Assembly (NCBI GenBank): GCA_016215315.1
Contig: JACRKG010000040.1
Coordinates: forward strand, 3,128-67,127
DNA from: Candidatus Woesearchaeota archaeon
GTDB lineage: Archaea > Nanobdellota > Nanobdellia > Woesearchaeales > ARS49
Direction of reading: 5' to 3'
Length of the DNA: 64,000 nucleotides
Shown: piece by piece, positions 1 through 64,000 of the stretch
How the letters are laid out: each line of letters begins with the position of its first letter
Numbering within the stretch: the first letter of the stretch is position 1
Position numbers and translations under genes: made by a program
The notes under the pieces: generated by a model
Seen by the model: the letters and a program-made list of their open reading frames with translations, nothing else
Database searches by the model: none
What the model was told of the DNA's origin: nothing

Positions 1-1
1 T

Positions 2-568
2 GACTTGGTAGGATATATAAAAAACAATCTTCCTCCAACATATAAAAATTTGGACGAATGTTCTGATTCATTCCATTTCTTCTTAAATGAAGACCAAATA
101 TTGCGTGAGTTTTGTGTTCAAAACTTAGCAAATTTATGTACTGAAAAAACTTTTTCTCACCAAAAAGCACTAGAAATTTGCGATAAATACTTGCAAGATT
201 ACAACCAAAAACTAGTCGATAAATGCGAAGGAAAACAATTATACTGCTGTAATTGTTATTCTGCAGGTTTTACTGAAAACAGTATTTTTGTTTACCAAAA
301 TCAAATTGTAAGTTCTCCGGAAAAATGCGAGCAAATATGCGGACAAAATTCATTCAAACTAAAACCAACAGAATATTCCTGTCATGCAGAATGTCCTGAA
401 GGAATGAACCCATTCAAAAAACAAATAAACACCGAGTATCCTGATGGAACTATAGGTCTAGAAACATACACGTTGTGCTGCCAACAAGGAACAGTATTTG
501 ATCAAAACACACAAAAATGCGAAAATTATGCTGAAAGTTCTTGTCCTATATTTATAGAAACACAATGA
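2..568 (+). CDS. 5'-truncated Cys-rich protein, probably the C-terminus of a secreted/surface protein
   Basis: Frame is open at the window edge; many Cys (CCNC, CEQIC, CHAECP, LCCQ) in 187 aa. Confidence 0.6.
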   Translation, partial: DLVGYIKNNLPPTYKNLDECSDSFHFFLNEDQILREFCVQNLANLCTEKTFSHQKALEICDKYLQDYNQKLVDKCEGKQLYCCNCYSAGFTENSIFVYQNQIVSSPEKCEQICGQNSFKLKPTEYSCHAECPEGMNPFKKQINTEYPDGTIGLETYTLCCQQGTVFDQNTQKCENYAESSCPIFIETQ

Positions 569-647
569 GGTTACTACTCTCAATTCCCCCTTTTAAACCT
601 ATTCAGTTACTTTTTTAAAGGCTCCACTCAATTAAATACTGATTTTT

Positions 648-1937
648 ATGGAAGACCTATACAAAGAATCAGAACAAATAATCAAAGGGATACAGAATGT
701 TTACAAGTTTAGATCAAGAACTAGATTAATGCCAGATGTACGCGAATTACTTAAAAATGCTGAGAAATTTTTAGAAAGATTAGAATCACAAAACACAAAT
801 AACTTAACAAGCAGTGAGAAAATCGTATTCAATGAAGTGAAAAGACAAACTAGCACTGAAGTTGAAATATTAAAAAGAGATTTTTCAGGAACTAGATTTG
901 ATTATGAAGTTGTTTTCAAAGTTTTTTCAATACCGCGAGAAGACGTCGATGAGTTAAAACCTTGGCTTGACGCAAATATTGGCAAAGTAAAAGAACTAAT
1001 TGATTCAAGCTTCAAAAATTTTGGAGAATCTGGTTTTAAAAATGATTTAAGTGTAGACATACCAGAATTAGCAGAAAGAGCAAAAAAATTCGCTCATCAA
1101 AAAATAAACAAGTATGCGTTTACAATTGCGGAATTATTGGATTCTGTTTCAAAAACAGGTGACTTGTTAAGAAAACTGAAAGTCCATCCAACAACTGAAG
1201 AAAGATCTTACATAAATTATACTTTTAAGAGGGTTGGCATATCAATAAAAGACATAACTGAAGAAACTGAAGATGGAGAATTAATTCTGAAAGAAGAAAG
1301 ATTAATTACATTACTAGGTCATGAATGTATGGGTCACGGAATGAACTTTGTTTTATCTCAAGATAAAAACCTGCCTTTTGTTTTAAGAGATGATTTAGCA
1401 AGTTCATTACCAACAATGGAATCAATAGCGCAACATTATGCTAATCTTATTTTTGAAGATTTGAAGAATCATTGTGAAGTGCAAGAAAAATTAGGTTTAA
1501 CCGAAAGATTTGAACAAATATACAAAAAACACAAAGAAGAAGAATTACTGATAGAATTCAAAAACAAAAGATACTATCACGCCTTAACAATATTAGCCGA
1601 TAAAACATTAAATACACAACAAAAAATAGAAAAAATAAACCAATTAAGCATAACTGAAGGAAGAAGCGTAGATCCATTCTTTGGACTTCAAGTAGTAATG
1701 AATCATAAAAACTCATATGACGATCAAGGTAACTTACAGTTAGGAGTATTACGCGAATTAATCTATTGCGCACGTCCAGTGAAGAAAAGTTTAGAAATGA
1801 TAAGCGCACAATTAGGACAAGACTATTACGCACAAAATAGACAAGAAGTAGACAAAATGTTCTTAACAGGATTTTATACTTCTGAAGGATTCGTTGAGAA
1901 AACACAAGAATTCATAAGAGAGAAGCGAAAAGCTTAA
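648..1937 (+). CDS. Putative zinc metallopeptidase-like protein with HExxGH motif
   Basis: LLGHECMGHG hexapeptide motif (as in M49 HELLGH) with a downstream candidate third ligand in TMESIA. Confidence 0.5.
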   Translation: MEDLYKESEQIIKGIQNVYKFRSRTRLMPDVRELLKNAEKFLERLESQNTNNLTSSEKIVFNEVKRQTSTEVEILKRDFSGTRFDYEVVFKVFSIPREDVDELKPWLDANIGKVKELIDSSFKNFGESGFKNDLSVDIPELAERAKKFAHQKINKYAFTIAELLDSVSKTGDLLRKLKVHPTTEERSYINYTFKRVGISIKDITEETEDGELILKEERLITLLGHECMGHGMNFVLSQDKNLPFVLRDDLASSLPTMESIAQHYANLIFEDLKNHCEVQEKLGLTERFEQIYKKHKEEELLIEFKNKRYYHALTILADKTLNTQQKIEKINQLSITEGRSVDPFFGLQVVMNHKNSYDDQGNLQLGVLRELIYCARPVKKSLEMISAQLGQDYYAQNRQEVDKMFLTGFYTSEGFVEKTQEFIREKRKA

Positions 1938-1975
1938 ATAATTCTAGATGATTATATATGATTATAGGGATATGT

Positions 1976-2176
1976 ATGGACTTAGTAATAACAAAACATG
2001 CTAAAGAAAGGATGGCTGAGAAAGCCATTAGTAAAGAAATGATAAAAGATGCAATAACAAAAGGAGCAAAAGTAAAGCAAACTGATGGATACTTGGCTTC
2101 TCATGGTTACATTAAAGTTGCATATAAATTAGTTGGGAAGGATTGTTATAAAATAAAGACAGTATTTGTTGAATAG
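1976..2176 (+). CDS. DUF4258/RelE-like toxin
   Basis: MDLVITKHAKERMAEKAIS...IKDAITKG pattern; abuts a Zn-ribbon antitoxin; start moved to ATG 1976. Confidence 0.75.
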   Translation: MDLVITKHAKERMAEKAISKEMIKDAITKGAKVKQTDGYLASHGYIKVAYKLVGKDCYKIKTVFVE

Positions 2177-2518
2177 GTGATGAAAATGGATCGAGAAAAA
2201 TGTGAAGAATGCGGTGGAAAAATTGTAAAAAAAGAAGTTGATTTTAGTTTATATGGCACAAGTTTAGGTAAGTTTACTGCTCAAGTATGCACTAAATGTG
2301 GCGAAGAATGTTTTGATGAAAAAACTAGCGATGAAATAGATCAAGTAGCAAAAACAAAAGGCTTGTGGGGTTTGGGAGCAAAAAGTAAAGTAGGTATTGC
2401 TGGTGATAGTTTTATAATACGGATAAATAAAAAACTTGCGGAATTTCTTCACCTAAAAAAAGGAGAAGAAGTTTTTTTACGTCCAGAAAACAAAAGCAAA
2501 TTAATTGTTGAAGTGTAA
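2177..2518 (+). CDS. YgiT/MqsA-type zinc-ribbon antitoxin with C-terminal AbrB-like domain
   Basis: CEECGG...CTKCGEE pairs; C-terminal GDSFIIRINKKLAEFLHLKKGEEV AbrB-like strand-helix pattern. Confidence 0.75.
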   Translation: MMKMDREKCEECGGKIVKKEVDFSLYGTSLGKFTAQVCTKCGEECFDEKTSDEIDQVAKTKGLWGLGAKSKVGIAGDSFIIRINKKLAEFLHLKKGEEVFLRPENKSKLIVEV

Positions 2519-2528
2519 AAAGTATTTT

Positions 2529-2684
2529 ATGAAAACTTGCTATAAATGCGAAGGAAAATTGAAAGAAGTTAAAGTAACAAAAGAAGGAATTAGGGTTAGC
2601 TGTTTTAAATGTACCAATTGTAGGAAGGAATACTTTACTTCTAGAGAATTAATAAAATTTGATGTTCTAACTGAGAGAAGATAG
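2529..2684 (+). CDS. Small (51 aa) YgiT-type zinc-ribbon protein, not in the ORF track
   Basis: Manual translation MKTCYKCEGKLKEVKVTKEGIRVSCFKCTNCRKEYFTSRELIKFDVLTERR*; two CxxC pairs. Confidence 0.7.
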   Translation: MKTCYKCEGKLKEVKVTKEGIRVSCFKCTNCRKEYFTSRELIKFDVLTERR

Positions 2685-2741
2685 GCAGTATCTTTTAGTA
2701 AGTGCTAATCTTTATATAATAGTTATATCTTGTTTATTTCT

Positions 2742-3479
2742 ATGAAAAAAGAAGTGATTTTAGTGTTGATAGTTTTAGTTCTAATTATTTCATGCAGTAA
2801 ACTAATTGAAAAAACAATCACTCAAGAACACATTAATTTGCCAGATAAAGAAAAAGAATTATCTCGCGGACTTGATATAAATGCTCCCGAATTGCAATCT
2901 TACGTTGAAGAACTAAAAAAAGAAGAATCAGTCTGGTTTAAAAAAATAAGTACTCCCGAAATTAAACTAACAATACAAAAAGGAAACCAATTCAGTCCTG
3001 AACAAAGCAAAAAAGTATGTGATAACACTTGTAATGCATGCAGTCAAAGACTAGGAAAAAACTTAGTTGGTGCTAAGTTGCAGCAAGAAAAAATAAAAGA
3101 AGACTCATGCACGTGCAGTTTTGATAAAGAAGTTAACGGTGGAGAATACTACTCCTGTCTTGATGAAGCAAACAGAGCAATTTATTCAGAATTATTTGAT
3201 GGACTAATAAAAAAAGATCCTTCCTTATTTCCAAAACTAAACCAAATGTATTTTATGTTTTCTAGTTATGATAAAGAAAAAGTAAACAATAACTTTTGTG
3301 ACAATATTTGCGGTTATTGCGCAACAAAATTCGGCCAAAAACTAGACTTTACAAGCGCACCAACAATAAATGAAGAAGGAGACCTACAATGCACTTGCCA
3401 AACAACAGACTTCAGCGTAAATTATTATCGTGTTAATTCTTGCGTAGCAGATTTGATAAGCATAATACCAAGCAAATAG
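2742..3479 (+). CDS. Secreted lipoprotein-like Cys-rich protein with internal domain duplication
   Basis: Hydrophobic N-terminus ending IISC; CDNTCNAC...CTC and CDNICGYC...CTC repeated. Confidence 0.65.
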   Translation: MKKEVILVLIVLVLIISCSKLIEKTITQEHINLPDKEKELSRGLDINAPELQSYVEELKKEESVWFKKISTPEIKLTIQKGNQFSPEQSKKVCDNTCNACSQRLGKNLVGAKLQQEKIKEDSCTCSFDKEVNGGEYYSCLDEANRAIYSELFDGLIKKDPSLFPKLNQMYFMFSSYDKEKVNNNFCDNICGYCATKFGQKLDFTSAPTINEEGDLQCTCQTTDFSVNYYRVNSCVADLISIIPSK

Positions 3480-3506
3480 TTTACAGTTTATGGTCTGGGT
3501 TTACGG
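3477..3506 (+). repeat. Heptamer (GTTTRYR-like) tandem repeat, dispersed family copy
   Basis: TAGTTTACAGTTTATGGTCTGGGTTTACGG, starting at the TAG stop codon. Confidence 0.6.
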
Positions 3507-3822
3507 TAAAATGATTTTGTTAACAACTTCAATCTTATTTTTTAATAATTTGAATTTTCCCCTAGCCGAACGCTCGCTTTTTGTGCTAGAAAAGTTTTTT
3601 CATGCTCTTAGCGTTCGGAACAGTGTGTCGATCTGCGGTCGAAAATTGATAATGAAAGATTTTTGTGAGTGCACTTATGAAACTCGTTGACTTTTTATCA
3701 TCTGTTAATGCCGCCAAAAGAAGAAAAGAACACAACTAGCACGCGATTCGGGGCGGCTGGAACTGAGAAAATTTAACAAATTAAAAGAATAAAAAGTGCA
3801 CTAAATGTTTTTCATAACTATT

Positions 3823-6800
3823 TCACTCACTAGTAATCTCTCCCTCAACATAAGGAGCAATAATTCTATTTTGAGGGTCTATGAATGCTCTTGCACTTAT
3901 TTTTAGCCTAAAATTTGTTCCTGGAATTCTAAAACTAAACCAATCAGGTCTAGAAGTTTCCATTCCTAAACCTTTAGTAAAATGCCAGTACAAATCAGGA
4001 GCTTTGCCAATAACATCAGCAACAAGAGCTCTTTTGATATCTGTTTCGTAACCTTGTTTTATCAAGTAGTCAATATCACCATAATTGACAACATCACTTG
4101 TATAGGATTCTAAACAATGAACTGGAAAATCCATTCCTGCAGTGAATGCAATCCAGTGACCAACTCTGTTTTCAAAAGAACCATCATCATTTTGTACTAA
4201 TCCTTCGTTAACTCTGCAATATAATTCTTGAGATGCTGCAAAACCTCCCAGAGTTATGCTTTCGTATTGTTTTTCTGTAAGTCGCGCGTTTTGACGTGTT
4301 AAACCTTTAAATAAACCGAGGTCTGGCATATTTTTGTTAGTAGTTAAGGTGCCAAAACCAACATTGATGCCCAGATCATATTGAGCAGCATAAGCTTCAG
4401 TAACATGCGCATGCCCTTCTTCATGATTCAAAACCATAAATATTTGCCCAAAATAATACGCAGCTAAAGATTCACCTAAATTCTGAAAACCGCCTTTTTC
4501 TTCAAATCTTTGCTCAGTAATTTTTTGAAAATTCTCAAATAAAGGTCTTAATTCTAAACTAGGCACTTCAGGTTCGGGAATTTCAAGTGAAGATTTTTCT
4601 TCAATTGTTTTCTCTTGCGTCAAATCTTTTTCTTCAGATTTTAATATTTCAGCAGACTTTTGCACAGGCTTTTGTGCAGGTTGTTCTATTTCTGGAAATT
4701 TAACCGTTGACTTTATTTTTTTAATAACTTTCAGTTCTTCTTTTTGTCCTTTCAGTCCTTCCTTGACGTCTTCTGTCTTTCGTGGTTCACTTAATGTTTC
4801 TAATTTCTTTCTTGCTCTTTCAACAATTTTAGAATTATCTTTATTATCTTTAATTATTTTTTTTATGAAAGCAACAGAATTTTCTCCTTTAATTTTTATG
4901 AGCTCATCAATAATTATGCCTATTGCGTATTCATAAGCTCCTTCTGCGTCATTCTCAAAAAGTCCTCTTTCTTTTGTTAAAGCGTTTATTACTTTATCAA
5001 ATTCTTGTTCATTCTCATAAAGTTCTTTAATGATTTGTAAAGCCACTTCATCAGGTAAATTGTTGGAAAATTCCACGTATTGAGTGATATTTGAAGGTAA
5101 GTATTTTTGTTTTGAAAATTCTAGGATTTTAGTTTTTTCTTCTTCACTTAAATCAGACCAAGCAGACTTAATTAGTTCGCCTAATAATTCTATTTCATTG
5201 CTTTGTATGCTGAATCTTACATAAGTCAGGAATTCTTTATTTCCTTCTTCAAATGCAGAATTTAATTTTTTATTTAAAACTGCATAAAGTACATCTATGA
5301 ATGCTTTGGTTGTTTCAGAATATGTTTGTTCTTGTTGTTTTTTTAATTCGACTAATTTATTCATTATCAGTTCAAAATTGAAAAATGAAAATAATTGTGC
5401 GAATTCTTCAAATGAAACAAAACTTAAAATTTGGTCATTAGATAATTTTTGGAAAAAATCATCTAACAATGGCTTATCATCGAATCCTATGCGTGCCAAA
5501 TCATAAAGGGCTGCCTTCATATCAATAACATTATCGGAAGAATATCTCTTCTCAATAAACTCTAGAATGGATTGTTTGACAAATTCTTTCTGTTCATCAG
5601 CGAGGTTTTCCAAGAAATATTTCAGTAACGAGTAAGTTTGTTCTTTTGTACTTAACTCTTTTAATGACTCTTTAAAGTATTCTAATAAAAACTCTTTTTT
5701 TGTTTGTTCATCTAATGGTAAACTGTTTATTGACTTGATTAATTGTACAAAGAATTCTTCAGGTATTTCTCTTTTTTCAAATTTATTTTGTGCTTTCAGA
5801 ATATTATTTAAAACGTCGCTTAATGCTTCTTTCTTTTTATCTAAGTTTAATTCTTCTAATTCTGGAGGGATTGAAAGCACAAAGTCGCTTATTTTGGTGA
5901 ATAATTTTGCAATTTCTATTATTCCAAAGAAATTATTTTCTCCAAACATAGCTATTTGATTCATTATGTAGACCTTTATCATTGTACGCCAATCACCAAT
6001 CATATATCCAATTCCTACCGATTCTGCACTGTTTATGTTGTCTGTTCGGAGTATTGTAGGATATTCTTTATGTTTATCTAATCCTAAAACATCAATTATT
6101 TTAACCATTTTTTCAAATTCATTAAATTCCATTTTCCAATTTACTTGAGTGTTGCTCATAATAGTAAAGAGTTCTTTGACTAAACGATAGACTGTTTCAG
6201 TTTTTTCTTTTGGGAAACCTAACGTTTCAACAACATTAAGTAATGCTGCCAACAATCTTCTGTATTCCCCTAGTTTGTTTTGATCAAGTTCATTGATTTT
6301 GTTCTGGCGAATTTTTTGTCTAGAATCTTCTATTAAGCTTCTTTTTCCGTTAGCTAATAAAATTAATATGTTGAAAAGTTCCTCCGTCTTTTCCTGTTTC
6401 ATGCTTTCAGGCAATAATTTTAATAAACTTGGAAGTTCATTGTAAAGCATTTGTTTAAAAGAGTCATCATCAGGTCTTTGAAAGTTATCCTTCATTCTTT
6501 GAAAGAAAATATTCATAAGTAATTCATACAAATCAACAGCGAGTGGTTGAAGTTCAGGTAAAGCTTCTATATCACTCATTAATTCATTGTAAAGAGGACC
6601 ATAATGTGCTCTATCAAGCATGTTCTCAGGTAATCTTTTAAGTTTAGCAACAACCATGGAATTAATTTCTTGAATTTCTTGGTTCTTATTCTCTATTTGA
6701 CTATGTATTAACAGCGTTATTAACCTCGCTCTCATCTGATAACAAGCACCCGCGTCTTGGTACTCCCATTTTGAAGTCTCTTTTTTTACTAATTCGTAAA

Positions 6801-9800
6801 CTTTCTCAGTAGCTTCTGCAGGATAACCTAACATTCTAACTAATTCTGGTAAATAATAAGTATTCCAATTTTGTTCATTTCCTTCAATCTGTGTTAGTAT
6901 TAAATCTAAAATCATTTTTACTTTCTCTATTTTTTTCTCAACTAAAAAATCCATTATTGAAGGTATTGCGTTGTTAATTATGTATTGTTCTCCTGTTTCT
7001 TTATACTGCTCAAGCAATGAATTAAATAATTGGTCTGCAAATTGTTTTTTATCATCCGGACTCATTTGATTGAAAAGATTGGTTGTGAGTGATAAATAAT
7101 TTCGTTTTACTACTTCAAAAATTTCAGGCTTACTTTCTCTGAGTTGTGTGAATTTCTTGTAAATCATTAAAGATGCTTTTTGCTGTTCTTCTTGATTGCC
7201 GTTATTTCTAAGGTCTTGTAAGTATTGGTTTATTATTTGATTAAATGCATTAAATAAACTAATTGAGTAAATTTCATTAGGAGACTGTTTTAAGAGCATT
7301 AAAAAATCATCAAACAACTTATTGACTTGTTCTTCAACATTGCTTTTTTGTTCTTCTTGTTGAGGTATTACTTGTGGTGGTTGTGGTGCAAATTGTTTTA
7401 GAATCGGTATTTGAGCTCCCATTGGTTTTTGCATTGCTAAAAATACTGGCTGTTCAAATGCTTGTTCTTTGAAGTAATTCATTGCTTGTTCATTATCGAT
7501 TTTGAATTCTCTAGGATGTAATGGGAAAAATTCTTTGTAACCTGTAGGATCTAAATCAAATTCCATAGGAATGTTTTCAACAGTTATTCTGACTCTGACC
7601 CATATGTGTCCTTCGGTTATTTTTTCTGTAAAACCATCAACGTACTTAACATCAATTCCTCGCTCTTTTAGTGCATGATATAATAGCGCTGCAAAGTCTC
7701 TGCAAACTCCGTTTCCTTTCAATAAGACTTCTTCCATGGGTTTGCAAAATTCTGAATGAAGTTCGTAAACTTTAACCATATCTTCAGCCAGGGAATAAAT
7801 TTTCATTACTAATTCGAGCTCGTTTTTTGATTCTAAATGTCTTATTTTATCAAGGAATGCTGCGGAAAGAGGTTCTTGAGGTGTGTAAGGATTTTTGTAG
7901 TCTTCATAATTAAAAGTAATAATTTTTGAAAGAGTTCTTAATAAACTACCTATAAAAGAAGATCCTTCATAAGAAAACTTATATATGTCAAATATTCCGT
8001 AAGAGTAATATTTTCTTTTTTCTAAATCTTGGACTGTTTCTAAAGACGATTTACTGTGTAGACCTGTCACCCAATCTTCTCCTTGTATTTGTTGAATAAA
8101 ATCAATAATTTTCTCACTAGATATGGCTTTATCACCAAACAGAGCAATATTATCTTTAATAAAAAGCAAAACTTGATCAATCAACACGGTGTTTTCTTCA
8201 AAATTAACAATTTCTGCTTTTTTCATTAAAATTAAAACAGTATTAGCATAATTTTTAACTGCTTCAGAACTATTTTTTGCAATTGATTCGATCAGAGCTT
8301 CAGGATTAAACCAAGGAAGGGTTTCTTTCTGAAGATTTAGAAGACTTAAGTGAGTTATTAATATTCTAATTATGTCGTCTTTATTTTCTTGAGGAATTTC
8401 TGAAGATTCTATTTGGATGAGAAAGTTGTTAACAAAAGAATCATTTCTAAAAATCTTATAATGGTTAGCAACAGCTTCAGTTAAAGTAAGTATTTCTGAA
8501 AGACTTAGTTCCCCAAAATTTCTAGTCAAAACACTAAATTTAACAGAAAAATCTAACATCCCTTCAGGATTATGTTTTATTTGACTTGCCAGAAGAACAT
8601 ATTTAACATCATCAATTTTATTATCTAATTCTTTTATTAGCTCAGCAGCCCAGTTATCATAAGTATTCTCTTCAACGCTAGTAAAATCAGGATTTTCTTT
8701 TTTTTGCTCAAAATAATCTCTCAAATAAAAAAAGAAATTTATTGATAATTTCTGAACTTCAATTCTAAAATTTTCATTTAATTCTTTATCAAGTGAAACA
8801 TTCATTAAAAAAGAGGCAATGCTTTCAGATATTTTCGGATCATCATAACCAAAATTTACGAGAAAATAAATTTCGCTAAGAGATAATTTTGTTTTATCTT
8901 CTGAATAAATTTTTTGTATTTCCGAAAAGAATACTTTAGAACCAAATTGGTAAATGTAGTGCCTAAATAAACTACCATTTGATGCATATTCACTTCTCAA
9001 TCTTTCAACAACTTTGGCAGTTAACTCTTCACTTAAGTTCTTGCCATCGCATAAATCAAGAATATCTTTGTAAAAATCTCTCTCTAAAGCTTCTCTCATT
9101 AAACTTTCTTTATCCTCTTTACATCTTCTGTTTATTTCATCAAGTGTAGGCTTTGTTTGAGTATATTTTTGTTCTTCTTGCTTAAGAATTGGTATTGATG
9201 CGCCCATTGGTTTCTGCATTGCTAAAAATCCTGGAACTTCTGTTTTGAGAATTGTACTTGATACTTCTTTAGGCTTCTCAGTTCTCATACTTGTTTCTTT
9301 AGGTATTTCACTAGCTTTTTCTGGTTCTGTGATGTATCTTTTTCCTTGCACTCCTTCATATTGCTTCCATATAGCTTCAAAAGTTTCTCTGGCTCTTTCT
9401 TCTTCAACTCCTTTAAATCTTTCATGTAGTGGGATGAATTCTCTATACCACGTAGGATCTAAATCAAACTCGACAAGTTTATTATTAACATTAATAGTTA
9501 CTGTAACCCACATATGGCCTGCGCCTTCGCCAACAGCATTTGAAGTTATAATTTTTGCATCAATACCTCTCAATTTCAATGCGTAGACAAGTAGTGGAGA
9601 GCGTTCTCTACAAACAGCCTTACCTTGTGTTATAAGCGTTTCAAAGTTTCGGCACATTACGTCACTTCTTTCGAAAATTGGCAATATCTTAGTCACGAAT
9701 TCATAAATCTTTTTGACCAGAATAAGGTCGTTATCTGCTTTAATATTATTAACAATTTCTATAAATGCTTTGGTGTTTGGTTCGTTAACAGTATAGGGAT

Positions 9801-12800
9801 CTTCAAAAGGCATGGACTGAGCCAGTCCTAAAATTTTTCTTGCAAGCACTTTAAAAAAAGATTCGTGGCCATAAGCAGCCCTCCTAAAAGCTAACTCAAT
9901 TTCATTATTTAATTCTTGTCTGTGCTTAAAATTTTCTTCTTCAGCTTGCATACCTTCTAATGAAGGGGGAATTTTGTAGCCTTCCTCAAAAACCTCAATA
10001 CTATCATCAGATTGAATCTGTTGAATCTTATCAATAATTTCCTCAGATGTAGCATCAGGATTGTCATTTAGAAATCTATTAATTGCTTCAATTAAATAAA
10101 TATTATAATCTGATTCAACTTCTCCAAAAAGTTGTTCTAAATGTTTTCTTGCTTCTTCAAATTGTTTTTCATTAGAAACATCTTCTGTCAATGTTGCTTT
10201 TTGTGGTTGTACTGATTCTTGCATTAAAATTGGTGGTGGAACGCTAACAGATTTTCTCATTGAAAGAATTCTGGGCGTTTCGGTTCTAAATACTGGCTTC
10301 TCAGTTCTCATGCTTGTTTCTTTGGGTTTTTCTTTTACTTGTTTATTTTTTGATCTAATGACCAATATTACTGTTTTTCCTTTGCCTGCAGTCGTAATAC
10401 TTTTTTCTGGAAGTCCTATCATTTCCTGGTAGTCTTCATTAAATGAAAAAAATAGATTTCCTTCGCTCGTAATGCCCCACTCAACAGAATCACTTCTTTT
10501 TATATCAACAGTGCTAGTTTCACCTTCTGGACTAGTTTCTGAATCGCCTTCAGACGCGTATGTTCCAGCGCCTCTTAGTCCAACAGCATGCTGTCCAAAT
10601 TCTTCATAACTCATTCCTTCCTCTTTTGGAACTTTCCAGGTGCCTTCTTTATGACCTTTTTCTATTTTCCAACTAATAACTTCAACTTCTAAATCATCAT
10701 CAAGAATGGATTCAATCCTTTCTTTCATTTTTTGAACTGCTTCTTCAAGAGGTAATTCCATTAATTCAATTAAGAAGTCTGCATTCATTAAACCGGTATT
10801 TTCCATCCACTCAATAATTCTATCAACATGATAATTGAAATTTTCTTTTTGAGGCATTCCTTCAGGAAAAAAAATGCCGACAGGAGTAATGAATGGAATT
10901 TGCAAAGTTGCAGCAATATAATCTAGCAAATCTTTAAAATTCTGCATTTCTTTAGGAGGTGTTTCTGAAGAAACACCCTTGCTGGGCGCTTTGGCGTGTT
11001 CTGACTTTAATATTTCATTAGCTGTATTGACAAAACCTTTAGCAACACCATCCTTGAAAATGGGGAAATGATTAATTTTGGGTTTGTCAGAAATATAAAA
11101 CAATTCTGTTGGTTGTTTAGTTTGGATTGAGCTAACTTCTTTAGGTTTTGTGTTAAATAATCTTTCTAATTCTCGTTTGGCTGCTTTTCTAACAACTTCT
11201 GATGTGTGCTTGTTTAGTTCTTCAAGCACTTTTTGTTTTCTGTGCTTAACATTTTCTTCATCAACTGTCCATTCTGGAAATAGATTGTTTATTAAAGAAT
11301 AATGCGCGGAATCTTCTGAAAAGTTGTTCACTAATTGCAATACTTTCTTGAAATCTTCTCCTGAACCGTATTTTAACAAATAATGAAGATTCTTTGTTCT
11401 AAAGTATTCACTTAAATTTTCATCAAAAATAAACTCTCGTAATGCTTTGAGTAAAACTTGTTTAACTTGTTCTTTAAAAGATTCAGAATTTGTTATTTTA
11501 ATAAGTTGATCCAGATTAAAAAATCCGTTACTTACCTCTTCAAGAGAACTTTCTTTTTTTATTTGTTCTTCAGAGAAAGCCAAATGACGTAAATCTTGTT
11601 CGGATGGTGGTTCAGTTGACGTAATCTTTTTTTCTTTTGTGGGTACTTCTTCAAAACTCATAAAGTGTTCAACGATTTTGCGGGCTGATTCTCTGATGCT
11701 AGATTCCTCTTCAGGATTATTTGCTATTTCTTCAAGAACTTTTATGGCTTTTTCGTCATTAACAGATAATGTATTGATGATAATTTCCATTATTGCTTCA
11801 TAACTTAAGCCAGAATTATTTACTGCCTGTTCTATTAAATTTTCATCGTAATAAATTCTTCTTAATTCTTCAATGGATTTTTCAAAAGGAAGAAATGCTA
11901 CAAAATTTATGAATGCCGCGAAGTATTTCGGCAGCAAGAATGATTTTGCTAGATCGTAGTATTTTGCAAGTTCTGTTTCTTCAGTAGTGGAGACTTTTTT
12001 CTCCAAAAGTTCAAGCAAATAATCTCTTGCACGATAAGAATTACTTCTTATGTTGGCATTTTCTCCAGTTTCACTCCAATAATTGAATGTATTGATTAGC
12101 AAGATAAGCGTTCCAACATCTAAATTTACCTCAGTTAATTGATTTTTAATTGATGAGTTTTTGAAAGGTTCTCTTGCTATTCTTTCTTTTAATAATTCTT
12201 CTAAAATATCTAATGCGGGGTTTGATCCTATTTTTGCTAATATTTTTATTGCTAATTCTGTTCCTAAATTTTTTATTATTAATCTATATAATTCAATACT
12301 GTCTTCTTCAGTTATAACAACTGAAAGATCTTGAACTATTAGCAATAATCTTTGTTCATATTCAACTCCTCCAGATTTATTGAATAATATTTCTTTTAAG
12401 AACGCAATTCTTTGTTCGTAAGGGAGTCGTATTAAATCTTTTACTAAAAGAGAGCTATCAAAATTTATTAAATTTGTAATGGCTAAGTCTCTTATTTCTT
12501 TTTCTAGTTCTTGATTTAATGCGATCTGCATCAGTTCAGGATAGCTAAAACCTTTAGCACCTCTGTGGAGTGCTTCTTTTTTAATATCAAGGTCTATTCT
12601 TTGGTCGAGGATTATTTCTTGAAAGAAACTTGGTGCTAGAGTGCCTAATGCTTCAATAATAGTTCTTTTTGCATAACTGCTTAATTGAGGATTTAAGAGT
12701 AATTCTTTAAATTTGTTAGTTCCTTCTTTGTTTAATAATGCTCTTATTGCGCTAGATCTAACCTCTAAAGGAACATTCGTATCTGGTACAACTGAGATTA

Positions 12801-15800
12801 ATAAGTCTATTAATTCTGGTGTGTCTAGAAGTTCTTTGGCGAGCCATAATTGCTCTGCAATCAGAATTTTATAGTATTTGTGCAGTTCGGGTATATTTAG
12901 TAGTTTTTTTAAAACTTCAAATTTGCCGTTTTCACTTAAAATTTGTATGATTTGATCATTTATTTCATATAAGTCCAAATCATACGGTCTTTGTTTTATG
13001 ATATATTCAAGTGTCGATTCAGCTTCTGGAAATGTTTTAATAATTTCTCTTTTCTCGTATTTATTTAGTCTGTTTGAATCTAATATTTTCTCTAATATTT
13101 CAGTCCTTTCAACAGGACTTAATTCATACTTCAAAATTTCTTCTTTAAAAAATTTGGCAAATGATCCTATGTTCTCAAAACTTTGCAAATTAATAATTAA
13201 ACCTATAAACCATGATAAGAATTTTCTATTTTCTTCTTTGTGTATTGCTGTTTTCAAGAAATCCAGGGCAGAATATGCAAAATCTGCTTTTACTTGTCTG
13301 AGCTTCATGATTTTTTTAATTAAATATAATTTATTTAAATCGCTAACATTCGGATTTTTAAATAATTCAAATAAATGGTTGACATCGTACCAAGATAGTA
13401 TTTCAATAAAAGCACCCTCGTTGCCTTTTGTTACTGGAGTTATCAGTTCTTTTTTTATTAATTCCATTAATTCAGAGTGCTCTTTTAAAAATTGTTGTTG
13501 ATTGAGAAAAATGTACAAATGAATTATTATTCTTAATTTTATTTCATCACTGACATTTGGATTGAATAATAATTCTTTCAAATCTTGAAAGTTTGTTTCA
13601 TCACCTTTCGGTCCTGCCAAAACGTATAATGCACTTATTTTATCTTCAAGAGTTTTATCAGGATCTAGAACTGTTTTTTTTGCATCAGACGATTCTTCTT
13701 CAGGAGATTTAACTCCTGATATCCAATCCCAAGTTCTTCCAAACCATCCTTTTTGTTCAGATTTTAGTATTGATGTTGGCTGTTTTGATGGTATTTCTTG
13801 TACTGGGTATTTTTGTTCTGATTTTACAACTTTGATTTGTTTTGTGATTTCTCTTTTTCCTTCTTCAGAAATTCCTGCTGGAATTTCTCCGGGTGATTCT
13901 TCAACTGATGCTTGAATTTTTTCTCCGAAATTCAATTTCAATAATTTTAGTAAGCTTTCTCTTAGTCCGATGTCTTCTATTCTTGAAATTAAATCATAGA
14001 ATTCTTGTGTTGGTGGAATTCTTTTTTGAACTATTAAATTAACTAGTTGTGCAAGTAATTGTTTTGTTTTGTTTACTAATTTTGGTTTTGGTGCGTAAGG
14101 ACTATCTGAATCTGGAAGTAAATCAGTTATTTTTTTGATTTCTGTTAACGCGTTTATTAAATTAATATATGTTTCTTGAGCTTGCTCAGTACTTAATTCT
14201 AGTCTTGATAAAGAATTAATTTGTTCTTGAATGTATTCTAATAATTTGGTGACTTGATCGTCAATTTGTTGACTATAAATGTTTGATGGAAGCGTTCCTT
14301 CCGAGTATTTCTCGTTAATATTTGCATGGCTTAATAGTGTTGTAAGGGTTTTTAGTAATTCTGAAACATTGAGATTTTCTCCTCTTTCAAGAGCGCTTAG
14401 CAGGTAATAAAATCCGAAATCTTTTAGCAAGAAATAAGCTTTTGTTGTTAGTTCAGGAGGGAATTTAGTCATTTCTAATAATTGGTAAATTAAGTAAGCC
14501 ACTCCAGGACTTACGTTTGGTAACGTTCTTTCCTTCAGTCCTATTTCGAGTTGTGAAAATAATTCGTTCAATATTTGTATTGCTTTCTCTTTTTTCCTGT
14601 CATCAGGCAAGTACTTAATTATTTCAAGTAATAAGCCACCTTCTTTTATTCTATCTTGGTATAATTTGTGTAATTCGGTGAAAATTAGTGAAGAATATGC
14701 TTCTTTCGTTTTTTCTGTCATTAAGCTATAGACTTCAAGCAAATATTTTTCTTTAGCTTTAAGAGGTATTTCTGATATTGATGTAAAAAGATCAAACAAG
14801 TCATACAAGTAGTTTTGTCTGTGTTCTTCAGATAATAGCTTTGCTAATTCTAGCAAGTCCAAGTGAAAGTCCATTCCTAAACTTCTTGTAAGTTTAAGTC
14901 TTGTGGGTTCTTTTGTGCATTCTTTATCCCCGCATTTAGTGAATTCAAGTGTTTCGTATTCAGTTATGATGATTGAAGTTATGAAATAATTATATCGTTT
15001 ATATAAATTTAATAACATTTCAAAATAAGCTTGAACATCTCTTTCGTTTGATAATAAACTTATTCGGTCTTTGTAGCTTTGCAATCTTCCAAGCAGTCTT
15101 CTTGCAACAAAAGTATTTAGTTTTTCTTCATCGGTTAGTTCTGGATCAAACTCAGTTAGTGCGGGGAATTCTCCGCTGTTTATTAATTCGTCCATTAATT
15201 TCTTTGCTTCTTCAGGATTGTTATAGAATGAATTAATCATTTCATCAATTTCATTAATTAGTCCGGTTAATTCTGCTTTGACTTTTTGTTCATCAACAGG
15301 TTTCACTTCTTCTTTTGTTACTTCTTCAGTTTTTAATACTTCAACAGGCTTTCTTACTGTGCCGATTTGTGTTTTGAGAATCCTGGCGGATTCTCCGGGT
15401 GTTTTTTTGTCTACTGATTCTTTTTCAGCTCTTTTATTTTTGATTTCTTCAAATAATTTTTGTAAACTAATAATTGATTTTATTTTTTCAAATTCATTAT
15501 TTGCTCGTTCTTTGACAAATTGTTTTTGATCATCAGGCAAAGTCTCGTGTTTTTCTAAATATTCATTGATTTTTTGAATAAATTTGTCTGCAAATTCATT
15601 CTTTTCATCGTTATTGAAACCACTGAAAGAATTAATAAAACTTGAAGCATGTCTTGATAGCCTGAAAAGATTTTCTGGACTCAAATTATTTATGTTTTCT
15701 AAAAAGTAATTGAGCGTTTTGATAGTTACTTGTTTTAGAACTGTTTCTTCTTGAGTGTCTTTTACAAGAAGATGATAATACAAGAAATTATCTAAAAAGT

Positions 15801-18800
15801 CTTTAACCTCTTCCTCGGAAAGACTTGAATAATTTATGGCTAATAAATCTTCGTAAAGCGCTAAAATTATTCCTTTTTCTTCATCGCTTGCAGTGTCTTT
15901 TATATCATATGATGTTTTGTAAAGTGCAAGAAGGAATTGCGTTTTTTCGCTTTCAGTCAAACTCGATTTGTTTTCCTTGAAAAATGCAAAAAGCTTCAAG
16001 GATGCTTCTCTGTTTAGTTCTGTTTTTTCTTCTTTGGTTAGAAAGTTTCCAAACAAAACTCGATCAATTAATTTGAATAATTCTGAGACTTTTTCAGTTG
16101 ATAAAGTTTTTTTGTTATTCTCAAAATGTTCCAATAGTTTTCTTGCAATTTTTTGTATTAATTGTCTTCCTTCTTCTGAAACGCGATTTTCTCCTGTAAC
16201 ATCAACTAATTCTCCTTTTTGTATTGTTTGGTATGTTGGCATTAAATTTACTGAAAGAATATCGTCTAGCATCTTTAAAAGTTCAAAATTGGAAAATAAT
16301 TCTTCTGTGTGATTATCAAAAAGTTCGTTTAGCGAGTTGACAATTCTTTGTGCTAATTGATCTTCATTTTCTATGTTAAATTTGTAAAGGACCGTGTTTA
16401 AGAGTTGTAGAATGCCTAAAGATTCGGATAATGTTAACTGATTTTTTTGTGTTTCATATTTGAGTGATAAATCTTCAAATATGAACATGATATTTTCAGG
16501 ATTCATTGCTTCTGGAGAAATATTTGTTATTGTTTCTAAAGCATATAAAATTAGGTGTGTCTCGCCTAAAGCTAATGTGTCTTTGTTGTCGATATAGATT
16601 CCTAAAATTGTTTCAGCAAGCAAGGACAAATTCATCTCGCTTAATTTAACACTTTCTTTAAATCTTAGAAGCTCTAAACCTTGAGCGATTGTTAGCAAAG
16701 ACGTAACCAATTCATTGAAAGGCTTATTTTTTTCACGAATAAAAACATTAATCAGATCTTTAACTGTTTTTGCTAAATCTGGTTCCACAACTTTTTCAGG
16801 GGGTGCTTCTGGAGCTGCACTTTTTAGTATTGAAGGCAAATTAAATGGTTCTCTTCCAATGCGTGTTGCCAAAAATGGAGAAATTGTTTCCAATTTATAA
16901 CTTGTCTTTTTTGGTTTGTACTTCTCGAGTTTTTCTAAATCTTTTTGCACTTCTGCATCTTTTTCATACGTGCTTCTCATTTCGAGTTTGTTAATGAAGT
17001 TGTCTAGTATTATCGTTTTTTGTTCTTCACCGAGTTCTGAGCCGGACAATATTTCTTCGAGAAGTTCAATGATTTCGTTTCTTAAATCTCTATTTTCTAT
17101 TTGATATAAAAGTTCTAAAGATTCTACAACTTCTTTTATTACTCCATCAGGGATATTTTTTATCAGAATTATCTCTTTTAGTGCTTCAAGTGTTCCCGAA
17201 GGAGGAACTTCATAATCAGTTACTACGCCGCTGTTTAAAATGAAATTTCTAATTAATTTAATTTTTTGTGCTTCACTTAAAGCAGGATCCTGCATTTGTT
17301 CTGTGAGTGTTGGAATAACCTCTAGTTTAATTTTTATTTTTTTCCACAAATAATAAAATGAGTCGATAACATCATCCACAATAGGTATTCTTTCACTAGT
17401 CAATATTCCCGGATTCTTTTTTTCAGGAACGACTTCTTGTCCTTTTAGTTTGTCAATGATCTTTTTAACTTTTTCAAAGTCTCCTTCTTGTAATGCTTTT
17501 GCTAGTTCTGCTTTTCTTAATTCTGGTAAAGAAAGTTGGGAGCTTACTGCAGGCATTCTTCCTGGACCACATTTTGCGCAATCAACACACGTACCTTTTT
17601 CATTCACGTATTTTGCTTGAGCTAAAGGACATTTTATGCATTTAACACTCTCCAGAACTGCGTTTAAGATGGCAACTGATGCTTTGACTCCTGATAAGGA
17701 AGCTCTAACATTTTGGTGTGCTGCATAATTAACAAAAGTATTACCAACCATTGCTTTAAAGATAGAACTTCTAATTTCTCCACCAATACTATTTGCGTGT
17801 GCTTTTGCTTGGTTAATTCCTTTTTTGAATTCTTCATCGTAAAATTTAACTAATTCAATTTCTTGCTTTGCCTTATCTAAATAATTATTAACTCCGGGGC
17901 ATGCTGCTTGAGGCATTGCTTCTAAGACAGAATTTAAAGAATCAACAAGCACTTGGTTGTTAACATTGTCGAATGTTTTAATGCTGTCTTGTAAATCATA
18001 TTTTAGATTTGTTGGAGTGATTTTGTTCATTGCTTTCTTTAAGTTTTCCAAATCCCTTGATTTTTGTTTTTCTCCTCTTTGTTTTGATTGTCTTATGGCA
18101 AAATCAGTGTCCCATCCTTCAGCGTCGAATAATTTAGAAATAAACTCTTCAGTGAATGGTGAAGCTCCATATACTAAGTGTTTGTAAGCATCATTCAAAT
18201 TGCCGTTTGCTTGATTGATTTGGTTAACGGCATTCATTAAAGCAATAATTGCAGAATCATCAGAACAAGTGCTCAAGTATTGTTTTGCTTTTTCTATTTC
18301 TGGGTCTAATGGAGGCAAGCATTGACTTATTTTGTTTATTTCACCAACAGCGTTGTTATCTTCTTGAACTTTTATTAATCCTTCAATGAAATTCATTACT
18401 CCGCCGTAAATTTGGTCAAATAACCATTTTTCAGGATCTTGCTGAGTTGCCTTGCCGGTTAAAAGATTCCTTGCGGAATCTTTATTTTTTTGTTCTTCTT
18501 CATATTCTTTTATTGCGTCAGCAATATCAATAATAATTGGTTTTTCTTTGTCTTTTTTCACGAAAGGCATTAGTGGCCATTGAGGTATTGGTGCAATAGG
18601 CCAAACGCCAGAACTTAAAATGTATTTACAATCGATTCCTTTTGGTGGCTGTGGTTTGTCCATGCAGTCGGGGCATTGTTTTAAGCAAACAAGTCCTTGT
18701 TGTAAGTTTTCTAAGAAATTCTGCGGGGAGTTTTCCTTCGGAAAACTAGCAACAGATTCAGTTGAAGGAACACAGTCCTGTTTTACTGGATCGCAACCGT

Positions 18801-19797
18801 TAGGGCAGTAAGTACTTCTTAATCTGTTAATTGTTCCTTCGCAACTAAAATGATTAAGAACTTTATCATTGCAATAATCGGGGTAACTTTCTGCTTTTGT
18901 TTGAGTGTTTCCTTTTTCATCGAGCCATACTTCTCCAATTTCGATATGTAATGGATTTTTTAGTTCAATGCAGTAATTGCTTTTTTTACTTTTATCGAAA
19001 CAATTATTTTCTAAAGAATTACAACCATACTGGCATTCAACAATTTCTGAACCTTTACAAGTAAACTTTAACAGTTGATTCCCTTGGCATTTATTTTCTT
19101 GTAATGTTTGTCTTCCGTCAGGGTAAGAATATTTAGCACCTTCAACAGTATCTTCACAACTTACTTGTCTGCAAGCTCCATCAAAACAAGAAAACTCAAC
19201 TTTCTTGCCTGGAGAAACTTCTATTTCAGGACAATAAATATTTTCCTCCTTAGAAAAACCTTTTTCATCACAAGAGTATTCTTTTAAAAAAAGATTTCCG
19301 TTTTCGTCAAATAAACATATATCTTCTTCACGAAATGGCTCGTTAGTAATAGTAACACCTGTGACCTGACCTGGCACGAGAGCAGGCATAATTTCATCTC
19401 CATCGCTATCAGTACATGTTGATTCTACTAGTTCTTGTGTTGCTTTTGGACAATCTTCAGGACAAGTGAGTTCGTTTTCTGCTGGTTTATTGTACACTCC
19501 TTCTCTATCACAGTATTTATCCCCGCAAAAGCCTGTAAGAATTAGTTCTTTTGGAGGAATTTTAGGAGGTAATGATGGTTGAGTGGGTTTTTCTTGAGGA
19601 ATTTCGTAGACTGGCTGTGGAGTGTAGTATTCAGTTGGTGGTTGTATTGTTTGTAATTCTTGGTTGGTGGGTGGTGGGTTGAAATCTGAAGGGAAATCAC
19701 TAACAGGTCTTCCTGTAATTGTGTAAGAAAGTGCGGTAGTTAAGGGTAGATTTATGAATAGTAAAATGACTAAAATAGCAAAAATTTTTTGATTCAT
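3823..19797 (-). CDS. Giant (5324 aa) secreted multidomain protein: signal peptide, Pro linker, Cys-rich repeats, helical/HEAT-like repeats, two transglutaminase-like domains, C-terminal HEEGH zincin-like domain
   Basis: Uninterrupted 15,975-nt ORF; SD GAGGT and TATA-like TTTATAAA upstream; GxxVCR..GHxW..DLDPT twice; HEEGH at 4411-4425. Confidence 0.9.
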   Translation of the reverse strand: MNQKIFAILVILLFINLPLTTALSYTITGRPVSDFPSDFNPPPTNQELQTIQPPTEYYTPQPVYEIPQEKPTQPSLPPKIPPKELILTGFCGDKYCDREGVYNKPAENELTCPEDCPKATQELVESTCTDSDGDEIMPALVPGQVTGVTITNEPFREEDICLFDENGNLFLKEYSCDEKGFSKEENIYCPEIEVSPGKKVEFSCFDGACRQVSCEDTVEGAKYSYPDGRQTLQENKCQGNQLLKFTCKGSEIVECQYGCNSLENNCFDKSKKSNYCIELKNPLHIEIGEVWLDEKGNTQTKAESYPDYCNDKVLNHFSCEGTINRLRSTYCPNGCDPVKQDCVPSTESVASFPKENSPQNFLENLQQGLVCLKQCPDCMDKPQPPKGIDCKYILSSGVWPIAPIPQWPLMPFVKKDKEKPIIIDIADAIKEYEEEQKNKDSARNLLTGKATQQDPEKWLFDQIYGGVMNFIEGLIKVQEDNNAVGEINKISQCLPPLDPEIEKAKQYLSTCSDDSAIIALMNAVNQINQANGNLNDAYKHLVYGASPFTEEFISKLFDAEGWDTDFAIRQSKQRGEKQKSRDLENLKKAMNKITPTNLKYDLQDSIKTFDNVNNQVLVDSLNSVLEAMPQAACPGVNNYLDKAKQEIELVKFYDEEFKKGINQAKAHANSIGGEIRSSIFKAMVGNTFVNYAAHQNVRASLSGVKASVAILNAVLESVKCIKCPLAQAKYVNEKGTCVDCAKCGPGRMPAVSSQLSLPELRKAELAKALQEGDFEKVKKIIDKLKGQEVVPEKKNPGILTSERIPIVDDVIDSFYYLWKKIKIKLEVIPTLTEQMQDPALSEAQKIKLIRNFILNSGVVTDYEVPPSGTLEALKEIILIKNIPDGVIKEVVESLELLYQIENRDLRNEIIELLEEILSGSELGEEQKTIILDNFINKLEMRSTYEKDAEVQKDLEKLEKYKPKKTSYKLETISPFLATRIGREPFNLPSILKSAAPEAPPEKVVEPDLAKTVKDLINVFIREKNKPFNELVTSLLTIAQGLELLRFKESVKLSEMNLSLLAETILGIYIDNKDTLALGETHLILYALETITNISPEAMNPENIMFIFEDLSLKYETQKNQLTLSESLGILQLLNTVLYKFNIENEDQLAQRIVNSLNELFDNHTEELFSNFELLKMLDDILSVNLMPTYQTIQKGELVDVTGENRVSEEGRQLIQKIARKLLEHFENNKKTLSTEKVSELFKLIDRVLFGNFLTKEEKTELNREASLKLFAFFKENKSSLTESEKTQFLLALYKTSYDIKDTASDEEKGIILALYEDLLAINYSSLSEEEVKDFLDNFLYYHLLVKDTQEETVLKQVTIKTLNYFLENINNLSPENLFRLSRHASSFINSFSGFNNDEKNEFADKFIQKINEYLEKHETLPDDQKQFVKERANNEFEKIKSIISLQKLFEEIKNKRAEKESVDKKTPGESARILKTQIGTVRKPVEVLKTEEVTKEEVKPVDEQKVKAELTGLINEIDEMINSFYNNPEEAKKLMDELINSGEFPALTEFDPELTDEEKLNTFVARRLLGRLQSYKDRISLLSNERDVQAYFEMLLNLYKRYNYFITSIIITEYETLEFTKCGDKECTKEPTRLKLTRSLGMDFHLDLLELAKLLSEEHRQNYLYDLFDLFTSISEIPLKAKEKYLLEVYSLMTEKTKEAYSSLIFTELHKLYQDRIKEGGLLLEIIKYLPDDRKKEKAIQILNELFSQLEIGLKERTLPNVSPGVAYLIYQLLEMTKFPPELTTKAYFLLKDFGFYYLLSALERGENLNVSELLKTLTTLLSHANINEKYSEGTLPSNIYSQQIDDQVTKLLEYIQEQINSLSRLELSTEQAQETYINLINALTEIKKITDLLPDSDSPYAPKPKLVNKTKQLLAQLVNLIVQKRIPPTQEFYDLISRIEDIGLRESLLKLLKLNFGEKIQASVEESPGEIPAGISEEGKREITKQIKVVKSEQKYPVQEIPSKQPTSILKSEQKGWFGRTWDWISGVKSPEEESSDAKKTVLDPDKTLEDKISALYVLAGPKGDETNFQDLKELLFNPNVSDEIKLRIIIHLYIFLNQQQFLKEHSELMELIKKELITPVTKGNEGAFIEILSWYDVNHLFELFKNPNVSDLNKLYLIKKIMKLRQVKADFAYSALDFLKTAIHKEENRKFLSWFIGLIINLQSFENIGSFAKFFKEEILKYELSPVERTEILEKILDSNRLNKYEKREIIKTFPEAESTLEYIIKQRPYDLDLYEINDQIIQILSENGKFEVLKKLLNIPELHKYYKILIAEQLWLAKELLDTPELIDLLISVVPDTNVPLEVRSSAIRALLNKEGTNKFKELLLNPQLSSYAKRTIIEALGTLAPSFFQEIILDQRIDLDIKKEALHRGAKGFSYPELMQIALNQELEKEIRDLAITNLINFDSSLLVKDLIRLPYEQRIAFLKEILFNKSGGVEYEQRLLLIVQDLSVVITEEDSIELYRLIIKNLGTELAIKILAKIGSNPALDILEELLKERIAREPFKNSSIKNQLTEVNLDVGTLILLINTFNYWSETGENANIRSNSYRARDYLLELLEKKVSTTEETELAKYYDLAKSFLLPKYFAAFINFVAFLPFEKSIEELRRIYYDENLIEQAVNNSGLSYEAIMEIIINTLSVNDEKAIKVLEEIANNPEEESSIRESARKIVEHFMSFEEVPTKEKKITSTEPPSEQDLRHLAFSEEQIKKESSLEEVSNGFFNLDQLIKITNSESFKEQVKQVLLKALREFIFDENLSEYFRTKNLHYLLKYGSGEDFKKVLQLVNNFSEDSAHYSLINNLFPEWTVDEENVKHRKQKVLEELNKHTSEVVRKAAKRELERLFNTKPKEVSSIQTKQPTELFYISDKPKINHFPIFKDGVAKGFVNTANEILKSEHAKAPSKGVSSETPPKEMQNFKDLLDYIAATLQIPFITPVGIFFPEGMPQKENFNYHVDRIIEWMENTGLMNADFLIELMELPLEEAVQKMKERIESILDDDLEVEVISWKIEKGHKEGTWKVPKEEGMSYEEFGQHAVGLRGAGTYASEGDSETSPEGETSTVDIKRSDSVEWGITSEGNLFFSFNEDYQEMIGLPEKSITTAGKGKTVILVIRSKNKQVKEKPKETSMRTEKPVFRTETPRILSMRKSVSVPPPILMQESVQPQKATLTEDVSNEKQFEEARKHLEQLFGEVESDYNIYLIEAINRFLNDNPDATSEEIIDKIQQIQSDDSIEVFEEGYKIPPSLEGMQAEEENFKHRQELNNEIELAFRRAAYGHESFFKVLARKILGLAQSMPFEDPYTVNEPNTKAFIEIVNNIKADNDLILVKKIYEFVTKILPIFERSDVMCRNFETLITQGKAVCRERSPLLVYALKLRGIDAKIITSNAVGEGAGHMWVTVTINVNNKLVEFDLDPTWYREFIPLHERFKGVEEERARETFEAIWKQYEGVQGKRYITEPEKASEIPKETSMRTEKPKEVSSTILKTEVPGFLAMQKPMGASIPILKQEEQKYTQTKPTLDEINRRCKEDKESLMREALERDFYKDILDLCDGKNLSEELTAKVVERLRSEYASNGSLFRHYIYQFGSKVFFSEIQKIYSEDKTKLSLSEIYFLVNFGYDDPKISESIASFLMNVSLDKELNENFRIEVQKLSINFFFYLRDYFEQKKENPDFTSVEENTYDNWAAELIKELDNKIDDVKYVLLASQIKHNPEGMLDFSVKFSVLTRNFGELSLSEILTLTEAVANHYKIFRNDSFVNNFLIQIESSEIPQENKDDIIRILITHLSLLNLQKETLPWFNPEALIESIAKNSSEAVKNYANTVLILMKKAEIVNFEENTVLIDQVLLFIKDNIALFGDKAISSEKIIDFIQQIQGEDWVTGLHSKSSLETVQDLEKRKYYSYGIFDIYKFSYEGSSFIGSLLRTLSKIITFNYEDYKNPYTPQEPLSAAFLDKIRHLESKNELELVMKIYSLAEDMVKVYELHSEFCKPMEEVLLKGNGVCRDFAALLYHALKERGIDVKYVDGFTEKITEGHIWVRVRITVENIPMEFDLDPTGYKEFFPLHPREFKIDNEQAMNYFKEQAFEQPVFLAMQKPMGAQIPILKQFAPQPPQVIPQQEEQKSNVEEQVNKLFDDFLMLLKQSPNEIYSISLFNAFNQIINQYLQDLRNNGNQEEQQKASLMIYKKFTQLRESKPEIFEVVKRNYLSLTTNLFNQMSPDDKKQFADQLFNSLLEQYKETGEQYIINNAIPSIMDFLVEKKIEKVKMILDLILTQIEGNEQNWNTYYLPELVRMLGYPAEATEKVYELVKKETSKWEYQDAGACYQMRARLITLLIHSQIENKNQEIQEINSMVVAKLKRLPENMLDRAHYGPLYNELMSDIEALPELQPLAVDLYELLMNIFFQRMKDNFQRPDDDSFKQMLYNELPSLLKLLPESMKQEKTEELFNILILLANGKRSLIEDSRQKIRQNKINELDQNKLGEYRRLLAALLNVVETLGFPKEKTETVYRLVKELFTIMSNTQVNWKMEFNEFEKMVKIIDVLGLDKHKEYPTILRTDNINSAESVGIGYMIGDWRTMIKVYIMNQIAMFGENNFFGIIEIAKLFTKISDFVLSIPPELEELNLDKKKEALSDVLNNILKAQNKFEKREIPEEFFVQLIKSINSLPLDEQTKKEFLLEYFKESLKELSTKEQTYSLLKYFLENLADEQKEFVKQSILEFIEKRYSSDNVIDMKAALYDLARIGFDDKPLLDDFFQKLSNDQILSFVSFEEFAQLFSFFNFELIMNKLVELKKQQEQTYSETTKAFIDVLYAVLNKKLNSAFEEGNKEFLTYVRFSIQSNEIELLGELIKSAWSDLSEEEKTKILEFSKQKYLPSNITQYVEFSNNLPDEVALQIIKELYENEQEFDKVINALTKERGLFENDAEGAYEYAIGIIIDELIKIKGENSVAFIKKIIKDNKDNSKIVERARKKLETLSEPRKTEDVKEGLKGQKEELKVIKKIKSTVKFPEIEQPAQKPVQKSAEILKSEEKDLTQEKTIEEKSSLEIPEPEVPSLELRPLFENFQKITEQRFEEKGGFQNLGESLAAYYFGQIFMVLNHEEGHAHVTEAYAAQYDLGINVGFGTLTTNKNMPDLGLFKGLTRQNARLTEKQYESITLGGFAASQELYCRVNEGLVQNDDGSFENRVGHWIAFTAGMDFPVHCLESYTSDVVNYGDIDYLIKQGYETDIKRALVADVIGKAPDLYWHFTKGLGMETSRPDWFSFRIPGTNFRLKISARAFIDPQNRIIAPYVEGEITSE

Positions 19798-19973
19798 CCA
19801 AAAACCTCTTTTATACCTGTTTTATGCAAGTTTTGTTTATAAATATTTGTGTTTAAAAGAATATTTGAGCTCACACAGTTCGCTCAAAAATATTCTTTTT
19901 GAACTGATTAGTTCTCAGATAAATACTAATATAATACTTATTAGTATTCTTTTGAGAACTAGCAATCTGTTGA

Positions 19974-21413
19974 TCAGAAGCTTTTTTCCATAATTTTAGG
20001 CTTTTTTATGCCTAAAATTTTAAGAACTGTTGGTGCAATATTATACAACGCTCCATCTTTGATTTTTTTGCATTTTTCAGTGATTATTATTGGTACTTTG
20101 CTCGTGCTGTGCGATGTAATATGGTCTCCTATCATCTTTTCAGCATTTCCATGATCTGCAGTAACAATCAAGGTGTAATTTTGTTTTTTGCATGCTTCAG
20201 AAATTTCTCCTAAACATTTATCTACAACTTCAATTCCTTCAACGGCCTTCTTAATTTTACCAGTATGACCTATCATATCAGGATTTGCAAAATTGATAAA
20301 AACAAATCCGTACTTTTTCTGATTTATTACTTCAACTGCTTTTTTAGAAATTTTAAAAGCACTCATTGCAGGAGTTTTATCATAAGTGCTTACTTTAGGA
20401 CTTGGTATCAGCAATCTTTCTTCACCTTTGAAAATTCGATCGCTTAATCCGTTAAAAAAGAATGTTACGTGAGCCCATTTTTCAGTTTCAGCCAATCGAA
20501 ATTGCTTAATTGTATGTTTGCTTAAAACTTCACCGAGTGTATTTTTGATTTCTATTGATGGAAATACCGGATTTTTTATTTTTTCGTCGTACTCAGTAAA
20601 ACAAACAAACTTAGTTTCTTTTGATAGTAATTTTGTTATTTGTCTTGCTCTATCGGCACGGTAATTAAAGAATATTATTACATCTTTTTTGTTTAATTGG
20701 TTATTATTAATGACTGAAGGAGTGATAAACTCGTCACTTTCACCACGTTTGTATGCATTTCTAACTGCACTTTCTGCACTCAAAAATTTTAGTCCTTTGC
20801 AATTCTTTATGTTTTCGTAAGCTTTTCTTGTCCTGGCCCAATTATTATTTCTATCCATTGCGTAATATCTGCCTGTAATTGTTGTTATTTTCCAATTTTT
20901 ATTGTATTTGCGTAATTCATTTTCAATCAATCTAATATATTTCAGTGCGGATTTAGGCGGAGTATCTCTTCCATCAGTTATGCAGTGAACAAATACGTTT
21001 TTTAGCTTAAATTTGCTAGCAAATTTAAGCAATGCAAACAAATGATTTATGTGAGAATGTACTCCTGCATCACTAATTAAGCCTAATAAATGTAAAGAAC
21101 TTTTCTTAACGTCATTTATTGCTTTAATAAGTGCTTTATTTATAAAAAATGAGCCATTTTTTATACTTTCATGAATTCTTGTTAAATCTTGTTTCACTAA
21201 TCTTCCAGCACCGATATGCAAGTGTCCAACTTCTGAATTACCCATAAATCCAGGCAACAAACCAACATACTCTCCAGATGCATGTAATTCTTGGTAAAAT
21301 TTTTCTTTTTTTAATTTATCAAAATTAGGAGTTTTAGCTAGCTTTACTGCATTACCTTTTGAACTATTTCTAATACCCCAACCATCAAGAACTATCAACA
21401 CCACTTTTTTCAT
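19974..21413 (-). CDS. gpmI: 2,3-bisphosphoglycerate-independent phosphoglycerate mutase
   Basis: LIVLDGWG, MGNSEVGH, HCITDGRDT, AETEKWAHVTFF, NPDMIGHTG, TADHGN motifs. Confidence 0.97.
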   Translation of the reverse strand: MKKVVLIVLDGWGIRNSSKGNAVKLAKTPNFDKLKKEKFYQELHASGEYVGLLPGFMGNSEVGHLHIGAGRLVKQDLTRIHESIKNGSFFINKALIKAINDVKKSSLHLLGLISDAGVHSHINHLFALLKFASKFKLKNVFVHCITDGRDTPPKSALKYIRLIENELRKYNKNWKITTITGRYYAMDRNNNWARTRKAYENIKNCKGLKFLSAESAVRNAYKRGESDEFITPSVINNNQLNKKDVIIFFNYRADRARQITKLLSKETKFVCFTEYDEKIKNPVFPSIEIKNTLGEVLSKHTIKQFRLAETEKWAHVTFFFNGLSDRIFKGEERLLIPSPKVSTYDKTPAMSAFKISKKAVEVINQKKYGFVFINFANPDMIGHTGKIKKAVEGIEVVDKCLGEISEACKKQNYTLIVTADHGNAEKMIGDHITSHSTSKVPIIITEKCKKIKDGALYNIAPTVLKILGIKKPKIMEKSF

Positions 21414-21509
21414 TAAAAAACACTGTGTGTTTTTCTTTTATAAATCTTTTTAGACATATCTGCTTGAAAAGCGAAATCTTTAAATAAACGTACGTGTACA
21501 CGTATATTT

Positions 21510-21749
21510 ATGGTTACTAAAACATTGACAATAATGGAAGATGTATATGGTCTTTTATTGAGAAATAAACGAGAAGAAGAAAGTTTTTCTGAAGAATTAA
21601 GAAGATTGCTTTCTGTAAAAAAAAGAGATCCTATGGAGTTATTTGGTTTGATTTCTGAGGAGCAAGGAGATAAGATGCTTGAAGATCTTAAAAGAATAAA
21701 AGAAGAAAACATAAAATTACAAAAACAGAGGCTTAAATGGAACTTTTAG
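21510..21749 (+). CDS. vapB: VapB-type antitoxin (UPF0330/DUF217-like)
   Basis: TKTLTIMEDVYGLL...ESFSEELRRLL; overlaps a PIN toxin gene. Confidence 0.75.
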   Translation: MVTKTLTIMEDVYGLLLRNKREEESFSEELRRLLSVKKRDPMELFGLISEEQGDKMLEDLKRIKEENIKLQKQRLKWNF

Positions 21750-22123
21750 ATACAACATTTTTAATAGATGTTTTGAAGGGTAAAAAAGAAACTGTGGCAC
21801 TGCTTAAAAGTGGCAAGCCTTTAATTACAACACAAATATGCATGTATGAAGTTATACGAGGAATGCTTTTAAGGGGTGAATCTCCAGATAAAATACTCAA
21901 CGCAAGAGATTTAATTGGAGACTTCAGGGTAATAAGTTTAGCTGATAATAGCATCATAAAAGCTGCTGAGATTTCTTCTGATCTCACAAAAAAAGGAAAA
22001 ATGATTTCTGATTGTGACTGTTTAATTGCAGGAATGGCTCTAGCAAACGGCATAAATAAAATAGTTACAAGAAACGTAGAACATTTTAATAGAATAAAAG
22101 GAATAGAAGTTGAAACTTATTAA
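21737..22123 (+). CDS. vapC: PIN-domain toxin VapC
   Basis: LLDTTFLID, YEVIRG, DCLIAGMAL, VTRNVEHF. Confidence 0.92.
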   Translation: MELLDTTFLIDVLKGKKETVALLKSGKPLITTQICMYEVIRGMLLRGESPDKILNARDLIGDFRVISLADNSIIKAAEISSDLTKKGKMISDCDCLIAGMALANGINKIVTRNVEHFNRIKGIEVETY

Positions 22124-22186
22124 TCAAGTTCAGTATTTATAAAATTACCCATCGATTTTATAAATAATTTTAAAAATCATACTGTG

Positions 22187-23314
22187 ATGGGTAAATTAAA
22201 TAAGGCAATTATGTGTGCTATTTTTGGACTTGGTTTAGCTGGAACTGGCATGTATTATTTTAGTAAACCCACTCGAGTTGTTCAAAGCACTCCGGCTAAA
22301 CAAATTAATTTATGGGAAGAACCAAAAAAACCTGCTTTAGATGAAGTTAAATCTTTTTTTGAAGAAGATAAAACTCCAGATAAAACAACTATTGCTCAGA
22401 TTAATGTTTGGCTTAAAAATCTTGAACCGGGAAATTATCAATTGAGTGGAGGAGAAACTCCTGCAAGAGTTGCTCAGAATGATGCTTTAGAGTTTAGTAA
22501 TCATAAAAAAATCTCTGGCAGAACTGTTTCTTTAATAAAAAATCCTTCTTGTTTGGAAAATTATGTTCGTGGATCAAGTCAAAGAATTGATGAGTTTCGT
22601 GAATGGTTAGAAAACAAAGGACTAACTATTCCTGAAGTAGTTTTTGAAATTCCAACCAATTCTGATGATTTAGTGTTTGTTCCATACAATCCCAAACTTG
22701 TTAAGATGTTCGTAGTAAACACAATGCATTCTTATGAATATTATCAAGCAGAAATGACAAAAAACACCAATGGAAAAAATAAAAAATTTTTGAAAGAAGT
22801 AACAATAGAAACTGATAAAGCAATTAATGGAGAAGTTTTTACTACACTTGTTTTCGATTATGATATGGAAAGAATAAATGGGGCGAGAGTAGAATTGTAT
22901 TTCAGTCACTTACAAGTGCCAGAAAATGAATTGGAAGGATTTTATGCAGAACTTTGCGAACCACTTCATTATCAACTCTTAAGTGCTAGATGCAGATTTT
23001 TTGAATTTTATGTTAATCAAATGGGAAATAAGAACAAATCATTTTACAATTACGCAGATGTGAACAATGTTCAGAATAATTTAGCCGAAGCAGAAGAAGG
23101 TTTTGTTCATGCAGTAGTTTTACATTATTTGAATGCGGTTAAAGGGATTAATGTTGAGAAAAAGATAGAGTTTTATACTAATCGCGATTCATCTACTAAA
23201 ATGAAGGGAATTTACAAAGCAGTACTTCCCGCACTTCAAATTATTGAAAGAAAAGGAATTGAAAAATCAATCGAAGATTATTTGGAAAGTCCTGAAGATT
23301 TTTACAATAACTAA
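22187..23314 (+). CDS. Membrane-anchored hypothetical protein
   Basis: N-terminal hydrophobic helix; long ORF; degenerate CEPLH and AEEGFVH motifs. Confidence 0.6.
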   Translation: MGKLNKAIMCAIFGLGLAGTGMYYFSKPTRVVQSTPAKQINLWEEPKKPALDEVKSFFEEDKTPDKTTIAQINVWLKNLEPGNYQLSGGETPARVAQNDALEFSNHKKISGRTVSLIKNPSCLENYVRGSSQRIDEFREWLENKGLTIPEVVFEIPTNSDDLVFVPYNPKLVKMFVVNTMHSYEYYQAEMTKNTNGKNKKFLKEVTIETDKAINGEVFTTLVFDYDMERINGARVELYFSHLQVPENELEGFYAELCEPLHYQLLSARCRFFEFYVNQMGNKNKSFYNYADVNNVQNNLAEAEEGFVHAVVLHYLNAVKGINVEKKIEFYTNRDSSTKMKGIYKAVLPALQIIERKGIEKSIEDYLESPEDFYNN

Positions 23315-23316
23315 AA

Positions 23317-24288
23317 ATGGAAAACATTTCATTCAAAAGAAAAAAAGAACAAAAAACAATTGATGTTAATAATTTAGAAAAGATTCAAGGCTTTAAGCTT
23401 GATAAAAATGTTTCTGCTTTAGAATTATTAAAAAATTACAAAACTCTTGGTTTTCAGGCGAGTCATGTTGCTAAAGCTGCAGAATTAATTCAAAAAATGA
23501 AAAAAGAAAAAGTTGATATTTATTTGACTGCAACTTCCAACATGATGAGTTCTGGATTAAGAGAAATAATTGCGCAATTAGTTAAGCACAAATTAGTGAA
23601 AGCAATAATTACTACTACTGGTTTTATTGAAGAAGATGTTATGAAAACAAAAAAAGATTTTTATTTGGGCAGTTTTGAAGTTGATGATACTGAAGTCAAA
23701 GAGAACACGCTCAATAGGATTGGTAATATTTTTGTTCCAGATGATCATTATGTTTGGTTGGAAAGCTTTCACAATAAATTTTTGGAAAAAACTTGCGCAA
23801 AAAAAAAGGTTTGGAGTCCTAGTGAATACATTCATGAATTGGGTTTAGAATTAAATGATGAAAATAGTGTTCTTTACTGGGCTTCAAAAAATAATATTCC
23901 GATATTCTCTCCCGGATTTGTCGACGGAGCAATGGGAGATCATTTCTTCTTTTTCAATGAAAAACAAAAAGAAAAATTAGTGATTGATACTGCTAAAGAC
24001 TTGACTATTTTTTATAAATTAATTCTCAACTCAGAAAAAACTGGAGGAGTATTCTTAGGTGGAAGCCTTCCCAAACATCACTTAATCGGTGCAGCAATAC
24101 TAAGAAACGGATTAGATTGCGCGGTTTACATTCAAACAGGAACTCAATATGATGGTTCTCTTTCTGGAGCACATCCTAAAGAAGCAGTTAGTTGGAATAA
24201 GCTAAAAGACGAAAAAAATAGTGTAGTTATAGAAGCTGAAGCAACAATTGTGTTTCCTTTATTGGCATTGAGTTGGATGAATAATTAA
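23317..24288 (+). CDS. dys: Deoxyhypusine synthase
   Basis: LGFQAS, TSNMMSSGLRE, GGSLPKHH, YDGSLSGA, EAVSWNK (catalytic Lys position). Confidence 0.95.
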   Translation: MENISFKRKKEQKTIDVNNLEKIQGFKLDKNVSALELLKNYKTLGFQASHVAKAAELIQKMKKEKVDIYLTATSNMMSSGLREIIAQLVKHKLVKAIITTTGFIEEDVMKTKKDFYLGSFEVDDTEVKENTLNRIGNIFVPDDHYVWLESFHNKFLEKTCAKKKVWSPSEYIHELGLELNDENSVLYWASKNNIPIFSPGFVDGAMGDHFFFFNEKQKEKLVIDTAKDLTIFYKLILNSEKTGGVFLGGSLPKHHLIGAAILRNGLDCAVYIQTGTQYDGSLSGAHPKEAVSWNKLKDEKNSVVIEAEATIVFPLLALSWMNN

Positions 24289-24557
24289 AAATTATTCAAA
24301 TCATCTTTATCTTCTTCACTTCCTAACCCTTCTTCTCCATCTTCATAATAAGCAACTTTATCATCTATTTGTCCTATGTCTTCTCCAAAAGTTTCGTTTA
24401 CTATTCTTAGAAGTCTTCTTGCCATTTTCAAGTATTCTTCCATTTCTGTACTTTCATATTGTTTTATGTATTCTGAAGTCTCGTAAGAGTATAATCCGTG
24501 TTTTTTGCTTACTTCTGAAAATTCATCAATTATTTTTTTTATTTCATCTTCTAACAT
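24285..24557 (-). CDS. Small acidic hypothetical protein, paralog of 24559-24822
   Basis: Shares KxxGLYS..EME..K..R.L..DIGxIxD..YxED with its neighbour. Confidence 0.65.
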   Translation of the reverse strand: MLEDEIKKIIDEFSEVSKKHGLYSYETSEYIKQYESTEMEEYLKMARRLLRIVNETFGEDIGQIDDKVAYYEDGEEGLGSEEDKDDLNNF

Positions 24558-24558
24558 T

Positions 24559-24822
24559 TTATGGCTCCAATCTTTTTAGTACTGATTCAACTCGTGTAGT
24601 ATCTTCATCATAAAGCGCTAAGTCTTCTATATTGCCTATGTCTCCAACATTCCAGTGCTCTGCTTTTACTCTCGCAAGAACTCGGTAAGTTTTAATCCAC
24701 CTTTCCATTTCATGAGTGAGAGTTGTGTTTGTTAAGTAATTTGATGCGGCTAAGGAATAAAGCCCGTATTCTTTGCAAATGTCTGCATATTTTACTAGTG
24801 TGTCTAAAGTTTTTTTATCCAC
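24559..24822 (-). CDS. Small hypothetical protein, paralog of 24285-24557
   Basis: GTG start; same motif set as its neighbour. Confidence 0.65.
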   Translation of the reverse strand: MDKKTLDTLVKYADICKEYGLYSLAASNYLTNTTLTHEMERWIKTYRVLARVKAEHWNVGDIGNIEDLALYDEDTTRVESVLKRLEP

Positions 24823-24899
24823 AAATATGCTTGATTTCTTAAGTATTTAATTATTATTGTATGGGAAAGTTTATAATTTAGAAAAGCATTAATTTATTC

Positions 24900-25829
24900 A
24901 TGACTAAAAATATAGTTCTTGATGGTTTATTCGGATTATGTGTGGCTGACGCATTAGGTGTGCCTGTCGAATTTGTGAGTAGAGAAAAACTAAAAAAGAA
25001 TCCCGTCAGGGATATGATTGGTTTTGGTGCTTATAATCAGCCTCCAGGTACTTGGTCTGATGATAGTTCTCTTGCTTTTTGTTTAGCTGAAAGTCTTTGT
25101 AAGGGATTTAATTTAAATAATATTGCTCAAATGTTTTGTAAGTTTTTGCATGAGGCGTACTGGACTCCTTGGAGTAAAGTGTTTGATGCAGGAGTAATTA
25201 CTAGAATTGCTATTGCAAATATTCGAAGAGGAGTGAATCCTGTGCTTGCAGGAGGTAGATCTGAAAGAGATAATGGTAACGGATCTTTGATGAGAATACT
25301 TCCAATAGTTTTTTTTGTAAAAAACAAAAAAAGTGATGACAAATTTAGGATTATTGCGCAAGTATCATCAATTACTCACGGCCATATTAGATCTATAATT
25401 TCTTGTGCAATATATGTTGAATTTGCAATAAATATTCTCAAAGGACAAGATAAAGAAGAAGCTTATGAGAACATGAAGGATGTAATAATTGATTTTTACA
25501 AAAATGAAGAAAAAGAGTTAAAAAATTTTTCCAGAATATTAAAAGATGATGTTGCGTCCTTTTCTGAAGAAGAAATTAATTCAACGGGTTATGTTGTTGA
25601 TACTTTGGAAGCAGCGTTGTGGTGTTTTCTAAATACTTCTTCATACAAGAATGCAGTTCTAACTGCAGTAAATCTTGGAAATGATACTGATACAGTTGCA
25701 GCAGTAACTGGTGGTTTAGCAGGAATTTATTATGGGTTCGAGAAAATTCCTAAAAAATGGATAAACCAGATCGCAAGAAAAGAAGATATAATAAAATTAG
25801 CTGAAAAATTAAATAAAACGCTCGAGTAA
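24900..25829 (+). CDS. ADP-ribosylglycohydrolase family protein (DraG/ARH-like)
   Basis: VADALGVP, TWSDDS, NGNGSLMRILP, SITHGH, LGNDTDTVAAVTGGLAG. Confidence 0.95.
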   Translation: MTKNIVLDGLFGLCVADALGVPVEFVSREKLKKNPVRDMIGFGAYNQPPGTWSDDSSLAFCLAESLCKGFNLNNIAQMFCKFLHEAYWTPWSKVFDAGVITRIAIANIRRGVNPVLAGGRSERDNGNGSLMRILPIVFFVKNKKSDDKFRIIAQVSSITHGHIRSIISCAIYVEFAINILKGQDKEEAYENMKDVIIDFYKNEEKELKNFSRILKDDVASFSEEEINSTGYVVDTLEAALWCFLNTSSYKNAVLTAVNLGNDTDTVAAVTGGLAGIYYGFEKIPKKWINQIARKEDIIKLAEKLNKTLE

Positions 25830-25977
25830 ACTGATAAAAGCTCAGTTTAAAGCACAAACAAGTGCAAGTATTAAATTCAGCAATATCATTCGCGACGCAG
25901 TCGCCAAAGTGTTTTGGAAAAAATAAAAAAAGCAGACAATATTTTTTATTGCTGCCGTTTACTGCTTGCTAAGTTTT

Positions 25978-26409
25978 TTACTGCGAACCGCAAACTGCAA
26001 ACTGTGAACTATGGACTGGTTCTGAGTTTCCTTCTCTAGGAAAGTTCAGTCCTCTTTGAACTACGTTTTTTTCTACTTCTCTTGCTTCAAAAGCACGGAT
26101 TAAGAATTCTGCTGCTTTCTCATAATCAAATGGTTTGCACGAGAAAATATCTATAAAAACGTAGTCTTTTTCTTGGAATGTGTGCACAGAAATATGACTT
26201 TCTGCAATTATTATCACTCCAGTTATTCCTTTATCTTCAGGAACTAATCCCGAGTAAGGAAACACAAAAGGTTGTGTTATTTTAGTCATGCCGATCATGT
26301 CAGGCAAGTTATTTAATAGTCCAAAGACAAAATCTAAGTCTTTGAGTTTTTCTTTATTGCACCCACTTAAATCAAGGGTTAGGTGCGGCCCAAAAATGTT
26401 TTGATTCAT
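25978..26409 (-). CDS. speD: S-adenosylmethionine decarboxylase proenzyme (SpeD/SpeH type)
   Basis: GPHLTLD, GITGVIIIAE-SHISVHTF pyruvoyl cleavage motif, DIFSCK. Confidence 0.92.
   Translation of the reverse strand: MNQNIFGPHLTLDLSGCNKEKLKDLDFVFGLLNNLPDMIGMTKITQPFVFPYSGLVPEDKGITGVIIIAESHISVHTFQEKDYVFIDIFSCKPFDYEKAAEFLIRAFEAREVEKNVVQRGLNFPREGNSEPVHSSQFAVCGSQ
25981..26017 (-). repeat. Heptamer tandem repeat inside the 3' end of speD
   Basis: Minus strand GTCCATA GTTCACA GTTTGCA GTTTGCG GTTCGCA. Confidence 0.6.
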
Positions 26410-26655
26410 TCTTAAAGTACACCTCCGTACTTTGAATTTTTTCCTTCGGAAAAAATTCTGAAATTATTGTTGTTTAGAATAAATGGTAAACTAGAGCTGA
26501 AACTAATTAAACTAAGAAGTATTTCTTTGCTTGTTTTTGTCGTCTGTAACATTTTTTGTTTGGAATAACTGCACCTCGCAGGAAAATTGTTTTTATTAAA
26601 GTAAAACATATTTGAGAACTTATATTTAAATATATTTATTTTGAATTTTTCTCGT

Positions 26656-27201
26656 CTATTTAGTATATTCACTTTTTAGAAGACCAAACATCAAGTCATC
26701 CAACCATTTTCCATTTTTGAAAATGTGTTTTCTGAACGTTCCTTCTTTTTTGAAATGAAATTTTTCTAAAACTTTTATTGAAGCAATATTTGGATGCATT
26801 ACCTTTGCATAAATCTTTTTAAATTTTAATTTTTTGAAACCAAAATCGAGAATTAATTTTACTGCTTCAGAAGTTATTCCTTTATTCCAGTGCTTTTTTC
26901 CCAACCAAAAACCCAGTTCTGCATTTTTACTGGTCTTATCTATCTTAAATAAAGCCACCATGCCGATTATTTTGTTAGTTTCTTTTAATTCGATTCCCAA
27001 ATCGTAAGAGGTTTTTTCTTTTTTTGTTTTTTGAGGACTTCTATGCAGATTTTTGATTAGTTCAACCGCGTGTTTTAACCTGTAAGGGCGTGGTAAAGAA
27101 GTATATTTTCCAACTATTTTGTCTTTTGCATTTTCGTAAATTGAATGTGCATCAGAATTTTTCAGGGTCCTTAATATTATTCTTGTTCCTATTAATTTCA
27201 T
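26656..27201 (-). CDS. GNAT family N-acetyltransferase (RimJ/RimL-like)
   Basis: AELGFWLGKKHWNKGITSEA, NIASIKVLEK, EGTFRKH. Confidence 0.9.
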   Translation of the reverse strand: MKLIGTRIILRTLKNSDAHSIYENAKDKIVGKYTSLPRPYRLKHAVELIKNLHRSPQKTKKEKTSYDLGIELKETNKIIGMVALFKIDKTSKNAELGFWLGKKHWNKGITSEAVKLILDFGFKKLKFKKIYAKVMHPNIASIKVLEKFHFKKEGTFRKHIFKNGKWLDDLMFGLLKSEYTK

Positions 27202-28061
27202 AATACTCTCGAAATCAGTTCAGCAACGTCAATTTTGCTTTCTTTCCTTTCAATTGTATTTGTGCAGATTACGTTTGCTCCTAGTTTTTGTAATCTTTTA
27301 ACTGCATCTAGAACGAATACTCCGTGAACTGCAATACAATAAATTTTTTTAACTCCTTTTTGTTTTAATTGTTTGATTGGTTCAATCATTGTATGACCAG
27401 TGCTAATAATGTCATCAACAACCACTACATCTTTTCCTTTCCAATCAACATCTTCTTTTACTTTAATTCTTACTGTTGTTGAATTATATCTTTTCTTTCT
27501 TAACACAACTGCATGATGATGTAATTTTTCTGCAATATGTTCAGCCCATTGATAACTTTCGCCGTCTGGACCCACAATTATTGCTTTAGGATGATTTTTC
27601 TTTATGTATTTTGCAATGTCTTCATTTGCACTTAATCTTCTTGTTTTAGTTTCAATAACTTCACCAAGTTTTTTATACCTGTGTAAGTGAGGATCAATTG
27701 TAACAACTTCATCAGCGCAACTTAATAATAATCCCATGTATCTACTTGAAACAACTTCTCCAGGACTAAATTCTTTATCCTGCCTCATATAACCCAAGTA
27801 AGGTGCAACAACAGTTACTTTCTTAGCACCAGAATCATTTGCTGCTTGAGTAGCAAAAACTAATTCAATCAAAGCATCGTTAGGATTCGGATGAAACGAA
27901 TTAACCAGAACAACATGTTGATTTTTGACGGATTTCATAAAACGCAAATGACTTTCTCCGTCGGGAAAGTTTTGAGAATTAAATTCAGAAAATTGAGCTC
28001 TAGCATGTTTAGCAATACTTTTGGCAAGCTTAACACTGTTTCTCAAACCAAATATTATCAT
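27198..28061 (-). CDS. prs: Ribose-phosphate pyrophosphokinase
   Basis: FPDGESHLR, PYLGYMRQDK, DPHLH, VGPDGES, VVDDIISTGHT. Confidence 0.95.
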   Translation of the reverse strand: MIIFGLRNSVKLAKSIAKHARAQFSEFNSQNFPDGESHLRFMKSVKNQHVVLVNSFHPNPNDALIELVFATQAANDSGAKKVTVVAPYLGYMRQDKEFSPGEVVSSRYMGLLLSCADEVVTIDPHLHRYKKLGEVIETKTRRLSANEDIAKYIKKNHPKAIIVGPDGESYQWAEHIAEKLHHHAVVLRKKRYNSTTVRIKVKEDVDWKGKDVVVVDDIISTGHTMIEPIKQLKQKGVKKIYCIAVHGVFVLDAVKRLQKLGANVICTNTIERKESKIDVAELISRVL

Positions 28062-28179
28062 TTTACCTCTTTTTACTAGTTTATGTTGTAGTTATTTATG
28101 AACTTTTCTAAATAAACTGAGTTTTTTTATTAATTCAACAACAAAAAAGATTTAAATAACGTTTAATTATTTAGTTTAC

Positions 28180-29049
28180 ATGAAAACAAAAGCACTTTTC
28201 TTAATGATTGTTGCCATATTATTAATTTCTGTTGTTTTTGCTCAGGTTGAAGTTAAACCAACAGATTCATCAAAACTTGATTCTTGTGTTAACGCTTGTC
28301 TTAGTTCTAAACGTTGCATTTTCACTCAAGAATATCCTGGGCGTGAACCTTCTCCAGCATGTTTAGAAGAAAATATTAAGAAAGTTTGCACTGATGAATG
28401 TTCTCAAAATTCTGATGCTTACAAGCCTTATGTTCCTCCAGAACAAAAACCAATTTTAATCGCTCCGCCTGGTGCTAAACTAGTTCCTGTTAATCCACAA
28501 CCCGCTTCTCCTACACCTTCTCTTATTCAGAAAAAAGTAGACGTTTTACCTCCTACAACAGAATCTTCTTCAGTAGCATCTCCTTCAGCTACAGAAACAA
28601 TTACTAGAGTAGGATCCGTAGTAGCAGCAGGGCAAGCACAAGCAAATTCTGAACAAAGACCTGCTGAAGTACCTCAAAGAGCCGAACCAGCTCAGAAAGC
28701 AGAACCTGGAGTTCCTGCGCCAAAAGTAGATGTTGACGATCAAACAACCCGATTATTGGGAATTGTTCTAAAATTAGAAGAAACTAGTATTGGTCTTGAA
28801 CAAACAGGAAAAAGATTAGACACTATAGGAATTTATTACGCTCAAAATGATCAAATGGATAAAGCAAATGCTTTCTTTGAAGCAAAAAAACAAGTCACGG
28901 AACTATCTCAAGAACTCTTAGGTTTGAAAGATCTTGTAAAAGAAAACATTGACGATCCAGAAAAAGTCTACCCATTAATTAAAGAAAGAACGCAACAATT
29001 TAAGGCAGCGTTAAAGGAAGTTGTCATACAATTACTGAAAAAAATATGA
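28180..29049 (+). CDS. Secreted hypothetical protein (Cys motif, Pro/Ala linker, helical C-terminus)
   Basis: Signal peptide MKTKALFLMIVAILLISVVFA; Cys cluster; Pro-rich linker. Confidence 0.7.
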   Translation: MKTKALFLMIVAILLISVVFAQVEVKPTDSSKLDSCVNACLSSKRCIFTQEYPGREPSPACLEENIKKVCTDECSQNSDAYKPYVPPEQKPILIAPPGAKLVPVNPQPASPTPSLIQKKVDVLPPTTESSSVASPSATETITRVGSVVAAGQAQANSEQRPAEVPQRAEPAQKAEPGVPAPKVDVDDQTTRLLGIVLKLEETSIGLEQTGKRLDTIGIYYAQNDQMDKANAFFEAKKQVTELSQELLGLKDLVKENIDDPEKVYPLIKERTQQFKAALKEVVIQLLKKI

Positions 29050-29121
29050 TTTAGTTTTTCTGCTTTCTTGAATAATAATAAAAACTTAAATTTATAAATT
29101 TATTTTCTTTTAAGGACTATA

Positions 29122-29727
29122 ATGAAAAAATTATTTTTAGGACTTGCATTATTGGCGGGTAGTTTAGGAATTGGATATGGATGTAATAATACTGGCGATG
29201 AACAAGCCAAGCTTATTGCTAAAACTAAACGGGACTACCCGGCATATGTTGTTGCAGTTAATCTTGATAATTATGTTATTTCTGAGTTAAATAGTGCTAA
29301 AGTGGATATTTCTGAATACAGAAGCGGTAAACACACTCATTGGCCTAGTCCAGATACTGCACTTGAAAGGCTAAATAACATAATGATTAACATAAATAAT
29401 GTTTCTCTAAATTCGGATCAAGATGTTAAAAATTTAGAAGGAAATCTTATTTATTTACAGAATGAACTGACAGGAATAAAAAGAAATGAATATGGATCTT
29501 ATTATGAATATCAAAGAACTGAAATCGAGGGATTAGTTTCTTCTTTTGAAGTTATAAAAAATGAAAGACTTAATGAAGTTCCTAAAGAGCTAAGAACTAA
29601 AATTGATGATTTAAACTTTAAATGGTGGAATTTATTCTTGCTAAGCTTTGCTTTTGGAATTCCTGGAGCGGGTTTTTTAGTTAGTTATTTTAATGACAGA
29701 AAAAGACGAAACTATTACAGGTACTAA
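29122..29727 (+). CDS. Hypothetical membrane protein (signal/lipobox-like N-terminus, C-terminal TM)
   Basis: GIGYGC N-terminus; WWNLFLLSFAFGIPGAGFLVSYF helix followed by a basic tail. Confidence 0.65.
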   Translation: MKKLFLGLALLAGSLGIGYGCNNTGDEQAKLIAKTKRDYPAYVVAVNLDNYVISELNSAKVDISEYRSGKHTHWPSPDTALERLNNIMININNVSLNSDQDVKNLEGNLIYLQNELTGIKRNEYGSYYEYQRTEIEGLVSSFEVIKNERLNEVPKELRTKIDDLNFKWWNLFLLSFAFGIPGAGFLVSYFNDRKRRNYYRY

Positions 29728-29730
29728 AAT

Positions 29731-30129
29731 ATGGATTTTTCTGAAATTAACGAACCTTCTTGGCCTGGAGAACCAGAATTGATTGGTTCAAAAGAAATTG
29801 CCCCAGAAGAATTCTTGCATGACTGGTGTTATACTCTTTGGAATGATAAAATGTGGTTTTGCACAGTTTACAATGGAAAAATAGACGTTACTCAAGTAAG
29901 AAATAAACCAGATGTAGAACGAGCAGTTTGGAAAAATAATTTCCTTGAAGGAATACTAAAATCTCAAATTTGCGGAAGAATAAAATTCTTTTTTGACCAA
30001 AACACAAATGTTTGCGGTGTAGAAACAGATTACAAACCAACACCAGAACACTGCATGCCTTTAGAGTACACAGATATTGCTAAAATAAGCGCTTACTTGA
30101 AATATTTAGGGTACTTGAGCGCAGTTTAA
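29731..30129 (+). CDS. Hypothetical protein
   Basis: 132-aa ATG ORF 3 nt after the previous gene. Confidence 0.55.
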   Translation: MDFSEINEPSWPGEPELIGSKEIAPEEFLHDWCYTLWNDKMWFCTVYNGKIDVTQVRNKPDVERAVWKNNFLEGILKSQICGRIKFFFDQNTNVCGVETDYKPTPEHCMPLEYTDIAKISAYLKYLGYLSAV

Positions 30130-30281
30130 CATATTATATCTTGTGAGATATCAATCGATATTCATTAAGATATATATGCCTTTGCATTGAATTATTACTT
30201 CTTTACAGTGGTAAAAACTAGAAAGATTTAAATAGTGATCAAAGTTTATAGTACTAAATTAATTTGTTTTGGGGATAAAAA

Positions 30282-30587
30282 ATGTCATTAGATACAAACG
30301 GAATCGTTAAATTAATTGTTCAGTATAAAGGTAGAAATGAAATTGATTGTTTTATGGGCTTTAGAGAGGATAAAAGCGGGTTTAGAATAGATTTTGATCC
30401 GTATGCAATTGAAGGAGATGAATTAGAAGCAAAATTGTTTTCTTTGGGTGCAGATGTAACTCAGATAAATAGAGATGGCTCTGTTTGGACATATGAGAAA
30501 CTCAGTGATGTTGCTAGAGTCATGCCAGAAAATAATAATTCAATTGCAAGAATTTTAGAATATGTTATTTTATCTAGATCGAGTTAA
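30282..30587 (+). CDS. Hypothetical protein
   Basis: 101-aa ORF with TATA-like TTTAAATA upstream. Confidence 0.55.
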   Translation: MSLDTNGIVKLIVQYKGRNEIDCFMGFREDKSGFRIDFDPYAIEGDELEAKLFSLGADVTQINRDGSVWTYEKLSDVARVMPENNNSIARILEYVILSRSS

Positions 30588-30623
30588 ATAAAAATTAAAT
30601 AAGAATTTCGGAGGAAAAATAAA

Positions 30624-31202
30624 ATGTACAAAAACGAAAAATGGAATGAATTGAGTGATGTTGTTTTAGGAGCAGGTGTTTTAACACAAAAAATGCCAGG
30701 AACTAATTTAAATATGAATTTTTCTGGCGGAAAAGCTTACGTAAATGAAACAGGTAATGTTGGTTATGTTGCTTTAGACCTTTCAGGAGTTGACGCTGTA
30801 GCAAGTGGAGAAAAAGCTTCAGGAATGATAGGCGCATTAGGAGAACAAATGAGAGAAATGTTAAATAATCCTTCAGTAAGACAGCATTTAGACCAAACAA
30901 TTAAAGGAAAACAAATGTACTTATTTGTTTCAGTAAATCAAGATGGAAGAAAAGTTATTTCTATTCCAGGAACTAATACTGGTAGCGAAGAAGATGCTTT
31001 TGAATCAGTTGTAGGAACATTAGAATGGAATAATGAAGTTCCTTCAGTAGATGCAGTTTACGCATTCCACAGTAAATTAACTGACGGAAGAGAACTACAA
31101 AGCGATAAAGCAGTAGTTTCTGCAGCAGTAAAGACTGTAGTTAGTGATGCACAAGCTGTTTATGATAAATGTTTAGAATTGGCAAAACAAAGCTGGTTCT
31201 AA
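30624..31202 (+). CDS. Hypothetical protein
   Basis: 192-aa ORF with GGAGG SD. Confidence 0.65.
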   Translation: MYKNEKWNELSDVVLGAGVLTQKMPGTNLNMNFSGGKAYVNETGNVGYVALDLSGVDAVASGEKASGMIGALGEQMREMLNNPSVRQHLDQTIKGKQMYLFVSVNQDGRKVISIPGTNTGSEEDAFESVVGTLEWNNEVPSVDAVYAFHSKLTDGRELQSDKAVVSAAVKTVVSDAQAVYDKCLELAKQSWF

Positions 31203-31272
31203 ACTCTTTTTTATTTTCTTTTTTTTAATTTTATTATGATGTGTGCACATAAATAACTTTTCAGCTATCAAG

Positions 31273-31947
31273 TCATTGCTGTTCATCAGGATTTAAGAAA
31301 TCGTATTCTCCTTCTAGAGGATTGTAAAAATATTCTTTTTTCATCATTTCTAGTACTGTGTACGTGTATAGTTTTGGATTCGTGGCGAATTCCAGTAATA
31401 ATTTATCATCTAAAGTGGGATTTTTTTCTTTTAATCTTTGGTAGAATTTTGCTTCATTTTGATCATATTCTGATTTTCTTTCTAAATTTTTTTGTTTTGC
31501 TGTTTTGAGTGATTCAAGAGCTTTTATTTTTCTTTCAAATGCAGCTAAAAGACCTTCATAACTTTTTTTAACTTCTCCGGCATTTGTTCTGATTCTTTTT
31601 AATGGAAAATAACAAAAGATATTTGCAACTTTTATTTTTTGTTTACATAATTCCATTTCTTTATATTCGTTTTTGATTTGTTCTTCGATTGGTAATTTTT
31701 GTTCTGCTTCGAATTTTTCCATTTCTTCTTTTGTTGAAATTGCAGATAATCTTGCTTTGCTAAGACAAGCTTCTTTTTTTGATTTCTGAATTTGTTCTTC
31801 GAATTTCAAATAATCTAAGTGATAATTAACCTCGTCCCTATCTGTTGAAGAAAGATTTTCATTTAGAAGTCTTTCACATAAAGATATATATCCTCTGTTA
31901 ACTTCTATGCTTTTGTTTATTTCGTTTAAATCTTTATCTTCCGTCAT
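31273..31947 (-). CDS. Coiled-coil hypothetical protein
   Basis: K/E-rich helical composition, 224 aa. Confidence 0.6.
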   Translation of the reverse strand: MTEDKDLNEINKSIEVNRGYISLCERLLNENLSSTDRDEVNYHLDYLKFEEQIQKSKKEACLSKARLSAISTKEEMEKFEAEQKLPIEEQIKNEYKEMELCKQKIKVANIFCYFPLKRIRTNAGEVKKSYEGLLAAFERKIKALESLKTAKQKNLERKSEYDQNEAKFYQRLKEKNPTLDDKLLLEFATNPKLYTYTVLEMMKKEYFYNPLEGEYDFLNPDEQQ

Positions 31948-31997
31948 TATTTAGAATATATTGAAAAACATTTATAAGACTTTCTTGCGGAGAAGAG

Positions 31998-32105
31998 CTA
32001 ATTAGTTTACAAATATTTGCGGGTAAGCACCGCAGTGCGTATCGCTCTTGAGCTGCTTGTTTTCCCCGTGGTTTTGCGCAAGCAAAAGGCCGCTGTAAAC
32101 TAATT
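31998..32105. other. GC-rich multi-hairpin intergenic element
   Basis: AGTTTACA/TGTAAACT outer stem, AAGCA/TGCTT, GCTC-TT-GAGC, TTTTGC-GCAA-GCAAAA. Confidence 0.45.
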
Positions 32106-32726
32106 TCTATCCAGCACTTGCTCAACATATTTTGTACTGCCTGTATATTGTGTTTTTAGTATTTTTTCTACTTCTTCTTTTGGTAAAGCAATTTTGTAAC
32201 TTCTAGAGCTTGTTAGTGCATCATACATGTCTGCCACGGCAATGATTTCTGCCAATTTATTAATGTCTGCTTTGCGTTTTCTTCTATCCTTATTTCTTGC
32301 TTTTTTACGTCTATCCCTTCCTTTTCTAGGATATCCTTCTTTTTTATACTCATGGTGTGCTACAATAATTGGTTTGATTAAGCCGTATTCTAATTCATCA
32401 TCAATTTCTAAGAACCCCAGTCTAGAATGACTTTTTATTACTTCTAATTCTTCACTTGTTAATTTTTCAGTTTTTGATAAAATTTCTAACGGAATTTTAA
32501 CTTTACCTACATCGTGAAGTAATCCTGAATAACCTAATAATCTTAATTCAAAGTCATTTACATGGTTTTCTAAACCTAAATCAACACTTAGCAAACCAAC
32601 ACGCATGCTATGCTCGTAAGATTCCAAATGATGGTTTTTTAGTGCTTCAAGTTGTGGAGTAATTTTGCCTTCATTAATCAAGCTGTCTAAGAATTCTTTA
32701 CTTTTTTGATAAAGTAGACTTACCAT
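32100..32726 (-). CDS. Stand-alone HD-GYP domain phosphohydrolase
   Basis: HSMRV, LLHDVGK, HHE..EGYP, AVADMYDALTSSRSYK. Confidence 0.88.
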   Translation of the reverse strand: MVSLLYQKSKEFLDSLINEGKITPQLEALKNHHLESYEHSMRVGLLSVDLGLENHVNDFELRLLGYSGLLHDVGKVKIPLEILSKTEKLTSEELEVIKSHSRLGFLEIDDELEYGLIKPIIVAHHEYKKEGYPRKGRDRRKKARNKDRRKRKADINKLAEIIAVADMYDALTSSRSYKIALPKEEVEKILKTQYTGSTKYVEQVLDRN

Positions 32727-33020
32727 ATCAAAAACAAAGGTATTTAGTATTTAAATGTTTTTGTTATGACAATTTAGTAACGATAAAAAGAGTTATTCGT
32801 AACTAATTGCCGCTAAAATATCTTTTTCTTTTAGCTCCGGATGTGCATTAAAAAGACACTTCTATTTCTATGGACTCATGATTTAGCCGCCACATACAGT
32901 AAATAACTATTTGAGCACACAATTCCCGGGCGGCCCTAGCTCAGAAAAACCAATGTATCTTAAAAGAATTAATAATGAAAACCACAATGGTCGAGAGTGT
33001 AACTCAACCGAATTGTGAAT

Positions 33021-33506
33021 TCAGAATTCTTTTGTACTTTCTTCTTTTTTCTTGTATTCACTAACTTTTTGTTTTACTAATTCAAAAACTTCTTTTATTT
33101 TGCTTCCGTGAGTGGTTCCTATTTGTTCACCAACCATGACAATTAAGGAATAAGTATCTTTTTCTACTGTTTCTCCCCATATGTTGTTTTCTTTAACATT
33201 TTCGAGTATTACATCTAAAAGGTCTATTCTTGTTTTGTAAATTTCTTGATGATTTGAGTAATAGTATGACTGTCTTTCCAATCCTTTACTTTCGGCAAAA
33301 CCTAAGGTTGGTTTGTCGCTTCTCAAAAATATTACTTTTTGATCTGATTGTTCATAATTTGTTTCAGGTTGTTTGAGTTCAATTTTTTCTTTATTAACTT
33401 TTAAAGTATAAATCCATTTGTCAGGCTCTTGTGCTTTAATTTTTGTTATTAATTCTTCTAGAAATAATTGTCCTTCTTCACCTTTGAAAAGGTTTGTTTG
33501 TGGCAT
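33021..33506 (-). CDS. Hypothetical protein
   Basis: 161-aa ATG ORF with a TATA-like element upstream. Confidence 0.55.
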   Translation of the reverse strand: MPQTNLFKGEEGQLFLEELITKIKAQEPDKWIYTLKVNKEKIELKQPETNYEQSDQKVIFLRSDKPTLGFAESKGLERQSYYYSNHQEIYKTRIDLLDVILENVKENNIWGETVEKDTYSLIVMVGEQIGTTHGSKIKEVFELVKQKVSEYKKKEESTKEF

Positions 33507-33556
33507 GGGACTACTTAAGACTGTGGATTTAAAAAATTTGTGAGCTATTATTCCGA

Positions 33557-33598
33557 AGACTGGCCGGCCAAAGTTTATATCAATCTGCCGGCCAGTCT
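33557..33598. repeat. Perfect 12-bp GC-rich inverted repeat enclosing a TATA-like loop
   Basis: AGACTGGCCGGC (33557-68) / GCCGGCCAGTCT (33587-98); loop contains AAAGTTTATAT. Confidence 0.8.
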
Positions 33599-33688
33599 GA
33601 GTGTTAATGTCCGCAGGACTGGAAACTGAGAATTATTATTAAACAAAAATATCAAACCTTTAAAATAAAACACTGAGAATTTAATCTT

Positions 33689-34039
33689 TTATTTTGCTTC
33701 AACAGCTGCTTTAAATGCGTCAGCAATTTTTTTCATGTCTTCTTGTTTTACTGTTAATACGTATGCTTGTAATGCTGATTTTACTTGTTCTGGTGTTGTT
33801 GGTTTTAAGTCGATTAATTTTGCAATTTGGCTTTCTCTTAATCTTGGTATTTTTAATTTTTCTATTTCTCCTTTTAATTCTTCAACTTGACTTTTTTTGA
33901 AATTTACAGTTGTTTCTAAGTGTTCTAGTGTTTTTTGTGCTCTAAAACTTAGTTCTCCTTGTTCTTTTTTGTTTTTTTCAAGAATTTCTTTTAGTTCAAA
34001 GCTTGTTATTGGTGTTTCTGCTAATACTTGTGGTTTCAT
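33689..34039 (-). CDS. rpo4: DNA-directed RNA polymerase subunit Rpo4 (F)
   Basis: ETPIT..ELK.IL, ELSFRAQKTLEHL, KLIDLKP; directly downstream of rpl21e as in the conserved archaeal order. Confidence 0.88.
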   Translation of the reverse strand: MKPQVLAETPITSFELKEILEKNKKEQGELSFRAQKTLEHLETTVNFKKSQVEELKGEIEKLKIPRLRESQIAKLIDLKPTTPEQVKSALQAYVLTVKQEDMKKIADAFKAAVEAK

Positions 34040-34040
34040 T

Positions 34041-34331
34041 TTATATTTTCCTCAAATGAATTGGGTGTACTATTAACATTTTTTCTTTATGTTTGTCCAT
34101 GATTGCTATTTCGTAGCACGCTCCTCTTTTACCTTTAACAACTCCTGTTCTGCTGTGAAATCTCGAATGGTATAATCCTTTCTGTACTGCAGATTCACCT
34201 GCGAGTAGAACTACGTCTGATTCTTTGAATTCTTGAAAATACTTGGAAGTTGGTATTTTTCCTTTCTGTCGAGCGTGTTTTGTGAATAAACTTCTTGACT
34301 TTCGTCTTGATCCGCCAATCTTTTGTACCAT
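34041..34331 (-). CDS. rpl21e: 50S ribosomal protein L21e
   Basis: GSRRKSR.LFTK, FHSRTGVV..KRGACYEI, IVHPIHL; start set at ATG 34331. Confidence 0.93.
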   Translation of the reverse strand: MVQKIGGSRRKSRSLFTKHARQKGKIPTSKYFQEFKESDVVLLAGESAVQKGLYHSRFHSRTGVVKGKRGACYEIAIMDKHKEKMLIVHPIHLRKI

Positions 34332-34432
34332 GTACTTACTAGAAAAAAGGGTCATTTAAAAAGGTTTTGGTGTTGGAAACAAAAAATTTAAATATGAGGT
34401 TCTTCTCTTCTCATATTAGTGAGGTGGGACAA

Positions 34433-34858
34433 TTGGCGACCGGTTTTTTTGAAAAATTAAAAAAGAAATTATCAAGTCCAGGATACGACGAACTTGAAGC
34501 AGAAGAGGGATATTTAGAGCTTGACACTAACGCTGCTGAATTAAGAGCAAAAGCAGTAGTAAGAACGTTTACTATTAACGATTTTGAAGAAATAAAATCA
34601 GTTCTTGACGCATTAAGAGAAGGAAAGACAATCGCACTCGTAAACATCAGACCTTTAAGAGAAAAGGATATTGTTGAGTTAAAAAGAGCGATTAATAAAT
34701 TAAAGAAAACTGCTGACGCTGTTAACGGAGAAATTGCAGGTTTCGGAGAAGACTATGTAATAGTTACTCCTGCTTTTGCAACAATCCACCGTGATAAAGC
34801 AACAAAAGAAGTAAAACAAGAACCAGTTCAAGGAGAATCTAATACTTCCGAAGAATGA
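34433..34858 (+). CDS. sepF: Archaeal cell division protein SepF
   Basis: LDALREGKTIALVNI...ELKRAINKLK..ADAVNGEIAG...VIVTP; TTG start inferred from GAGGTG SD. Confidence 0.85.
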   Translation: MATGFFEKLKKKLSSPGYDELEAEEGYLELDTNAAELRAKAVVRTFTINDFEEIKSVLDALREGKTIALVNIRPLREKDIVELKRAINKLKKTADAVNGEIAGFGEDYVIVTPAFATIHRDKATKEVKQEPVQGESNTSEE

Positions 34859-35682
34859 AGTTTGGTTTATTTACAGACAATCACAGCAGCAAGGTAGAAA
34901 TTGAAGAGTTGCTAATAAATTCTTTCAGGGATGTTGATGTTATAGTTAGTATTGGAGATAATGTTGAACACTCGACAAAAGAAAATTTGTGGCAAGTACT
35001 GCGTTCTTTTTGTGAAATAGGAAAACCATTCTATGCAATTCCTGGAAATTATGAAACAAAAGATATTTGGGATGGAGTTTGTGAACAATTATCAAAAAGA
35101 TACTCTAATTTTGTAAATGCTGCAGAAAAGCAAGTTTATCAGTTAAATGATCTTAATTTAATTTTTATTCCTGGAACAGAAGACGCGAGAAGAGGATTTA
35201 CCGTCAATAAGAAAGATTTAGAAAAAGTACTAAAACAAGTAAAACCATTAACTAACAAACTTTTATTCACTCATGAACCGCCCAAACAAGATTATTCTAC
35301 CGGAACAGATTTTAGTGTTCAAGCAATAAGCATAATTGACGGCTCAGTTGTTTACGGAAGGCATACTAAAGAAGCAATAGATTCGGGGTATTATAGATTA
35401 GGAGCAACCAATCAAGGTAGTGAATTAATAAGATCTTTTGTTGAATTAGCAGGAATAAATTTTGTTTTTTCAGGGCACATTCATGAAGGAATAGGCGCAG
35501 TAGATAATTTAGGAAGAAAAATAGAAGAAAACACATTCACTGAAGTGCTTTATTTAAATCCAGGCCCAGCGAAAAATGGATTAAATGCAATAATGGAAAC
35601 AAAAAATGTTGACGGAAAACTGCAAGCAAAATATTCTAGAAACTTATTGTTAGGAAGAACTTTTTACGAAGGACTGAAATAG
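34855..35682 (+). CDS. Calcineurin-like metallophosphoesterase
   Basis: DxH, GD, GNYE, THEPP, GHIHE motifs. Confidence 0.85.
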   Translation: MKFGLFTDNHSSKVEIEELLINSFRDVDVIVSIGDNVEHSTKENLWQVLRSFCEIGKPFYAIPGNYETKDIWDGVCEQLSKRYSNFVNAAEKQVYQLNDLNLIFIPGTEDARRGFTVNKKDLEKVLKQVKPLTNKLLFTHEPPKQDYSTGTDFSVQAISIIDGSVVYGRHTKEAIDSGYYRLGATNQGSELIRSFVELAGINFVFSGHIHEGIGAVDNLGRKIEENTFTEVLYLNPGPAKNGLNAIMETKNVDGKLQAKYSRNLLLGRTFYEGLK

Positions 35683-35751
35683 TTTATAGTTTGTGGTTTG
35701 GAGTTTGAAGTAACGAAAGACTACGAACCATGAACTACAAACCACAAACTA
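35680..35751. repeat. Heptamer repeat arranged as an inverted pair (hairpin)
   Basis: TAGTTTGTGGTTTG 35687-35700 / CAAACCACAAACTA 35738-35751; begins at the TAG stop. Confidence 0.8.
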
Positions 35752-35793
35752 AGATAATAATATTTATTAACTCTTACTCAAAGAGTTAAAAAT

Positions 35794-37041
35794 ATGAATT
35801 ATCACGTAAAAGATTTAAGTTTAGCAGACCAAGGATTTCTTAATATAGAATTAGCTGAGAAAAGAATGGCGTCTCTTTTGTCTGTTCGCGAGCGTTATAA
35901 AAAAGAGCAACCTTTTAGCGGACTAACAATCGGTATGGCGTTACATGTTACTAAAGAAACAGCAGTATTAGTTAGAACTTTAATTGCTGGAGGAGCAAAA
36001 GTTGCAATTGCAGGATGCAATCCTTTAAGCACTCAAGATGATGTTGCAGCTGCACTAGCAAAAGAAGGAGTTAACGTTTTTGCTTACAAAGGAGAAACTA
36101 AAGAGGACTATTATACTTTTTTACAAAATGTTATTTCATTGAAACCAAATATCACGATAGATGATGGTTGTGATCTTGTTAGTTTAATACACATGAAATA
36201 TCCTGAGCTAATAAGCACAATTATAGGTGGTTGCGAAGAAACCACAACTGGAGTAATTCGTTTAAGATCAATGGAAAAAGATCATGCACTAAAGTATCCA
36301 GTAGTTGCTGTTAATGATAATAAAACAAAACACTTGCTTGATAATTACTACGGAACAGGACAATCTACTTTAGACGGAATTATCCGAGCAACAAATATTT
36401 TGTTTGCAGGAAAAAATGTCGTTGTTTGTGGCTACGGCTCTTGTGGTAAAGGAGTTTCTTTAAGAGCAAAAGGTTTAGGCGCAATTGTCACAGTAACAGA
36501 AATAGACCCTTTTAGAGCATTACAGGCAAGACTTGATGGTTTTAATGTTGACAAAATGGAAAACGTTTCAAAACATGGAGATATCTTTATTACAGTCACC
36601 GGAAATAAACATGTTATAAGAAAAGAACACGTATTAAACATGAAAGATGGCGCAATTCTTGCAAATTCAGGACATTTTGATATAGAAATTGACGTTGCTA
36701 GCTTAAACAATCAATTTCCGAAAAGAAAAGTAAGACAATTCCTTGAAGAATATAATGTTAATGGGAAAAAGATTTATGTTTGCGGAGAAGCACGTTTAGT
36801 AAATTTAGCTGCTGCAGAAGGACACCCTAGCGAAGTCATGGCAACATCATTCTTAGGACAAACCTTGGCTTGCGAATATTTAGCAAAAAACAGAGGAAAA
36901 CTAACCAATTCAGTAATAACACTGCCTGAAGAAATTGATGATTATATCGCAAAACTACAATTAGAATCCATGGAAGTAAATATTGACAAATTAACCGAAG
37001 AACAAAAAAAATACTTAAACAGTTGGAATGAAGGAACGTAA
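35794..37041 (+). CDS. ahcY: Adenosylhomocysteinase
   Basis: CNPLSTQDDVAAAL, EETTTGV, DNYYGTGQS, GYGSCGKG, GHFDIEI, EGHPSEVM. Confidence 0.97.
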   Translation: MNYHVKDLSLADQGFLNIELAEKRMASLLSVRERYKKEQPFSGLTIGMALHVTKETAVLVRTLIAGGAKVAIAGCNPLSTQDDVAAALAKEGVNVFAYKGETKEDYYTFLQNVISLKPNITIDDGCDLVSLIHMKYPELISTIIGGCEETTTGVIRLRSMEKDHALKYPVVAVNDNKTKHLLDNYYGTGQSTLDGIIRATNILFAGKNVVVCGYGSCGKGVSLRAKGLGAIVTVTEIDPFRALQARLDGFNVDKMENVSKHGDIFITVTGNKHVIRKEHVLNMKDGAILANSGHFDIEIDVASLNNQFPKRKVRQFLEEYNVNGKKIYVCGEARLVNLAAAEGHPSEVMATSFLGQTLACEYLAKNRGKLTNSVITLPEEIDDYIAKLQLESMEVNIDKLTEEQKKYLNSWNEGT

Positions 37042-37092
37042 CTTAGTTAAAAAGAATTATTTATATATCTATTTCTTTATTTTTGTTTTATT

Positions 37093-38373
37093 ATGTTATT
37101 TATTGATAAGTTATTAAGCTTGCCTTTGCCTGTTTTGAATCATTGGGGTTATTGGATTATTTTACTTGCATCCCTGCTTGAAGCAACGCCCATTTTTGGC
37201 TTGCTCGCTCCAGGACAATTAATGGTTATTTTAGGAGGGTTTCTAGCAAAACAAGGTATTTTAGATATTGGTGATGTTATTTTTGTTGCAATTGTTGGAG
37301 CTATTTTGGGAGATTTAATGGGTTATGTGTTAGGTAAGAAGTATGGATATTCTTTTATCACGAGGTTTGGAAGATATTTCTTTTTTAAAAAAGAACATTT
37401 TGATAAAACAAAAAAATTAATGAATCAGCATACTGGAAAAACGTTAGTTATTGGCAGATTTAATTCCCTGACCAGAGCTTTTGGTCCTTTTATTGCTGGT
37501 TCAACAAAAATCCCTTTTATGAAATTCTTAACATACAATATTGTCGGGGGTGTTTGTTGGGCAGTTTCATTTGTCCTGCTTGGTTATATTTTTGGCAAAA
37601 GCTATGAAGTAGCCTCAAAATATCTTGGAAAATTTATTCTTATTGCAATCATTTTAAGTCTAATAATTATTTATTTGTATCGGTTCGTGAATAAAAGAAA
37701 ACACATATTTTCAAAGTATCATCTTTATGCTTTAATCCTTAACATTTCTTCATTATACTTATTTTCTAAGATGATCGAAGATATTGTTGAAAAAGAGTTT
37801 GTTACAAAATTAGATGTTTGGATTAACACAAAAATAACGCTTTTATGGAACCCCTGGCTAAATAAAATGATGATTTTTATTACAAATATTGTCAGTCCAA
37901 CTAACTTATTTATTTTATCAATTCTGTTATCTGTTGTTCTCATATACAAAAAGAAATGGTATTACTTCCTGCTTTTTTTATTCAGTATGATTGGAGGGTT
38001 GTTATTTGAAGTAATTATAAAATTAATTGCTCACAGAGCAAGACCCTCAAATGCTTTAATTAAATTAGCAGATTATAGTTTTCCAAGCGGTCATGCAACG
38101 ATGGCAATAATTTTCTTTTCCCTTTTGCTTTACTCATTCAAAGACGACATAAAGAATAAAATATTAAAAAACAGTTTTATTGTGGGTAATATCGCTCTTT
38201 TTTTACTAGTGGGCTTCAGCAGAATATACTTGAATGTTCACTGGTTCAGTGATGTTATCGCCGGATTTTCTTTAGGTCTATTCTGGATAACATTATTAAT
38301 ACTGGTCTTTAAAGCAATCGCTGCTTTGTCAAAGAAGACTTTAGATTTAATATTAAAGTTCCTAAAAGGTTAA
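37093..38373 (+). CDS. DedA family / PAP2 phosphatase fusion membrane protein
   Basis: DedA motifs (PGQLMVILGG, GDLMGY, GRFNSLTR); PAP2 motifs (HRARP, FPSGHA, SRIYLNVHWFSDV). Confidence 0.9.
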   Translation: MLFIDKLLSLPLPVLNHWGYWIILLASLLEATPIFGLLAPGQLMVILGGFLAKQGILDIGDVIFVAIVGAILGDLMGYVLGKKYGYSFITRFGRYFFFKKEHFDKTKKLMNQHTGKTLVIGRFNSLTRAFGPFIAGSTKIPFMKFLTYNIVGGVCWAVSFVLLGYIFGKSYEVASKYLGKFILIAIILSLIIIYLYRFVNKRKHIFSKYHLYALILNISSLYLFSKMIEDIVEKEFVTKLDVWINTKITLLWNPWLNKMMIFITNIVSPTNLFILSILLSVVLIYKKKWYYFLLFLFSMIGGLLFEVIIKLIAHRARPSNALIKLADYSFPSGHATMAIIFFSLLLYSFKDDIKNKILKNSFIVGNIALFLLVGFSRIYLNVHWFSDVIAGFSLGLFWITLLILVFKAIAALSKKTLDLILKFLKG

Positions 38374-38380
38374 TTTACGA

Positions 38381-38797
38381 TCAATCAGCCCATCCTGCGT
38401 GTTGAACTGTGATAAGGTTTAATCCTGGCGGATTGTTTTCTTTAAGAAATACTACTTTGTACAAAATATCTTTGTCTTTAAGAAGCAGTTCTAAACACTT
38501 TTCCTTTGCTTTTTGCTCACCTAAATCTCCTCCTTCAAGTCCAATTAAATCTGAATGAATATACTGTGTGAGCGGAGTATTTTCATCTAAAGCTTGGTCA
38601 GGTCCATAACCGTAGTTATCTTTGAAAAAAAAGAAATGATCTAATTTTTTTTCAAATCTATAACCTAAATTTGGGCTTTTACAAACTTGATCAATAATAT
38701 TTTGCACTGAATTAATCTTAAAATAGTCGTAAATGTAACATGCAAGATAACCATCATTATTTTCAATTAATATTGTAGCACTATTAGGTTTGCTCAT
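38381..38797 (-). CDS. Hypothetical protein
   Basis: 138-aa ATG ORF. Confidence 0.55.
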   Translation of the reverse strand: MSKPNSATILIENNDGYLACYIYDYFKINSVQNIIDQVCKSPNLGYRFEKKLDHFFFFKDNYGYGPDQALDENTPLTQYIHSDLIGLEGGDLGEQKAKEKCLELLLKDKDILYKVVFLKENNPPGLNLITVQHAGWAD

Positions 38798-38927
38798 ATA
38801 AAATTATCTTTATTTCTTTTATTTAAATATTTAATGACTTATAAGAAGAATTTACCAAAACATTTATATATCTATAGTGTTTCATACACACTAATTAAGG
38901 TGAAATACTTTTTACGAGGCAAATAAA

Positions 38928-39656
38928 ATGAGTTCAACGTTTGATAATGAAGTAAATAAAGCACTTGAGGACTTGAAAACTAAAGAAGATTTTAAGCACT
39001 ATTTTGAGGCAGAATTAATTAATGAAGAGGATCCATATTCTTTTAGCAAGCATTTTCAAGATAATGGAAGAGGCGGAGCACTGTATTGTCCTGGAGTAGG
39101 CATAAGTGAAATATATCTTTCTCTTTCACACCCTGATGCACCACGACAAATTAATATTTCTTCTGAAGAAATTTCTAAACGATTGGCAGCATTTTTAGAT
39201 GCTGTGGTAGATTGTTTAACAGATGCAAACTTGTTTTATAAAAAAACGGAAAAAAAATTTCTAGGGCCCGGAGCCAAGACCGGTCTTTTTGGGATTGACT
39301 TGTGGAGAGAGTTATATTTCGGAAACAAAAATGAACAAGTTGCACAAAAATTATTTTCACTTATTTTATTCGAAGACATGATTAATCAAAAAATGAATGA
39401 AAAATCTCCTAATTTTGAACAACAATATTATTTGATGCGAACTTATTTTGATTTGTTGCCTGTTGAGAATTATGATTTCGAAATGATAGAAAAATTAAGT
39501 TTGAACCCTTCGCTCAGTTCAGGTATGTTTCAAGTTTTATTAGAGGTAGATCGAAAAAAAGCAAAGGATTTAGCATTATCCGCAATAGCAAAAGGAGTTA
39601 AAAGCAAAGATTTAGAATTGTCATTAAAAGATTATTTTCCTGGGATAAAATTCTAA
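38928..39656 (+). CDS. Hypothetical protein
   Basis: 242-aa ATG ORF with GAGG SD. Confidence 0.6.
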   Translation: MSSTFDNEVNKALEDLKTKEDFKHYFEAELINEEDPYSFSKHFQDNGRGGALYCPGVGISEIYLSLSHPDAPRQINISSEEISKRLAAFLDAVVDCLTDANLFYKKTEKKFLGPGAKTGLFGIDLWRELYFGNKNEQVAQKLFSLILFEDMINQKMNEKSPNFEQQYYLMRTYFDLLPVENYDFEMIEKLSLNPSLSSGMFQVLLEVDRKKAKDLALSAIAKGVKSKDLELSLKDYFPGIKF

Positions 39657-39736
39657 GTATGGATCTTTTTTTCTAAAAGATCGCAAGATTTAAATATGTC
39701 TAATGCTTAATTAAGCATTAAGCATGGAGGTAAAAA

Positions 39737-39970
39737 ATGATAGTATCTGTAAGTAAGGGGCTTCAAATCACTATACCTTCTTTAATAAGAGAAGAATTAG
39801 GTTTGATTGTTGGAAGTAAAGTTGACATAAATGTCAAAAATAAAGAGATAATTTTAAAACCAATTGGTGATGATCTTGAGAAAGTTTTCAAAGAAACGGA
39901 ACACATAAAGCCTAAACATAAATTAACTGCAAAACAAATGGATGAAATTAATGAGAAGATGTTCAGATGA
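39737..39970 (+). CDS. AbrB/MazE-type antitoxin
   Basis: VSKGLQITIPSLIREELGL..GSKV; ATGA overlap with a PIN gene. Confidence 0.85.
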   Translation: MIVSVSKGLQITIPSLIREELGLIVGSKVDINVKNKEIILKPIGDDLEKVFKETEHIKPKHKLTAKQMDEINEKMFR

Positions 39971-40344
39971 ATTATATAGATAGTAATGTAATAGCGTATG
40001 CTTTTTATGAAAATGAATTCCGAGATTCTTGTAGAAATGTTTTAAGATCTGGCGGATTAATAAATACAATTAATCTTGTTGAGGCATTTAACATAATCGA
40101 GTTACAAACGTCTAGAGAGACGGCTGTTAAAGCTATAAAAGGTTTAATTAAATCTAACATTATTATTTTAGATGTAGATTTTAATATTATTTTTGAAGCA
40201 CTTAAAAGAGCAGAAAAATACACCAAATTAACTTTTTTGGATTTAGTGCATTATACTTCGGCGTTATTAAATAATTGCAACTCAATAATTAGTTACGATA
40301 AAGATTTTGATGATCTCGAAATTATTAGAAAGGAAAAGTTATGA
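39967..40344 (+). CDS. vapC: PIN-domain toxin VapC
   Basis: YIDSNVIAY, LVEAF, DLVHYTSA, ISYDKDFD. Confidence 0.88.
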   Translation: MNYIDSNVIAYAFYENEFRDSCRNVLRSGGLINTINLVEAFNIIELQTSRETAVKAIKGLIKSNIIILDVDFNIIFEALKRAEKYTKLTFLDLVHYTSALLNNCNSIISYDKDFDDLEIIRKEKL

Positions 40345-40352
40345 CTCCTTAT

Positions 40353-40958
40353 TTATTTCTCAAGAATCTGTTTAACCATTAAAAAATCTTTTTCCAGTTC
40401 TTGCGTCAGTGATCTTTTATACAGCGTTGCTGCAGGATGATACATAGGTATTACTAAGAACTTTGTTCCATCTAATTCTTTTTCTACTGGTTTGCCGTGC
40501 AGGCTTGTTATGCCTTCTATTTTTTTCATTCCTTCAACACTAAAACCGCCTAAAACAAATTTTGTAGAAAAATTACCTAAAGTAAGGATTATTTTAGGTT
40601 TAATTATTTTTATTTGTTCTATTAAAAATGGTGTGTGAGTTCTTATTTCTTCATCGTTAGGATTGCGATTATCTGGAGGCCTATACTTTAGAATGTTTGC
40701 TATGTAAACGTCGTCAATGCATAAATTGATCATGTGAAGAAAGTTATCTAATTGTTTTCCTGCTGCACCAACAAATGGCAAGCCTTGCAAATCTTCGTTG
40801 GCTCCTGCTGCTTCTCCAATTATCATTATGTTTGCGCATGAATTCCCTTTCCCAAATACTAAATTAGTTGCGCTTTCATGAAGGGGAAGTTTCGCAATAA
40901 TTATTCTTTTTTTAACTTCTTCTAATTTTCTCTCTCTTTCTTCAACTGAGCACTCCAC
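40353..40958 (-). CDS. udg: Uracil-DNA glycosylase, family 4
   Basis: IGEAAGANED..G.PFVGAAG, ANILKYRPPDNRNP, MYHPAA. Confidence 0.92.
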   Translation of the reverse strand: MECSVEERERKLEEVKKRIIIAKLPLHESATNLVFGKGNSCANIMIIGEAAGANEDLQGLPFVGAAGKQLDNFLHMINLCIDDVYIANILKYRPPDNRNPNDEEIRTHTPFLIEQIKIIKPKIILTLGNFSTKFVLGGFSVEGMKKIEGITSLHGKPVEKELDGTKFLVIPMYHPAATLYKRSLTQELEKDFLMVKQILEK

Positions 40959-40980
40959 ACAATCAATTAATTAGTGCCTA

Positions 40981-41895
40981 TTAATATTGTTTTCTATTAA
41001 ATACTCTTTTTTTCCACTCTTCAGAGCCTCTTTTTGATAATTTTCTAACATTAGCGTTATTTAACCAACGATATATTGTAGAAATACTAACATTGAATTC
41101 TTTTGCAATTTTTTGTGGAAGAATGCGCTTTGAATACAATCTAGTTTCTAATAAAATTTTCATAGAAGTATTAAACTTTTTTTCTACATTTCTAACCTTT
41201 TTTGGTACTTTCCTTTTTAAGATTGTTTCTTCATGATATTTTCTTGCTTTTAATTGCTTCTGATACTTTCTTTCAAGAAGCAAGTCATTTTTTTTTAAAT
41301 CATCATATAGAAATTTTATGACATTCATTGCATTATTTGAATAAAAATCTAGTTGATAACATATGGCCCTGATTCCTCTTTTTGTAATTTTTATTCTTTT
41401 TCTAAGATTGAAATGACTTATTTTAACATTTTCATTTAACTTAATTTTTAGTTCTTTCATGAAATGTAGACTTCCATTAACAAAACCAACAGATATTTCT
41501 TTTGATCTTCTTTTAGTTTGTGCAATTATCCATCCATCACCATCAAGAAAACCTCTAATAAAATCTCTCAAAAATATTGTTTGAACTGGAGGAAATTTTA
41601 AAATTTTCTTTTTGTTTGGAATCACGCCCAACTTCTTAATATCTGTCAAGATCTTTTTATTAGATATTCTGAGCCTGTAAGAATTTTCTCTTTTTTTAAT
41701 AGGATAATTAGAGCTCATCACTTGATTGAAGCTTTTCAATAGTTTAAGATTTGAACTGTGTTTATTTGTTAAATCCCAAGATAATGTTGGGCCATAAACA
41801 TTGCCATCTGCACAAGTAAAACCCAGAATGTATGCCATATTTGAACTCCAAGTTCTGAAAAAATTTTCATTTATTTGATACTTGTATCTGCTCAT
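40981..41895 (-). CDS. Free-standing two-motif LAGLIDADG endonuclease-like protein with C-terminal HTH
   Basis: YILGFTCADG and FIRGFLDGDG motifs; IAKEFNVSISTIYRWL HTH. Confidence 0.85.
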   Translation of the reverse strand: MSRYKYQINENFFRTWSSNMAYILGFTCADGNVYGPTLSWDLTNKHSSNLKLLKSFNQVMSSNYPIKKRENSYRLRISNKKILTDIKKLGVIPNKKKILKFPPVQTIFLRDFIRGFLDGDGWIIAQTKRRSKEISVGFVNGSLHFMKELKIKLNENVKISHFNLRKRIKITKRGIRAICYQLDFYSNNAMNVIKFLYDDLKKNDLLLERKYQKQLKARKYHEETILKRKVPKKVRNVEKKFNTSMKILLETRLYSKRILPQKIAKEFNVSISTIYRWLNNANVRKLSKRGSEEWKKRVFNRKQY

Positions 41896-41937
41896 ATGCT
41901 ATTTTTAGAATGATAGTTTAAATACTCTGTGCGTAAA

Positions 41938-42049
41938 TGTCCAGTGTCCAGTGAGCCCAAAAAATGGGAAATTTTCCCAACTTTTTTGCAAAAAATGGCT
42001 TTATACGGTCTATAAACGCAAAATAGGTTTTAGAAAGAGGTGTCCAGTG
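41938..42049. repeat. Three TGTCCAGTG direct repeats plus two palindromes
   Basis: TGTCCAGTG at 41938, 41945, 42041; GGGAAA-T-TTTCCC 41966-78; TTTTTTGCAAAAAA 41982-95. Confidence 0.65.
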
Positions 42050-42075
42050 AACTTTAGGTAAATCAACCTTAATTA

Positions 42076-42480
42076 TCAATCGATCTCAGGTCTTGAAATG
42101 ATTCTATCATAAGTTACTTCTTTGTCTACTTTTTGAGTTTTTACTATATGATATGGCGCGGTTAATACTGCTGCTGTTTGTTCTTCTGGATCTGGGTAAC
42201 TATGAATCACACTTACAACTAATTCTTTGTCTGTTTCAAGAACTTTTTCTATAGAAATGTTACGCCCGCTTCTTTTTGTCTCACCAAAATAAACTGCAAA
42301 TATCATTTCAGTGCTGAAGTCAACTTCAGGTAATTCTGGCATCGGTAACGTCTTTGAATGTGTTGTTCTCCAGAGATTATTCCAAGTTATAAAATCAGTT
42401 ATTACGTAATATTCTCCCCAATTATGCCCTGAATAGATATCTTTTGATATTTCTTCTAATTTTAGTTCTTTTGTTACCAT
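42076..42480 (-). CDS. PrcB C-terminal-like domain protein
   Basis: PEVDFSTEMIFAVYFGE..SG..ISIEKV...TAPYHIVK. Confidence 0.75.
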   Translation of the reverse strand: MVTKELKLEEISKDIYSGHNWGEYYVITDFITWNNLWRTTHSKTLPMPELPEVDFSTEMIFAVYFGETKRSGRNISIEKVLETDKELVVSVIHSYPDPEEQTAAVLTAPYHIVKTQKVDKEVTYDRIISRPEID

Positions 42481-42550
42481 AACTAGCAATAAATAAAGAA
42501 CAGGTTAAAAGCTTTATTGTAATAGAAAGAATAAGAAAAATAAAAAAGAA

Positions 42551-42931
42551 TTAAGTGTATTTGAATAATAATTCTTTATTACTCTTTGCTGTTTTTACTA
42601 TGTGGTATGGCTTTGTTATTGCCATTGTGGTCATCATTCCCGGTTTTCTGTTTACTTCTTTAACTAGAATTTCTAATCTTTCTTCGGTTTCTACAATTTT
42701 TTCAATTGTTATGTTGTAACCACCACTGCTTTTTGCGCCCATGTAAACTGCTAGTACCATTTCAGTGCTGAAATCAACTGAAGGAACTGCAGGTATGGAT
42801 GAGCAATTAGCGAATGTTTTAGTCCAAACTTTGTTCCAAGTTACATTATCACTTATTTTGTAGTGTGTTCTTTCGTTATGAGCTGAATGAGCTCCTTTTG
42901 ATATTTCTTCCAAACTTATTGTTTTTTCCAT
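42551..42931 (-). CDS. PrcB C-terminal-like domain protein (tandem paralog)
   Basis: PSVDFSTEMVLAVYMGAKSSGGYNITIEKI...TKPYHIVK. Confidence 0.78.
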   Translation of the reverse strand: MEKTISLEEISKGAHSAHNERTHYKISDNVTWNKVWTKTFANCSSIPAVPSVDFSTEMVLAVYMGAKSSGGYNITIEKIVETEERLEILVKEVNRKPGMMTTMAITKPYHIVKTAKSNKELLFKYT

Positions 42932-43056
42932 AAAAATAGAGTAATCAGCGGAAATTTAAATAGCTAACTGTGTACTAGTACACAAAAATGAACTAATAAT
43001 AAAAAGTTAGTTTTAAAAGATTTACCTTCTTATTATGTTAAATTAGAGGTAAAAAA

Positions 43057-43416
43057 ATGAAACATGAATTAAAAACACTTGCAGATTTAGCAAAATTAGA
43101 AAATGGTAGTTTAGTATCAGTAAAAGGTATGGCCAGAGGTTTAGATCAATTAGGAGCCTATCACATCTTCTTTTTAGAGAGTGAAGGAGGATTTGTTTCT
43201 TCAGAAGAAACCCCGGTAGTACTTGCAATGATGCTAAATGAAAAATATGATAATGATTACTTAGTTAAGCCAATATTAAAAGCTTCTTCAGAAGGAAATC
43301 TTGGCATAATTGTTGATGCAAAAGTAAGCAACCGTGGTGGAAGTCTCTCACTTGAAGTTGAAACGTTATACTTAGGCAATTATTCAGTTACTGCAAAATC
43401 TAGAGGCATGAGATAA
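43057..43416 (+). CDS. Hypothetical protein (possible OB-like beta fold)
   Basis: GAGGT SD; alternating beta-strand pattern. Confidence 0.55.
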   Translation: MKHELKTLADLAKLENGSLVSVKGMARGLDQLGAYHIFFLESEGGFVSSEETPVVLAMMLNEKYDNDYLVKPILKASSEGNLGIIVDAKVSNRGGSLSLEVETLYLGNYSVTAKSRGMR

Positions 43417-43420
43417 AAAG

Positions 43421-43723
43421 ATGGTAGAATTAAAATTAATGGGCAATGAAAGAACTGAATTGTACGATTTATTAGATGAAGAAATATCAGAAGGCACAGA
43501 TTATCAATCTTTGGAAGGAATCCAAACTAAACTTCAATCGAAATCAATGTTTCCGCCCGATTTAACTGCTGAGGAAGCTTCAGAATTAACTGATTTATTG
43601 GGTGATAAATTACAAGATTTAGTTGATGATGAAGAAACTGCAACATTGTTTAATGGTATTTACAAGCAATTAGTTGGCAGAGATCACGGCAAATATGAAT
43701 CAGTTTATGGGAGTGATGAGTGA
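43421..43723 (+). CDS. Acidic hypothetical protein with internal helical repeat
   Basis: E.TELYDLLDE..LEGI..KL versus EASELTDLLGD..FNGI.KQL. Confidence 0.55.
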   Translation: MVELKLMGNERTELYDLLDEEISEGTDYQSLEGIQTKLQSKSMFPPDLTAEEASELTDLLGDKLQDLVDDEETATLFNGIYKQLVGRDHGKYESVYGSDE

Positions 43724-44001
43724 TGACAGAATTCAGTTTAGACTTGGATGGTGTTGTTAAAATAAATTTAACTTATAATCGTCAAGGTGTCCTAGATGAA
43801 ATACTAGACAGTAATGGTTATGATGTTAGAGGATTTGGTATGCAAGTTGAACTTGAAGGTCGCATGTTTTCTTTCGGTGCTGATGAAGTTATTGTTACTC
43901 GTGATGGTAAGGCAGTAAAATATCGCAAAACTAAAGATGTTATTAGCAACCCTAATTCTCCTCTTAGAATATTTAGAAATTTAGAGTATCAAAGAAAGTA
44001 A
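43720..44001 (+). CDS. Hypothetical protein
   Basis: Overlaps the previous stop; 93 aa. Confidence 0.55.
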   Translation: MMTEFSLDLDGVVKINLTYNRQGVLDEILDSNGYDVRGFGMQVELEGRMFSFGADEVIVTRDGKAVKYRKTKDVISNPNSPLRIFRNLEYQRK

Positions 44002-44028
44002 ATTAGGCATAAATCTAAAACACAAATA

Positions 44029-44238
44029 TTATTCTTTTTCAGCGCTAAACCATAATAATCCTGCAAGTACTAAAGCTACTACAAATCCTATCCAGCTTGC
44101 CCACATTGGAAACATTCTTCCGCCGAGAATTAATGGCAAATTAAGAAGTATTCTTACTAAATGAACTAAAGCAGCTATTGCTAATATTCCTGCAACACTG
44201 TAATGAAGCCATGCATGTTGTTTTGTCAATTTAAACAC
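44029..44238 (-). CDS. Small membrane protein (two TM helices)
   Basis: GTG start; ALVHLVRI..LPLILGG..PMWASWIG hydrophobic pattern. Confidence 0.7.
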   Translation of the reverse strand: MFKLTKQHAWLHYSVAGILAIAALVHLVRILLNLPLILGGRMFPMWASWIGFVVALVLAGLLWFSAEKE

Positions 44239-44246
44239 CTCGTTTT

Positions 44247-44300
44247 TAGTTTATAGTTTGAAGTTTATGGTTTATAGGACGTACTATGAACCATGAACTA
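44247..44300. repeat. Heptamer repeat with inverted arm
   Basis: TAGTTTATAGTTTGAAGTTTATGGTTTATAGGACGTACTATGAACCATGAACTA. Confidence 0.75.
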
Positions 44301-44338
44301 ATTCAGGTTTTGTTATTTTTAATTGTTTCGCAATTTTA

Positions 44339-45010
44339 TTAGACCAATCTGAGTATCTCTTCCGCGCTATCAACTATATGTTCTGGATTTTCTTTTAGTA
44401 ATTTTTCTTTTGTTGTGAAACCATAAGTTACTGCTATTGTTGGTATTGAAGTTATTCTGTACTCTCTAACTCTTTTTGCTGCAATGATATCTGTAGGAGA
44501 ATCTCCGATGTAAACAGAATCGTATGGTGAAACGTCTAATTTATTCAATGCAACAAGTAAACATTTAGGATGCGGTTTTAGTAAGACTTCTTCACCGTTT
44601 GTAACATCTTCTTTTCCTACAATGATGCTGAAATAACTTTCTAAATTATGATCTTTTAATTGTTTATTTATCGCTGAGTGTGTGTTTGATGAAGCTATTG
44701 CTAATTTTTTCTTTTTTTCAGTTAATTTTTTTAGTACATCTTCTATTCCTTTACATAAATCAATTTTTGAATTGGCTTTGTGATTGTTATATTCTTTCCA
44801 AATAATATCTTTTTCTTTCTCCCAATCAAATCCTAATTTTGAATACATGTCAGGATAAACTGGCTCTTTGTAATCTTCTCTAAATTCCTCAATTGTTTTG
44901 TAAGAAAACTTTTTATCAAGAACATCACAGATATGATTAAACCATTTATATTGGTCTGGAAATGTATCTATGATTACACCATCAAAATCAAAAATCACCG
45001 CTTTGAACAC
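44339..45010 (-). CDS. HAD-superfamily hydrolase (phosphoglycolate phosphatase-like)
   Basis: FDFDGVIIDT, IASSN, KPHP, YIGDSPTDIIAA. Confidence 0.9.
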   Translation of the reverse strand: MFKAVIFDFDGVIIDTFPDQYKWFNHICDVLDKKFSYKTIEEFREDYKEPVYPDMYSKLGFDWEKEKDIIWKEYNNHKANSKIDLCKGIEDVLKKLTEKKKKLAIASSNTHSAINKQLKDHNLESYFSIIVGKEDVTNGEEVLLKPHPKCLLVALNKLDVSPYDSVYIGDSPTDIIAAKRVREYRITSIPTIAVTYGFTTKEKLLKENPEHIVDSAEEILRLV

Positions 45011-45114
45011 AACATAATTCCAATTGTTTCATTTAAAAGAATTATTGCACTGAATTGATGTTATTAAAATATGTAGTTTATATTAACTTTAGTAAAATAA
45101 AATAAAAAATAGAA

Positions 45115-45642
45115 TTATGCTGCCACTTGTGCTGTTTGTTTTTCTAACTTTTCTAGCTCTGCTTTAATTTTTGCTTCGCCTTTCTTTACTGCGGGATCTT
45201 TATTTTTTTGTTTTGCTACATCTTTTACTTTTTCTTCAACGCTTTTTTCTTTCTTAGGCTTAGCAGCTATTTTTGGTTCTTCTTTTTTCACTTCAGCTTT
45301 TTGTGCTGGTTTGTCCTCTTTTTTGTGTTCTTCTTTCTTTGGTTTTTCTTTTTTTGGTTCAGCTTTAGCTTCGGTAGTGAATTTTTGTCCAAATAATTCT
45401 GCAGTAACTATTCCTTTATCATCTTTTACAGCATCAACTTTTACTTTTGATGGTGGATTTCTTATTCCGTGCTTCCATATTTCTTCGTTAAGAGCTTTAC
45501 CTACTTTTATATTTTCATCTCTTACTCTGAAATGTCTTGTTAAGAATCTTCTAAGTCCTATTACTGCTTTTTTAGCTCTTTTGTACTTTGGTACTTTAAG
45601 CCATTCTTTCCTTAATGGAATCACATATGTTCTTTCAACCAT
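45115..45642 (-). CDS. rpl31e: 50S ribosomal protein L31e with a long K/E/A/P-rich C-terminal extension
   Basis: ERTYVIPLRK...KRAKKAV..LRRFL.RH, LNEEIWKHGIRNPP. Confidence 0.95.
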   Translation of the reverse strand: MVERTYVIPLRKEWLKVPKYKRAKKAVIGLRRFLTRHFRVRDENIKVGKALNEEIWKHGIRNPPSKVKVDAVKDDKGIVTAELFGQKFTTEAKAEPKKEKPKKEEHKKEDKPAQKAEVKKEEPKIAAKPKKEKSVEEKVKDVAKQKNKDPAVKKGEAKIKAELEKLEKQTAQVAA

Positions 45643-45653
45643 AATTATTCACC

Positions 45654-45827
45654 TTAAACGTTTGTTTTTGTTCTTCTCCAGTGTCTTTTGACTGCTGTAT
45701 GCCTTCCTGGATGTACTCTTCTTCCTTTACCGTAAATTTTAGGAACAGTCCAAATAGGAGCCCACCTAGTTTGTGAAGCTTTCTTAGCTAATCTCTTCTT
45801 CCTTGCGGGATGTTTGTACCTAGCCAT
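45654..45827 (-). CDS. rpl39e: 50S ribosomal protein L39e (57 aa, not in the ORF track)
   Basis: Manual translation MARYKHPARKKRLAKKASQTRWAPIWTVPKIYGKGRRVHPGRHTAVKRHWRRTKTNV*; lies between rps19e and rpl31e. Confidence 0.9.
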   Translation of the reverse strand: MARYKHPARKKRLAKKASQTRWAPIWTVPKIYGKGRRVHPGRHTAVKRHWRRTKTNV

Positions 45828-46251
45828 TTTTTGGAGTTAAAGCATTACTTACTTTGCCTAATAAAGATAATCCTTTAGGAGTTATTACTCTACCTTTTCT
45901 GATACCTTTTTCTACTTGCTTTGCAAGACCTGCTTTTTCTAATTGTTGTAAAATCTTTCTAATTATATTAGCGCTACCTTTGTAAACATGTGATGGTTTA
46001 TGACCTTTATTTTTTCTGCTACCATATTTTTTTCTTAATTTAGAAACACCAACTGGACCTAACTTGTCAAGTTTAGCTAATACTGCTGCTGCTCTAACAT
46101 GCCACCAATCTTTTCTAACAGGAGGTCTTTCTTTGCTCATTCCTGTTTTAACAAAAGGAGCCCATGCTGGTGGAGCGATTTCTTTTAAGTTTTTCAACTC
46201 CTCAGCTGCTTTTTCTATGAGTTTTGTTTTTTGAACGTCATTTAATGCCAT
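45820..46251 (-). CDS. rps19e: 30S ribosomal protein S19e
   Basis: PAWAPFVKTGMSKERPP...WWHVRAAAVL, IIRKILQQLEKAGL. Confidence 0.96.
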   Translation of the reverse strand: MALNDVQKTKLIEKAAEELKNLKEIAPPAWAPFVKTGMSKERPPVRKDWWHVRAAAVLAKLDKLGPVGVSKLRKKYGSRKNKGHKPSHVYKGSANIIRKILQQLEKAGLAKQVEKGIRKGRVITPKGLSLLGKVSNALTPKNG

Positions 46252-46305
46252 GAAACCTCCGAAGAAGTAAGTACAGAAACACAGGGTTATTTAAAAAGGT
46301 TTCTA

Positions 46306-46359
46306 TCAAACTTTAGCAAAGTTTGAGCAAAACAGCGGGGGTGCGCTAACGCTTACCCC
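46306..46359. repeat. Two intergenic hairpins between divergent promoters
   Basis: TCAAACTTT-AGC-AAAGTTTGA (46306-26) and GGGGTGCG-CTAA-CGC(TT)ACCCC (46338-59). Confidence 0.6.
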
Positions 46360-46456
46360 ACTAAAAAAACGACTGAAATGAGTTCGGAGATTCTGTAATA
46401 ATAAACAGATATGTTTAAAAAATATTAACACGATATTACTTTGTTGATTTTGAAAA

Positions 46457-47428
46457 ATGGATTTAAACACAATTGTTTATGGAGTAGGGCATTCTAGAGA
46501 AAATGCAGAAAGCGTGATTGAGTTAGTTTCTAAAGACATTCAAAAAGAAGATAAAATAGGTATTGAAGTAACTCCCAAAGATATCAAGTTCTATGAGCAA
46601 ATTAGTAAAGAAGGACTAACAATAAAAGAAGCTGAAGAAAGATTGGCAAATATTTTATTCAAAGAAAGTTCAAACTTCAGATATGATAAAACCCAAGAAT
46701 CGCTCGATTACTTTCTTTCAGGTCACGGTTTTTTCTTAAGAGTTTATCAAGCTTTAAGTCCACTATGTTCAAACATTTGCGGTTTAGATAGTCAAAGAAG
46801 TAATTTTCTAAGACTTGCAAGCAAAATGTATGATTTAGAAAGTTTTCATCTGCTCTTAAAAGCATATGGTTGCAATGAATTAGAACTAAAAAAAGTACAA
46901 AAATGTAGCTGGCCAACTCTTGTTGAAATTTTAAGAAATACTCACGCAAATAATCACTTTGTTAAAAAAATTCAAGAAGAAAAATGCACCAAAGCAATAC
47001 TTGGATTTGCTCATACAATTGATATCAAAGCAATATCTAATTTTAAAATAGTTTATTCATGGGAACATGCACAAAAATATGAAGCAGAATTAACCAAAAG
47101 TCAGGCTGAGTTAAGAAAAAAATATACAGAATACGGTTTTCTTCCAGATTTAACAGACAAACTTGAAGACGCGGATAAAATTAAAGACATACCTTTTGGC
47201 GCAGAAGAAGAATTAACGCCGGGAGATGAGAAAGAAATAGAAATCTTGCAAGGCTACGTAAAACTTCTAAGAGAACAAGGCCCTGAAGGAAAAGACGTTG
47301 TTGCATATGAAGAAAAACACAAAAATGAAAAATTACACGGACAACCCGCAATCAGAATGTTCTATGCAACAAAAATTATGGTACGCGCGATGGACTTGTT
47401 AAAAGAAAAAAAGCCACAAAAAGAGTGA
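46457..47428 (+). CDS. Hypothetical protein
   Basis: 323-aa ATG ORF. Confidence 0.65.
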   Translation: MDLNTIVYGVGHSRENAESVIELVSKDIQKEDKIGIEVTPKDIKFYEQISKEGLTIKEAEERLANILFKESSNFRYDKTQESLDYFLSGHGFFLRVYQALSPLCSNICGLDSQRSNFLRLASKMYDLESFHLLLKAYGCNELELKKVQKCSWPTLVEILRNTHANNHFVKKIQEEKCTKAILGFAHTIDIKAISNFKIVYSWEHAQKYEAELTKSQAELRKKYTEYGFLPDLTDKLEDADKIKDIPFGAEEELTPGDEKEIEILQGYVKLLREQGPEGKDVVAYEEKHKNEKLHGQPAIRMFYATKIMVRAMDLLKEKKPQKE

Positions 47429-47439
47429 AATTTTTAGCA

Positions 47440-47472
47440 GACCATAAACTATAAACTCCAAACTGTAAACCA
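47440..47472 (-). repeat. Heptamer tandem repeat, dispersed family copy
   Basis: Minus strand TGGTTTACAGTTTGGAGTTTATAGTTTATGGTC immediately after the Lrp gene stop. Confidence 0.7.
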
Positions 47473-47473
47473 G

Positions 47474-48457
47474 TTACCACATTCCTTTAGGATAAGAGAA
47501 TCTTCTCAAATTTTCAAGAACTATTGAGAAAGAATATTGCTTTAAGTCTTCTTTGAAATATGCTCTTAAATCTGTGAATTGTACATCGAACTCTCTTTGA
47601 TCTTTAGCAATAATTAATATTTTGATATCATAATTTCCCAACAATCTTTCTGCATGAAGAATATTATTCTGTGTTTTCAAGAATTCAGAAATTTTTCTTC
47701 TTTTTTCATTAGAAAATTTGTTAATTTTTAAGAGCAAAACATAAGTTTGCAAACCAAACTTTTCATAATTAATAATTGCTTTAGCCTTAGTTATTACCCC
47801 TGTTGTTACAAGTTTGTTAAATCTTGAAGTGCAAGAGTCGATGCTTAAATTAGTAATTTGCGCTAGTTTAGCCATATTAATATTGGCTTTGTTTGACAAG
47901 GTGTTCAATATTCTTCTATCTTTTCCTTCCAAAACTATTTTTCCGTAATATCTCTCAGGCCATTTAGGTCTGTAATCCATATTTGCAAGAAAATTAAGTC
48001 TTTCATGCTTCATAGGAATTGTATTTGAAAGAATTTGGTTTTCAGCAATGTTATCTCCAAATTTATCATTTAACTCGTCGATAAAATCTGCCAAACCGAA
48101 CTTATCTCTGACTGCAACAGTAATAATAAAATCCCAATCACCGCTGCATCTATCAAGATATTTGATATTTTTGTGTGTTTTCAAAAAAGAACACATTTCA
48201 TTTAAAACTTCATTGGTTATTTTTTGTAATTTGAGTGTTATAACATACGTATCAAAATTGAGTTTTCTATTACTTATTACTAGATTTATTCCTGTGATAT
48301 ATTTTTCTTTTATCAGTTTTTTAATCCTATAAGCAACTAGCTCTCTGGAAAGATGGATTAATTTAGAAATTCTCGTCTGAGACAGCCTTCCATCTTCGTT
48401 AAGCAAATACAGTATTTGTTTATCCTTTTTATCTATGGATTTAACATTTTTAGGCAT
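47474..48457 (-). CDS. Tandem (double) Lrp/AsnC-family transcriptional regulator
   Basis: Two wHTH+RAM units: DKKDKQILYLLNEDGR...RIKKL...SGDWDF and KDRRILNTL...RFNKL...LGNYDI. Confidence 0.88.
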   Translation of the reverse strand: MPKNVKSIDKKDKQILYLLNEDGRLSQTRISKLIHLSRELVAYRIKKLIKEKYITGINLVISNRKLNFDTYVITLKLQKITNEVLNEMCSFLKTHKNIKYLDRCSGDWDFIITVAVRDKFGLADFIDELNDKFGDNIAENQILSNTIPMKHERLNFLANMDYRPKWPERYYGKIVLEGKDRRILNTLSNKANINMAKLAQITNLSIDSCTSRFNKLVTTGVITKAKAIINYEKFGLQTYVLLLKINKFSNEKRRKISEFLKTQNNILHAERLLGNYDIKILIIAKDQREFDVQFTDLRAYFKEDLKQYSFSIVLENLRRFSYPKGMW

Positions 48458-48524
48458 ATTATTTACTAAAATTGGACTAAATATATAAATTTTACCTAGA
48501 AAAGTAAAAAATAAAAACTTAAAT

Positions 48525-48532
48525 TTTATATT
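48525..48532 (+). promoter_or_regulatory. Candidate archaeal TATA box for the RNA array/Ro60 transcript
   Basis: TTTATATT about 26-30 nt upstream of the first stem-loop unit; an opposite-strand TATA at 48482-89 fits the Lrp gene. Confidence 0.5.
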
Positions 48533-48557
48533 AAAGCTTGCTTTTCTTTCTTTTTAT

Positions 48558-48620
48558 GAGGTGGAGGAAAGGTTACTCCGGCTTAAAACCGAACAATTAT
48601 TACCTTTTCTCTTAGTCCTC
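48558..48620 (+). ncRNA. Candidate minimal Y RNA, class 1 copy a
   Basis: GAGG/CCTC ends; 10-bp GAGGAAAGGT/ACCTTTTCTC stem; GTTACTCCGG and TAGTCCTC motifs shared with 48708-48792. Confidence 0.6.
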
Positions 48621-48634
48621 AAAACGCACACAAA

Positions 48635-48703
48635 ATGTGGGAATCATAGCCAGGTATCAAACGGATATCAAAACAATACTTGGTATCAGAGAATCCTATT
48701 CAT
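48635..48703 (+). ncRNA. Candidate structured RNA, class 2 copy a (boundaries uncertain)
   Basis: TGGGA/TCCTA and CCAGGTAT/ATACTTGG stems; GGTATCAAACGGAT and GAGAATCC motifs. Confidence 0.45.
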
Positions 48704-48707
48704 TTTC

Positions 48708-48792
48708 GAGGTGCTGGAGAAGTTACTTCGGTCAACGCGCTAATAACGCTAACGGTTCAAATCCGTGATCTTCTCCGATAGTCCTCGAGCAC
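48708..48792 (+). ncRNA. YrlA-like Y RNA with a tRNA T-arm mimic, class 1 copy b
   Basis: GTGCT/AGCAC and GGAGAAG/CTTCTCC stems; ACGG-TTCAAAT-CCGT T-arm; GCG-CTAATAA-CGC 7-nt-loop arm; directly upstream of Ro60. Confidence 0.72.
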
Positions 48793-48808
48793 AATCACCA
48801 GTCAAACT

Positions 48809-48872
48809 GACTTCAAAAGGTATCAAAGGATGTCCAGGGCTTCTTGAGAATCGCTTGATGTCACGTGAAGTC
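48809..48872 (+). ncRNA. Candidate structured RNA, class 2 copy b (boundaries uncertain)
   Basis: GACTTCA/TGAAGTC closing stem; GGTATCAAAGGAT and GAGAATCG motifs. Confidence 0.45.
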
Positions 48873-48886
48873 TTTTGATATCAAAA
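48873..48886. promoter_or_regulatory. Perfect 14-bp palindrome upstream of the Ro60 start
   Basis: TTTTGATATCAAAA. Confidence 0.4.
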
Positions 48887-48919
48887 AATTCCCCGCAATT
48901 AGTTGGGGTGGAGGTAAAA

Positions 48920-50485
48920 ATGAAAGCACAAATAAAAAAACTATTTGAAAAATATAGAATATACAAGGATGCAACACTAGTAAATTACGAAGGAAATGTT
49001 GCTTTTGAATTAAGCGATGAAGACTTGTTCATGCAAACATTACTAACAAACACTTGTTCAAATACTTTTTACGCTGATAAAGAAGAATTAGTGAAAGAAA
49101 GCATAGAAGTGCATAAAAAAATGCTTGCAAAAGATCCTAAATTTTACGCGCAAGCATTAGTTTACGCAAGAACTAAAGGATTCATGAGATTACAACCAGT
49201 GTTAGGACTAGTTTTCTTGTCAACAATAACAGATAAGAGTTATTTCAGAAGTACTTTCAAAAGAGTAGTTCTTACACCTAGCGATTTAGAATCTTTCTTA
49301 GATTTGTGCAGATCAAAATCTGTAAGACAAGGTCTTGGAAGAAGCATAAAAACTGAAATAATCAGTTATCTAAAAGAAAAATTAACTGAATACTACGCAA
49401 TAAAGTACAAGAAAGCACTAAAAGATGCAGTGAAATTAAGCAGGCCAAATGCTAAAGCATTTGGTGACGTTAAAAAAGCAATTGTCGAATACATAATGAG
49501 AGGAGAACTTACTGAAGATCTTAAGCAAGCAAAAGCAGTGGAAAAATTAAAGACAATGAATCCCGCAAATGATGAAACAGAAATTATAAAATTAATAGAA
49601 GAAGGAAGACTACCTTACGAAGCAGTAGTTGGAGCAATAACACCAACACAAAAAATCTGGGAAGCACTATTGTACCAAATGCCAATATTTGCAACGCTAA
49701 GACAAATTAACACAATGGCTAGAAATAAAGTATTTGAGTCAGAAAAAGCAGTAAATTATGTTTGCGAGAAATTACAACACGTTGAAGAAAGCAAAATATT
49801 ACCTTTTAGATTTTATACAGCGATAAATAGTTTAGATATTTCAGTGCCTAACAAAGTAAAGGATGCAATAGTTGATGCTCTAGAAAAAAGCTTTGTCAAC
49901 ATGCCAGAAATAAAAGGAAAAACATGCATAGCTCCTGATGTAAGTGGAAGTATGTGTTCAGGAAAACCTAGAAATGTAGACATAGCAGGAATATTCAGTG
50001 CCGCATTAATGAAGAAAACAAAAGATTGTATGATATTACCAGTAGACACAGCAATACACCCACACACTTGCAGCACTAGAGACAGTATAATGAGTAACGC
50101 AGAAAAGTTAGCAAAACTAGGTGGCGGAGGTACAGAATTAGACCTTCCCATAATTTACTTGCTAGACAATAAAATAAAAGTAGACAACTACATATGCATT
50201 ACTGACAGCGAGGAATGGTACAGTGATAAAAGATACTTTTGGAACACAAAATCAAGCACAGATAGAGGTTTTTATCAAGCACTAAGAGACTACAAAAATA
50301 AAATCAATCCAAACCTGAAAGTATTTTACATAAGAATAGCACCTTACAAGCATAGCACTGCTCCAGCAAAAGAACCAAACTTGTACAACATAGAAGGCTG
50401 GTCAAACACAGTACTAGACTTTATATCAACAATCAGTAACTTAGGAAAAGACCAAATCGATGCAGTGAAGGCAGTGGAGATATAG
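48920..50485 (+). CDS. rsr: Ro60/TROVE-domain RNA-binding protein with C-terminal vWA (MIDAS) domain
   Basis: NTFYA..EEL, DPKFYAQALVYARTKGFMR, GLGRSIK, WEALLYQMP..ATLRQ, ILPFRF, DVSGSM, TDSE, IEGWS; GGAGGT SD before ATG 48920 (521 aa). Confidence 0.92.
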   Translation: MKAQIKKLFEKYRIYKDATLVNYEGNVAFELSDEDLFMQTLLTNTCSNTFYADKEELVKESIEVHKKMLAKDPKFYAQALVYARTKGFMRLQPVLGLVFLSTITDKSYFRSTFKRVVLTPSDLESFLDLCRSKSVRQGLGRSIKTEIISYLKEKLTEYYAIKYKKALKDAVKLSRPNAKAFGDVKKAIVEYIMRGELTEDLKQAKAVEKLKTMNPANDETEIIKLIEEGRLPYEAVVGAITPTQKIWEALLYQMPIFATLRQINTMARNKVFESEKAVNYVCEKLQHVEESKILPFRFYTAINSLDISVPNKVKDAIVDALEKSFVNMPEIKGKTCIAPDVSGSMCSGKPRNVDIAGIFSAALMKKTKDCMILPVDTAIHPHTCSTRDSIMSNAEKLAKLGGGGTELDLPIIYLLDNKIKVDNYICITDSEEWYSDKRYFWNTKSSTDRGFYQALRDYKNKINPNLKVFYIRIAPYKHSTAPAKEPNLYNIEGWSNTVLDFISTISNLGKDQIDAVKAVEI

Positions 50486-50513
50486 TTTGGGGTTTATTGT
50501 TTGGAGTTTGTGG
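50483..50513 (+). repeat. Heptamer tandem repeat, dispersed family copy
   Basis: TAGTTTGGGGTTTATTGTTTGGAGTTTGTGG starting at the TAG stop of Ro60. Confidence 0.65.
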
Positions 50514-50537
50514 TGACTAACATTGTTTTTTTATTTT

Positions 50538-50639
50538 TTATCTATTATTTTTGTCCAATATGTTACTAATTTCTTTAAAGAATCTTCTTGCTCTTTCAAG
50601 CGAAGTATTTGCTTTATTTTTTTGAGTATCATCCAACAT
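50538..50639 (-). pseudogene. Probable HEPN remnant (33 aa, internal deletion)
   Basis: MLDDTQKNKANTSLERARRFFKEISNILDKNNR*; overlaps the MNT stop; resembles the terminal HEPN helix but lacks Rx4-6H. Confidence 0.45.
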
Positions 50640-51243
50640 AGTATTGCCTCAATATATTTAAGAAATATTCGGCGCCATATAAAACTACATGGTTTTTTAA
50701 TATTTCATTACCTACATTAAATTTATTTGGTGTTTTCCACATTTCAAGCATGCCTTTTTCTGTAACAATATTAATATCACAATTATAACCAACTAAACTA
50801 TCTTTTACTAAGCTTTCGAACTTCGCATAATTGTACTCTTCAGGAATAATAAACAGTAAATCAATATCTGAAGTTTCATTTGGTTTATTTGCTTGACTTC
50901 CAAATAGTATGCAAATAAAATTTTTATTCATTCCTTTGATGCTCTTTCTTACAACATTAAGAGTAGTATTAATACAAACATCATCCGCTCTCTCCATTTC
51001 AACAAAAACTTGATTAGTGCTAGGTTTTTTCAAATTTGGCCTTATAACTTTGCTATTTCCTACTTTTTCAATAATAACGTCTTCTTTCTTAGCCAAACTA
51101 TGCACGCTTTGATGAACTTGAAAATAGCCTCGTCTTAAAATTCTAGTTATATCACTTATCGTGAGATTTTTGCTTAAGTCTTTAAATAACAGCTTCAATG
51201 TCCTTAATTCATCTTTTTTTAGCATATATTTTGAAAATAACAA
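50629..51243 (-). CDS. wHTH + minimal nucleotidyltransferase (MNT) domain protein
   Basis: ILFGSQA...SDIDLLFI motif; N-terminal wHTH. Confidence 0.85.
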   Translation of the reverse strand: MLFSKYMLKKDELRTLKLLFKDLSKNLTISDITRILRRGYFQVHQSVHSLAKKEDVIIEKVGNSKVIRPNLKKPSTNQVFVEMERADDVCINTTLNVVRKSIKGMNKNFICILFGSQANKPNETSDIDLLFIIPEEYNYAKFESLVKDSLVGYNCDINIVTEKGMLEMWKTPNKFNVGNEILKNHVVLYGAEYFLNILRQYYVG

Positions 51244-51330
51244 TATAAATTTTTATTGATAGATATATCAATATTAATTGATATTTAAACTTTTCGGTTT
51301 TAAACAGAATAAGGACTACTTTTTTTCTTG

Positions 51331-52485
51331 TTAGCTAGTTGTATACTTTCTAATAGCTCTCAAAATAGTTTCTGTGTCTACGGCAGGCATGTGTTTCTCT
51401 TGTCTTTCTGAGTTAATGTTTGTATTTAATTCTTCAAATAACATATTGATTAGAGGTTCAGAAATTTTTGTTCTTGTTGAATGATCAGCATAGTCTACGG
51501 CAATACAATTATCTGGCAAAAAATCATGCATTACGGTATAATAAACTTTCCAGAGAAGTCTTGAAAGTTCCTTGTTAATTTCTGGCAAAATTTCTCCTCT
51601 TAGCTCTGCCGCCCATTCAACAACCCCCAACTGACTTCCACCCAAACTATACATCATTGGTAATGATAATTCAACAGATTCTTTTCTTAGGAAAAGATTA
51701 TTTGCTTTAATATCTATCTGTAATCTTGAACCTTTCTTTAAAGCTTCTTGCTCTAGATGTCTGGCAATAAATTCCTTATCTCGGGATATTTTACCTTGAA
51801 ATGGATTATATTTAGTCTCTCCATGTCCAAGAATAAGAGCTCCATGAGCTGCAATTAAGCCTCCTTCTTTTAAATTTCGGTATGCTTGTTTTAAAACATT
51901 GTATCTCATGTAATCTGGGTCTATATAGCATAAGGCCATGTCAGAAAATATTAAATCAAATCCGTTCAAAGTTTCTTCATGTAAAATTTGATCAAGATGT
52001 CTCATATCCCCTACAAGATATTTTATTCCTCTCGTTGCAAGCAGGTCTCTTGTTGAATGTCTTTTTTGCTCACTAAAGTAATTGTCACGTAGATCTGCAA
52101 TAGATAGGCCAACCAGCACTAAATTATTTTTAACTGCTTCAATACCATATCTTTTTTCTAATTCATGATACAAATCCAGTAAAAATTCTGCTCGTCCACA
52201 TCCAAGATCTAGAATTCTAAACTTCTCACCGCGTTCAAGACAACCATTAAAACCTTCTATAACAATATCTAATAGTGGTTTTTCTTTCGGATTATCTGAG
52301 GTAGATAAATCAATTGGAAAATTCATGAAATCTTCACTGTACTTATCAAGTCCTCTATCTATTACATACTTAACTTGCTCAGAATCTCCATATCTGCGTT
52401 GATCATTAGCGCCAGGGTTACCTAGGTTGATCATGTATCTGAGAAATTCACTTTCCGATTCTAACATATCTAATAAATTTGTCAT
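51331..52485 (-). CDS. Class I SAM-dependent methyltransferase
   Basis: RILDLGCGRA, GDM, FDLIFS, LKEGG. Confidence 0.8.
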   Translation of the reverse strand: MTNLLDMLESESEFLRYMINLGNPGANDQRRYGDSEQVKYVIDRGLDKYSEDFMNFPIDLSTSDNPKEKPLLDIVIEGFNGCLERGEKFRILDLGCGRAEFLLDLYHELEKRYGIEAVKNNLVLVGLSIADLRDNYFSEQKRHSTRDLLATRGIKYLVGDMRHLDQILHEETLNGFDLIFSDMALCYIDPDYMRYNVLKQAYRNLKEGGLIAAHGALILGHGETKYNPFQGKISRDKEFIARHLEQEALKKGSRLQIDIKANNLFLRKESVELSLPMMYSLGGSQLGVVEWAAELRGEILPEINKELSRLLWKVYYTVMHDFLPDNCIAVDYADHSTRTKISEPLINMLFEELNTNINSERQEKHMPAVDTETILRAIRKYTTS

Positions 52486-52494
52486 TTTATTTTT

Positions 52495-53400
52495 TTATTT
52501 GTATCCCAATGCTTTGACTTGTAAAACTTCAGGACACCACGCAAGTACTCGTTCACTTTTAATTTCAAAAACTTTTCCATGCATTTCAAATCTTCCTTGT
52601 TCATCTGCTAAACTTTTAAGCATTCCCATAAATGGAATAAATTTTGAAATATATTTCCCGAAAACTCCTTGGTACACTTCACCAGCTCTTTTTGATGTTT
52701 CTGGACAAGTGTAAACAAAATCTTCAAGACCTAATCTTTCTTGTAAAATGACTTCGTTGCTACTTGTTTTCAAATTGTTTGTTCCATAGAATAAATTGCC
52801 GTCTGGCGCTAAAACTCTTAAAGCTTCATTAAACGCTCTGTTTTGATCCCAAAAATACATTGATGCTTCAAAACAAGTTACTAAATCAAACTTATCAGTC
52901 CACTCTTCAGGCAATACTTCTGCTATAGACAATCTAAAATTAATTGTATCTCTTACGTTTTGTTTTTGATTAGAAACTGCATGACCAACTATAGGAGTTC
53001 CTAATTTGTCTTGAATTTCTCTTAAAAAAACTGCTTGTCCACAACCAATATCTAACAATTCTACATTATCTTTCTTTTTTAATTTAGCATTAATTATTTC
53101 CACTAGAGGAGCGCCTGCCATCTTAGAGTACTCTTCTATTCCTCTATCCCAAGTACCGCTTTCTTCAAGAAAAAATCGCTGAGTTTCTTCATCAGACATT
53201 TTTGCAAGCTCTTCCGAATTTACTTTTTCATAACCACTGATAAGCGTTGCAGTCCAATAAATAGCAAGTTCTCTTAGTTCTTCCTCGCTTAATTTTCGAC
53301 TTCCAAGTGATTTTAGTAATTGTTTTTGCAAATAACTCTGCATTACATCCACAAGCCTATTCATTTCTGTTTTTGGAAGTTGATAAAAATGGGTTGTCAT
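52495..53400 (-). CDS. Class I SAM-dependent methyltransferase
   Basis: LLDIGCGQA, FDLVTC, RVLAPDG. Confidence 0.82.
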   Translation of the reverse strand: MTTHFYQLPKTEMNRLVDVMQSYLQKQLLKSLGSRKLSEEELRELAIYWTATLISGYEKVNSEELAKMSDEETQRFFLEESGTWDRGIEEYSKMAGAPLVEIINAKLKKKDNVELLDIGCGQAVFLREIQDKLGTPIVGHAVSNQKQNVRDTINFRLSIAEVLPEEWTDKFDLVTCFEASMYFWDQNRAFNEALRVLAPDGNLFYGTNNLKTSSNEVILQERLGLEDFVYTCPETSKRAGEVYQGVFGKYISKFIPFMGMLKSLADEQGRFEMHGKVFEIKSERVLAWCPEVLQVKALGYK

Positions 53401-53504
53401 AACGAGAGTAATACTATCACTAGTATTTAAATGTTTCTATTTTTAACCACTTGACAGTGATAAAAAAGAAAAACTCATAAATATGTGTTAATTATAACAC
53501 CACT

Positions 53505-53951
53505 ATGTGGCAAATAGATAAATTAGTTAAAATAGGTACAAGAGAATTAGCAGAAAATTTCGGCAAAGATATGGCCGGAGTAATTCTAGAACCAGATAGA
53601 GCGCCACATCATTGGATTAATTTAGATTGTTTGCTTCCTGGTGATGCGCCTTTTAATTTTTATATTGTTGGAAAGAATGATTTTTCTGGCTATGAAACCA
53701 TGAATGAATACATGGGACAAGTTTTAGTTCGAGATGGACACGTTCAATTTTATGATCGATATCCTGTTGGTGGAGGACCTTTTGAAGTGAAAGATTTTAA
53801 AAGTCCTGATTTTAGAAGAAGAGCAGAATTAATTGTTCAAAATATAGATCAACTTCTTGGTTATGATGGAAAAGAAGCTGCTTTTGATGTAAAGAAAGAT
53901 GAAAACGTTAAACAAGCACGTCTTCAAGAGCCTAAAAAATACGACGTTTAA
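53505..53951 (+). CDS. Hypothetical protein
   Basis: 148-aa ATG ORF. Confidence 0.55.
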   Translation: MWQIDKLVKIGTRELAENFGKDMAGVILEPDRAPHHWINLDCLLPGDAPFNFYIVGKNDFSGYETMNEYMGQVLVRDGHVQFYDRYPVGGGPFEVKDFKSPDFRRRAELIVQNIDQLLGYDGKEAAFDVKKDENVKQARLQEPKKYDV

Positions 53952-53975
53952 AATTTAAATCCCTCAAATTAACAA

Positions 53976-55346
53976 TCACAAAGTTGTTGTGAATTCAGAT
54001 AGCAAAAACAACCATGCAGGAATATAATTTATTGTTGTTTTTTTTATTTTTTCAACTTTAAAATAATCTTTCGTGATGATAATTCCTTCATCTAGATTGT
54101 TATCTTCTATGAAGCTAAAGAATTCTTTATTCACTTCAGGTTGTGAAGAATATTTTACTTCAACAGGAATTATTTTTTCATTTAAAAAAACGAAGTCTAT
54201 TTCTCCATTTCTTCTAAAATAAAATGTTTTTCCTCGCAAAGCAAGATGCACTCCAATTAGATTTTCCATTATAAATCCTTCATTTTCAAATTTGATTTCG
54301 TAGTCTTTAACAATTGCATTCCTTAATCCTTGGTCTATGCATAAATATTTTTTTTTAGATTTAATCTGCTCTTTCACACTTTTTGCAAATTTATGAATCT
54401 CTATTATGAGATAAGAACTTTTGAGGTATTCAATATAATTAAGAAGAATGCTCCTATGAAGACCTGCTATTTCATTGATACTCTCATAACTTAAAATTTT
54501 AGATTGATTTTCCATGATAAAAGTAAAAATGTTTTCAAGGGTTTTAGGACTTCGTATGTTAAACTGGTTAGATACATCTTCATATATTGCTTTTTTTGGA
54601 ATGTCATTTCTGATTGTTTCAAACCATTTGCTGGTTTCTTTTATTGAAAACCACTCGGGAAATCCTCCAACCAAAACATAGCTGCGAAATAAATCAATAA
54701 CCGTTTCTCTTATTTTACTAACTCCAATTGAATCCATTTTTTTAATTTCTTTAATCGTGAAAAGCTTAATTTCAACGTTATTAAATTTTAGAAATTCGTG
54801 AAATGAAAGCGGATAAATAGTAAAGTCAAATGATCTTCCTCTTAAATATAAATTAGCATCTCTTTGAAGAACCAGGCTTGAAGAACCAGTTATTACAAAC
54901 TTTACTTTTTCAGAATATTTGTCAAAAAAAGATTTCATCCATACGTGCCAGTCTTTGCAAGTATGCACTTCATCAAAAAAAACATATTTTTTTCCTTCAA
55001 CTGCAATATTCTCAAGAAAAAAATCAAGAATATCTTTGAATAAAGAATCTGTATGAATAGCCAAAACAGGATCATCAAAAGAGTAATAAAGTATATTTCT
55101 TGGATTAATTTTTTTAAGCAAAAAAGAGATTGTTTGCTTTATTAATGTTGTTTTTCCTGAACGTCTAGGCCCTAAAATTTGAATAATTCTTCTCGTTTCA
55201 AGTTCTTCAGTTAGTTTACTAAATATATCTCGTTCAACAAATTTAGATAAATCCAATTTGTCACTTATCCACCAAGGATTTAATTTTTCGAGTTCTTTTC
55301 CAAATAATGCTAAGTTTTTTATCATATTATACATCTCATTGTTCAA
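53976..55346 (-). CDS. AAA+ ATPase (AAA_14 + DUF4143 type)
   Basis: NPWW, GPRRSGKTT, FFDEVH, TGSSS, GGFPE, DQGLRN, EIDFV, PVEVK. Confidence 0.9.
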   Translation of the reverse strand: MNNEMYNMIKNLALFGKELEKLNPWWISDKLDLSKFVERDIFSKLTEELETRRIIQILGPRRSGKTTLIKQTISFLLKKINPRNILYYSFDDPVLAIHTDSLFKDILDFFLENIAVEGKKYVFFDEVHTCKDWHVWMKSFFDKYSEKVKFVITGSSSLVLQRDANLYLRGRSFDFTIYPLSFHEFLKFNNVEIKLFTIKEIKKMDSIGVSKIRETVIDLFRSYVLVGGFPEWFSIKETSKWFETIRNDIPKKAIYEDVSNQFNIRSPKTLENIFTFIMENQSKILSYESINEIAGLHRSILLNYIEYLKSSYLIIEIHKFAKSVKEQIKSKKKYLCIDQGLRNAIVKDYEIKFENEGFIMENLIGVHLALRGKTFYFRRNGEIDFVFLNEKIIPVEVKYSSQPEVNKEFFSFIEDNNLDEGIIITKDYFKVEKIKKTTINYIPAWLFLLSEFTTTL

Positions 55347-55437
55347 TATTTATAAATCTTTCTATAGTGTAGTGTGCAATATTTATTAATTATCGTATAC
55401 TATAATATACAAAAAATAGCAATTGTAATAGAATTGC

Positions 55438-55980
55438 TTACCAGGCAGTTCCAGAGGTAGTTTCTTTATCTGATCTCCATTTTTTTAAATCGTCTTTCCA
55501 TTTTCTGTTTTTCTCTTCTTCCTCATAGTGTTTATCGATCATTTTTTGAAGAGTTTTTTCTATGTTTTTATCTGAATATTGGTTTTTTGTGGTCTCTTGT
55601 ATTTGAATAAGGCATTTTTTTGCTAAATCACATTCTGTATTTGTTTTTTCTAATTGTTCTTCAAGTCTTTTTTTGTGATCTATTTTCTTATTTATTTTTG
55701 CAGTAGCATTAACCAAAGTCGCAAAAGATAGAATTGCTGCAGCAGTAAAAGCCACGACAGTATATACCGCTTTTTCGAGATTTGCCGGTTCATACAATGA
55801 AACACTAGGCAGTACAAATAATGTAAGTAAAGATGCGGGTGCTGTAATAACAGTACTTACAAAAGCAGAATACTGTGAAAAATATTCTGTTCTGGTTGGT
55901 TCAGGAGCATTTCTTAGTTCTTCTTCCAATTGTGCTATTTTTTTCTGGTATTTTTCATTTAGTTTTTCTTCGTTAAACAT
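55438..55980 (-). CDS. Hypothetical membrane protein (two TM helices plus coiled coil)
   Basis: Two hydrophobic segments flanked by K/E-rich helices. Confidence 0.6.
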   Translation of the reverse strand: MFNEEKLNEKYQKKIAQLEEELRNAPEPTRTEYFSQYSAFVSTVITAPASLLTLFVLPSVSLYEPANLEKAVYTVVAFTAAAILSFATLVNATAKINKKIDHKKRLEEQLEKTNTECDLAKKCLIQIQETTKNQYSDKNIEKTLQKMIDKHYEEEEKNRKWKDDLKKWRSDKETTSGTAW

Positions 55981-56152
55981 TTTTTATTTTCTCCGCGTTT
56001 AGAGTCTGCATGACTTCTGAATCATTGCAGCCTTGGAGGTATTTTTACTTATTGCACTAAATATGGGATATTATACAAGATTTAACGTTTAATTGGGATT
56101 TTAACTGTTAAAAATAGAAAAGTTTAAATATTGTCTTTATTTATGTTGCAGT

Positions 56153-56614
56153 ATGGCGGATGAAATAGACAAACAAATATTGATTGAGCTTCAGAAAGAT
56201 GCTGACAGACGAATGTATCAGCTAGAAAAAATTACGAAAATACCAAGATCAACGATCCATAACAGAATTCAAAAGCTCAAGAAAGATAAAATAATCACGC
56301 AAATAAAAGCAGTTGTTGACCCAGAAAAAATAAACCTTAATGTCTGCGCACTTATTCATATTGTTGTATCATTCAAAAAAGGAGTTCACGTAATAGCTCA
56401 AAGGCTTGCTAATTTAAAAAATGTTGAAGAAGTCTATATTACTGCAGGAGTATTTGATGTTATAGCAAAAGTAAGATTCAAAAGCAACAAAGAACTCTCA
56501 GATTTCATTTTCAACGACAAAACAGGAATAAAAATCTGGGATGGTGTTGAACGAACAGAAAGCATGATTTGTTTAGAAACAATAAAAGAAAACGGAGTGT
56601 TGGAGACGCCTTGA
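56153..56614 (+). CDS. Lrp/AsnC family transcriptional regulator
   Basis: DEIDKQIL.EL, STIHNRIQKL, TAGVFDVI. Confidence 0.9.
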   Translation: MADEIDKQILIELQKDADRRMYQLEKITKIPRSTIHNRIQKLKKDKIITQIKAVVDPEKINLNVCALIHIVVSFKKGVHVIAQRLANLKNVEEVYITAGVFDVIAKVRFKSNKELSDFIFNDKTGIKIWDGVERTESMICLETIKENGVLETP

Positions 56615-56622
56615 AAAAACCA

Positions 56623-57276
56623 ATGGATTTGTTTGGTGAAGCACTTTATGCGTATTGGAAAGGCGATAGAAAATCTAAACTTTTCATGATATTTATATCT
56701 GGAAAAGAATGCTGCTCTCTAAATTTAAAAGTTTACTTTAGAAAACACAACCAATTAACAACGCTTGAAAAAAAATTAATTTCGTTAGCAAGGGGGAATA
56801 TTCTCGATGTTGGATGTGCAACGGGCTATTATATACCTTCACTCATGAAAAAAGGCAAAACTGAGGGAATAGATATTTCTGAAAAAGCAATAAAAGTAGC
56901 TAAAGAAATGGGACTAAACAATTGTCATGTTGCGAATATTTTTCATTTTCCTACTAATAAAAAATATGATACGATTACTTTACTGCAAAATAATCTTGGC
57001 ATGGCTGAAACTTTACCAAATGCAAAAAGAATGCTCAAGATATTATGCGATTTATTAAAAAATGAAGGACAAATTCTAGTAATACATCGAAAAACTCAAG
57101 GAAAATATAATGCAAGTAAAAGAAAATTCAAGTGGAACAATAAAATCAGTTCAAAATTCAGTTGGATTAACATTAATACAAAATTCTTATCCAAACTATG
57201 CGATGATGTTGAATTAAAAATAGAAATAATTGGTAAGAACAATCAGCATGACTTAATTAGAATCGTGAAGAAATGA
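56623..57276 (+). CDS. Class I SAM-dependent methyltransferase
   Basis: MDLFGEALYAY, ILDVGCATG, GIDIS, YDTITLLQNNLG; start moved to ATG 56623. Confidence 0.85.
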   Translation: MDLFGEALYAYWKGDRKSKLFMIFISGKECCSLNLKVYFRKHNQLTTLEKKLISLARGNILDVGCATGYYIPSLMKKGKTEGIDISEKAIKVAKEMGLNNCHVANIFHFPTNKKYDTITLLQNNLGMAETLPNAKRMLKILCDLLKNEGQILVIHRKTQGKYNASKRKFKWNNKISSKFSWININTKFLSKLCDDVELKIEIIGKNNQHDLIRIVKK

Positions 57277-57313
57277 CTGTCTGAGCGAGACCTTAAAACT
57301 AAATAGAGGCACT

Positions 57314-58390
57314 CTATCTATCAAATAATTCTGCTGCAGATTTGAGCAAGGTAATTTTCTTCTTCTTTGAATATTGAATAATTTGTTTTAATCTCTTGCC
57401 GACAATATTGGACTTTTTTCTTGCTTCTAGAACTGTTTTGCCCTCTCTTTCTATCAACGCCTGTAAAAATCCGCCGCAGTTTAACACAAAATCAGGAATA
57501 TATGTGATTCCTTTTTTTAATAATATTTTTTCATCATCGAATTCATTCTCAAGAGGATTATTCGCTCCTCCAGCAATGATTTTACATTTCAATTTTGGCA
57601 ATGTCTTTTCATTAATTACTGCACCCAACGCACATGGAGCAAGTATGTCAACTTTCTGAAAAAGTATTTTTTTGGGAGGTATAATCTTTACGCCTATTTT
57701 TCTTGCTTTTTTGTAATTTGATTTTATTACATCTGCTGCCATAACATCACAGCCTTTTTTGACTAGTAATTGTGCGAGGGGGAAACCTACTGCTCCAAGT
57801 CCTTGTATTGCAACACTACATTTTTGCAAAGGTTTATTTAAAATTTCTTCACAAATAACTTCAAATCCGTGAATCATACCTTCTGCAGTATTTTCTCCAG
57901 TACTTCCCAATCCTTTTTCTAAGTGAGATAATGAATCAACATGATCTGTTTTTGAGGCTATTTGTTTTCCATCTTTCATAACAAACCCTAAATCAATTGC
58001 TGTTTTGAATAATCCTTTATGCATCTGAATGAAATCTCCTATTGATTGTAAAAAAAGAGTATTTTTCTTCTGATTTGCCAATACAACTGCTTTACATCCG
58101 CCTTCATTTACTCCTAGAACATTAGCTTTTCTAGTCATTGCTCTTGCTAATTTTAGAGCATCTTGCAAAGCAATGTCTGCGTCTTGATGGGCAAATCTAG
58201 TTCCTCCAGAAGCAGAAACATTTTTGCTTAATTTTCCTGATTTTTCTCTTTTTTCGGGGATAGAATCAACAACCCAAACTAATTTAAGATCTGTTTTAGG
58301 ATTATAGTGAAACGTGATTTGCCTACAACCCTCTTTCTTTAGTATTTTAAAAACGTCTTTTGCGGTTTTAACATGCCATCTCTGTTTCAT
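57314..58390 (-). CDS. Glu/Leu/Phe/Val dehydrogenase (leucine dehydrogenase-like)
   Basis: GGTRF, LARAMTRK, GGCKAV, IQGLGAVG, PCALGA, GGANN, PDFVLNCGG. Confidence 0.9.
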   Translation of the reverse strand: MKQRWHVKTAKDVFKILKKEGCRQITFHYNPKTDLKLVWVVDSIPEKREKSGKLSKNVSASGGTRFAHQDADIALQDALKLARAMTRKANVLGVNEGGCKAVVLANQKKNTLFLQSIGDFIQMHKGLFKTAIDLGFVMKDGKQIASKTDHVDSLSHLEKGLGSTGENTAEGMIHGFEVICEEILNKPLQKCSVAIQGLGAVGFPLAQLLVKKGCDVMAADVIKSNYKKARKIGVKIIPPKKILFQKVDILAPCALGAVINEKTLPKLKCKIIAGGANNPLENEFDDEKILLKKGITYIPDFVLNCGGFLQALIEREGKTVLEARKKSNIVGKRLKQIIQYSKKKKITLLKSAAELFDR

Positions 58391-58412
58391 ATTTGATAAA
58401 ATATATTAAATA

Positions 58413-59681
58413 TTATATAAACTTTTGTGAATGCCTGTTTTTATTCTTCATTTGTCCTTCTATTTCTTTGATTAATTTTTCCGCAATATCATTTTTATCA
58501 TGTGCTTCAATTATTTCCCCTCCCATACTTTCGGATTTTACTATGTATGCTGTATGCGCATCTTTCATGTCTTCATTTCTATTAGCAACAACGATTTGAT
58601 AATGCTTAGCTCTTTCTCTTGCAACGCTTAACAAATCTTCTTGACTTATTTTTGCCATTAGCTTGAACGTCACCATGAATAAATCAGGATTTAGTTCTCT
58701 GACTTCATTAATTATTTTCTTCGTTTGCTTGAATTTTATTTCTAATTCACCTAATGAAGGAATTTTACCGTCAAATTTTTGCACTGGTGTGTAATCTGCT
58801 ACTGCTGCGCTAAAAATTGCAGCATTATAACTTGTGTTACTCAATTCTTTGAATACATTGTCTCTGTATTCATCATAGTCTTCATGATAAATTGTTTTCA
58901 AGTAAGAAGGTGCTTTTAGCCCTGTCTTTCCTAGCAATAAAGTAACATCATGCCCTCGGTGATATGCTTCTTTAGCAATTTCAACAGCTAAAGCTCCTTT
59001 GAATTTATTTGTTATGATTCGTACGTCATCTATTTTCACCGGTGTTGCGCCGCCAGTTACTAAAATTTTTGAAGGTTTTTTGTTTAGGATATTGCAAGTT
59101 TCTGCAACAATATCTTCTATTTTAGGAATTTTTGCTTTATGTTCTTCAAGTCTTGGTTCTATTATGTGAATTCCGTAATCAGAGTTAAGCTCATTACTGA
59201 GATTCTTTTGTAAAAAAGGATTTTCGTAAAGGGATTCATGCATTGTTGGGGCTAAAATAGCAGGTTTTAATTTTTCTGTTCCAGAAAAATCGGGATTTAC
59301 TTGATTTGAATAAATTTTGTTAGTTCCTAAAGCGCTAGCAATTAAAGTTGTAACAGGATCATCTGCTATTCCTGAATATATTTTGTTAATAGTGTTTAGT
59401 GTTGCCGGAGCAACTAAAACAATATCTTCACTACAAATATGTTCTGCTAAACCGCTTAATTCTTTAACAACTGGTTTGCCCGTAGCCCATTCTAATGCTG
59501 TTTCTCCAATGAATTTTAGTGCAGAAGAAGTAACATAAGCAGTAACCTTAGCACCATAACGACGCAAATGTCTTGCTATTTTTGGTGTTTCAATTGCAGC
59601 AATACCTCCAGTAACACATAAAGCCACTTTTTTCCCTTCCAAATAATTTCCTAAATTTTTAACTTGTAAGTCTTGGTTCAT
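58413..59681 (-). CDS. coaBC: CoaBC-like bifunctional flavoprotein (HFCD decarboxylase + PPC synthetase domains)
   Basis: CVTGGIAA, APATLNTINK, PTMH, EEHKAK, LVTGGAT...DDVR.ITN, SAAVADY, FK. Confidence 0.8.
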   Translation of the reverse strand: MNQDLQVKNLGNYLEGKKVALCVTGGIAAIETPKIARHLRRYGAKVTAYVTSSALKFIGETALEWATGKPVVKELSGLAEHICSEDIVLVAPATLNTINKIYSGIADDPVTTLIASALGTNKIYSNQVNPDFSGTEKLKPAILAPTMHESLYENPFLQKNLSNELNSDYGIHIIEPRLEEHKAKIPKIEDIVAETCNILNKKPSKILVTGGATPVKIDDVRIITNKFKGALAVEIAKEAYHRGHDVTLLLGKTGLKAPSYLKTIYHEDYDEYRDNVFKELSNTSYNAAIFSAAVADYTPVQKFDGKIPSLGELEIKFKQTKKIINEVRELNPDLFMVTFKLMAKISQEDLLSVARERAKHYQIVVANRNEDMKDAHTAYIVKSESMGGEIIEAHDKNDIAEKLIKEIEGQMKNKNRHSQKFI

Positions 59682-59693
59682 TTTTCCCTCCTT

Positions 59694-60590
59694 CTAGCTA
59701 CAAAAATCTTCATAGCTATCATATGCTTCATACCAACTACTACAACCACAGTCATCATAATAGCTGTAAAGTGGTGAGATTCTTTTTCTTTCATTTGAAA
59801 GAATTAATTTCTTTGCGTTTTTGTAATAAACTTGTTTTTTATCCTTTTCAGAAAAATCTTTCATTGCGTTTTCAATTACAAAAATAGAATCCTCATATGT
59901 TTCAACAGGAAAGTCGGTGCCAAATAATAATTTCTCAGGACCACACTCATTCAGGAATTCTTTTGTCAAGTCAACATGAGATTTAAGTAGCGCACTGGAA
60001 TCTGCATAAATTGTTTTATTTCTTTTCACAACTTCAATGAGCTCCTCAGTAAAAGGTCTTGCGAGGTGACAAAGAATCATCTTTTGTCCATTTTGTGCAA
60101 TAAACTCGAGTTCCGAAGGTTTAACTTCTCCAGCAATAAAACGGTTATCTTTTCTACCGTGCGTGTAACCCATGTGAAACATTAAAGGTAAATTATATTT
60201 TTCTGTTAGTTTTAGGACTTGTTTGAAGTTTTCTCCGTGTAAATCAATGTGTTGATAGCTTGTGTAAATTTTTATTCCGCTTAATTCATTTCTTTCAGCT
60301 AATTCTTCTAATTCGTTATAACCTTGGTAAAAATATTTTTCAAAGTCAAGGCTTCCAAAAAGTAGAAATTCATGAAATGGAGTTTCCAAATTATAATTTT
60401 TTATCCAATCTAGCATTCGGAAATTACTAATGCCTGTGCCTTTGTGAGGGAAATAAGTTGCCAGTAAAACGGTTTTTTCAACGTGATGTTTTATCATTTC
60501 TTGTTCTAAAGTTTTGATTGTTGCATCTTTGTAAGTAATTCCTTCAACGGGTCTGTTTGTTACATGTGCATGGATGTCTATTTTTATCAT
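59694..60590 (-). CDS. Amidohydrolase (TIM-barrel, amidohydrolase_2-like) with an aromatic/acidic C-terminal tail
   Basis: DIHAH, FHMG, CHL, LFGTDFP, NAKKL. Confidence 0.82.
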   Translation of the reverse strand: MIKIDIHAHVTNRPVEGITYKDATIKTLEQEMIKHHVEKTVLLATYFPHKGTGISNFRMLDWIKNYNLETPFHEFLLFGSLDFEKYFYQGYNELEELAERNELSGIKIYTSYQHIDLHGENFKQVLKLTEKYNLPLMFHMGYTHGRKDNRFIAGEVKPSELEFIAQNGQKMILCHLARPFTEELIEVVKRNKTIYADSSALLKSHVDLTKEFLNECGPEKLLFGTDFPVETYEDSIFVIENAMKDFSEKDKKQVYYKNAKKLILSNERKRISPLYSYYDDCGCSSWYEAYDSYEDFCS

Positions 60591-61651
60591 TCTAAGTAAC
60601 CTCCGTGTATTTCTGGAATCATTCTTGGAAAATACTGAATATTTTCTAATTTAGCAAGATTATTTGCTAACACCAGCGATCCATGACCTCTTAAGTTAAC
60701 TGCAAAATTTGTTTTAGTTTTATTGGGAAAAAGCTTAACAACTTCATCAAATTCTTCTAATGCACCACAAGGAACTATGTTGTCAGTAAAAGGAGCATCT
60801 TTAACGTAAACATGCGCATGAAGCATATAATTAACATTATTATAGTGCTCGTAAAGTTTAACTTGTATTGGTGTATCAACAGAAGGCTTGTTTTCACCTT
60901 GGTATTGCACAGGTAATTCTATTTTTACTGGAACAAATGATAAAGCGCTTATTTCTCTTTTGTCAACATTTCTTTTTGAAACAAAAATTATCTTATCTTT
61001 TCTAAAAGAAGGAAACCCATTCTCACATCTGAAAGAAGCATTACCAAAAAATCTATTTACCGCCTCAGGATGTGCATGAATTAATTCATGAAATTTAGTT
61101 GCATAATTTTTTACTAACGTAAAAAATTCAGTTTCATTTGGTGTTTTTATTTCTCCATTTACTTGTTCACTTTGAACTCTGCTAAAATTAAGCAATTCTT
61201 GTGTTCTTTTCTTCAAGGCTTTACCAACCAAATTGAAATCTTTAGAATAATCAAGGAAAACATTGCCTAAAGGGTCAGCAACTCTTCCTCTGTAGCGGTC
61301 ATTTAATTGGGAGAATTCAACAAATAAATTGCTTTTATTGTCTAAAGCGCGATAAATTAGATCAGCAAAAGAATATTCACCGTTGTTTCTCTTTGAAGTT
61401 ACTAGTATGCACTCTTTATTTTTCTCTTTTATTTCTTTTATTAATTTAGGTTTCTCATTATCGACATCAGCAAACCAGTAAATAAGTTTGAAATCAGTAA
61501 CTGATTCAAGAATTTTTTCTAAATCACTGAAGCTGCCTCCATTAATGTACTGCATTTCTTCTGTTTTTACTTGTTCATATATTTGCGCAGCGATCTTTGA
61601 AGGTCTTCCATTATTATCATCAAATTTTCCCGCAATGTATAAAGTTTTCAT
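60587..61651 (-). CDS. Class II aldolase/adducin domain protein with an unknown N-terminal domain
   Basis: GNASFRC, SVDTP, MLHAHVY, NLRGHGSLV. Confidence 0.75.
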   Translation of the reverse strand: MKTLYIAGKFDDNNGRPSKIAAQIYEQVKTEEMQYINGGSFSDLEKILESVTDFKLIYWFADVDNEKPKLIKEIKEKNKECILVTSKRNNGEYSFADLIYRALDNKSNLFVEFSQLNDRYRGRVADPLGNVFLDYSKDFNLVGKALKKRTQELLNFSRVQSEQVNGEIKTPNETEFFTLVKNYATKFHELIHAHPEAVNRFFGNASFRCENGFPSFRKDKIIFVSKRNVDKREISALSFVPVKIELPVQYQGENKPSVDTPIQVKLYEHYNNVNYMLHAHVYVKDAPFTDNIVPCGALEEFDEVVKLFPNKTKTNFAVNLRGHGSLVLANNLAKLENIQYFPRMIPEIHGGYLE

Positions 61652-61732
61652 AACATACAGTAATCGGTATATTAATATAAACTATTTCTATAAATCTTTA
61701 AACTTCTATAAATCTTAGAAAAGCTTAAATAC

Positions 61733-61786
61733 TAGTTTATAGTTTACAGGACGTACTATAAACTTTAAACCATAAACTATAAACTT
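61733..61786. repeat. Heptamer repeat arranged as a hairpin
   Basis: AGTTTATAGTTTA / TAAACTATAAACT 13-bp inverted repeat around CAGGACGTACTAT. Confidence 0.8.
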
Positions 61787-61803
61787 AATGAGGATTAATT
61801 ATT

Positions 61804-62613
61804 ATGAAGGTAATCGAACGCAGCTTACAAGAAATAGGCCAATCTTTGCTAGTTACTTTGCCTAAATCTTGGACTAAAACACTTAATTTGAAGAAAGGTT
61901 CGCCAATTAAGATGACTATTTCGGAAGCAGGCAACTTGTTGATTGCTCCTGAGTTTGTTAAAAAAGAAGAAAAGAAAGAAACTACCATCCCTTTTGATGA
62001 TTTCTTTTCTAAACGATTTTTTAGCGCTTATTTTGAAGGTAACGAAAAAATAACTATTACTTTTGATAAAGAAGCCAGAATTCATTAGTTTTTGAACAAA
62101 TTCATGAATGTACAAATAATTGAGGAGACGAGCAACAAAATTGTTGTTAAAGTATTCAAAATTGATGAGTTAAGCATTGAGGAGTGCTTGAAAAGAATGT
62201 TTCATTTATCTCTCAACATGTTTGATGAAGTAGGAAATAATAACAGATTAAAAGAATTAAAAAATTCATTAGTTAAATTCTATTACTTGCTAGTTATGCA
62301 GATTAGAAGATTTCTGGCTGAAGGCAAATATACTGAAGAAAACCAAATTTCACTGTTAAGAGCAATGGATTGCAGAATGATTGCTGAAAAGATGGAAAAA
62401 ATAAGCGATATTTTTTTTCTCACAGAAAAAAATAAGTTGATGAAAGAAATTAAGGAATTTTACTCAAAAGCGTTTAATAACTGTTTTAATAATGAATTTG
62501 TAAAATCATTAGAGTTAATGAAAGAAAAAAAAGAATTGTTTAAAAAAACTAAAGATAAAGATATGCTCTTGCTGCTTTCATATGCAAATGATATTGGAAT
62601 GCTTACAAAATAG
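61804..62613 (+). pseudogene. AbrB + PhoU-like phosphate uptake regulator split by an in-frame TAG
   Basis: RSLQEIGQSLLVTLPKSW AbrB N-terminus; TAG at 62086-88 with the same frame continuing FLNKFMNVQIIEETSNKIVVK. Confidence 0.7.
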
Positions 62614-62644
62614 TTTATAGTTTGTGGTTCATGGTTTGTAGTTT
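62611..62644 (+). repeat. Heptamer tandem repeat, dispersed family copy
   Basis: TAGTTTATAGTTTGTGGTTCATGGTTTGTAG starting at a TAG stop. Confidence 0.7.
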
Positions 62645-62666
62645 TTTGAAAGGAGAGGTAAATAAA

Positions 62667-63161
62667 ATGAAAGAAAAAGAGAAAGAACAAATTATGACGT
62701 CAATTAAACATATTTTGGAACAAAATATGCTATTAACTTTGTCAACTCTCGATAAAAAGAACAATCAACCTTGTTCTTCAACCGCTTACTACGTTTTTGA
62801 CAATGATCTTAATTTGTACTTCTGGACTAGCTCTAATGCTATTCATTCAAAGAATATTAAACAAAATCCTAAAGTTGCAGTAAACATTTTTGATTCATCC
62901 CAAAAATGGGGTACTTTGCTTAAAGGATTGCAAATGTTTGGCAAATGCAGACCCGTCAATAATAAAGAGTTGCTGTTTGGCGGAGCTCTTTACTTGAAAA
63001 GATTTCCTAAAGTAATTCAATTTGTTAAGAAGATTTTCGATTTCAATTCAAAAAAGTTAGAAACAAAAATGTACAAAATCACTATCAATAAAATAAAGGT
63101 TTTTGATGAAAAAGTGTTTGGAAAGGAGGAGTTTAGGGAAATAATCATAAACAATGGTTGA
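62667..63161 (+). CDS. Pyridoxamine 5'-phosphate oxidase-like FMN-binding protein (YhbP-like)
   Basis: LTLST, FWTSSNAIHSKNIKQNPKVAVNI, GLQMFG; GAGGT SD before ATG 62667. Confidence 0.8.
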   Translation: MKEKEKEQIMTSIKHILEQNMLLTLSTLDKKNNQPCSSTAYYVFDNDLNLYFWTSSNAIHSKNIKQNPKVAVNIFDSSQKWGTLLKGLQMFGKCRPVNNKELLFGGALYLKRFPKVIQFVKKIFDFNSKKLETKMYKITINKIKVFDEKVFGKEEFREIIINNG

Positions 63162-63297
63162 GTATTAATACTAAAAAAGAGTTTTTTAGCTCTCACAGTA
63201 AAGACTTTAAGAAGTGGTTTATGAAACGTATTTCTGAAAAATCTCAAAATATTTAATTCAAGAATTTATGGCAATTATTGTGAAATTTAAGCTTTAT

Positions 63298-63735
63298 TTA
63301 CAACAATCTCCATCTTCTTTTTCCTTTGTAAGAATATTCTTGTGCTTTTCCTTGTTCAACTAGTTTTTCCCAAACTCTTATTGCTTCATTGTTATTACAA
63401 GTTCCTGAATGCAAAGGAGTTCCATAATTAAATATGTAATACTCGTTAGCGAAGTTTACTAACTTACCTGCAATCTTTCTACCACGGTGTTCTTCGTTTA
63501 CGCTCATAAAAAACAAATAAGGTCTAGGTCTAGAAGGATTAAAATCATGATCTGTAAAGAAAGGATCTTTTAGTTCTGTTTCATTTGGTCTGATAAATCT
63601 ATCAACAACAACATATCCAATTTCTTCATTATCAATGAGTGCTTTGAATACTGTCTCTTCAACTCTATTAACATATTCTTCAGTCATTTTTGGCTTTCTT
63701 TGTTGTACAATGAATTCTAATTTTTTAAACATCAT
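63298..63735 (-). CDS. GNAT family acetyltransferase
   Basis: MSVNEEHRGRKIAGKLV, NNEAIRVWEKL. Confidence 0.78.
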   Translation of the reverse strand: MMFKKLEFIVQQRKPKMTEEYVNRVEETVFKALIDNEEIGYVVVDRFIRPNETELKDPFFTDHDFNPSRPRPYLFFMSVNEEHRGRKIAGKLVNFANEYYIFNYGTPLHSGTCNNNEAIRVWEKLVEQGKAQEYSYKGKRRWRLL

Positions 63736-63754
63736 TTTAACCTCGATTAAATCA

Positions 63755-64000
63755 TTAATTAATAACAGCTCCTTTTCCAGAATTGTTATCGTATAATTTT
63801 CTCAATCCTTTTCCTTCCATGATTGCTAAGAATGCTTCTTCTTGATCAATACGTCCTTTTCTTACTTCTTCTAAAAGTTTTGGTATGTGTTGATTGAGTT
63901 GTATTCCTGCAATTACAAATTCCATTATATGGATTGCAGCATTCTTTTTTCCTTCATTTATTGCAAGATGAACATCTTCTTGGTCTAGAAGTCCTGAATC
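63755..64000 (-). CDS. 5'-truncated hypothetical protein with an internal repeat
   Basis: Frame open at the window edge; GLLDQEDVHLAINEGK versus GRIDQEEAFLAIMEGK. Confidence 0.55.
   Translation of the reverse strand, partial: DSGLLDQEDVHLAINEGKKNAAIHIMEFVIAGIQLNQHIPKLLEEVRKGRIDQEEAFLAIMEGKGLRKLYDNNSGKGAVIN

What the first reader, a model, noticed from the sequence alone, without database searches (positions are those of the whole stretch)
48708..48792. Minimal tRNA-mimic Y RNA: T-arm plus 7-nt-loop arm, no D-arm or acceptor end
Seen: terminal helices GTGCT/AGCAC and GGAGAAG/CTTCTCC separated by an internal loop containing GTCC. The apical domain has GCG-CTAATAA-CGC followed by a canonical T-arm, ACGG-TTCAAAT-CCGT (48752-66). 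Established: YrlA RNAs carry a tRNA-like domain with T and D arms on a Ro-binding stem. Inference: this is a reduced YrlA-type mimic that keeps the T-loop and an anticodon-like loop, possibly a decoy or substrate for tRNA-modifying or cleaving enzymes.
Basis: partly seen in the sequence, partly recalled or inferred. Interest (0 to 1): 0.8.

Follow-up and report, generated by a model that had tools for sequence, protein, structure and literature searches.

The report
Minimal T-arm Y RNA beside Ro60
This is a small non-coding RNA gene, one of a tandem pair, just upstream of a Ro60-type RNA quality-control gene in a DPANN archaeon; it is a cut-down relative of the tRNA-mimicking bacterial Y RNAs, belongs to a Y RNA class that public RNA models miss, and would extend Ro60-Y RNA particles to Archaea.

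Summary
The T-arm ACGG-UUCAAAU-CCGU (48752-48766) is the only such hairpin on either strand of the 64-kb window. A paralogous RNA lies 150 nt further upstream.

Both RNAs share a core (RGG-UG, 10-bp helix, GUUACUUCG ... NNAGU-CCY) that recurs next to rsr genes in archaeal-type contigs, Chloroflexi and unassigned metagenomic contigs. A covariance model built without the window finds exactly these two sites in the window (E 4e-7 and 5e-4). Covariation across 44 distinct copies is strong.

Full-size relatives carry the YrlA layout: V hairpin, T arm, closed acceptor, D arm. The window RNA keeps only the V hairpin and the T arm.

It is not a formal member of Rfam YrlA: there is no hit, no GNCGAA motif, no D arm and no acceptor stem.

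Verdict: a real, reduced Y RNA of a new YrlA-related variant. Ro60 binding and any decoy role remain untested.

The parts
48705..48789 (+). RNA-B, the finding: a Y RNA of the GGUG/UUACUUCG class, with ends as defined by the covariance model
   Evidence: R1, built without the window, gives 36.9 bits and E 4e-7. R2 gives 58.4 bits.
48706..48711 (+). Helix 1, 5' strand UCGAGG. It pairs with 48783-48788 (CCUCGA). The GG belongs to the invariant GGUG.
   Evidence: Present in the minimum-free-energy structure. Helix 1 has 6 of 7 pairs with double-sided changes across 44 distinct copies.
48712..48714 (+). 5' side of the asymmetric internal loop (UG + C). UG is near-invariant in the family.
   Evidence: GGUG in 39 of 46 copies; alignments.
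48715..48722 (+). Helix 2, 5' strand UGGAGAAG. It pairs with 48770-48777 (CUUCUCCG).
   Evidence: All 10 helix-2 pairs show double-sided changes, with 91% of cells paired.
48722..48731 (+). Conserved GUUACUUCG(G) motif. It contains the YrlA 'YUAY' (UUAC 48723-48726).
   Evidence: GUUACUUCG is exact in 30 of 46 copies and most of its positions are near-invariant. It lies 8 nt (31 of 46) or 9 nt (10 of 46) after GGUG. YUAY is described in Chen 2014 and the UA kink in Wang 2018.
48737..48749 (+). V-position hairpin GCG-CUAAUAA-CGC, with an anticodon-loop-like 7-nt loop (CU NNN AA)
   Evidence: CU-initiated 7-nt loops number 21 against 5.9 +/- 2.2 in shuffles.
48752..48766 (+). T-arm ACGG-UUCAAAU-CCGU. 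It has a G53-C61-type closing pair and U54 U55 C56 R57 A58.
   Evidence: It is the only such hairpin in the window. T-arms with different, compensated stems occur in L240, L195, L133, L180, L139, L006, L003, L002 and L201.
48778..48782 (+). 3' side of the internal loop, AUAGU (family consensus NNAGU / NAAY)
   Evidence: repeat D1.
48555..48623 (+). RNA-A, a paralogous short Y RNA with no T-arm. Helix 1 is 48557-48561 with 48617-48621, helix 2 is 48564-48573 with 48602-48611, and the hairpin is CGG-CUUAAAA-CCG.
   Evidence: R1 24.8 bits, E 5e-4. R2 51.9 bits. Fold z = -2.46.
48524..48532 (+). TATA-box-like TTTTATATT about 25-30 nt upstream of RNA-A; candidate archaeal promoter for the Y RNA(-rsr) unit
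   Evidence: Read from the sequence. The same TTTTATAT(T/A) lies at a similar distance upstream of the first Y RNA in L001 and L240. Its function is inferred.
48920..50485 (+). rsr, a Ro60 ortholog (TROVE ring + vWA/MIDAS) and the presumed protein partner
   Evidence: Pfam vWA_Ro60 7e-15 and TROVE 5e-12. PDB Ro60 9nen 5e-20, 1yvp 3e-17, phage 9kop 2e-13, D. radiodurans Rsr 2nvo 6e-13. DxSxS is invariant in the alignment.
47474..48457 (-). Divergent double-HTH Lrp/AsnC-type regulator, a conserved neighbour of the Y RNA-rsr unit
   Evidence: Pfam. It is 46% identical to the syntenic gene in L001. A regulatory role is inferred.

Best explanation
The finding is the second of two tandem Y RNA genes (RNA-A 48555-48623, RNA-B 48705-48789). 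Both are transcribed towards the Ro60/Rsr gene (48920-50485) of a Woesearchaeota-like DPANN archaeon.

Shown by computation:
- The 5' and 3' ends of RNA-B pair into a two-helix stem. Helix 1 is UCGAGG/CCUCGA. An asymmetric internal loop (UGC on the 5' side, AUAGU on the 3' side) follows. Helix 2 is UGGAGAAG/CUUCUCCG, and it is followed by the near-invariant GUUACUUCG.
- This core recurs, with abundant compensatory changes, in at least 50 distinct copies beside rsr genes and always on the rsr strand.
- The apical part is a cut-down tRNA-like module. It keeps the hairpin at the YrlA 'V' position, whose loop CUAAUAA resembles an anticodon loop, and a canonical T-arm. The closed acceptor stem and D-arm found in full-size relatives are absent.

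Inferred:
- The stem (GGUG and UUACUUCG, one helical turn apart) is the docking site for the adjacent Ro60.
- As in bacterial Ro60-Y RNA particles, the RNA gates or tethers Ro60.
- The exposed T-loop is the handle for a partner that recognises the tRNA elbow, or a substrate for T-loop-modifying enzymes.
- The pair is probably transcribed from the TATA-like box at 48524-48532 and then processed.
For: Context:
- The Ro60 ortholog lies 131 nt downstream on the same strand.
- The genome is archaeal: L31e and S19e are present, and the nearest named S19e proteins are Woesearchaeota and Nanoarchaeia.

Family membership without circularity:
- Model R1 was built from 9 cores taken from other loci. It hits only 48705-48789 (36.9 bits, E 4e-7) and 48555-48623 (24.8 bits, E 5e-4) in 128 kb of searched sequence.
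- With filters off, R2 finds the same two sites and nothing else with E below 0.8.

The family:
- 47 hits in 26 loci, plus 12 more in rsr loci, all on the rsr strand.
- 89.4% of cells are paired against 61% in shuffles. 16 of 17 pairs have double-sided changes. The covariation score is 0.745, against 0.19 in shuffles and at most 0.16 when partners are slid.
- GGUG and GUUACUUCG are near-invariant at fixed spacing.

Link to YrlA:
- Full-size members L003:3599-3730 and L002:3505-3633 hit RF02553 at 42.5 and 40.7 bits.
- The UUAC equals the YUAY motif.

T-arm:
- It is in the minimum-free-energy structure and is unique in the window.
- It recurs with compensated stems in ortholog locus L240 (AUGG-UUCGAUU-CCAU and AUGAA-UUCAAAU-UUCAU) and in many other loci.

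Synteny: the Lrp-like regulator, two Y RNAs and rsr are conserved in L001.
Against: - There are no expression or binding data.
- The motif proposed for Ro60 recognition in known bacterial and phage Y RNAs (GNCGAA or CGAA) is absent, so Ro60 docking rests on position and conservation only.
- Rfam YrlA gives no hit, even at E <= 10.
- Both Y RNAs of the closest ortholog locus, L001, lack a T-arm. The T-arm is therefore dispensable cargo rather than a defining part.
- The T stem has only 4 bp, the centroid keeps 2 bp, and the whole-element fold z-score is only -1.83.
- Without a D-loop the T-loop has no canonical partner.
- The 7-nt loop and the T-loop start 16 nt apart, not the tRNA-like 22 nt. 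Three-dimensional tRNA mimicry is doubtful.
- From my own knowledge, not tested here: archaea lack PNPase, the one known bacterial effector, so the tethered partner is unknown.
- The covariation statistics come from an alignment that was fitted to the model.
Confidence: 0.8

Rival explanations
1. The two structures are cis-acting parts of the rsr mRNA leader rather than stable trans-acting RNAs. For example, they could be Ro60 autoregulatory binding sites or a stabilising 5' structure.
For: They lie on the same strand directly upstream of rsr. In L001 the second element ends only about 30 nt before the rsr start, with no room for a promoter. Only one TATA-like box is evident, upstream of RNA-A. 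The rsr ribosome-binding region (48904-48917) repeats the 5' end of RNA-A.
Against: In L243/L244 the same elements lie downstream of rsr. In L240 two copies lie upstream of an RNA ligase gene rather than rsr. Arrays of 5 to 9 copies do not fit a leader. The paper on bacterial YrlA writes the Salmonella locus as an operon, rsr-yrlB-rtcBA; that the Y RNAs are cut out of the operon transcript and act in trans is my recollection, not something I read here. The two readings are therefore not exclusive.
Confidence: 0.1
2. The RNA acts mainly as a decoy or sacrificial substrate for enzymes that recognise tRNA T-loops or anticodon loops (modification enzymes or tRNA-cleaving nucleases), with Ro60 secondary.
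For: The T-loop consensus is intact, and the CUAAUAA loop has the C32-U33-NNN-A37-A38 pattern. CU-type 7-nt loops and T-loops are both enriched in the family. Relatives sit beside RNA ligase genes and tRNA arrays on contigs rich in small ORFs and on phage contigs. Bacterial YrlA is modified by TruB and DusA.
Against: The invariant part of the family is the stem, not the tRNA-like cargo. Many members, including RNA-A and both L001 RNAs, carry no T-arm at all. The 3-bp stem and the compressed spacing make it a poor anticodon-arm mimic. No nuclease or defence gene is adjacent in the window.
Confidence: 0.07
3. It is a decayed tRNA gene fragment (the 3' half of a tRNA) that happens to lie upstream of rsr, with no function of its own.
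For: An anticodon-like hairpin followed by a T-arm is the order found in a tRNA 3' half. Y RNAs are thought to derive from tRNAs.
Against: The flanking stem matches a covarying family core at E 4e-7. ARAGORN and the Rfam tRNA model give no hit. A paralog with the same stem and no T-arm lies 150 nt away.
Confidence: 0.02
4. These are chance hairpins in an AT-rich intergenic region.
For: The fold z-score is only -1.83.
Confidence: 0.01

Closest known systems
YrlA (Rfam RF02553; S. Typhimurium, M. smegmatis, mycobacteriophages; Chen et al. 2014, PMC4201824; Wang et al. 2018, bioRxiv 10.1101/312249)
   Same: It is encoded next to rsr on the same strand. The 5' and 3' ends form the stem. It has the conserved YUAY (UUAC here) at the top of the stem, then a V hairpin, then a T-arm with a tRNA T-loop. 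Full-size members of the same class (L003, L002, L049) also have the closed acceptor stem, the UA linker and the D-arm, and they score 36-42 bits on RF02553.
   Different: There is no GNCGAA(N)G; the class has RGG-UG instead. There is no D-arm and no acceptor stem in the window RNA. RF02553 gives no hit. My class model does not hit the YrlA region of mycobacteriophage Rizal or the Streptomyces phage locus. The host is an archaeon.
YrlB (Salmonella) and Yrl1/Yrl2 of Thermus phage phiLo (PMC12135203): short Y RNAs without a tRNA-like domain
   Same: They are small stem-loop Y RNAs encoded in tandem with a larger one next to rsr. This matches RNA-A and the two L001 RNAs.
   Different: Those RNAs carry the CGAA motif in an internal bulge, which was shown to contribute to binding in phiLo. 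The window RNAs do not carry it.
Deinococcus radiodurans Yrn1
   Same: It is a Y RNA with a T-arm but an incomplete tRNA-like domain, and with a hairpin described as anticodon-arm-like. It is the nearest precedent for a partial mimic.
   Different: Yrn1 keeps both strands of the metazoan-type Ro-binding helix. Its arm order relative to the 5' end differs, its loop has 6 nt, and it tethers PNPase. From my own knowledge, archaea have no PNPase.
Metazoan Y RNAs (RF00019)
   Same: They have a terminal stem with an internal loop or bulge as the Ro60 site, and a variable apical module.
   Different: They have no tRNA-like elements and use the GGUCCGA helix. There is no Rfam hit here.
Circularly permuted tRNA genes (algae, one archaeon; discussed)
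   Same: Full-size relatives have all four tRNA arms in permuted order with a closed acceptor stem. The spacing from the 7-nt loop to the T-loop is 22 nt, as in tRNA.
   Different: The window RNA lacks the acceptor and D arms and cannot mature into a tRNA. No bulge-helix-bulge motif was identified.

Membership tests
YrlA (RF02553 / Chen 2014) | Encoded within about 4 kb of a Ro60 ortholog and on the same strand | tested here: met
   RNA-B ends at 48789 and rsr starts at 48920, both on the + strand.
YrlA (RF02553 / Chen 2014) | Scores at or above the Rfam gathering threshold (69 bits) | tested here: not met
   No YrlA hit at gathering, nor at E <= 10 on 48200-49000. As a control, a mycobacteriophage YrlA region scores only 36 bits, so the threshold is strict.
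YrlA (RF02553 / Chen 2014) | 5' GNCGAAN0-1G motif (proposed Ro60 contact) | tested here: not met
   The 5' arm reads UCGAGGUGCUGGAGAAG, with no CGAA. The class has GGUG at that position.
YrlA (RF02553 / Chen 2014) | Conserved YUAY at the top of the stem or start of the V region | tested here: met
   UUAC at 48723-48726. U, A and C are near-invariant in 46 copies.
YrlA (RF02553 / Chen 2014) | T-arm with the tRNA T-loop consensus | tested here: met
   ACGG-UUCAAAU-CCGT at 48752-48766. The stem has 4 bp rather than 5.
YrlA (RF02553 / Chen 2014) | D-arm with conserved GG | tested here: not met
   No D-arm motif in RNA-B. Only 3 nt separate the T-arm from the 3' strand of helix 2.
YrlA (RF02553 / Chen 2014) | [quoted passage not shown] | tested here: not met
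   Absent. It is present in relatives L003, L002 and L049.
YrlA (RF02553 / Chen 2014) | tRNA-type modifications (pseudouridine 55, dihydrouridine) | not testable with these tools
   Needs RNA from cells or in-vitro enzyme assays.
Y RNA (functional definition) | Bound by Ro60 | not testable with these tools
   Needs a gel-shift assay or co-purification.
Y RNA (functional definition) | The 5' and 3' ends pair into a stem with a conserved internal loop, and the apical module is variable | tested here: met
   Covariation in both helices. The apical inserts vary by roughly 100 nt in length and have unrelated sequences.
New class: GGUG-N8-GUUACUUCG Y RNAs (defined here) | Significant score with a covariance model built without the window | tested here: met
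   R1: 36.9 bits, E 4e-7. These are the only two hits in the window.
tRNA | Cloverleaf recognised by ARAGORN or Rfam RF00005 | tested here: not met
Ro60/Rsr (protein partner) | TROVE ring plus vWA domain with MIDAS DxSxS | tested here: met

The most novel reading that the evidence does not exclude
These are the first Y RNAs recognised in Archaea. They define a separate, widespread Y RNA class with its own Ro60-docking consensus (RGG-UG, 10-bp helix, UUACUUCG / NNAGU-CCY), in which pieces of tRNA are interchangeable cargo. The natural deletion series runs from a full permuted tRNA, to T arm plus acceptor, to V hairpin plus T arm, to T arm alone, to none. It marks the T-loop as the minimal functional cargo: a handle or decoy for factors that read the tRNA elbow. 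The tandem arrays of up to nine copies on archaeal-type contigs that look like mobile elements, next to RNA ligases, would then be tools in a host-element conflict over tRNA integrity.
Probability: 0.3. Interest if true: 0.75.

Novelty: new variant of a known kind. Interest (0 to 1): 0.6.

Why it matters
Ro60-Y RNA particles are well studied in animals and in a few bacteria. In the literature I could search, archaeal elements (Asgard viruses, Borgs) are credited only with the protein, never with a Y RNA.

If this RNA binds its Ro60, four things follow:
1. Y RNAs exist in all three domains.
2. Ro60 can be docked through a consensus other than GGUCCGA or GNCGAA. This bears on how the ring recognises RNA.
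3. Rfam's YrlA model misses a large class found in DPANN archaea, Chloroflexi and contigs that look like mobile elements, so Y RNAs are under-annotated.
4. The reduced forms give a natural experiment on which part of the tRNA-like domain matters. Wang et al. 2018 expect an unknown effector that reads the tRNA elbow formed by the T and D arms.

The haloarchaeal virus HGTV-1, which has a named haloarchaeal host (Halogranum sp. SS5-1), has a TROVE gene with a weak candidate of this class just upstream. It offers a possible system to test this.

Tried and rejected
- A DNA pattern scan of viral contigs with GGTG-N8-11-AGTTACTTCG returned mostly chance hits, because the pattern has only 14 specified bases. 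Only a few loci were real (L049, L064, L071, L073, L108, L120), and the pattern was not used for counting.
- The single-protein scan of genome contigs found nothing. The alignment-based scan gave 32 loci, but the closest (L127, 61% identity) is cut inside the gene.
- MAFFT alignment of whole elements put the 3' arms out of register. I therefore seeded the model with equal-length core-only sequences and let Infernal realign the real sequences. One search was a wasted test alignment.
- With default filters, R1 missed long members, including one of its own seeds. R2 recovered more. Family counts are lower bounds and are biased towards short copies.
- A conserved link between rsr and the downstream nucleotidyltransferase was rejected: there is no homolog at that position in L001.
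- I looked for a positive control for Rfam YrlA at the gathering threshold in 39 related loci and found none. Even mycobacteriophage Rizal reaches only 36 bits.
- The tRNA-remnant reading was rejected.
- Candidate CPR loci (L142-L149) gave no model hits, so CPR bacteria are not claimed.
- The reviews by Sim et al. 2020 and Boccitto and Wolin 2019 were not available. I cannot exclude that they mention archaeal Y RNAs.

Full report
**1. The observation.** RNAfold gives -25.7 kcal/mol with z = -1.83. The predicted structure has:
- an outer helix UUCGAGG/CCUCGAG;
- a second helix UGGAGAAG/CUUCUCCG;
- a hairpin GCG-CUAAUAA-CGC (48737-48749);
- a hairpin ACGG-UUCAAAU-CCGU (48752-48766).

The last hairpin meets the T-arm consensus: a G-C closing pair and U54 U55 C56 R57 A58. 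It is the only G-C-closed hairpin with a stem of at least 4 bp and a UUCRANN loop on either strand of the 64-kb window, whereas shuffled windows give 0.54. ARAGORN finds no tRNA in the window. Rfam finds nothing at gathering thresholds, and nothing relevant at E <= 10 around the site.

Its equivalent occurs in 7 of 43 relatives, no more often than chance (6.7 +/- 2.2).

**2.
- The element lies in a 463-nt intergenic region between a divergent double-HTH Lrp/AsnC-type regulator (47474-48457, minus strand) and a 521-aa protein (48920-50485, plus strand). That protein has TROVE and Ro60-vWA domains. It matches solved Ro60 structures from human or Xenopus, a Thermus phage and Deinococcus.
- The window is about 31% G+C and encodes ribosomal proteins L31e and S19e.
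- The nearest named S19e relatives are Candidatus Woesearchaeota and Nanoarchaeia. The host is therefore a DPANN-type archaeon.
- 150 nt upstream of the finding lies a paralog, RNA-A (48555-48623). It has the same ends but a short apical part.
- GAGGTG-N8-GTTACTYCGG occurs at exactly these two places in the window, with none in 100 shuffles.

**3. Relatives.** I collected loci encoding relatives of the Rsr protein.
- L001 (62% identical Rsr, groundwater metagenome) has the same layout: Lrp-like regulator (46% identity), two short RNAs, then rsr.
- L240 (63% identical) has three copies and an RNA ligase gene between them and rsr.
- L006, L002 and L003 (44-46% identical Rsr) are contigs rich in small ORFs. 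On L003 I also saw a thermosome gene fragment and an intron-containing tRNA, which point to an archaeal origin. They carry tandem arrays of 5 (L006), at least 3 (L002) and at least 9 (L003) copies upstream of rsr.
- Chloroflexi genomes and many unassigned metagenomic contigs carry one to three copies.

All copies share the same layout: a 5' strand of helix 1 ending in GG; then UG; a 10-nt strand of helix 2 ending in GU; UACUUCG; a variable insert whose length differs by roughly 100 nt between copies; the 3' strand of helix 2 starting with AC; a 3-6-nt loop (often NNAGU); and CC plus the rest of helix 1.

**4. Statistical test of membership.** I built a covariance model (R1) from nine core-only sequences taken from other loci, so the window was left out.
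- Over the whole window on both strands, R1 reports only 48705-48789 (36.9 bits, E 4e-7) and 48555-48623 (24.8 bits, E 5e-4).
- A second model (R2), trained on real hits, finds 47 copies in 26 of 100 sources and 12 more in further rsr loci. All are on the rsr strand. A 13th, weak partial match (22.5 bits, E 0.02) lies in L064, a contig that came from the pattern scan and is not an rsr locus.
- With filters off, R2 still finds only the same two sites in the window with E below 0.8.

On the 44 distinct sequences, 89.4% of cells are standard pairs against 61% in shuffles. Sixteen of 17 pairs show changes on both sides. The covariation score is 0.745, against 0.19 in shuffles (0 of 500 reach it) and at most 0.16 when partners are slid. 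The alignment was fitted to the model, which favours the structure. However, each copy has a different helix-2 sequence, so the signal is not subtle.

GGUG is present in 39 of 46 copies. GUUACUUCG is exact in 30 of 46, with most of its positions near-invariant. The spacing between the two is 8 nt in 31 copies and 9 nt in 10.

**5. Relation to YrlA.** Chen et al. 2014 define YrlA by these features: location next to rsr; a 5' GNCGAAN0-1G; a conserved YUAY that begins the V region; an optional V stem-loop; a T arm; a closed acceptor-like stem; and a D arm. Wang et al. 2018 show that the UA of YUAY makes a kink and that the T/D elbow is the conserved face.
- Full-size members of the present class have exactly this order. 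An example is L049:3002-3131: GUUAC, UUCGA-CUGCUAA-UCGAG, AGGUC, GUAGG-UUCGAGU-CCUAC, closed acceptor, UA, GCUC-AGUUGGGA-GAGC.
- L003:3599-3730 and L002:3505-3633 hit RF02553 at 42.5 and 40.7 bits, below the 69-bit threshold. In that alignment GGGUG sits where YrlA has GGCGA.
- None of 39 related loci reaches the threshold.
- The YrlA region of mycobacteriophage Rizal (GCCGA ... GGUUACCUC ... T, acceptor and D arms) scores 36 bits on RF02553 and is not hit by R2.

The class is therefore homologous to YrlA in its upper part and differs in the presumed Ro60-binding part.

**6. What RNA-B keeps.** After GUUACUUCGG there are five unpaired bases, then the hairpin GCG-CUAAUAA-CGC, then UA, then the T-arm, then GAU, then the 3' strand of helix 2. 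There is no acceptor stem and no D arm.
- The 7-nt-loop hairpin occupies the YrlA V position.
- Across 51 distinct members, 7-nt-loop hairpins whose loop starts with CU number 21, against 5.9 +/- 2.2 in shuffled inserts. Those whose loop starts with UU, mostly T-loops, number 28 against 5.5 +/- 2.5.
- In full-size members the two loops start 22 nt apart, which is the tRNA distance from position 32 to position 54. In RNA-B they start 16 nt apart, so the module is compressed.
- Reduced forms are common. T-arm only: L195:1738-1808, L133:255-330 and L180:2280-2381. T arm plus one further hairpin: L006:1110-1214 and L240:1026-1125. No tRNA-like element at all: RNA-A, L001, L192 and others.
- T stems differ between copies with full compensation (ACGG, GUGGG, AUUGG, UUCAG, UCAGG, GGGGG, GCGGG, AUGG, GUAGG and others), while the loop stays UUCRANY.

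Homologous loci conserve UUCRANY in L240 and many others, but not in L001.

**7. Mechanism.**
- *Shown by computation:* the gene's position, the covarying stem, the invariant motifs, the T-arm, and the adjacent Ro60 gene.
- *Inferred from the established behaviour of Ro60-Y RNA particles* (Chen 2014, Wang 2018 and the phiLo study): the stem docks Ro60, the RNA gates or tethers the ring, and the apical module contacts a partner. The effector is open. From my own knowledge rather than any test here, archaea have no PNPase, the one known bacterial partner. RNA ligase genes next to rsr in L240 and L003 echo the bacterial rsr-rtcB link.
- *Promoter:* a TATA-like TTTTATATT lies about 25-30 nt upstream of RNA-A. 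The same box stands at a similar distance before the first Y RNA in L001 and L240. No such box precedes RNA-B, so co-transcription followed by processing is likely. This too is inference.

**8. Novelty.** In the searchable literature I found Ro60 or TROVE proteins reported in Asgard viruses and Borgs, but no archaeal Y RNA. One paper states that Ro60 occurs in all three domains, citing reviews I could not read. Rfam release 15 has no family that detects these RNAs. I rate this as a new variant of a known kind: a real Y RNA, YrlA-related, with a different docking consensus, a reduced cargo, and an archaeal host.

Noticed in passing
window 48555-48623 (+): A second, shorter Y RNA (RNA-A) of the same class, with no T-arm and a CGG-CUUAAAA-CCG hairpin directly after the UUAC motif. 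Together with RNA-B it forms a tandem pair, as YrlB and YrlA do in Salmonella.
   Followed up: yes
window 48904-48917 compared with 48557-48570: The rsr leader and ribosome-binding region TGGGGTGGAGGTAA repeats the 5' end of RNA-A, TGAGGTGGAGGAAA (86% identical). L240 has the same GGGGTGGAGGTAAAAA before its rsr. It could be only a Shine-Dalgarno sequence, or a Ro60 autoregulatory site.
   Followed up: partly
window 48652-48661 and 48818-48827; 48664-48673 and 48877-48886: AGGTATCAAA lies exactly 32 nt after the 3' arm of each Y RNA. GATATCAAAA also occurs twice, the second time inside the palindrome TTTTGATATCAAAA just upstream of rsr. This may be a relic of duplication, a promoter, or an operator for the divergent Lrp-like regulator. 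It remains unexplained.
   Followed up: partly
window 3823-19797 (-): A single ORF of 5324 aa, the kind of giant protein gene often seen in DPANN and CPR genomes.
   Followed up: no
L003 2820-3730; L006 930-1540; L002 3295-3631: Tandem arrays of at least 9, 5 and at least 3 Y RNAs of this class, with different apical inserts, upstream of rsr. The contigs are rich in small ORFs. L003 has a thermosome gene fragment, an intron-containing tRNA and an RNA ligase gene.
   Followed up: partly
L003 3599-3730; L002 3503-3631; L049 3002-3131: Full-size members contain all four tRNA arms in circularly permuted order. They include a 5-bp/7-nt arm UUCGA-CUGCUAA-UCGAG and an AGGUC 'variable loop' before the T arm, with tRNA-exact spacing of 22 nt. 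What YrlA papers call the V arm looks like a true anticodon arm here.
   Followed up: partly
L240 1254-2309 and 2429-3969: An ATP-dependent RNA ligase gene (PF09414) lies between the Y RNAs and rsr. The rsr itself is called as two ORFs (165 + 322 aa), so it may be split or frameshifted.
   Followed up: no
L245 (Halovirus HGTV-1, KC292026) about 3845-3935, upstream of ORF129 (TROVE): A haloarchaeal virus with a named host (Halogranum sp. SS5-1) encodes a Ro60 homolog (26.6% identity). Just upstream it has CGGUG-N12-AUACUUCA ... CCCGACUUCC-AAUUUCAA-CCG, a weak candidate of the same class (R2 11.5 bits, E 0.39).
   Followed up: partly
L120 10491-10874 and flanks: A phage contig carries a GOLLD RNA (226 bits), about 17 tRNA genes, a small SRP RNA hit and a Y RNA-like element with a very long acceptor stem.
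   Followed up: no
L243 1815-2543 (and L244): In a high-G+C locus, three class members lie downstream of rsr rather than upstream, interleaved with a small ORF.
   Followed up: no
L246 (Mycobacterium phage Rizal) 3500-3760: The YrlA region of a Bxz1-type mycobacteriophage scores only 36 bits on RF02553 (gathering threshold 69). The Rfam model and threshold therefore under-detect even this described phage group.
   Followed up: partly

Follow-up and report, generated by a model that had tools for sequence, protein, structure and literature searches.

A conserved DPANN gene cluster links a variant CoaBC to two possible accessory enzymes of coenzyme A synthesis

The 64,000-nucleotide stretch of Candidatus Woesearchaeota DNA analyzed here (the window) carries three adjacent genes that the initial annotation had described as co-oriented, two of them overlapping by ATGA and two separated by a 12-nt gap that includes a Shine-Dalgarno sequence. 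The open reading frames and the sequence bear this out: the ATGA joins the stop of the aldolase-like gene (G1) to the start of the amidohydrolase gene (G2), and the 12-nt spacer between G2 and the CoaBC gene has GGAGG inside it. A fourth co-oriented gene starts 22 nt downstream of CoaBC, and a regulator gene diverges from G1. The features are as follows.

57314-58390, minus strand: ELFV-family amino-acid dehydrogenase (ScyB/Leu-Val dehydrogenase-like), from Pfam and NCBIfam matches
58413-59681, minus strand: CoaBC, ORF of 422 aa
59694-60590, minus strand: G2, ORF of 298 aa
60587-61651, minus strand: G1, ORF of 354 aa
61652-61803, no strand: control region from which G1 and the regulator diverge
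61804-62613, plus strand: AbrB(SpoVT)-PhoU regulator, from its ORFs, divergent from G1

The control region contains two direct repeats of TTCTATAAATCTT at 18 nt spacing and a 13-nt inverted repeat free of mismatches, AGTTTATAGTTTA/TAAACTATAAACT. The regulator is interrupted here by an in-frame TAG at 62086-62088, and 11 related loci encode it as one uninterrupted ORF (284-302 aa); both of its halves were matched by tblastn beside the module in other genomes, and Pfam identified MazE/AbrB-like and PhoU domains in the version at locus L003. The ELFV-type dehydrogenase was rejected as a member of the module, being absent from every related locus. A PHROGs search with G1, G2, and CoaBC gave no match.

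G1, G2, CoaBC, and the divergent AbrB-PhoU regulator recur together, with the gene order shuffled, in 11 other DPANN loci, and the trio whose neighborhood the initial annotation had proposed to search is thus not an orphan arrangement. Two further genomes have G2 and CoaBC without G1. Among gut Bacilli genomes, at least 12 loci show the arrangement LysR<->coaC-coaB-G1, in which the coaB stop overlaps the G1 start and the G1-linked coaC encodes a fully canonical CoaC. Because the same genes lie together in the 11 other DPANN loci, and G1 lies with coaB and coaC in bacteria, the arrangement is far beyond chance and the trio is a conserved functional unit; this synteny rejects a chance neighborhood. 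An ATP-dependent DNA ligase gene is found near the module in three DPANN loci. G1 is nonetheless dispensable for CoaBC-bearing relatives, occurring in one of eight CoaB-positive genomes in the phylum sample and one of 14 in the bacterial order. In G1-less Bacilli a protein of ~290 aa, A3, is encoded before coaB; it had no Pfam or PDB sequence match, and its motifs, judged by eye, give the impression of a nitrilase-like protein.

The CoaBC of the cluster scored 247.5 bits against the NCBIfam equivalog model TIGR00521 (cut-off 219.7), and Pfam placed a Flavoprotein domain (PF02441) at residues 17-196 and a DFP domain (PF04127) at residues 204-372. Catalysis by phosphopantothenoylcysteine decarboxylase (PPCDC) depends on a His and a Cys (His90 and Cys175 in AtHal3a) and on the Asn and Met of the PXMNXXMW motif (PMC9604783). 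The CoaC half retains the His, H81 in AEHIC aligning with that of KHISLA in canonical CoaC, and has PTMHESLY in place of PXMNXXMW, so that Asn is replaced by His, Met by Leu, and Trp by Tyr. A deletion has removed the Cys-bearing substrate clamp (LACGxxGxG), and no invariant Cys is found anywhere in the CoaC half of the alignment. His148 and the Leu replacing Met are invariant across the G2-linked CoaBC clade. In the CoaB half, ITN, AAVADY, and GKIPS are preserved, and NIFxG stands where NxSSG is expected, an altered phosphate loop. Identity of the variant to canonical DPANN CoaBCs is ~28-29%, and it is always encoded beside the G2 hydrolase.

CoaBC is rare in the phylum, found in about eight of 201 genomes. 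The genome studied here encodes no other CoaB and no other HFCD flavoprotein; one DFP and one HFCD match were found per genome, and a second HFCD gene was absent from all five genomes. Looking for coaA, coaD, and coaE, as the initial annotation had suggested, revealed a PanK-II and a PPAT-DPCK fusion on contig C41, so that the sole candidate for both phosphopantothenoylcysteine synthetase (PPCS) and PPCDC shares its genome with the flanking steps of the pathway. With this sole CoaBC, PanK-II, and PPAT-DPCK in one genome, the pathway from pantothenate is nominally complete. The pathway context search found no PoK/PPS-type PPS, archaeal DPCK, PanB, or PanC. We also considered whether G1 replaces PanK, which phyletic complementarity does not support. 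PanK-II-like genes in DPANN were limited to genome G000, which has G1, and G064, which lacks it, while G058 has neither; PanK types I-III are absent from 24 of 24 CoaB-positive gut Bacilli genomes, with or without G1.

G2 belongs to the Amidohydro_2 family (PF04909, 65.8 bits, cut-off 26.4), and no NCBIfam model fits it. Residues H7, H9, K107, H139, and D226 are invariant in alignment A4 and H175 is nearly so; the invariance of Lys107 suggests a bridged binuclear site. The AF2 model (pLDDT 81.8) is a (beta/alpha)8 barrel with 3irs (Z 24.2), 3cjp (Z 23.0), and 4dlf (Z 22.6) among its structural neighbors, followed by LigI-like chains, decarboxylases, and TatD over a range of Z 19-24, such that lactonases, decarboxylases, TatD, and uncharacterized proteins are mixed at similar Z. 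In the 201-genome phylum sample, G2 orthologues are present in all three genomes with a variant CoaBC and in none of the others. The G2 C-terminal tail (approximately residues 264-298) is confined to this genome. Its Tyr/Asp/Cys residues were considered as a conserved HFCD substrate-like peptide, an idea rejected since homologues stop ~35 residues earlier.

G1 is a two-domain protein, modeled by AF2 with a pLDDT of 90.8. Residues 1-157 adopt the CoaB/PPCS fold, superposing on 2gk4_A with Z 17.0 over 151 residues at rmsd 2.4 (VIA) and on E. coli, mycobacterial, yeast, and human PPCS with Z 12-16. Every PPCS structure outranked the next fold class, which was CheY-like (Z at most 10.2), and an unbiased wide structure search had the same outcome. 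At the level of sequence the domain is cryptic: Pfam DFP (PF04127) did not match it, hhalign against CoaB gave a weak E of 0.006 at 6% probability, and the GGTxE, NxSSG, AAVADY, and KxKK-type catalytic motifs of CoaB were not recognizable in alignment A5. Complex prediction for G1 with the CoaB half of CoaBC returned a score of 0.00, which weighs neither for nor against an association.

Residues 168-349 of G1 form a class II aldolase/AraD-like metal domain, of which the Aldolase_II family (PF00596) matches only residues 195-280 (40.2 bits, cut-off 22.2). D259, H278, H280, and H323, a metal site of three His and one Asp, are invariant, among 44 invariant residues in all. The G1 profile matches AraD (1jdi) on KKPSxDTP...HxH, and the domain superposes on FucA/AraD-type chains with Z ~13-14.7 (VIA); scores against the AraD, MtnB, and FucA equivalogs were 16-26 bits, far below cut-offs of 137-389. 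In the bacterial genomes G226 and G231, Aldolase_II is instead fused to a Flavoprotein domain in a CoaC-like/aldolase-like protein of 381 aa that lacks catalytic residues and whose gene is flanked by SpoU and other methyltransferase genes; in G293 a short aldolase-like ORF follows coaB. No Pfam, NCBIfam, or fold match linked G1 to pantothenate kinase types I, II, or III (P-loop, ASKHA); if G1 were a kinase, it would therefore be an analogue rather than a homologue of these families. A literature search on class II aldolases with pantothenate kinase or CoaBC, or with phage RNA ligase, retrieved nothing relevant.

Two observations go beyond the initial annotation, namely the CoaB-fold domain hidden in the aldolase gene and the extent to which the G1 family is phage-borne. 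Homologues of G1 number more than 1300, in 670 clusters at 50% identity, and are widespread in phages; some giant proteins carry methyltransferase domains fused to G1, and Pfam found no known domain in the N- or C-terminal extensions of longer homologues. In 42 viral loci, G1 was not adjacent to coaBC. About half of them have RNA-related genes within 6 kb of G1, among them Rnl1 (6), Rnl2-like or ligase-like proteins (7), CCA-adding enzyme (5), metallophosphoesterase (3), and tRNA_bind, TROVE/Ro60, LigA, and ATP DNA ligase (2 each); tRNA genes occur in 13. PPAT-DPCK lies beside G1 in two phage loci. As raw counts, 4 of 44 virus records with G1 have CoaB and 5 have CoaE, and 11 of the 12 records at least 90% complete have G1 without CoaB. 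The phage-like cluster L052 has the order G1-CoaC-like-HD-CoaB, plus a NUDIX gene, and NUDIX adjoins G1 both there and in Siminovitchia mobile elements.

The reading we favor, at a probability of about one half, is that the locus encodes the part of coenzyme A synthesis leading from 4'-phosphopantothenate to 4'-phosphopantetheine, with a divergent CoaBC and two accessory enzymes under AbrB-PhoU control. The biochemical roles of G1 and G2 are ones we infer. G2 would be an obligate helper of the Cys-less CoaBC, completing or tidying the decarboxylation chemistry; alternatively, it may cleave an amide or a lactone to free a substrate, for instance cysteine or an acid of the pantothenate type. G1 would be an optional, horizontally mobile add-on, whose CoaB-like half may bind a nucleotide and whose AraD-like site may accommodate the "phosphopantoyl" head that the intermediates share, a phospho-(alpha-hydroxy-carbonyl) group. 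In this way it could produce, recycle, or proofread the substrate of CoaB, most concretely through an NTP-dependent pantothenate/pantetheine kinase-like or ligase-like step. The full combination is considerably more doubtful than the general reading: that G1 represents a new NTP-dependent class making or recycling the CoaB substrate, such as a fourth non-homologous type of pantothenate/pantetheine kinase, its nucleotide domain derived from CoaB and its phosphopantoyl-binding domain from AraD, and that phages disseminate it as an auxiliary gene to boost CoA; and also that the Cys-less, Asn-less CoaBC and G2 form an obligate two-protein phosphopantothenoylcysteine decarboxylase.

The viral neighborhoods suggest that G1 might instead be directed mainly at RNA or nucleotides, for example in end-healing or nucleotide processing with RNA/DNA ligases and CCA-adding enzymes during phage counter-defense or RNA repair, its adjacency to coaBC in cells then reflecting a shared nucleotide (CTP) or a second use rather than the chemistry of CoA intermediates. 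The RNA-related and tRNA genes in the viral loci, the DNA ligase near three DPANN modules, the NUDIX neighbors, and the methyltransferases both around the CoaC-aldolase fusion and within the giant proteins are all in keeping with such a role. Proximity within 6 kb is weak evidence, however, as phages often keep their auxiliary genes for RNA repair, tRNA, and cofactors in common regions. Some G1 phages have CoaB, CoaE, or PPAT-DPCK. The cellular operons point to coaB and coaC, through translational coupling and dedicated regulators in two domains of life, as does the fusion of an aldolase-like to a CoaC-like domain; moreover, an AraD-like pocket suits small phosphorylated hydroxy-carbonyl compounds. 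We therefore regard an RNA-directed G1 as unlikely.

The initial annotation had proposed a possible uncharacterized pathway in which a CoaBC-like, CTP-dependent ligase and flavin decarboxylase was repurposed for a cofactor or a nucleotide modification. As considered here, that enzyme and two metalloenzymes would build a cofactor other than CoA or a modification of nucleotides or nucleic acids. The pathway part of this proposal holds to the extent that the unit is conserved, two of its three members are uncharacterized, and the CoaBC departs somewhat from the ordinary form. Repurposing could account for a CoaC half without Cys, Asn, and Met that resembles the non-catalytic yeast Hal3/Vhs3 or HFCD enzymes whose reaction ends at the enethiol (PMC9604783), for the changed CoaB phosphate loop, for the scarcity of CoaBC in the phylum, and for the grouping of G1, a CoaC-like protein, HD, CoaB, and NUDIX in L052. 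A diversion of CoaBC from CoA is nevertheless improbable. The protein passes the equivalog model, retains ITN, AAVADY, and KIPS in its CoaB half, and is the sole CoaB/HFCD gene in genomes where PanK-II and/or PPAT-DPCK, which need CoaBC, would otherwise be useless; the bacterial G1 operons, for their part, have a canonical CoaC. G1 may also be conceived of as a non-catalytic or regulatory subunit that would dock through its CoaB-like half on either a CoaB dimer or the dodecamer of CoaBC and adjust flux as its aldolase-like half senses a metabolite, for instance CoA, acyl-CoA, or a phosphorylated sugar. The CoaB fold dimerizes and the G1 copy is devoid of the catalytic CoaB motifs; in addition, G1 is translationally coupled to coaB, is dispensable in relatives, and has a counterpart in the aldolase-like/CoaC-like fusion, which lacks catalytic residues. 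The 44 invariant residues, full metal triad with Asp, and phosphate-binding motif argue rather for catalysis, and G1 occurs without CoaB in nearly all of the near-complete virus records, making a non-catalytic or regulatory G1 very unlikely in our estimation.

Synthesis of CoA is universal, and all of its steps are regarded as assigned in bacteria, eukaryotes, and archaea (PMC6650551). Three findings sit poorly with that picture: a conserved CoaBC variant without residues regarded as essential for decarboxylation and always accompanied by an uncharacterized hydrolase; a large family, much of it carried by phages, that hides a CoaB-fold domain and has genetic ties to coaB and coaC in two domains of life; and genomes of DPANN and gut Bacilli that have coaB and coaC without a recognizable route to 4'-phosphopantothenate. 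Answers could close gaps in what is understood of CoA metabolism, both in symbionts with reduced genomes and in gut bacteria, and could also account for the presence of these genes in jumbo phages.

Relative to known systems, the variant CoaBC shares with the E. coli and M. jannaschii enzymes (Dfp) the Flavoprotein-DFP architecture, an equivalog score above the cut-off, the CoaC catalytic His, and the ITN, AAVADY, and K-I-x-S motifs of CoaB, but differs in PTMHESLY, the clamp deletion, NIFxG, and the constant adjacency of G2. Retention of the His with loss of the Cys and/or the PXMNXXMW residues is a feature in common with yeast Hal3/Vhs3 and HFCD proteins of the EpiD/MrsD type (PMC9604783). 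In the yeast heterotrimeric PPCDC, the Cab3 protomer supplies the missing residues, whereas here none of the five genomes has a second HFCD gene. EpiD-type enzymes act on peptide substrates and have no CoaB fusion. G2 has the barrel and the HxH...H...D ligands of the Amidohydro_2 proteins, including LigI and the COG3618 lactonases (4dlf), the non-oxidative decarboxylases LigW, 2,3-DHBD, and ACMSD, and TatD, although its best matches, 3irs and 3cjp, are uncharacterized proteins; we know of no characterized family member strictly linked to a variant CoaBC. The G1 N-terminal domain resembles CoaB from S. pneumoniae (2gk4) and E. coli (1u7z) and human PPCS (1p9o), with Z 12-17 over ~150 residues at rmsd 2.4-2.8, a phosphate-loop-like G-G-[KR]-x-S ahead of helix 1, and a weak alignment of a PK..K / (S/F)K motif, but is ~60 residues shorter and is fused to the class II aldolase-like domain. 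The latter has the fold, the Asp and three-His metal site, and the KKPS-x-DTP phosphate/metal motif of AraD, FucA, and MtnB, AraD being the closest. Unlike these enzymes, it is shortened, covering about half of the Pfam profile, and domains of the G1 type are always fused to a CoaB-like or, in some bacteria, a CoaC-like domain.

The three genes that the initial annotation had described as a co-oriented operon were located on the minus strand at the positions it gave, with a divergently transcribed regulator gene upstream.

58413-59681, minus strand: CoaBC, 422 aa, Pfam Flavoprotein and DFP
59694-60590, minus strand: G2, 298 aa, Pfam Amidohydro_2
60587-61651, minus strand: G1, 354 aa, Pfam Aldolase_II on residues 195-280 only
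61804-62613, divergent, upstream of G1: AbrB-PhoU regulator, interrupted by an in-frame TAG at 62086-62088

Reading of the sequence revealed both the ATGA common to the G1 stop and G2 start and the GGAGG inside the 12-nt spacer preceding CoaBC. An ELFV-type dehydrogenase gene, the fourth with this orientation, lies 22 nt downstream of CoaBC and is not kept with the G1-G2-CoaBC module in related loci. The 152-nt control region contains two 13-nt direct repeats and one perfect 13-nt inverted repeat. AbrB-PhoU is a single open reading frame of 284-302 aa, likewise divergent from the module, in 11 related DPANN loci; given the split gene, the operon in the window may be deregulated, or the TAG may be read through or reflect a sequencing error. 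Elsewhere in the window, the minus strand carries a single ORF of 5324 aa at 3823-19797; DPANN and CPR genomes typically encode giant proteins.

A homologue search identified more than 1300 full-length G1 homologues, and 55 loci emerged from a scan limited to a single genome for each species. G1, G2, and CoaBC occur together in 11 DPANN archaeal loci, in the orders G2-G1-CoaBC, G1-G2-CoaBC, and CoaBC-G1, and two more DPANN genomes have AbrB-PhoU divergent from G2-CoaBC without G1. At least 12 gut Bacilli/Tenericutes-type genomes carry a coaC-coaB-G1 operon divergent from a LysR gene, in which the G1 start overlaps the coaB stop. This recurrence across DPANN and bacterial loci indicates that the trio is a real functional unit, and the lack of conservation that formed half of the initial annotation's own refuting case was not found. 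The distribution of G1 is sporadic: in the 201-genome phylum sample, one genome has G1 and about 8 have CoaB, and among the 81 genomes examined from the bacterial order, one has G1 and 14 have CoaB. In Siminovitchia (L016/L018, 1874-13558), an integrase-bearing element holds G1, with a NUDIX gene directly upstream, and three DNA methyltransferase genes.

The window CoaBC scored 247.5 bits against the NCBIfam CoaBC equivalog, above the 219.7 cut-off, and in each of five genomes tested a single CoaB domain and a single HFCD flavoprotein domain were found, both in the operon gene. Canonical DPANN CoaBCs, and the bacterial CoaCs adjoining G1, have KHISLA, PAMNxxMY/W, and LACGxxGxG motifs. The G2-linked CoaBC clade retains the catalytic His in its CoaC half, but has PTMHESLY in place of the canonical PXMNXXMW, and the Cys-bearing clamp is wholly missing. 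In CoaC, His, Asn, and Met are described as needed for oxidation/decarboxylation, and Cys for the reductive second half-reaction (PMC9604783).

The genome of the window, which is 94.8% complete, holds a second CoA cluster on another contig (C41, locus L077, 6170-9845). This comprises a type II (Fumble) PanK of 275 aa, a PPAT-DPCK fusion of 373 aa whose gene is translationally coupled to that of PanK by a start/stop overlap, a conserved HD-like protein of 217 aa, and a divergent double-Lrp regulator. In G058 the HD-like protein forms the C-terminal part of a fusion with PPAT-DPCK (621 aa), and in two further genomes (G201, G215) it adjoins PPAT-DPCK. Searches of the window's genome for archaeal PPS, archaeal DPCK, PanB, and PanC gave no hit, in keeping with the departure of Nanoarchaeota/DPANN from the archaeal PoK/PPS route (PMC6650551). 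The window CoaBC is the only candidate in this genome for steps 2 and 3, and with PanK-II and PPAT-DPCK it nominally completes the five-step route from pantothenate.

Orthologues of G2 (at least 50% identity) were found in exactly the three variant-CoaBC genomes of the 201-genome phylum sample and in none of the remainder, canonical-CoaBC genomes included. G2 forms an Amidohydro_2 barrel in which H7, H9, K107, H139, and D226 are invariant. Uncharacterised proteins are its closest structural matches; lactonase-type, decarboxylase-type, and TatD members come next with Z values close to one another, which singles out no one chemistry. A 35-residue Tyr/Asp/Cys-rich C-terminal tail (window 59694-59800) is unique to the window's genome and occurs in none of the ten aligned homologues; a segment of about 9 residues present in the other aligned homologues is missing from the window's G2.

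G1 was modeled confidently with AlphaFold from 28 homologues (pLDDT 90.8). In the predicted model, residues 168-349 fold like a class II aldolase, at a Z of about 14.7, and the unannotated residues 1-157 matched phosphopantothenoylcysteine synthetases only, with Z 17.0 over 151 residues (rmsd 2.4) to S. pneumoniae CoaB; for the E. coli, mycobacterial, yeast, and human enzymes, Z was 12-16. The ranking was identical when 48,161 chains were searched independently of Foldseek, with CheY-like proteins as the next fold class (Z up to 10.2). By sequence, the relationship to CoaB is barely detectable (hhalign E 0.006, probability 6%); canonical CoaB motifs are absent from the aligned N-domain, which has its own invariant set of G8, S18, NGG37-39, W59, K69, K75, K87, N108, and D126. 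The C-domain retains D259, H278, H280, and H323 and aligns with AraD of E. coli across the metal and phosphate site, KKPS-x-DTP...H-x-H. A profile of the N-domain alone recovered 670 clusters, nearly all with the aldolase half, and a few within giant proteins bearing a methyltransferase domain. One such ORF in an uncultured bacterium (L047, 3533-15037; >3835 aa) carries a SAM-methyltransferase domain ahead of an entire G1 unit, and P0121 (990 aa) is similar to it.

Relatives of the G1-bearing Bacilli encode a 381-aa protein that joins a CoaC-like flavoprotein domain, devoid of the catalytic His, Asn, and Cys, to a shortened aldolase-like domain of the G1 type (L130, 4887-6032, in G226; also L131 in G231). 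Flanking it are SpoU, two other methyltransferase genes, and a thioredoxin-reductase-like gene. This second fusion connects the aldolase-like domain of G1 to the CoaC/CoaB pathway, and another Bacilli relative has a 225-aa aldolase-like ORF after coaC-coaB. Five gut Bacilli (G226, G231, G242, G258, G264; L124-L128) carry a LysR gene divergent from a gene for a protein of about 290 aa (alignment A3), followed by coaB; this protein had no Pfam match and no PDB sequence match. PanK of types I, II, or III was found in 0 of 24 CoaB-positive genomes tested in the gut Bacilli group.

G1 is common in viruses, and its ESM-Atlas clusters are mostly viral. Full-length homologues with about 30% identity, among them those of Prevotella phage Lak-B5 (L058, 7968-9122) and LR756500.1 (L059, 8001-9140), are present in Lak megaphages of 540-550 kb and in a 462-kb phage; the 462-kb phage also has CoaB and CoaE genes at other sites. 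Among G1-carrying virus records, 4 of 44 have CoaB elsewhere and 5 of 44 CoaE. None of 42 IMG/VR loci with G1 has coaBC beside it. Viral neighbors within 6 kb include RNA ligases, CCA-adding enzymes, metallophosphoesterases, tRNA-binding proteins, TROVE/Ro60 proteins, and DNA ligases, with tRNA genes in 13 IMG/VR loci and PPAT-DPCK in two viral loci. A phage-like bacterial region is ordered NUDIX...G1-CoaC-like-HD-CoaB. In two viral contigs (L100, 10288-11955; L107, 3349-5001), a TROVE/Ro60-like gene is no more than about 4 kb from G1, and the window has a Ro60/Y RNA locus at 47474-50485, about 10 kb from G1.

The best-supported reading, with a probability of about 0.5, is that of a variant operon for CoA/4'-phosphopantetheine in which two accessory enzymes take part. 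Since G2 is strictly paired with the Cys-less CoaBC, it would be an obligate helper of that enzyme. G1 would be optional and mobile, an enzyme that uses a nucleotide cosubstrate and acts on an intermediate of the phosphopantoyl type, as suggested by the CoA-related ancestry of both its domains, its coupling to coaB, and the alternative CoaC-like fusion. A pantothenate-kinase-like G1 would explain the coaBC as well as the PPAT-DPCK contexts; complementarity tests of that role came out without support.

The main rival, an RNA- or nucleotide-directed G1, is suggested by the phage neighborhoods, and we regard it as unlikely. Still less probable is the proposal of the initial annotation that CoaBC has been repurposed: the CoaC site is truly aberrant, which keeps the idea alive, but our check of the genome for CoA genes argues against it, since the sole CoaBC completes a nominal pathway. 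A regulatory or docking role for G1 is slightly more doubtful again.

The CoA pathway itself is already known. The Cys-less CoaBC with G2, the CoaB-fold/AraD-like G1 family, and coaB/coaC genomes without any known PanK all appear undescribed in the literature searched, and are of interest because each is directly testable.
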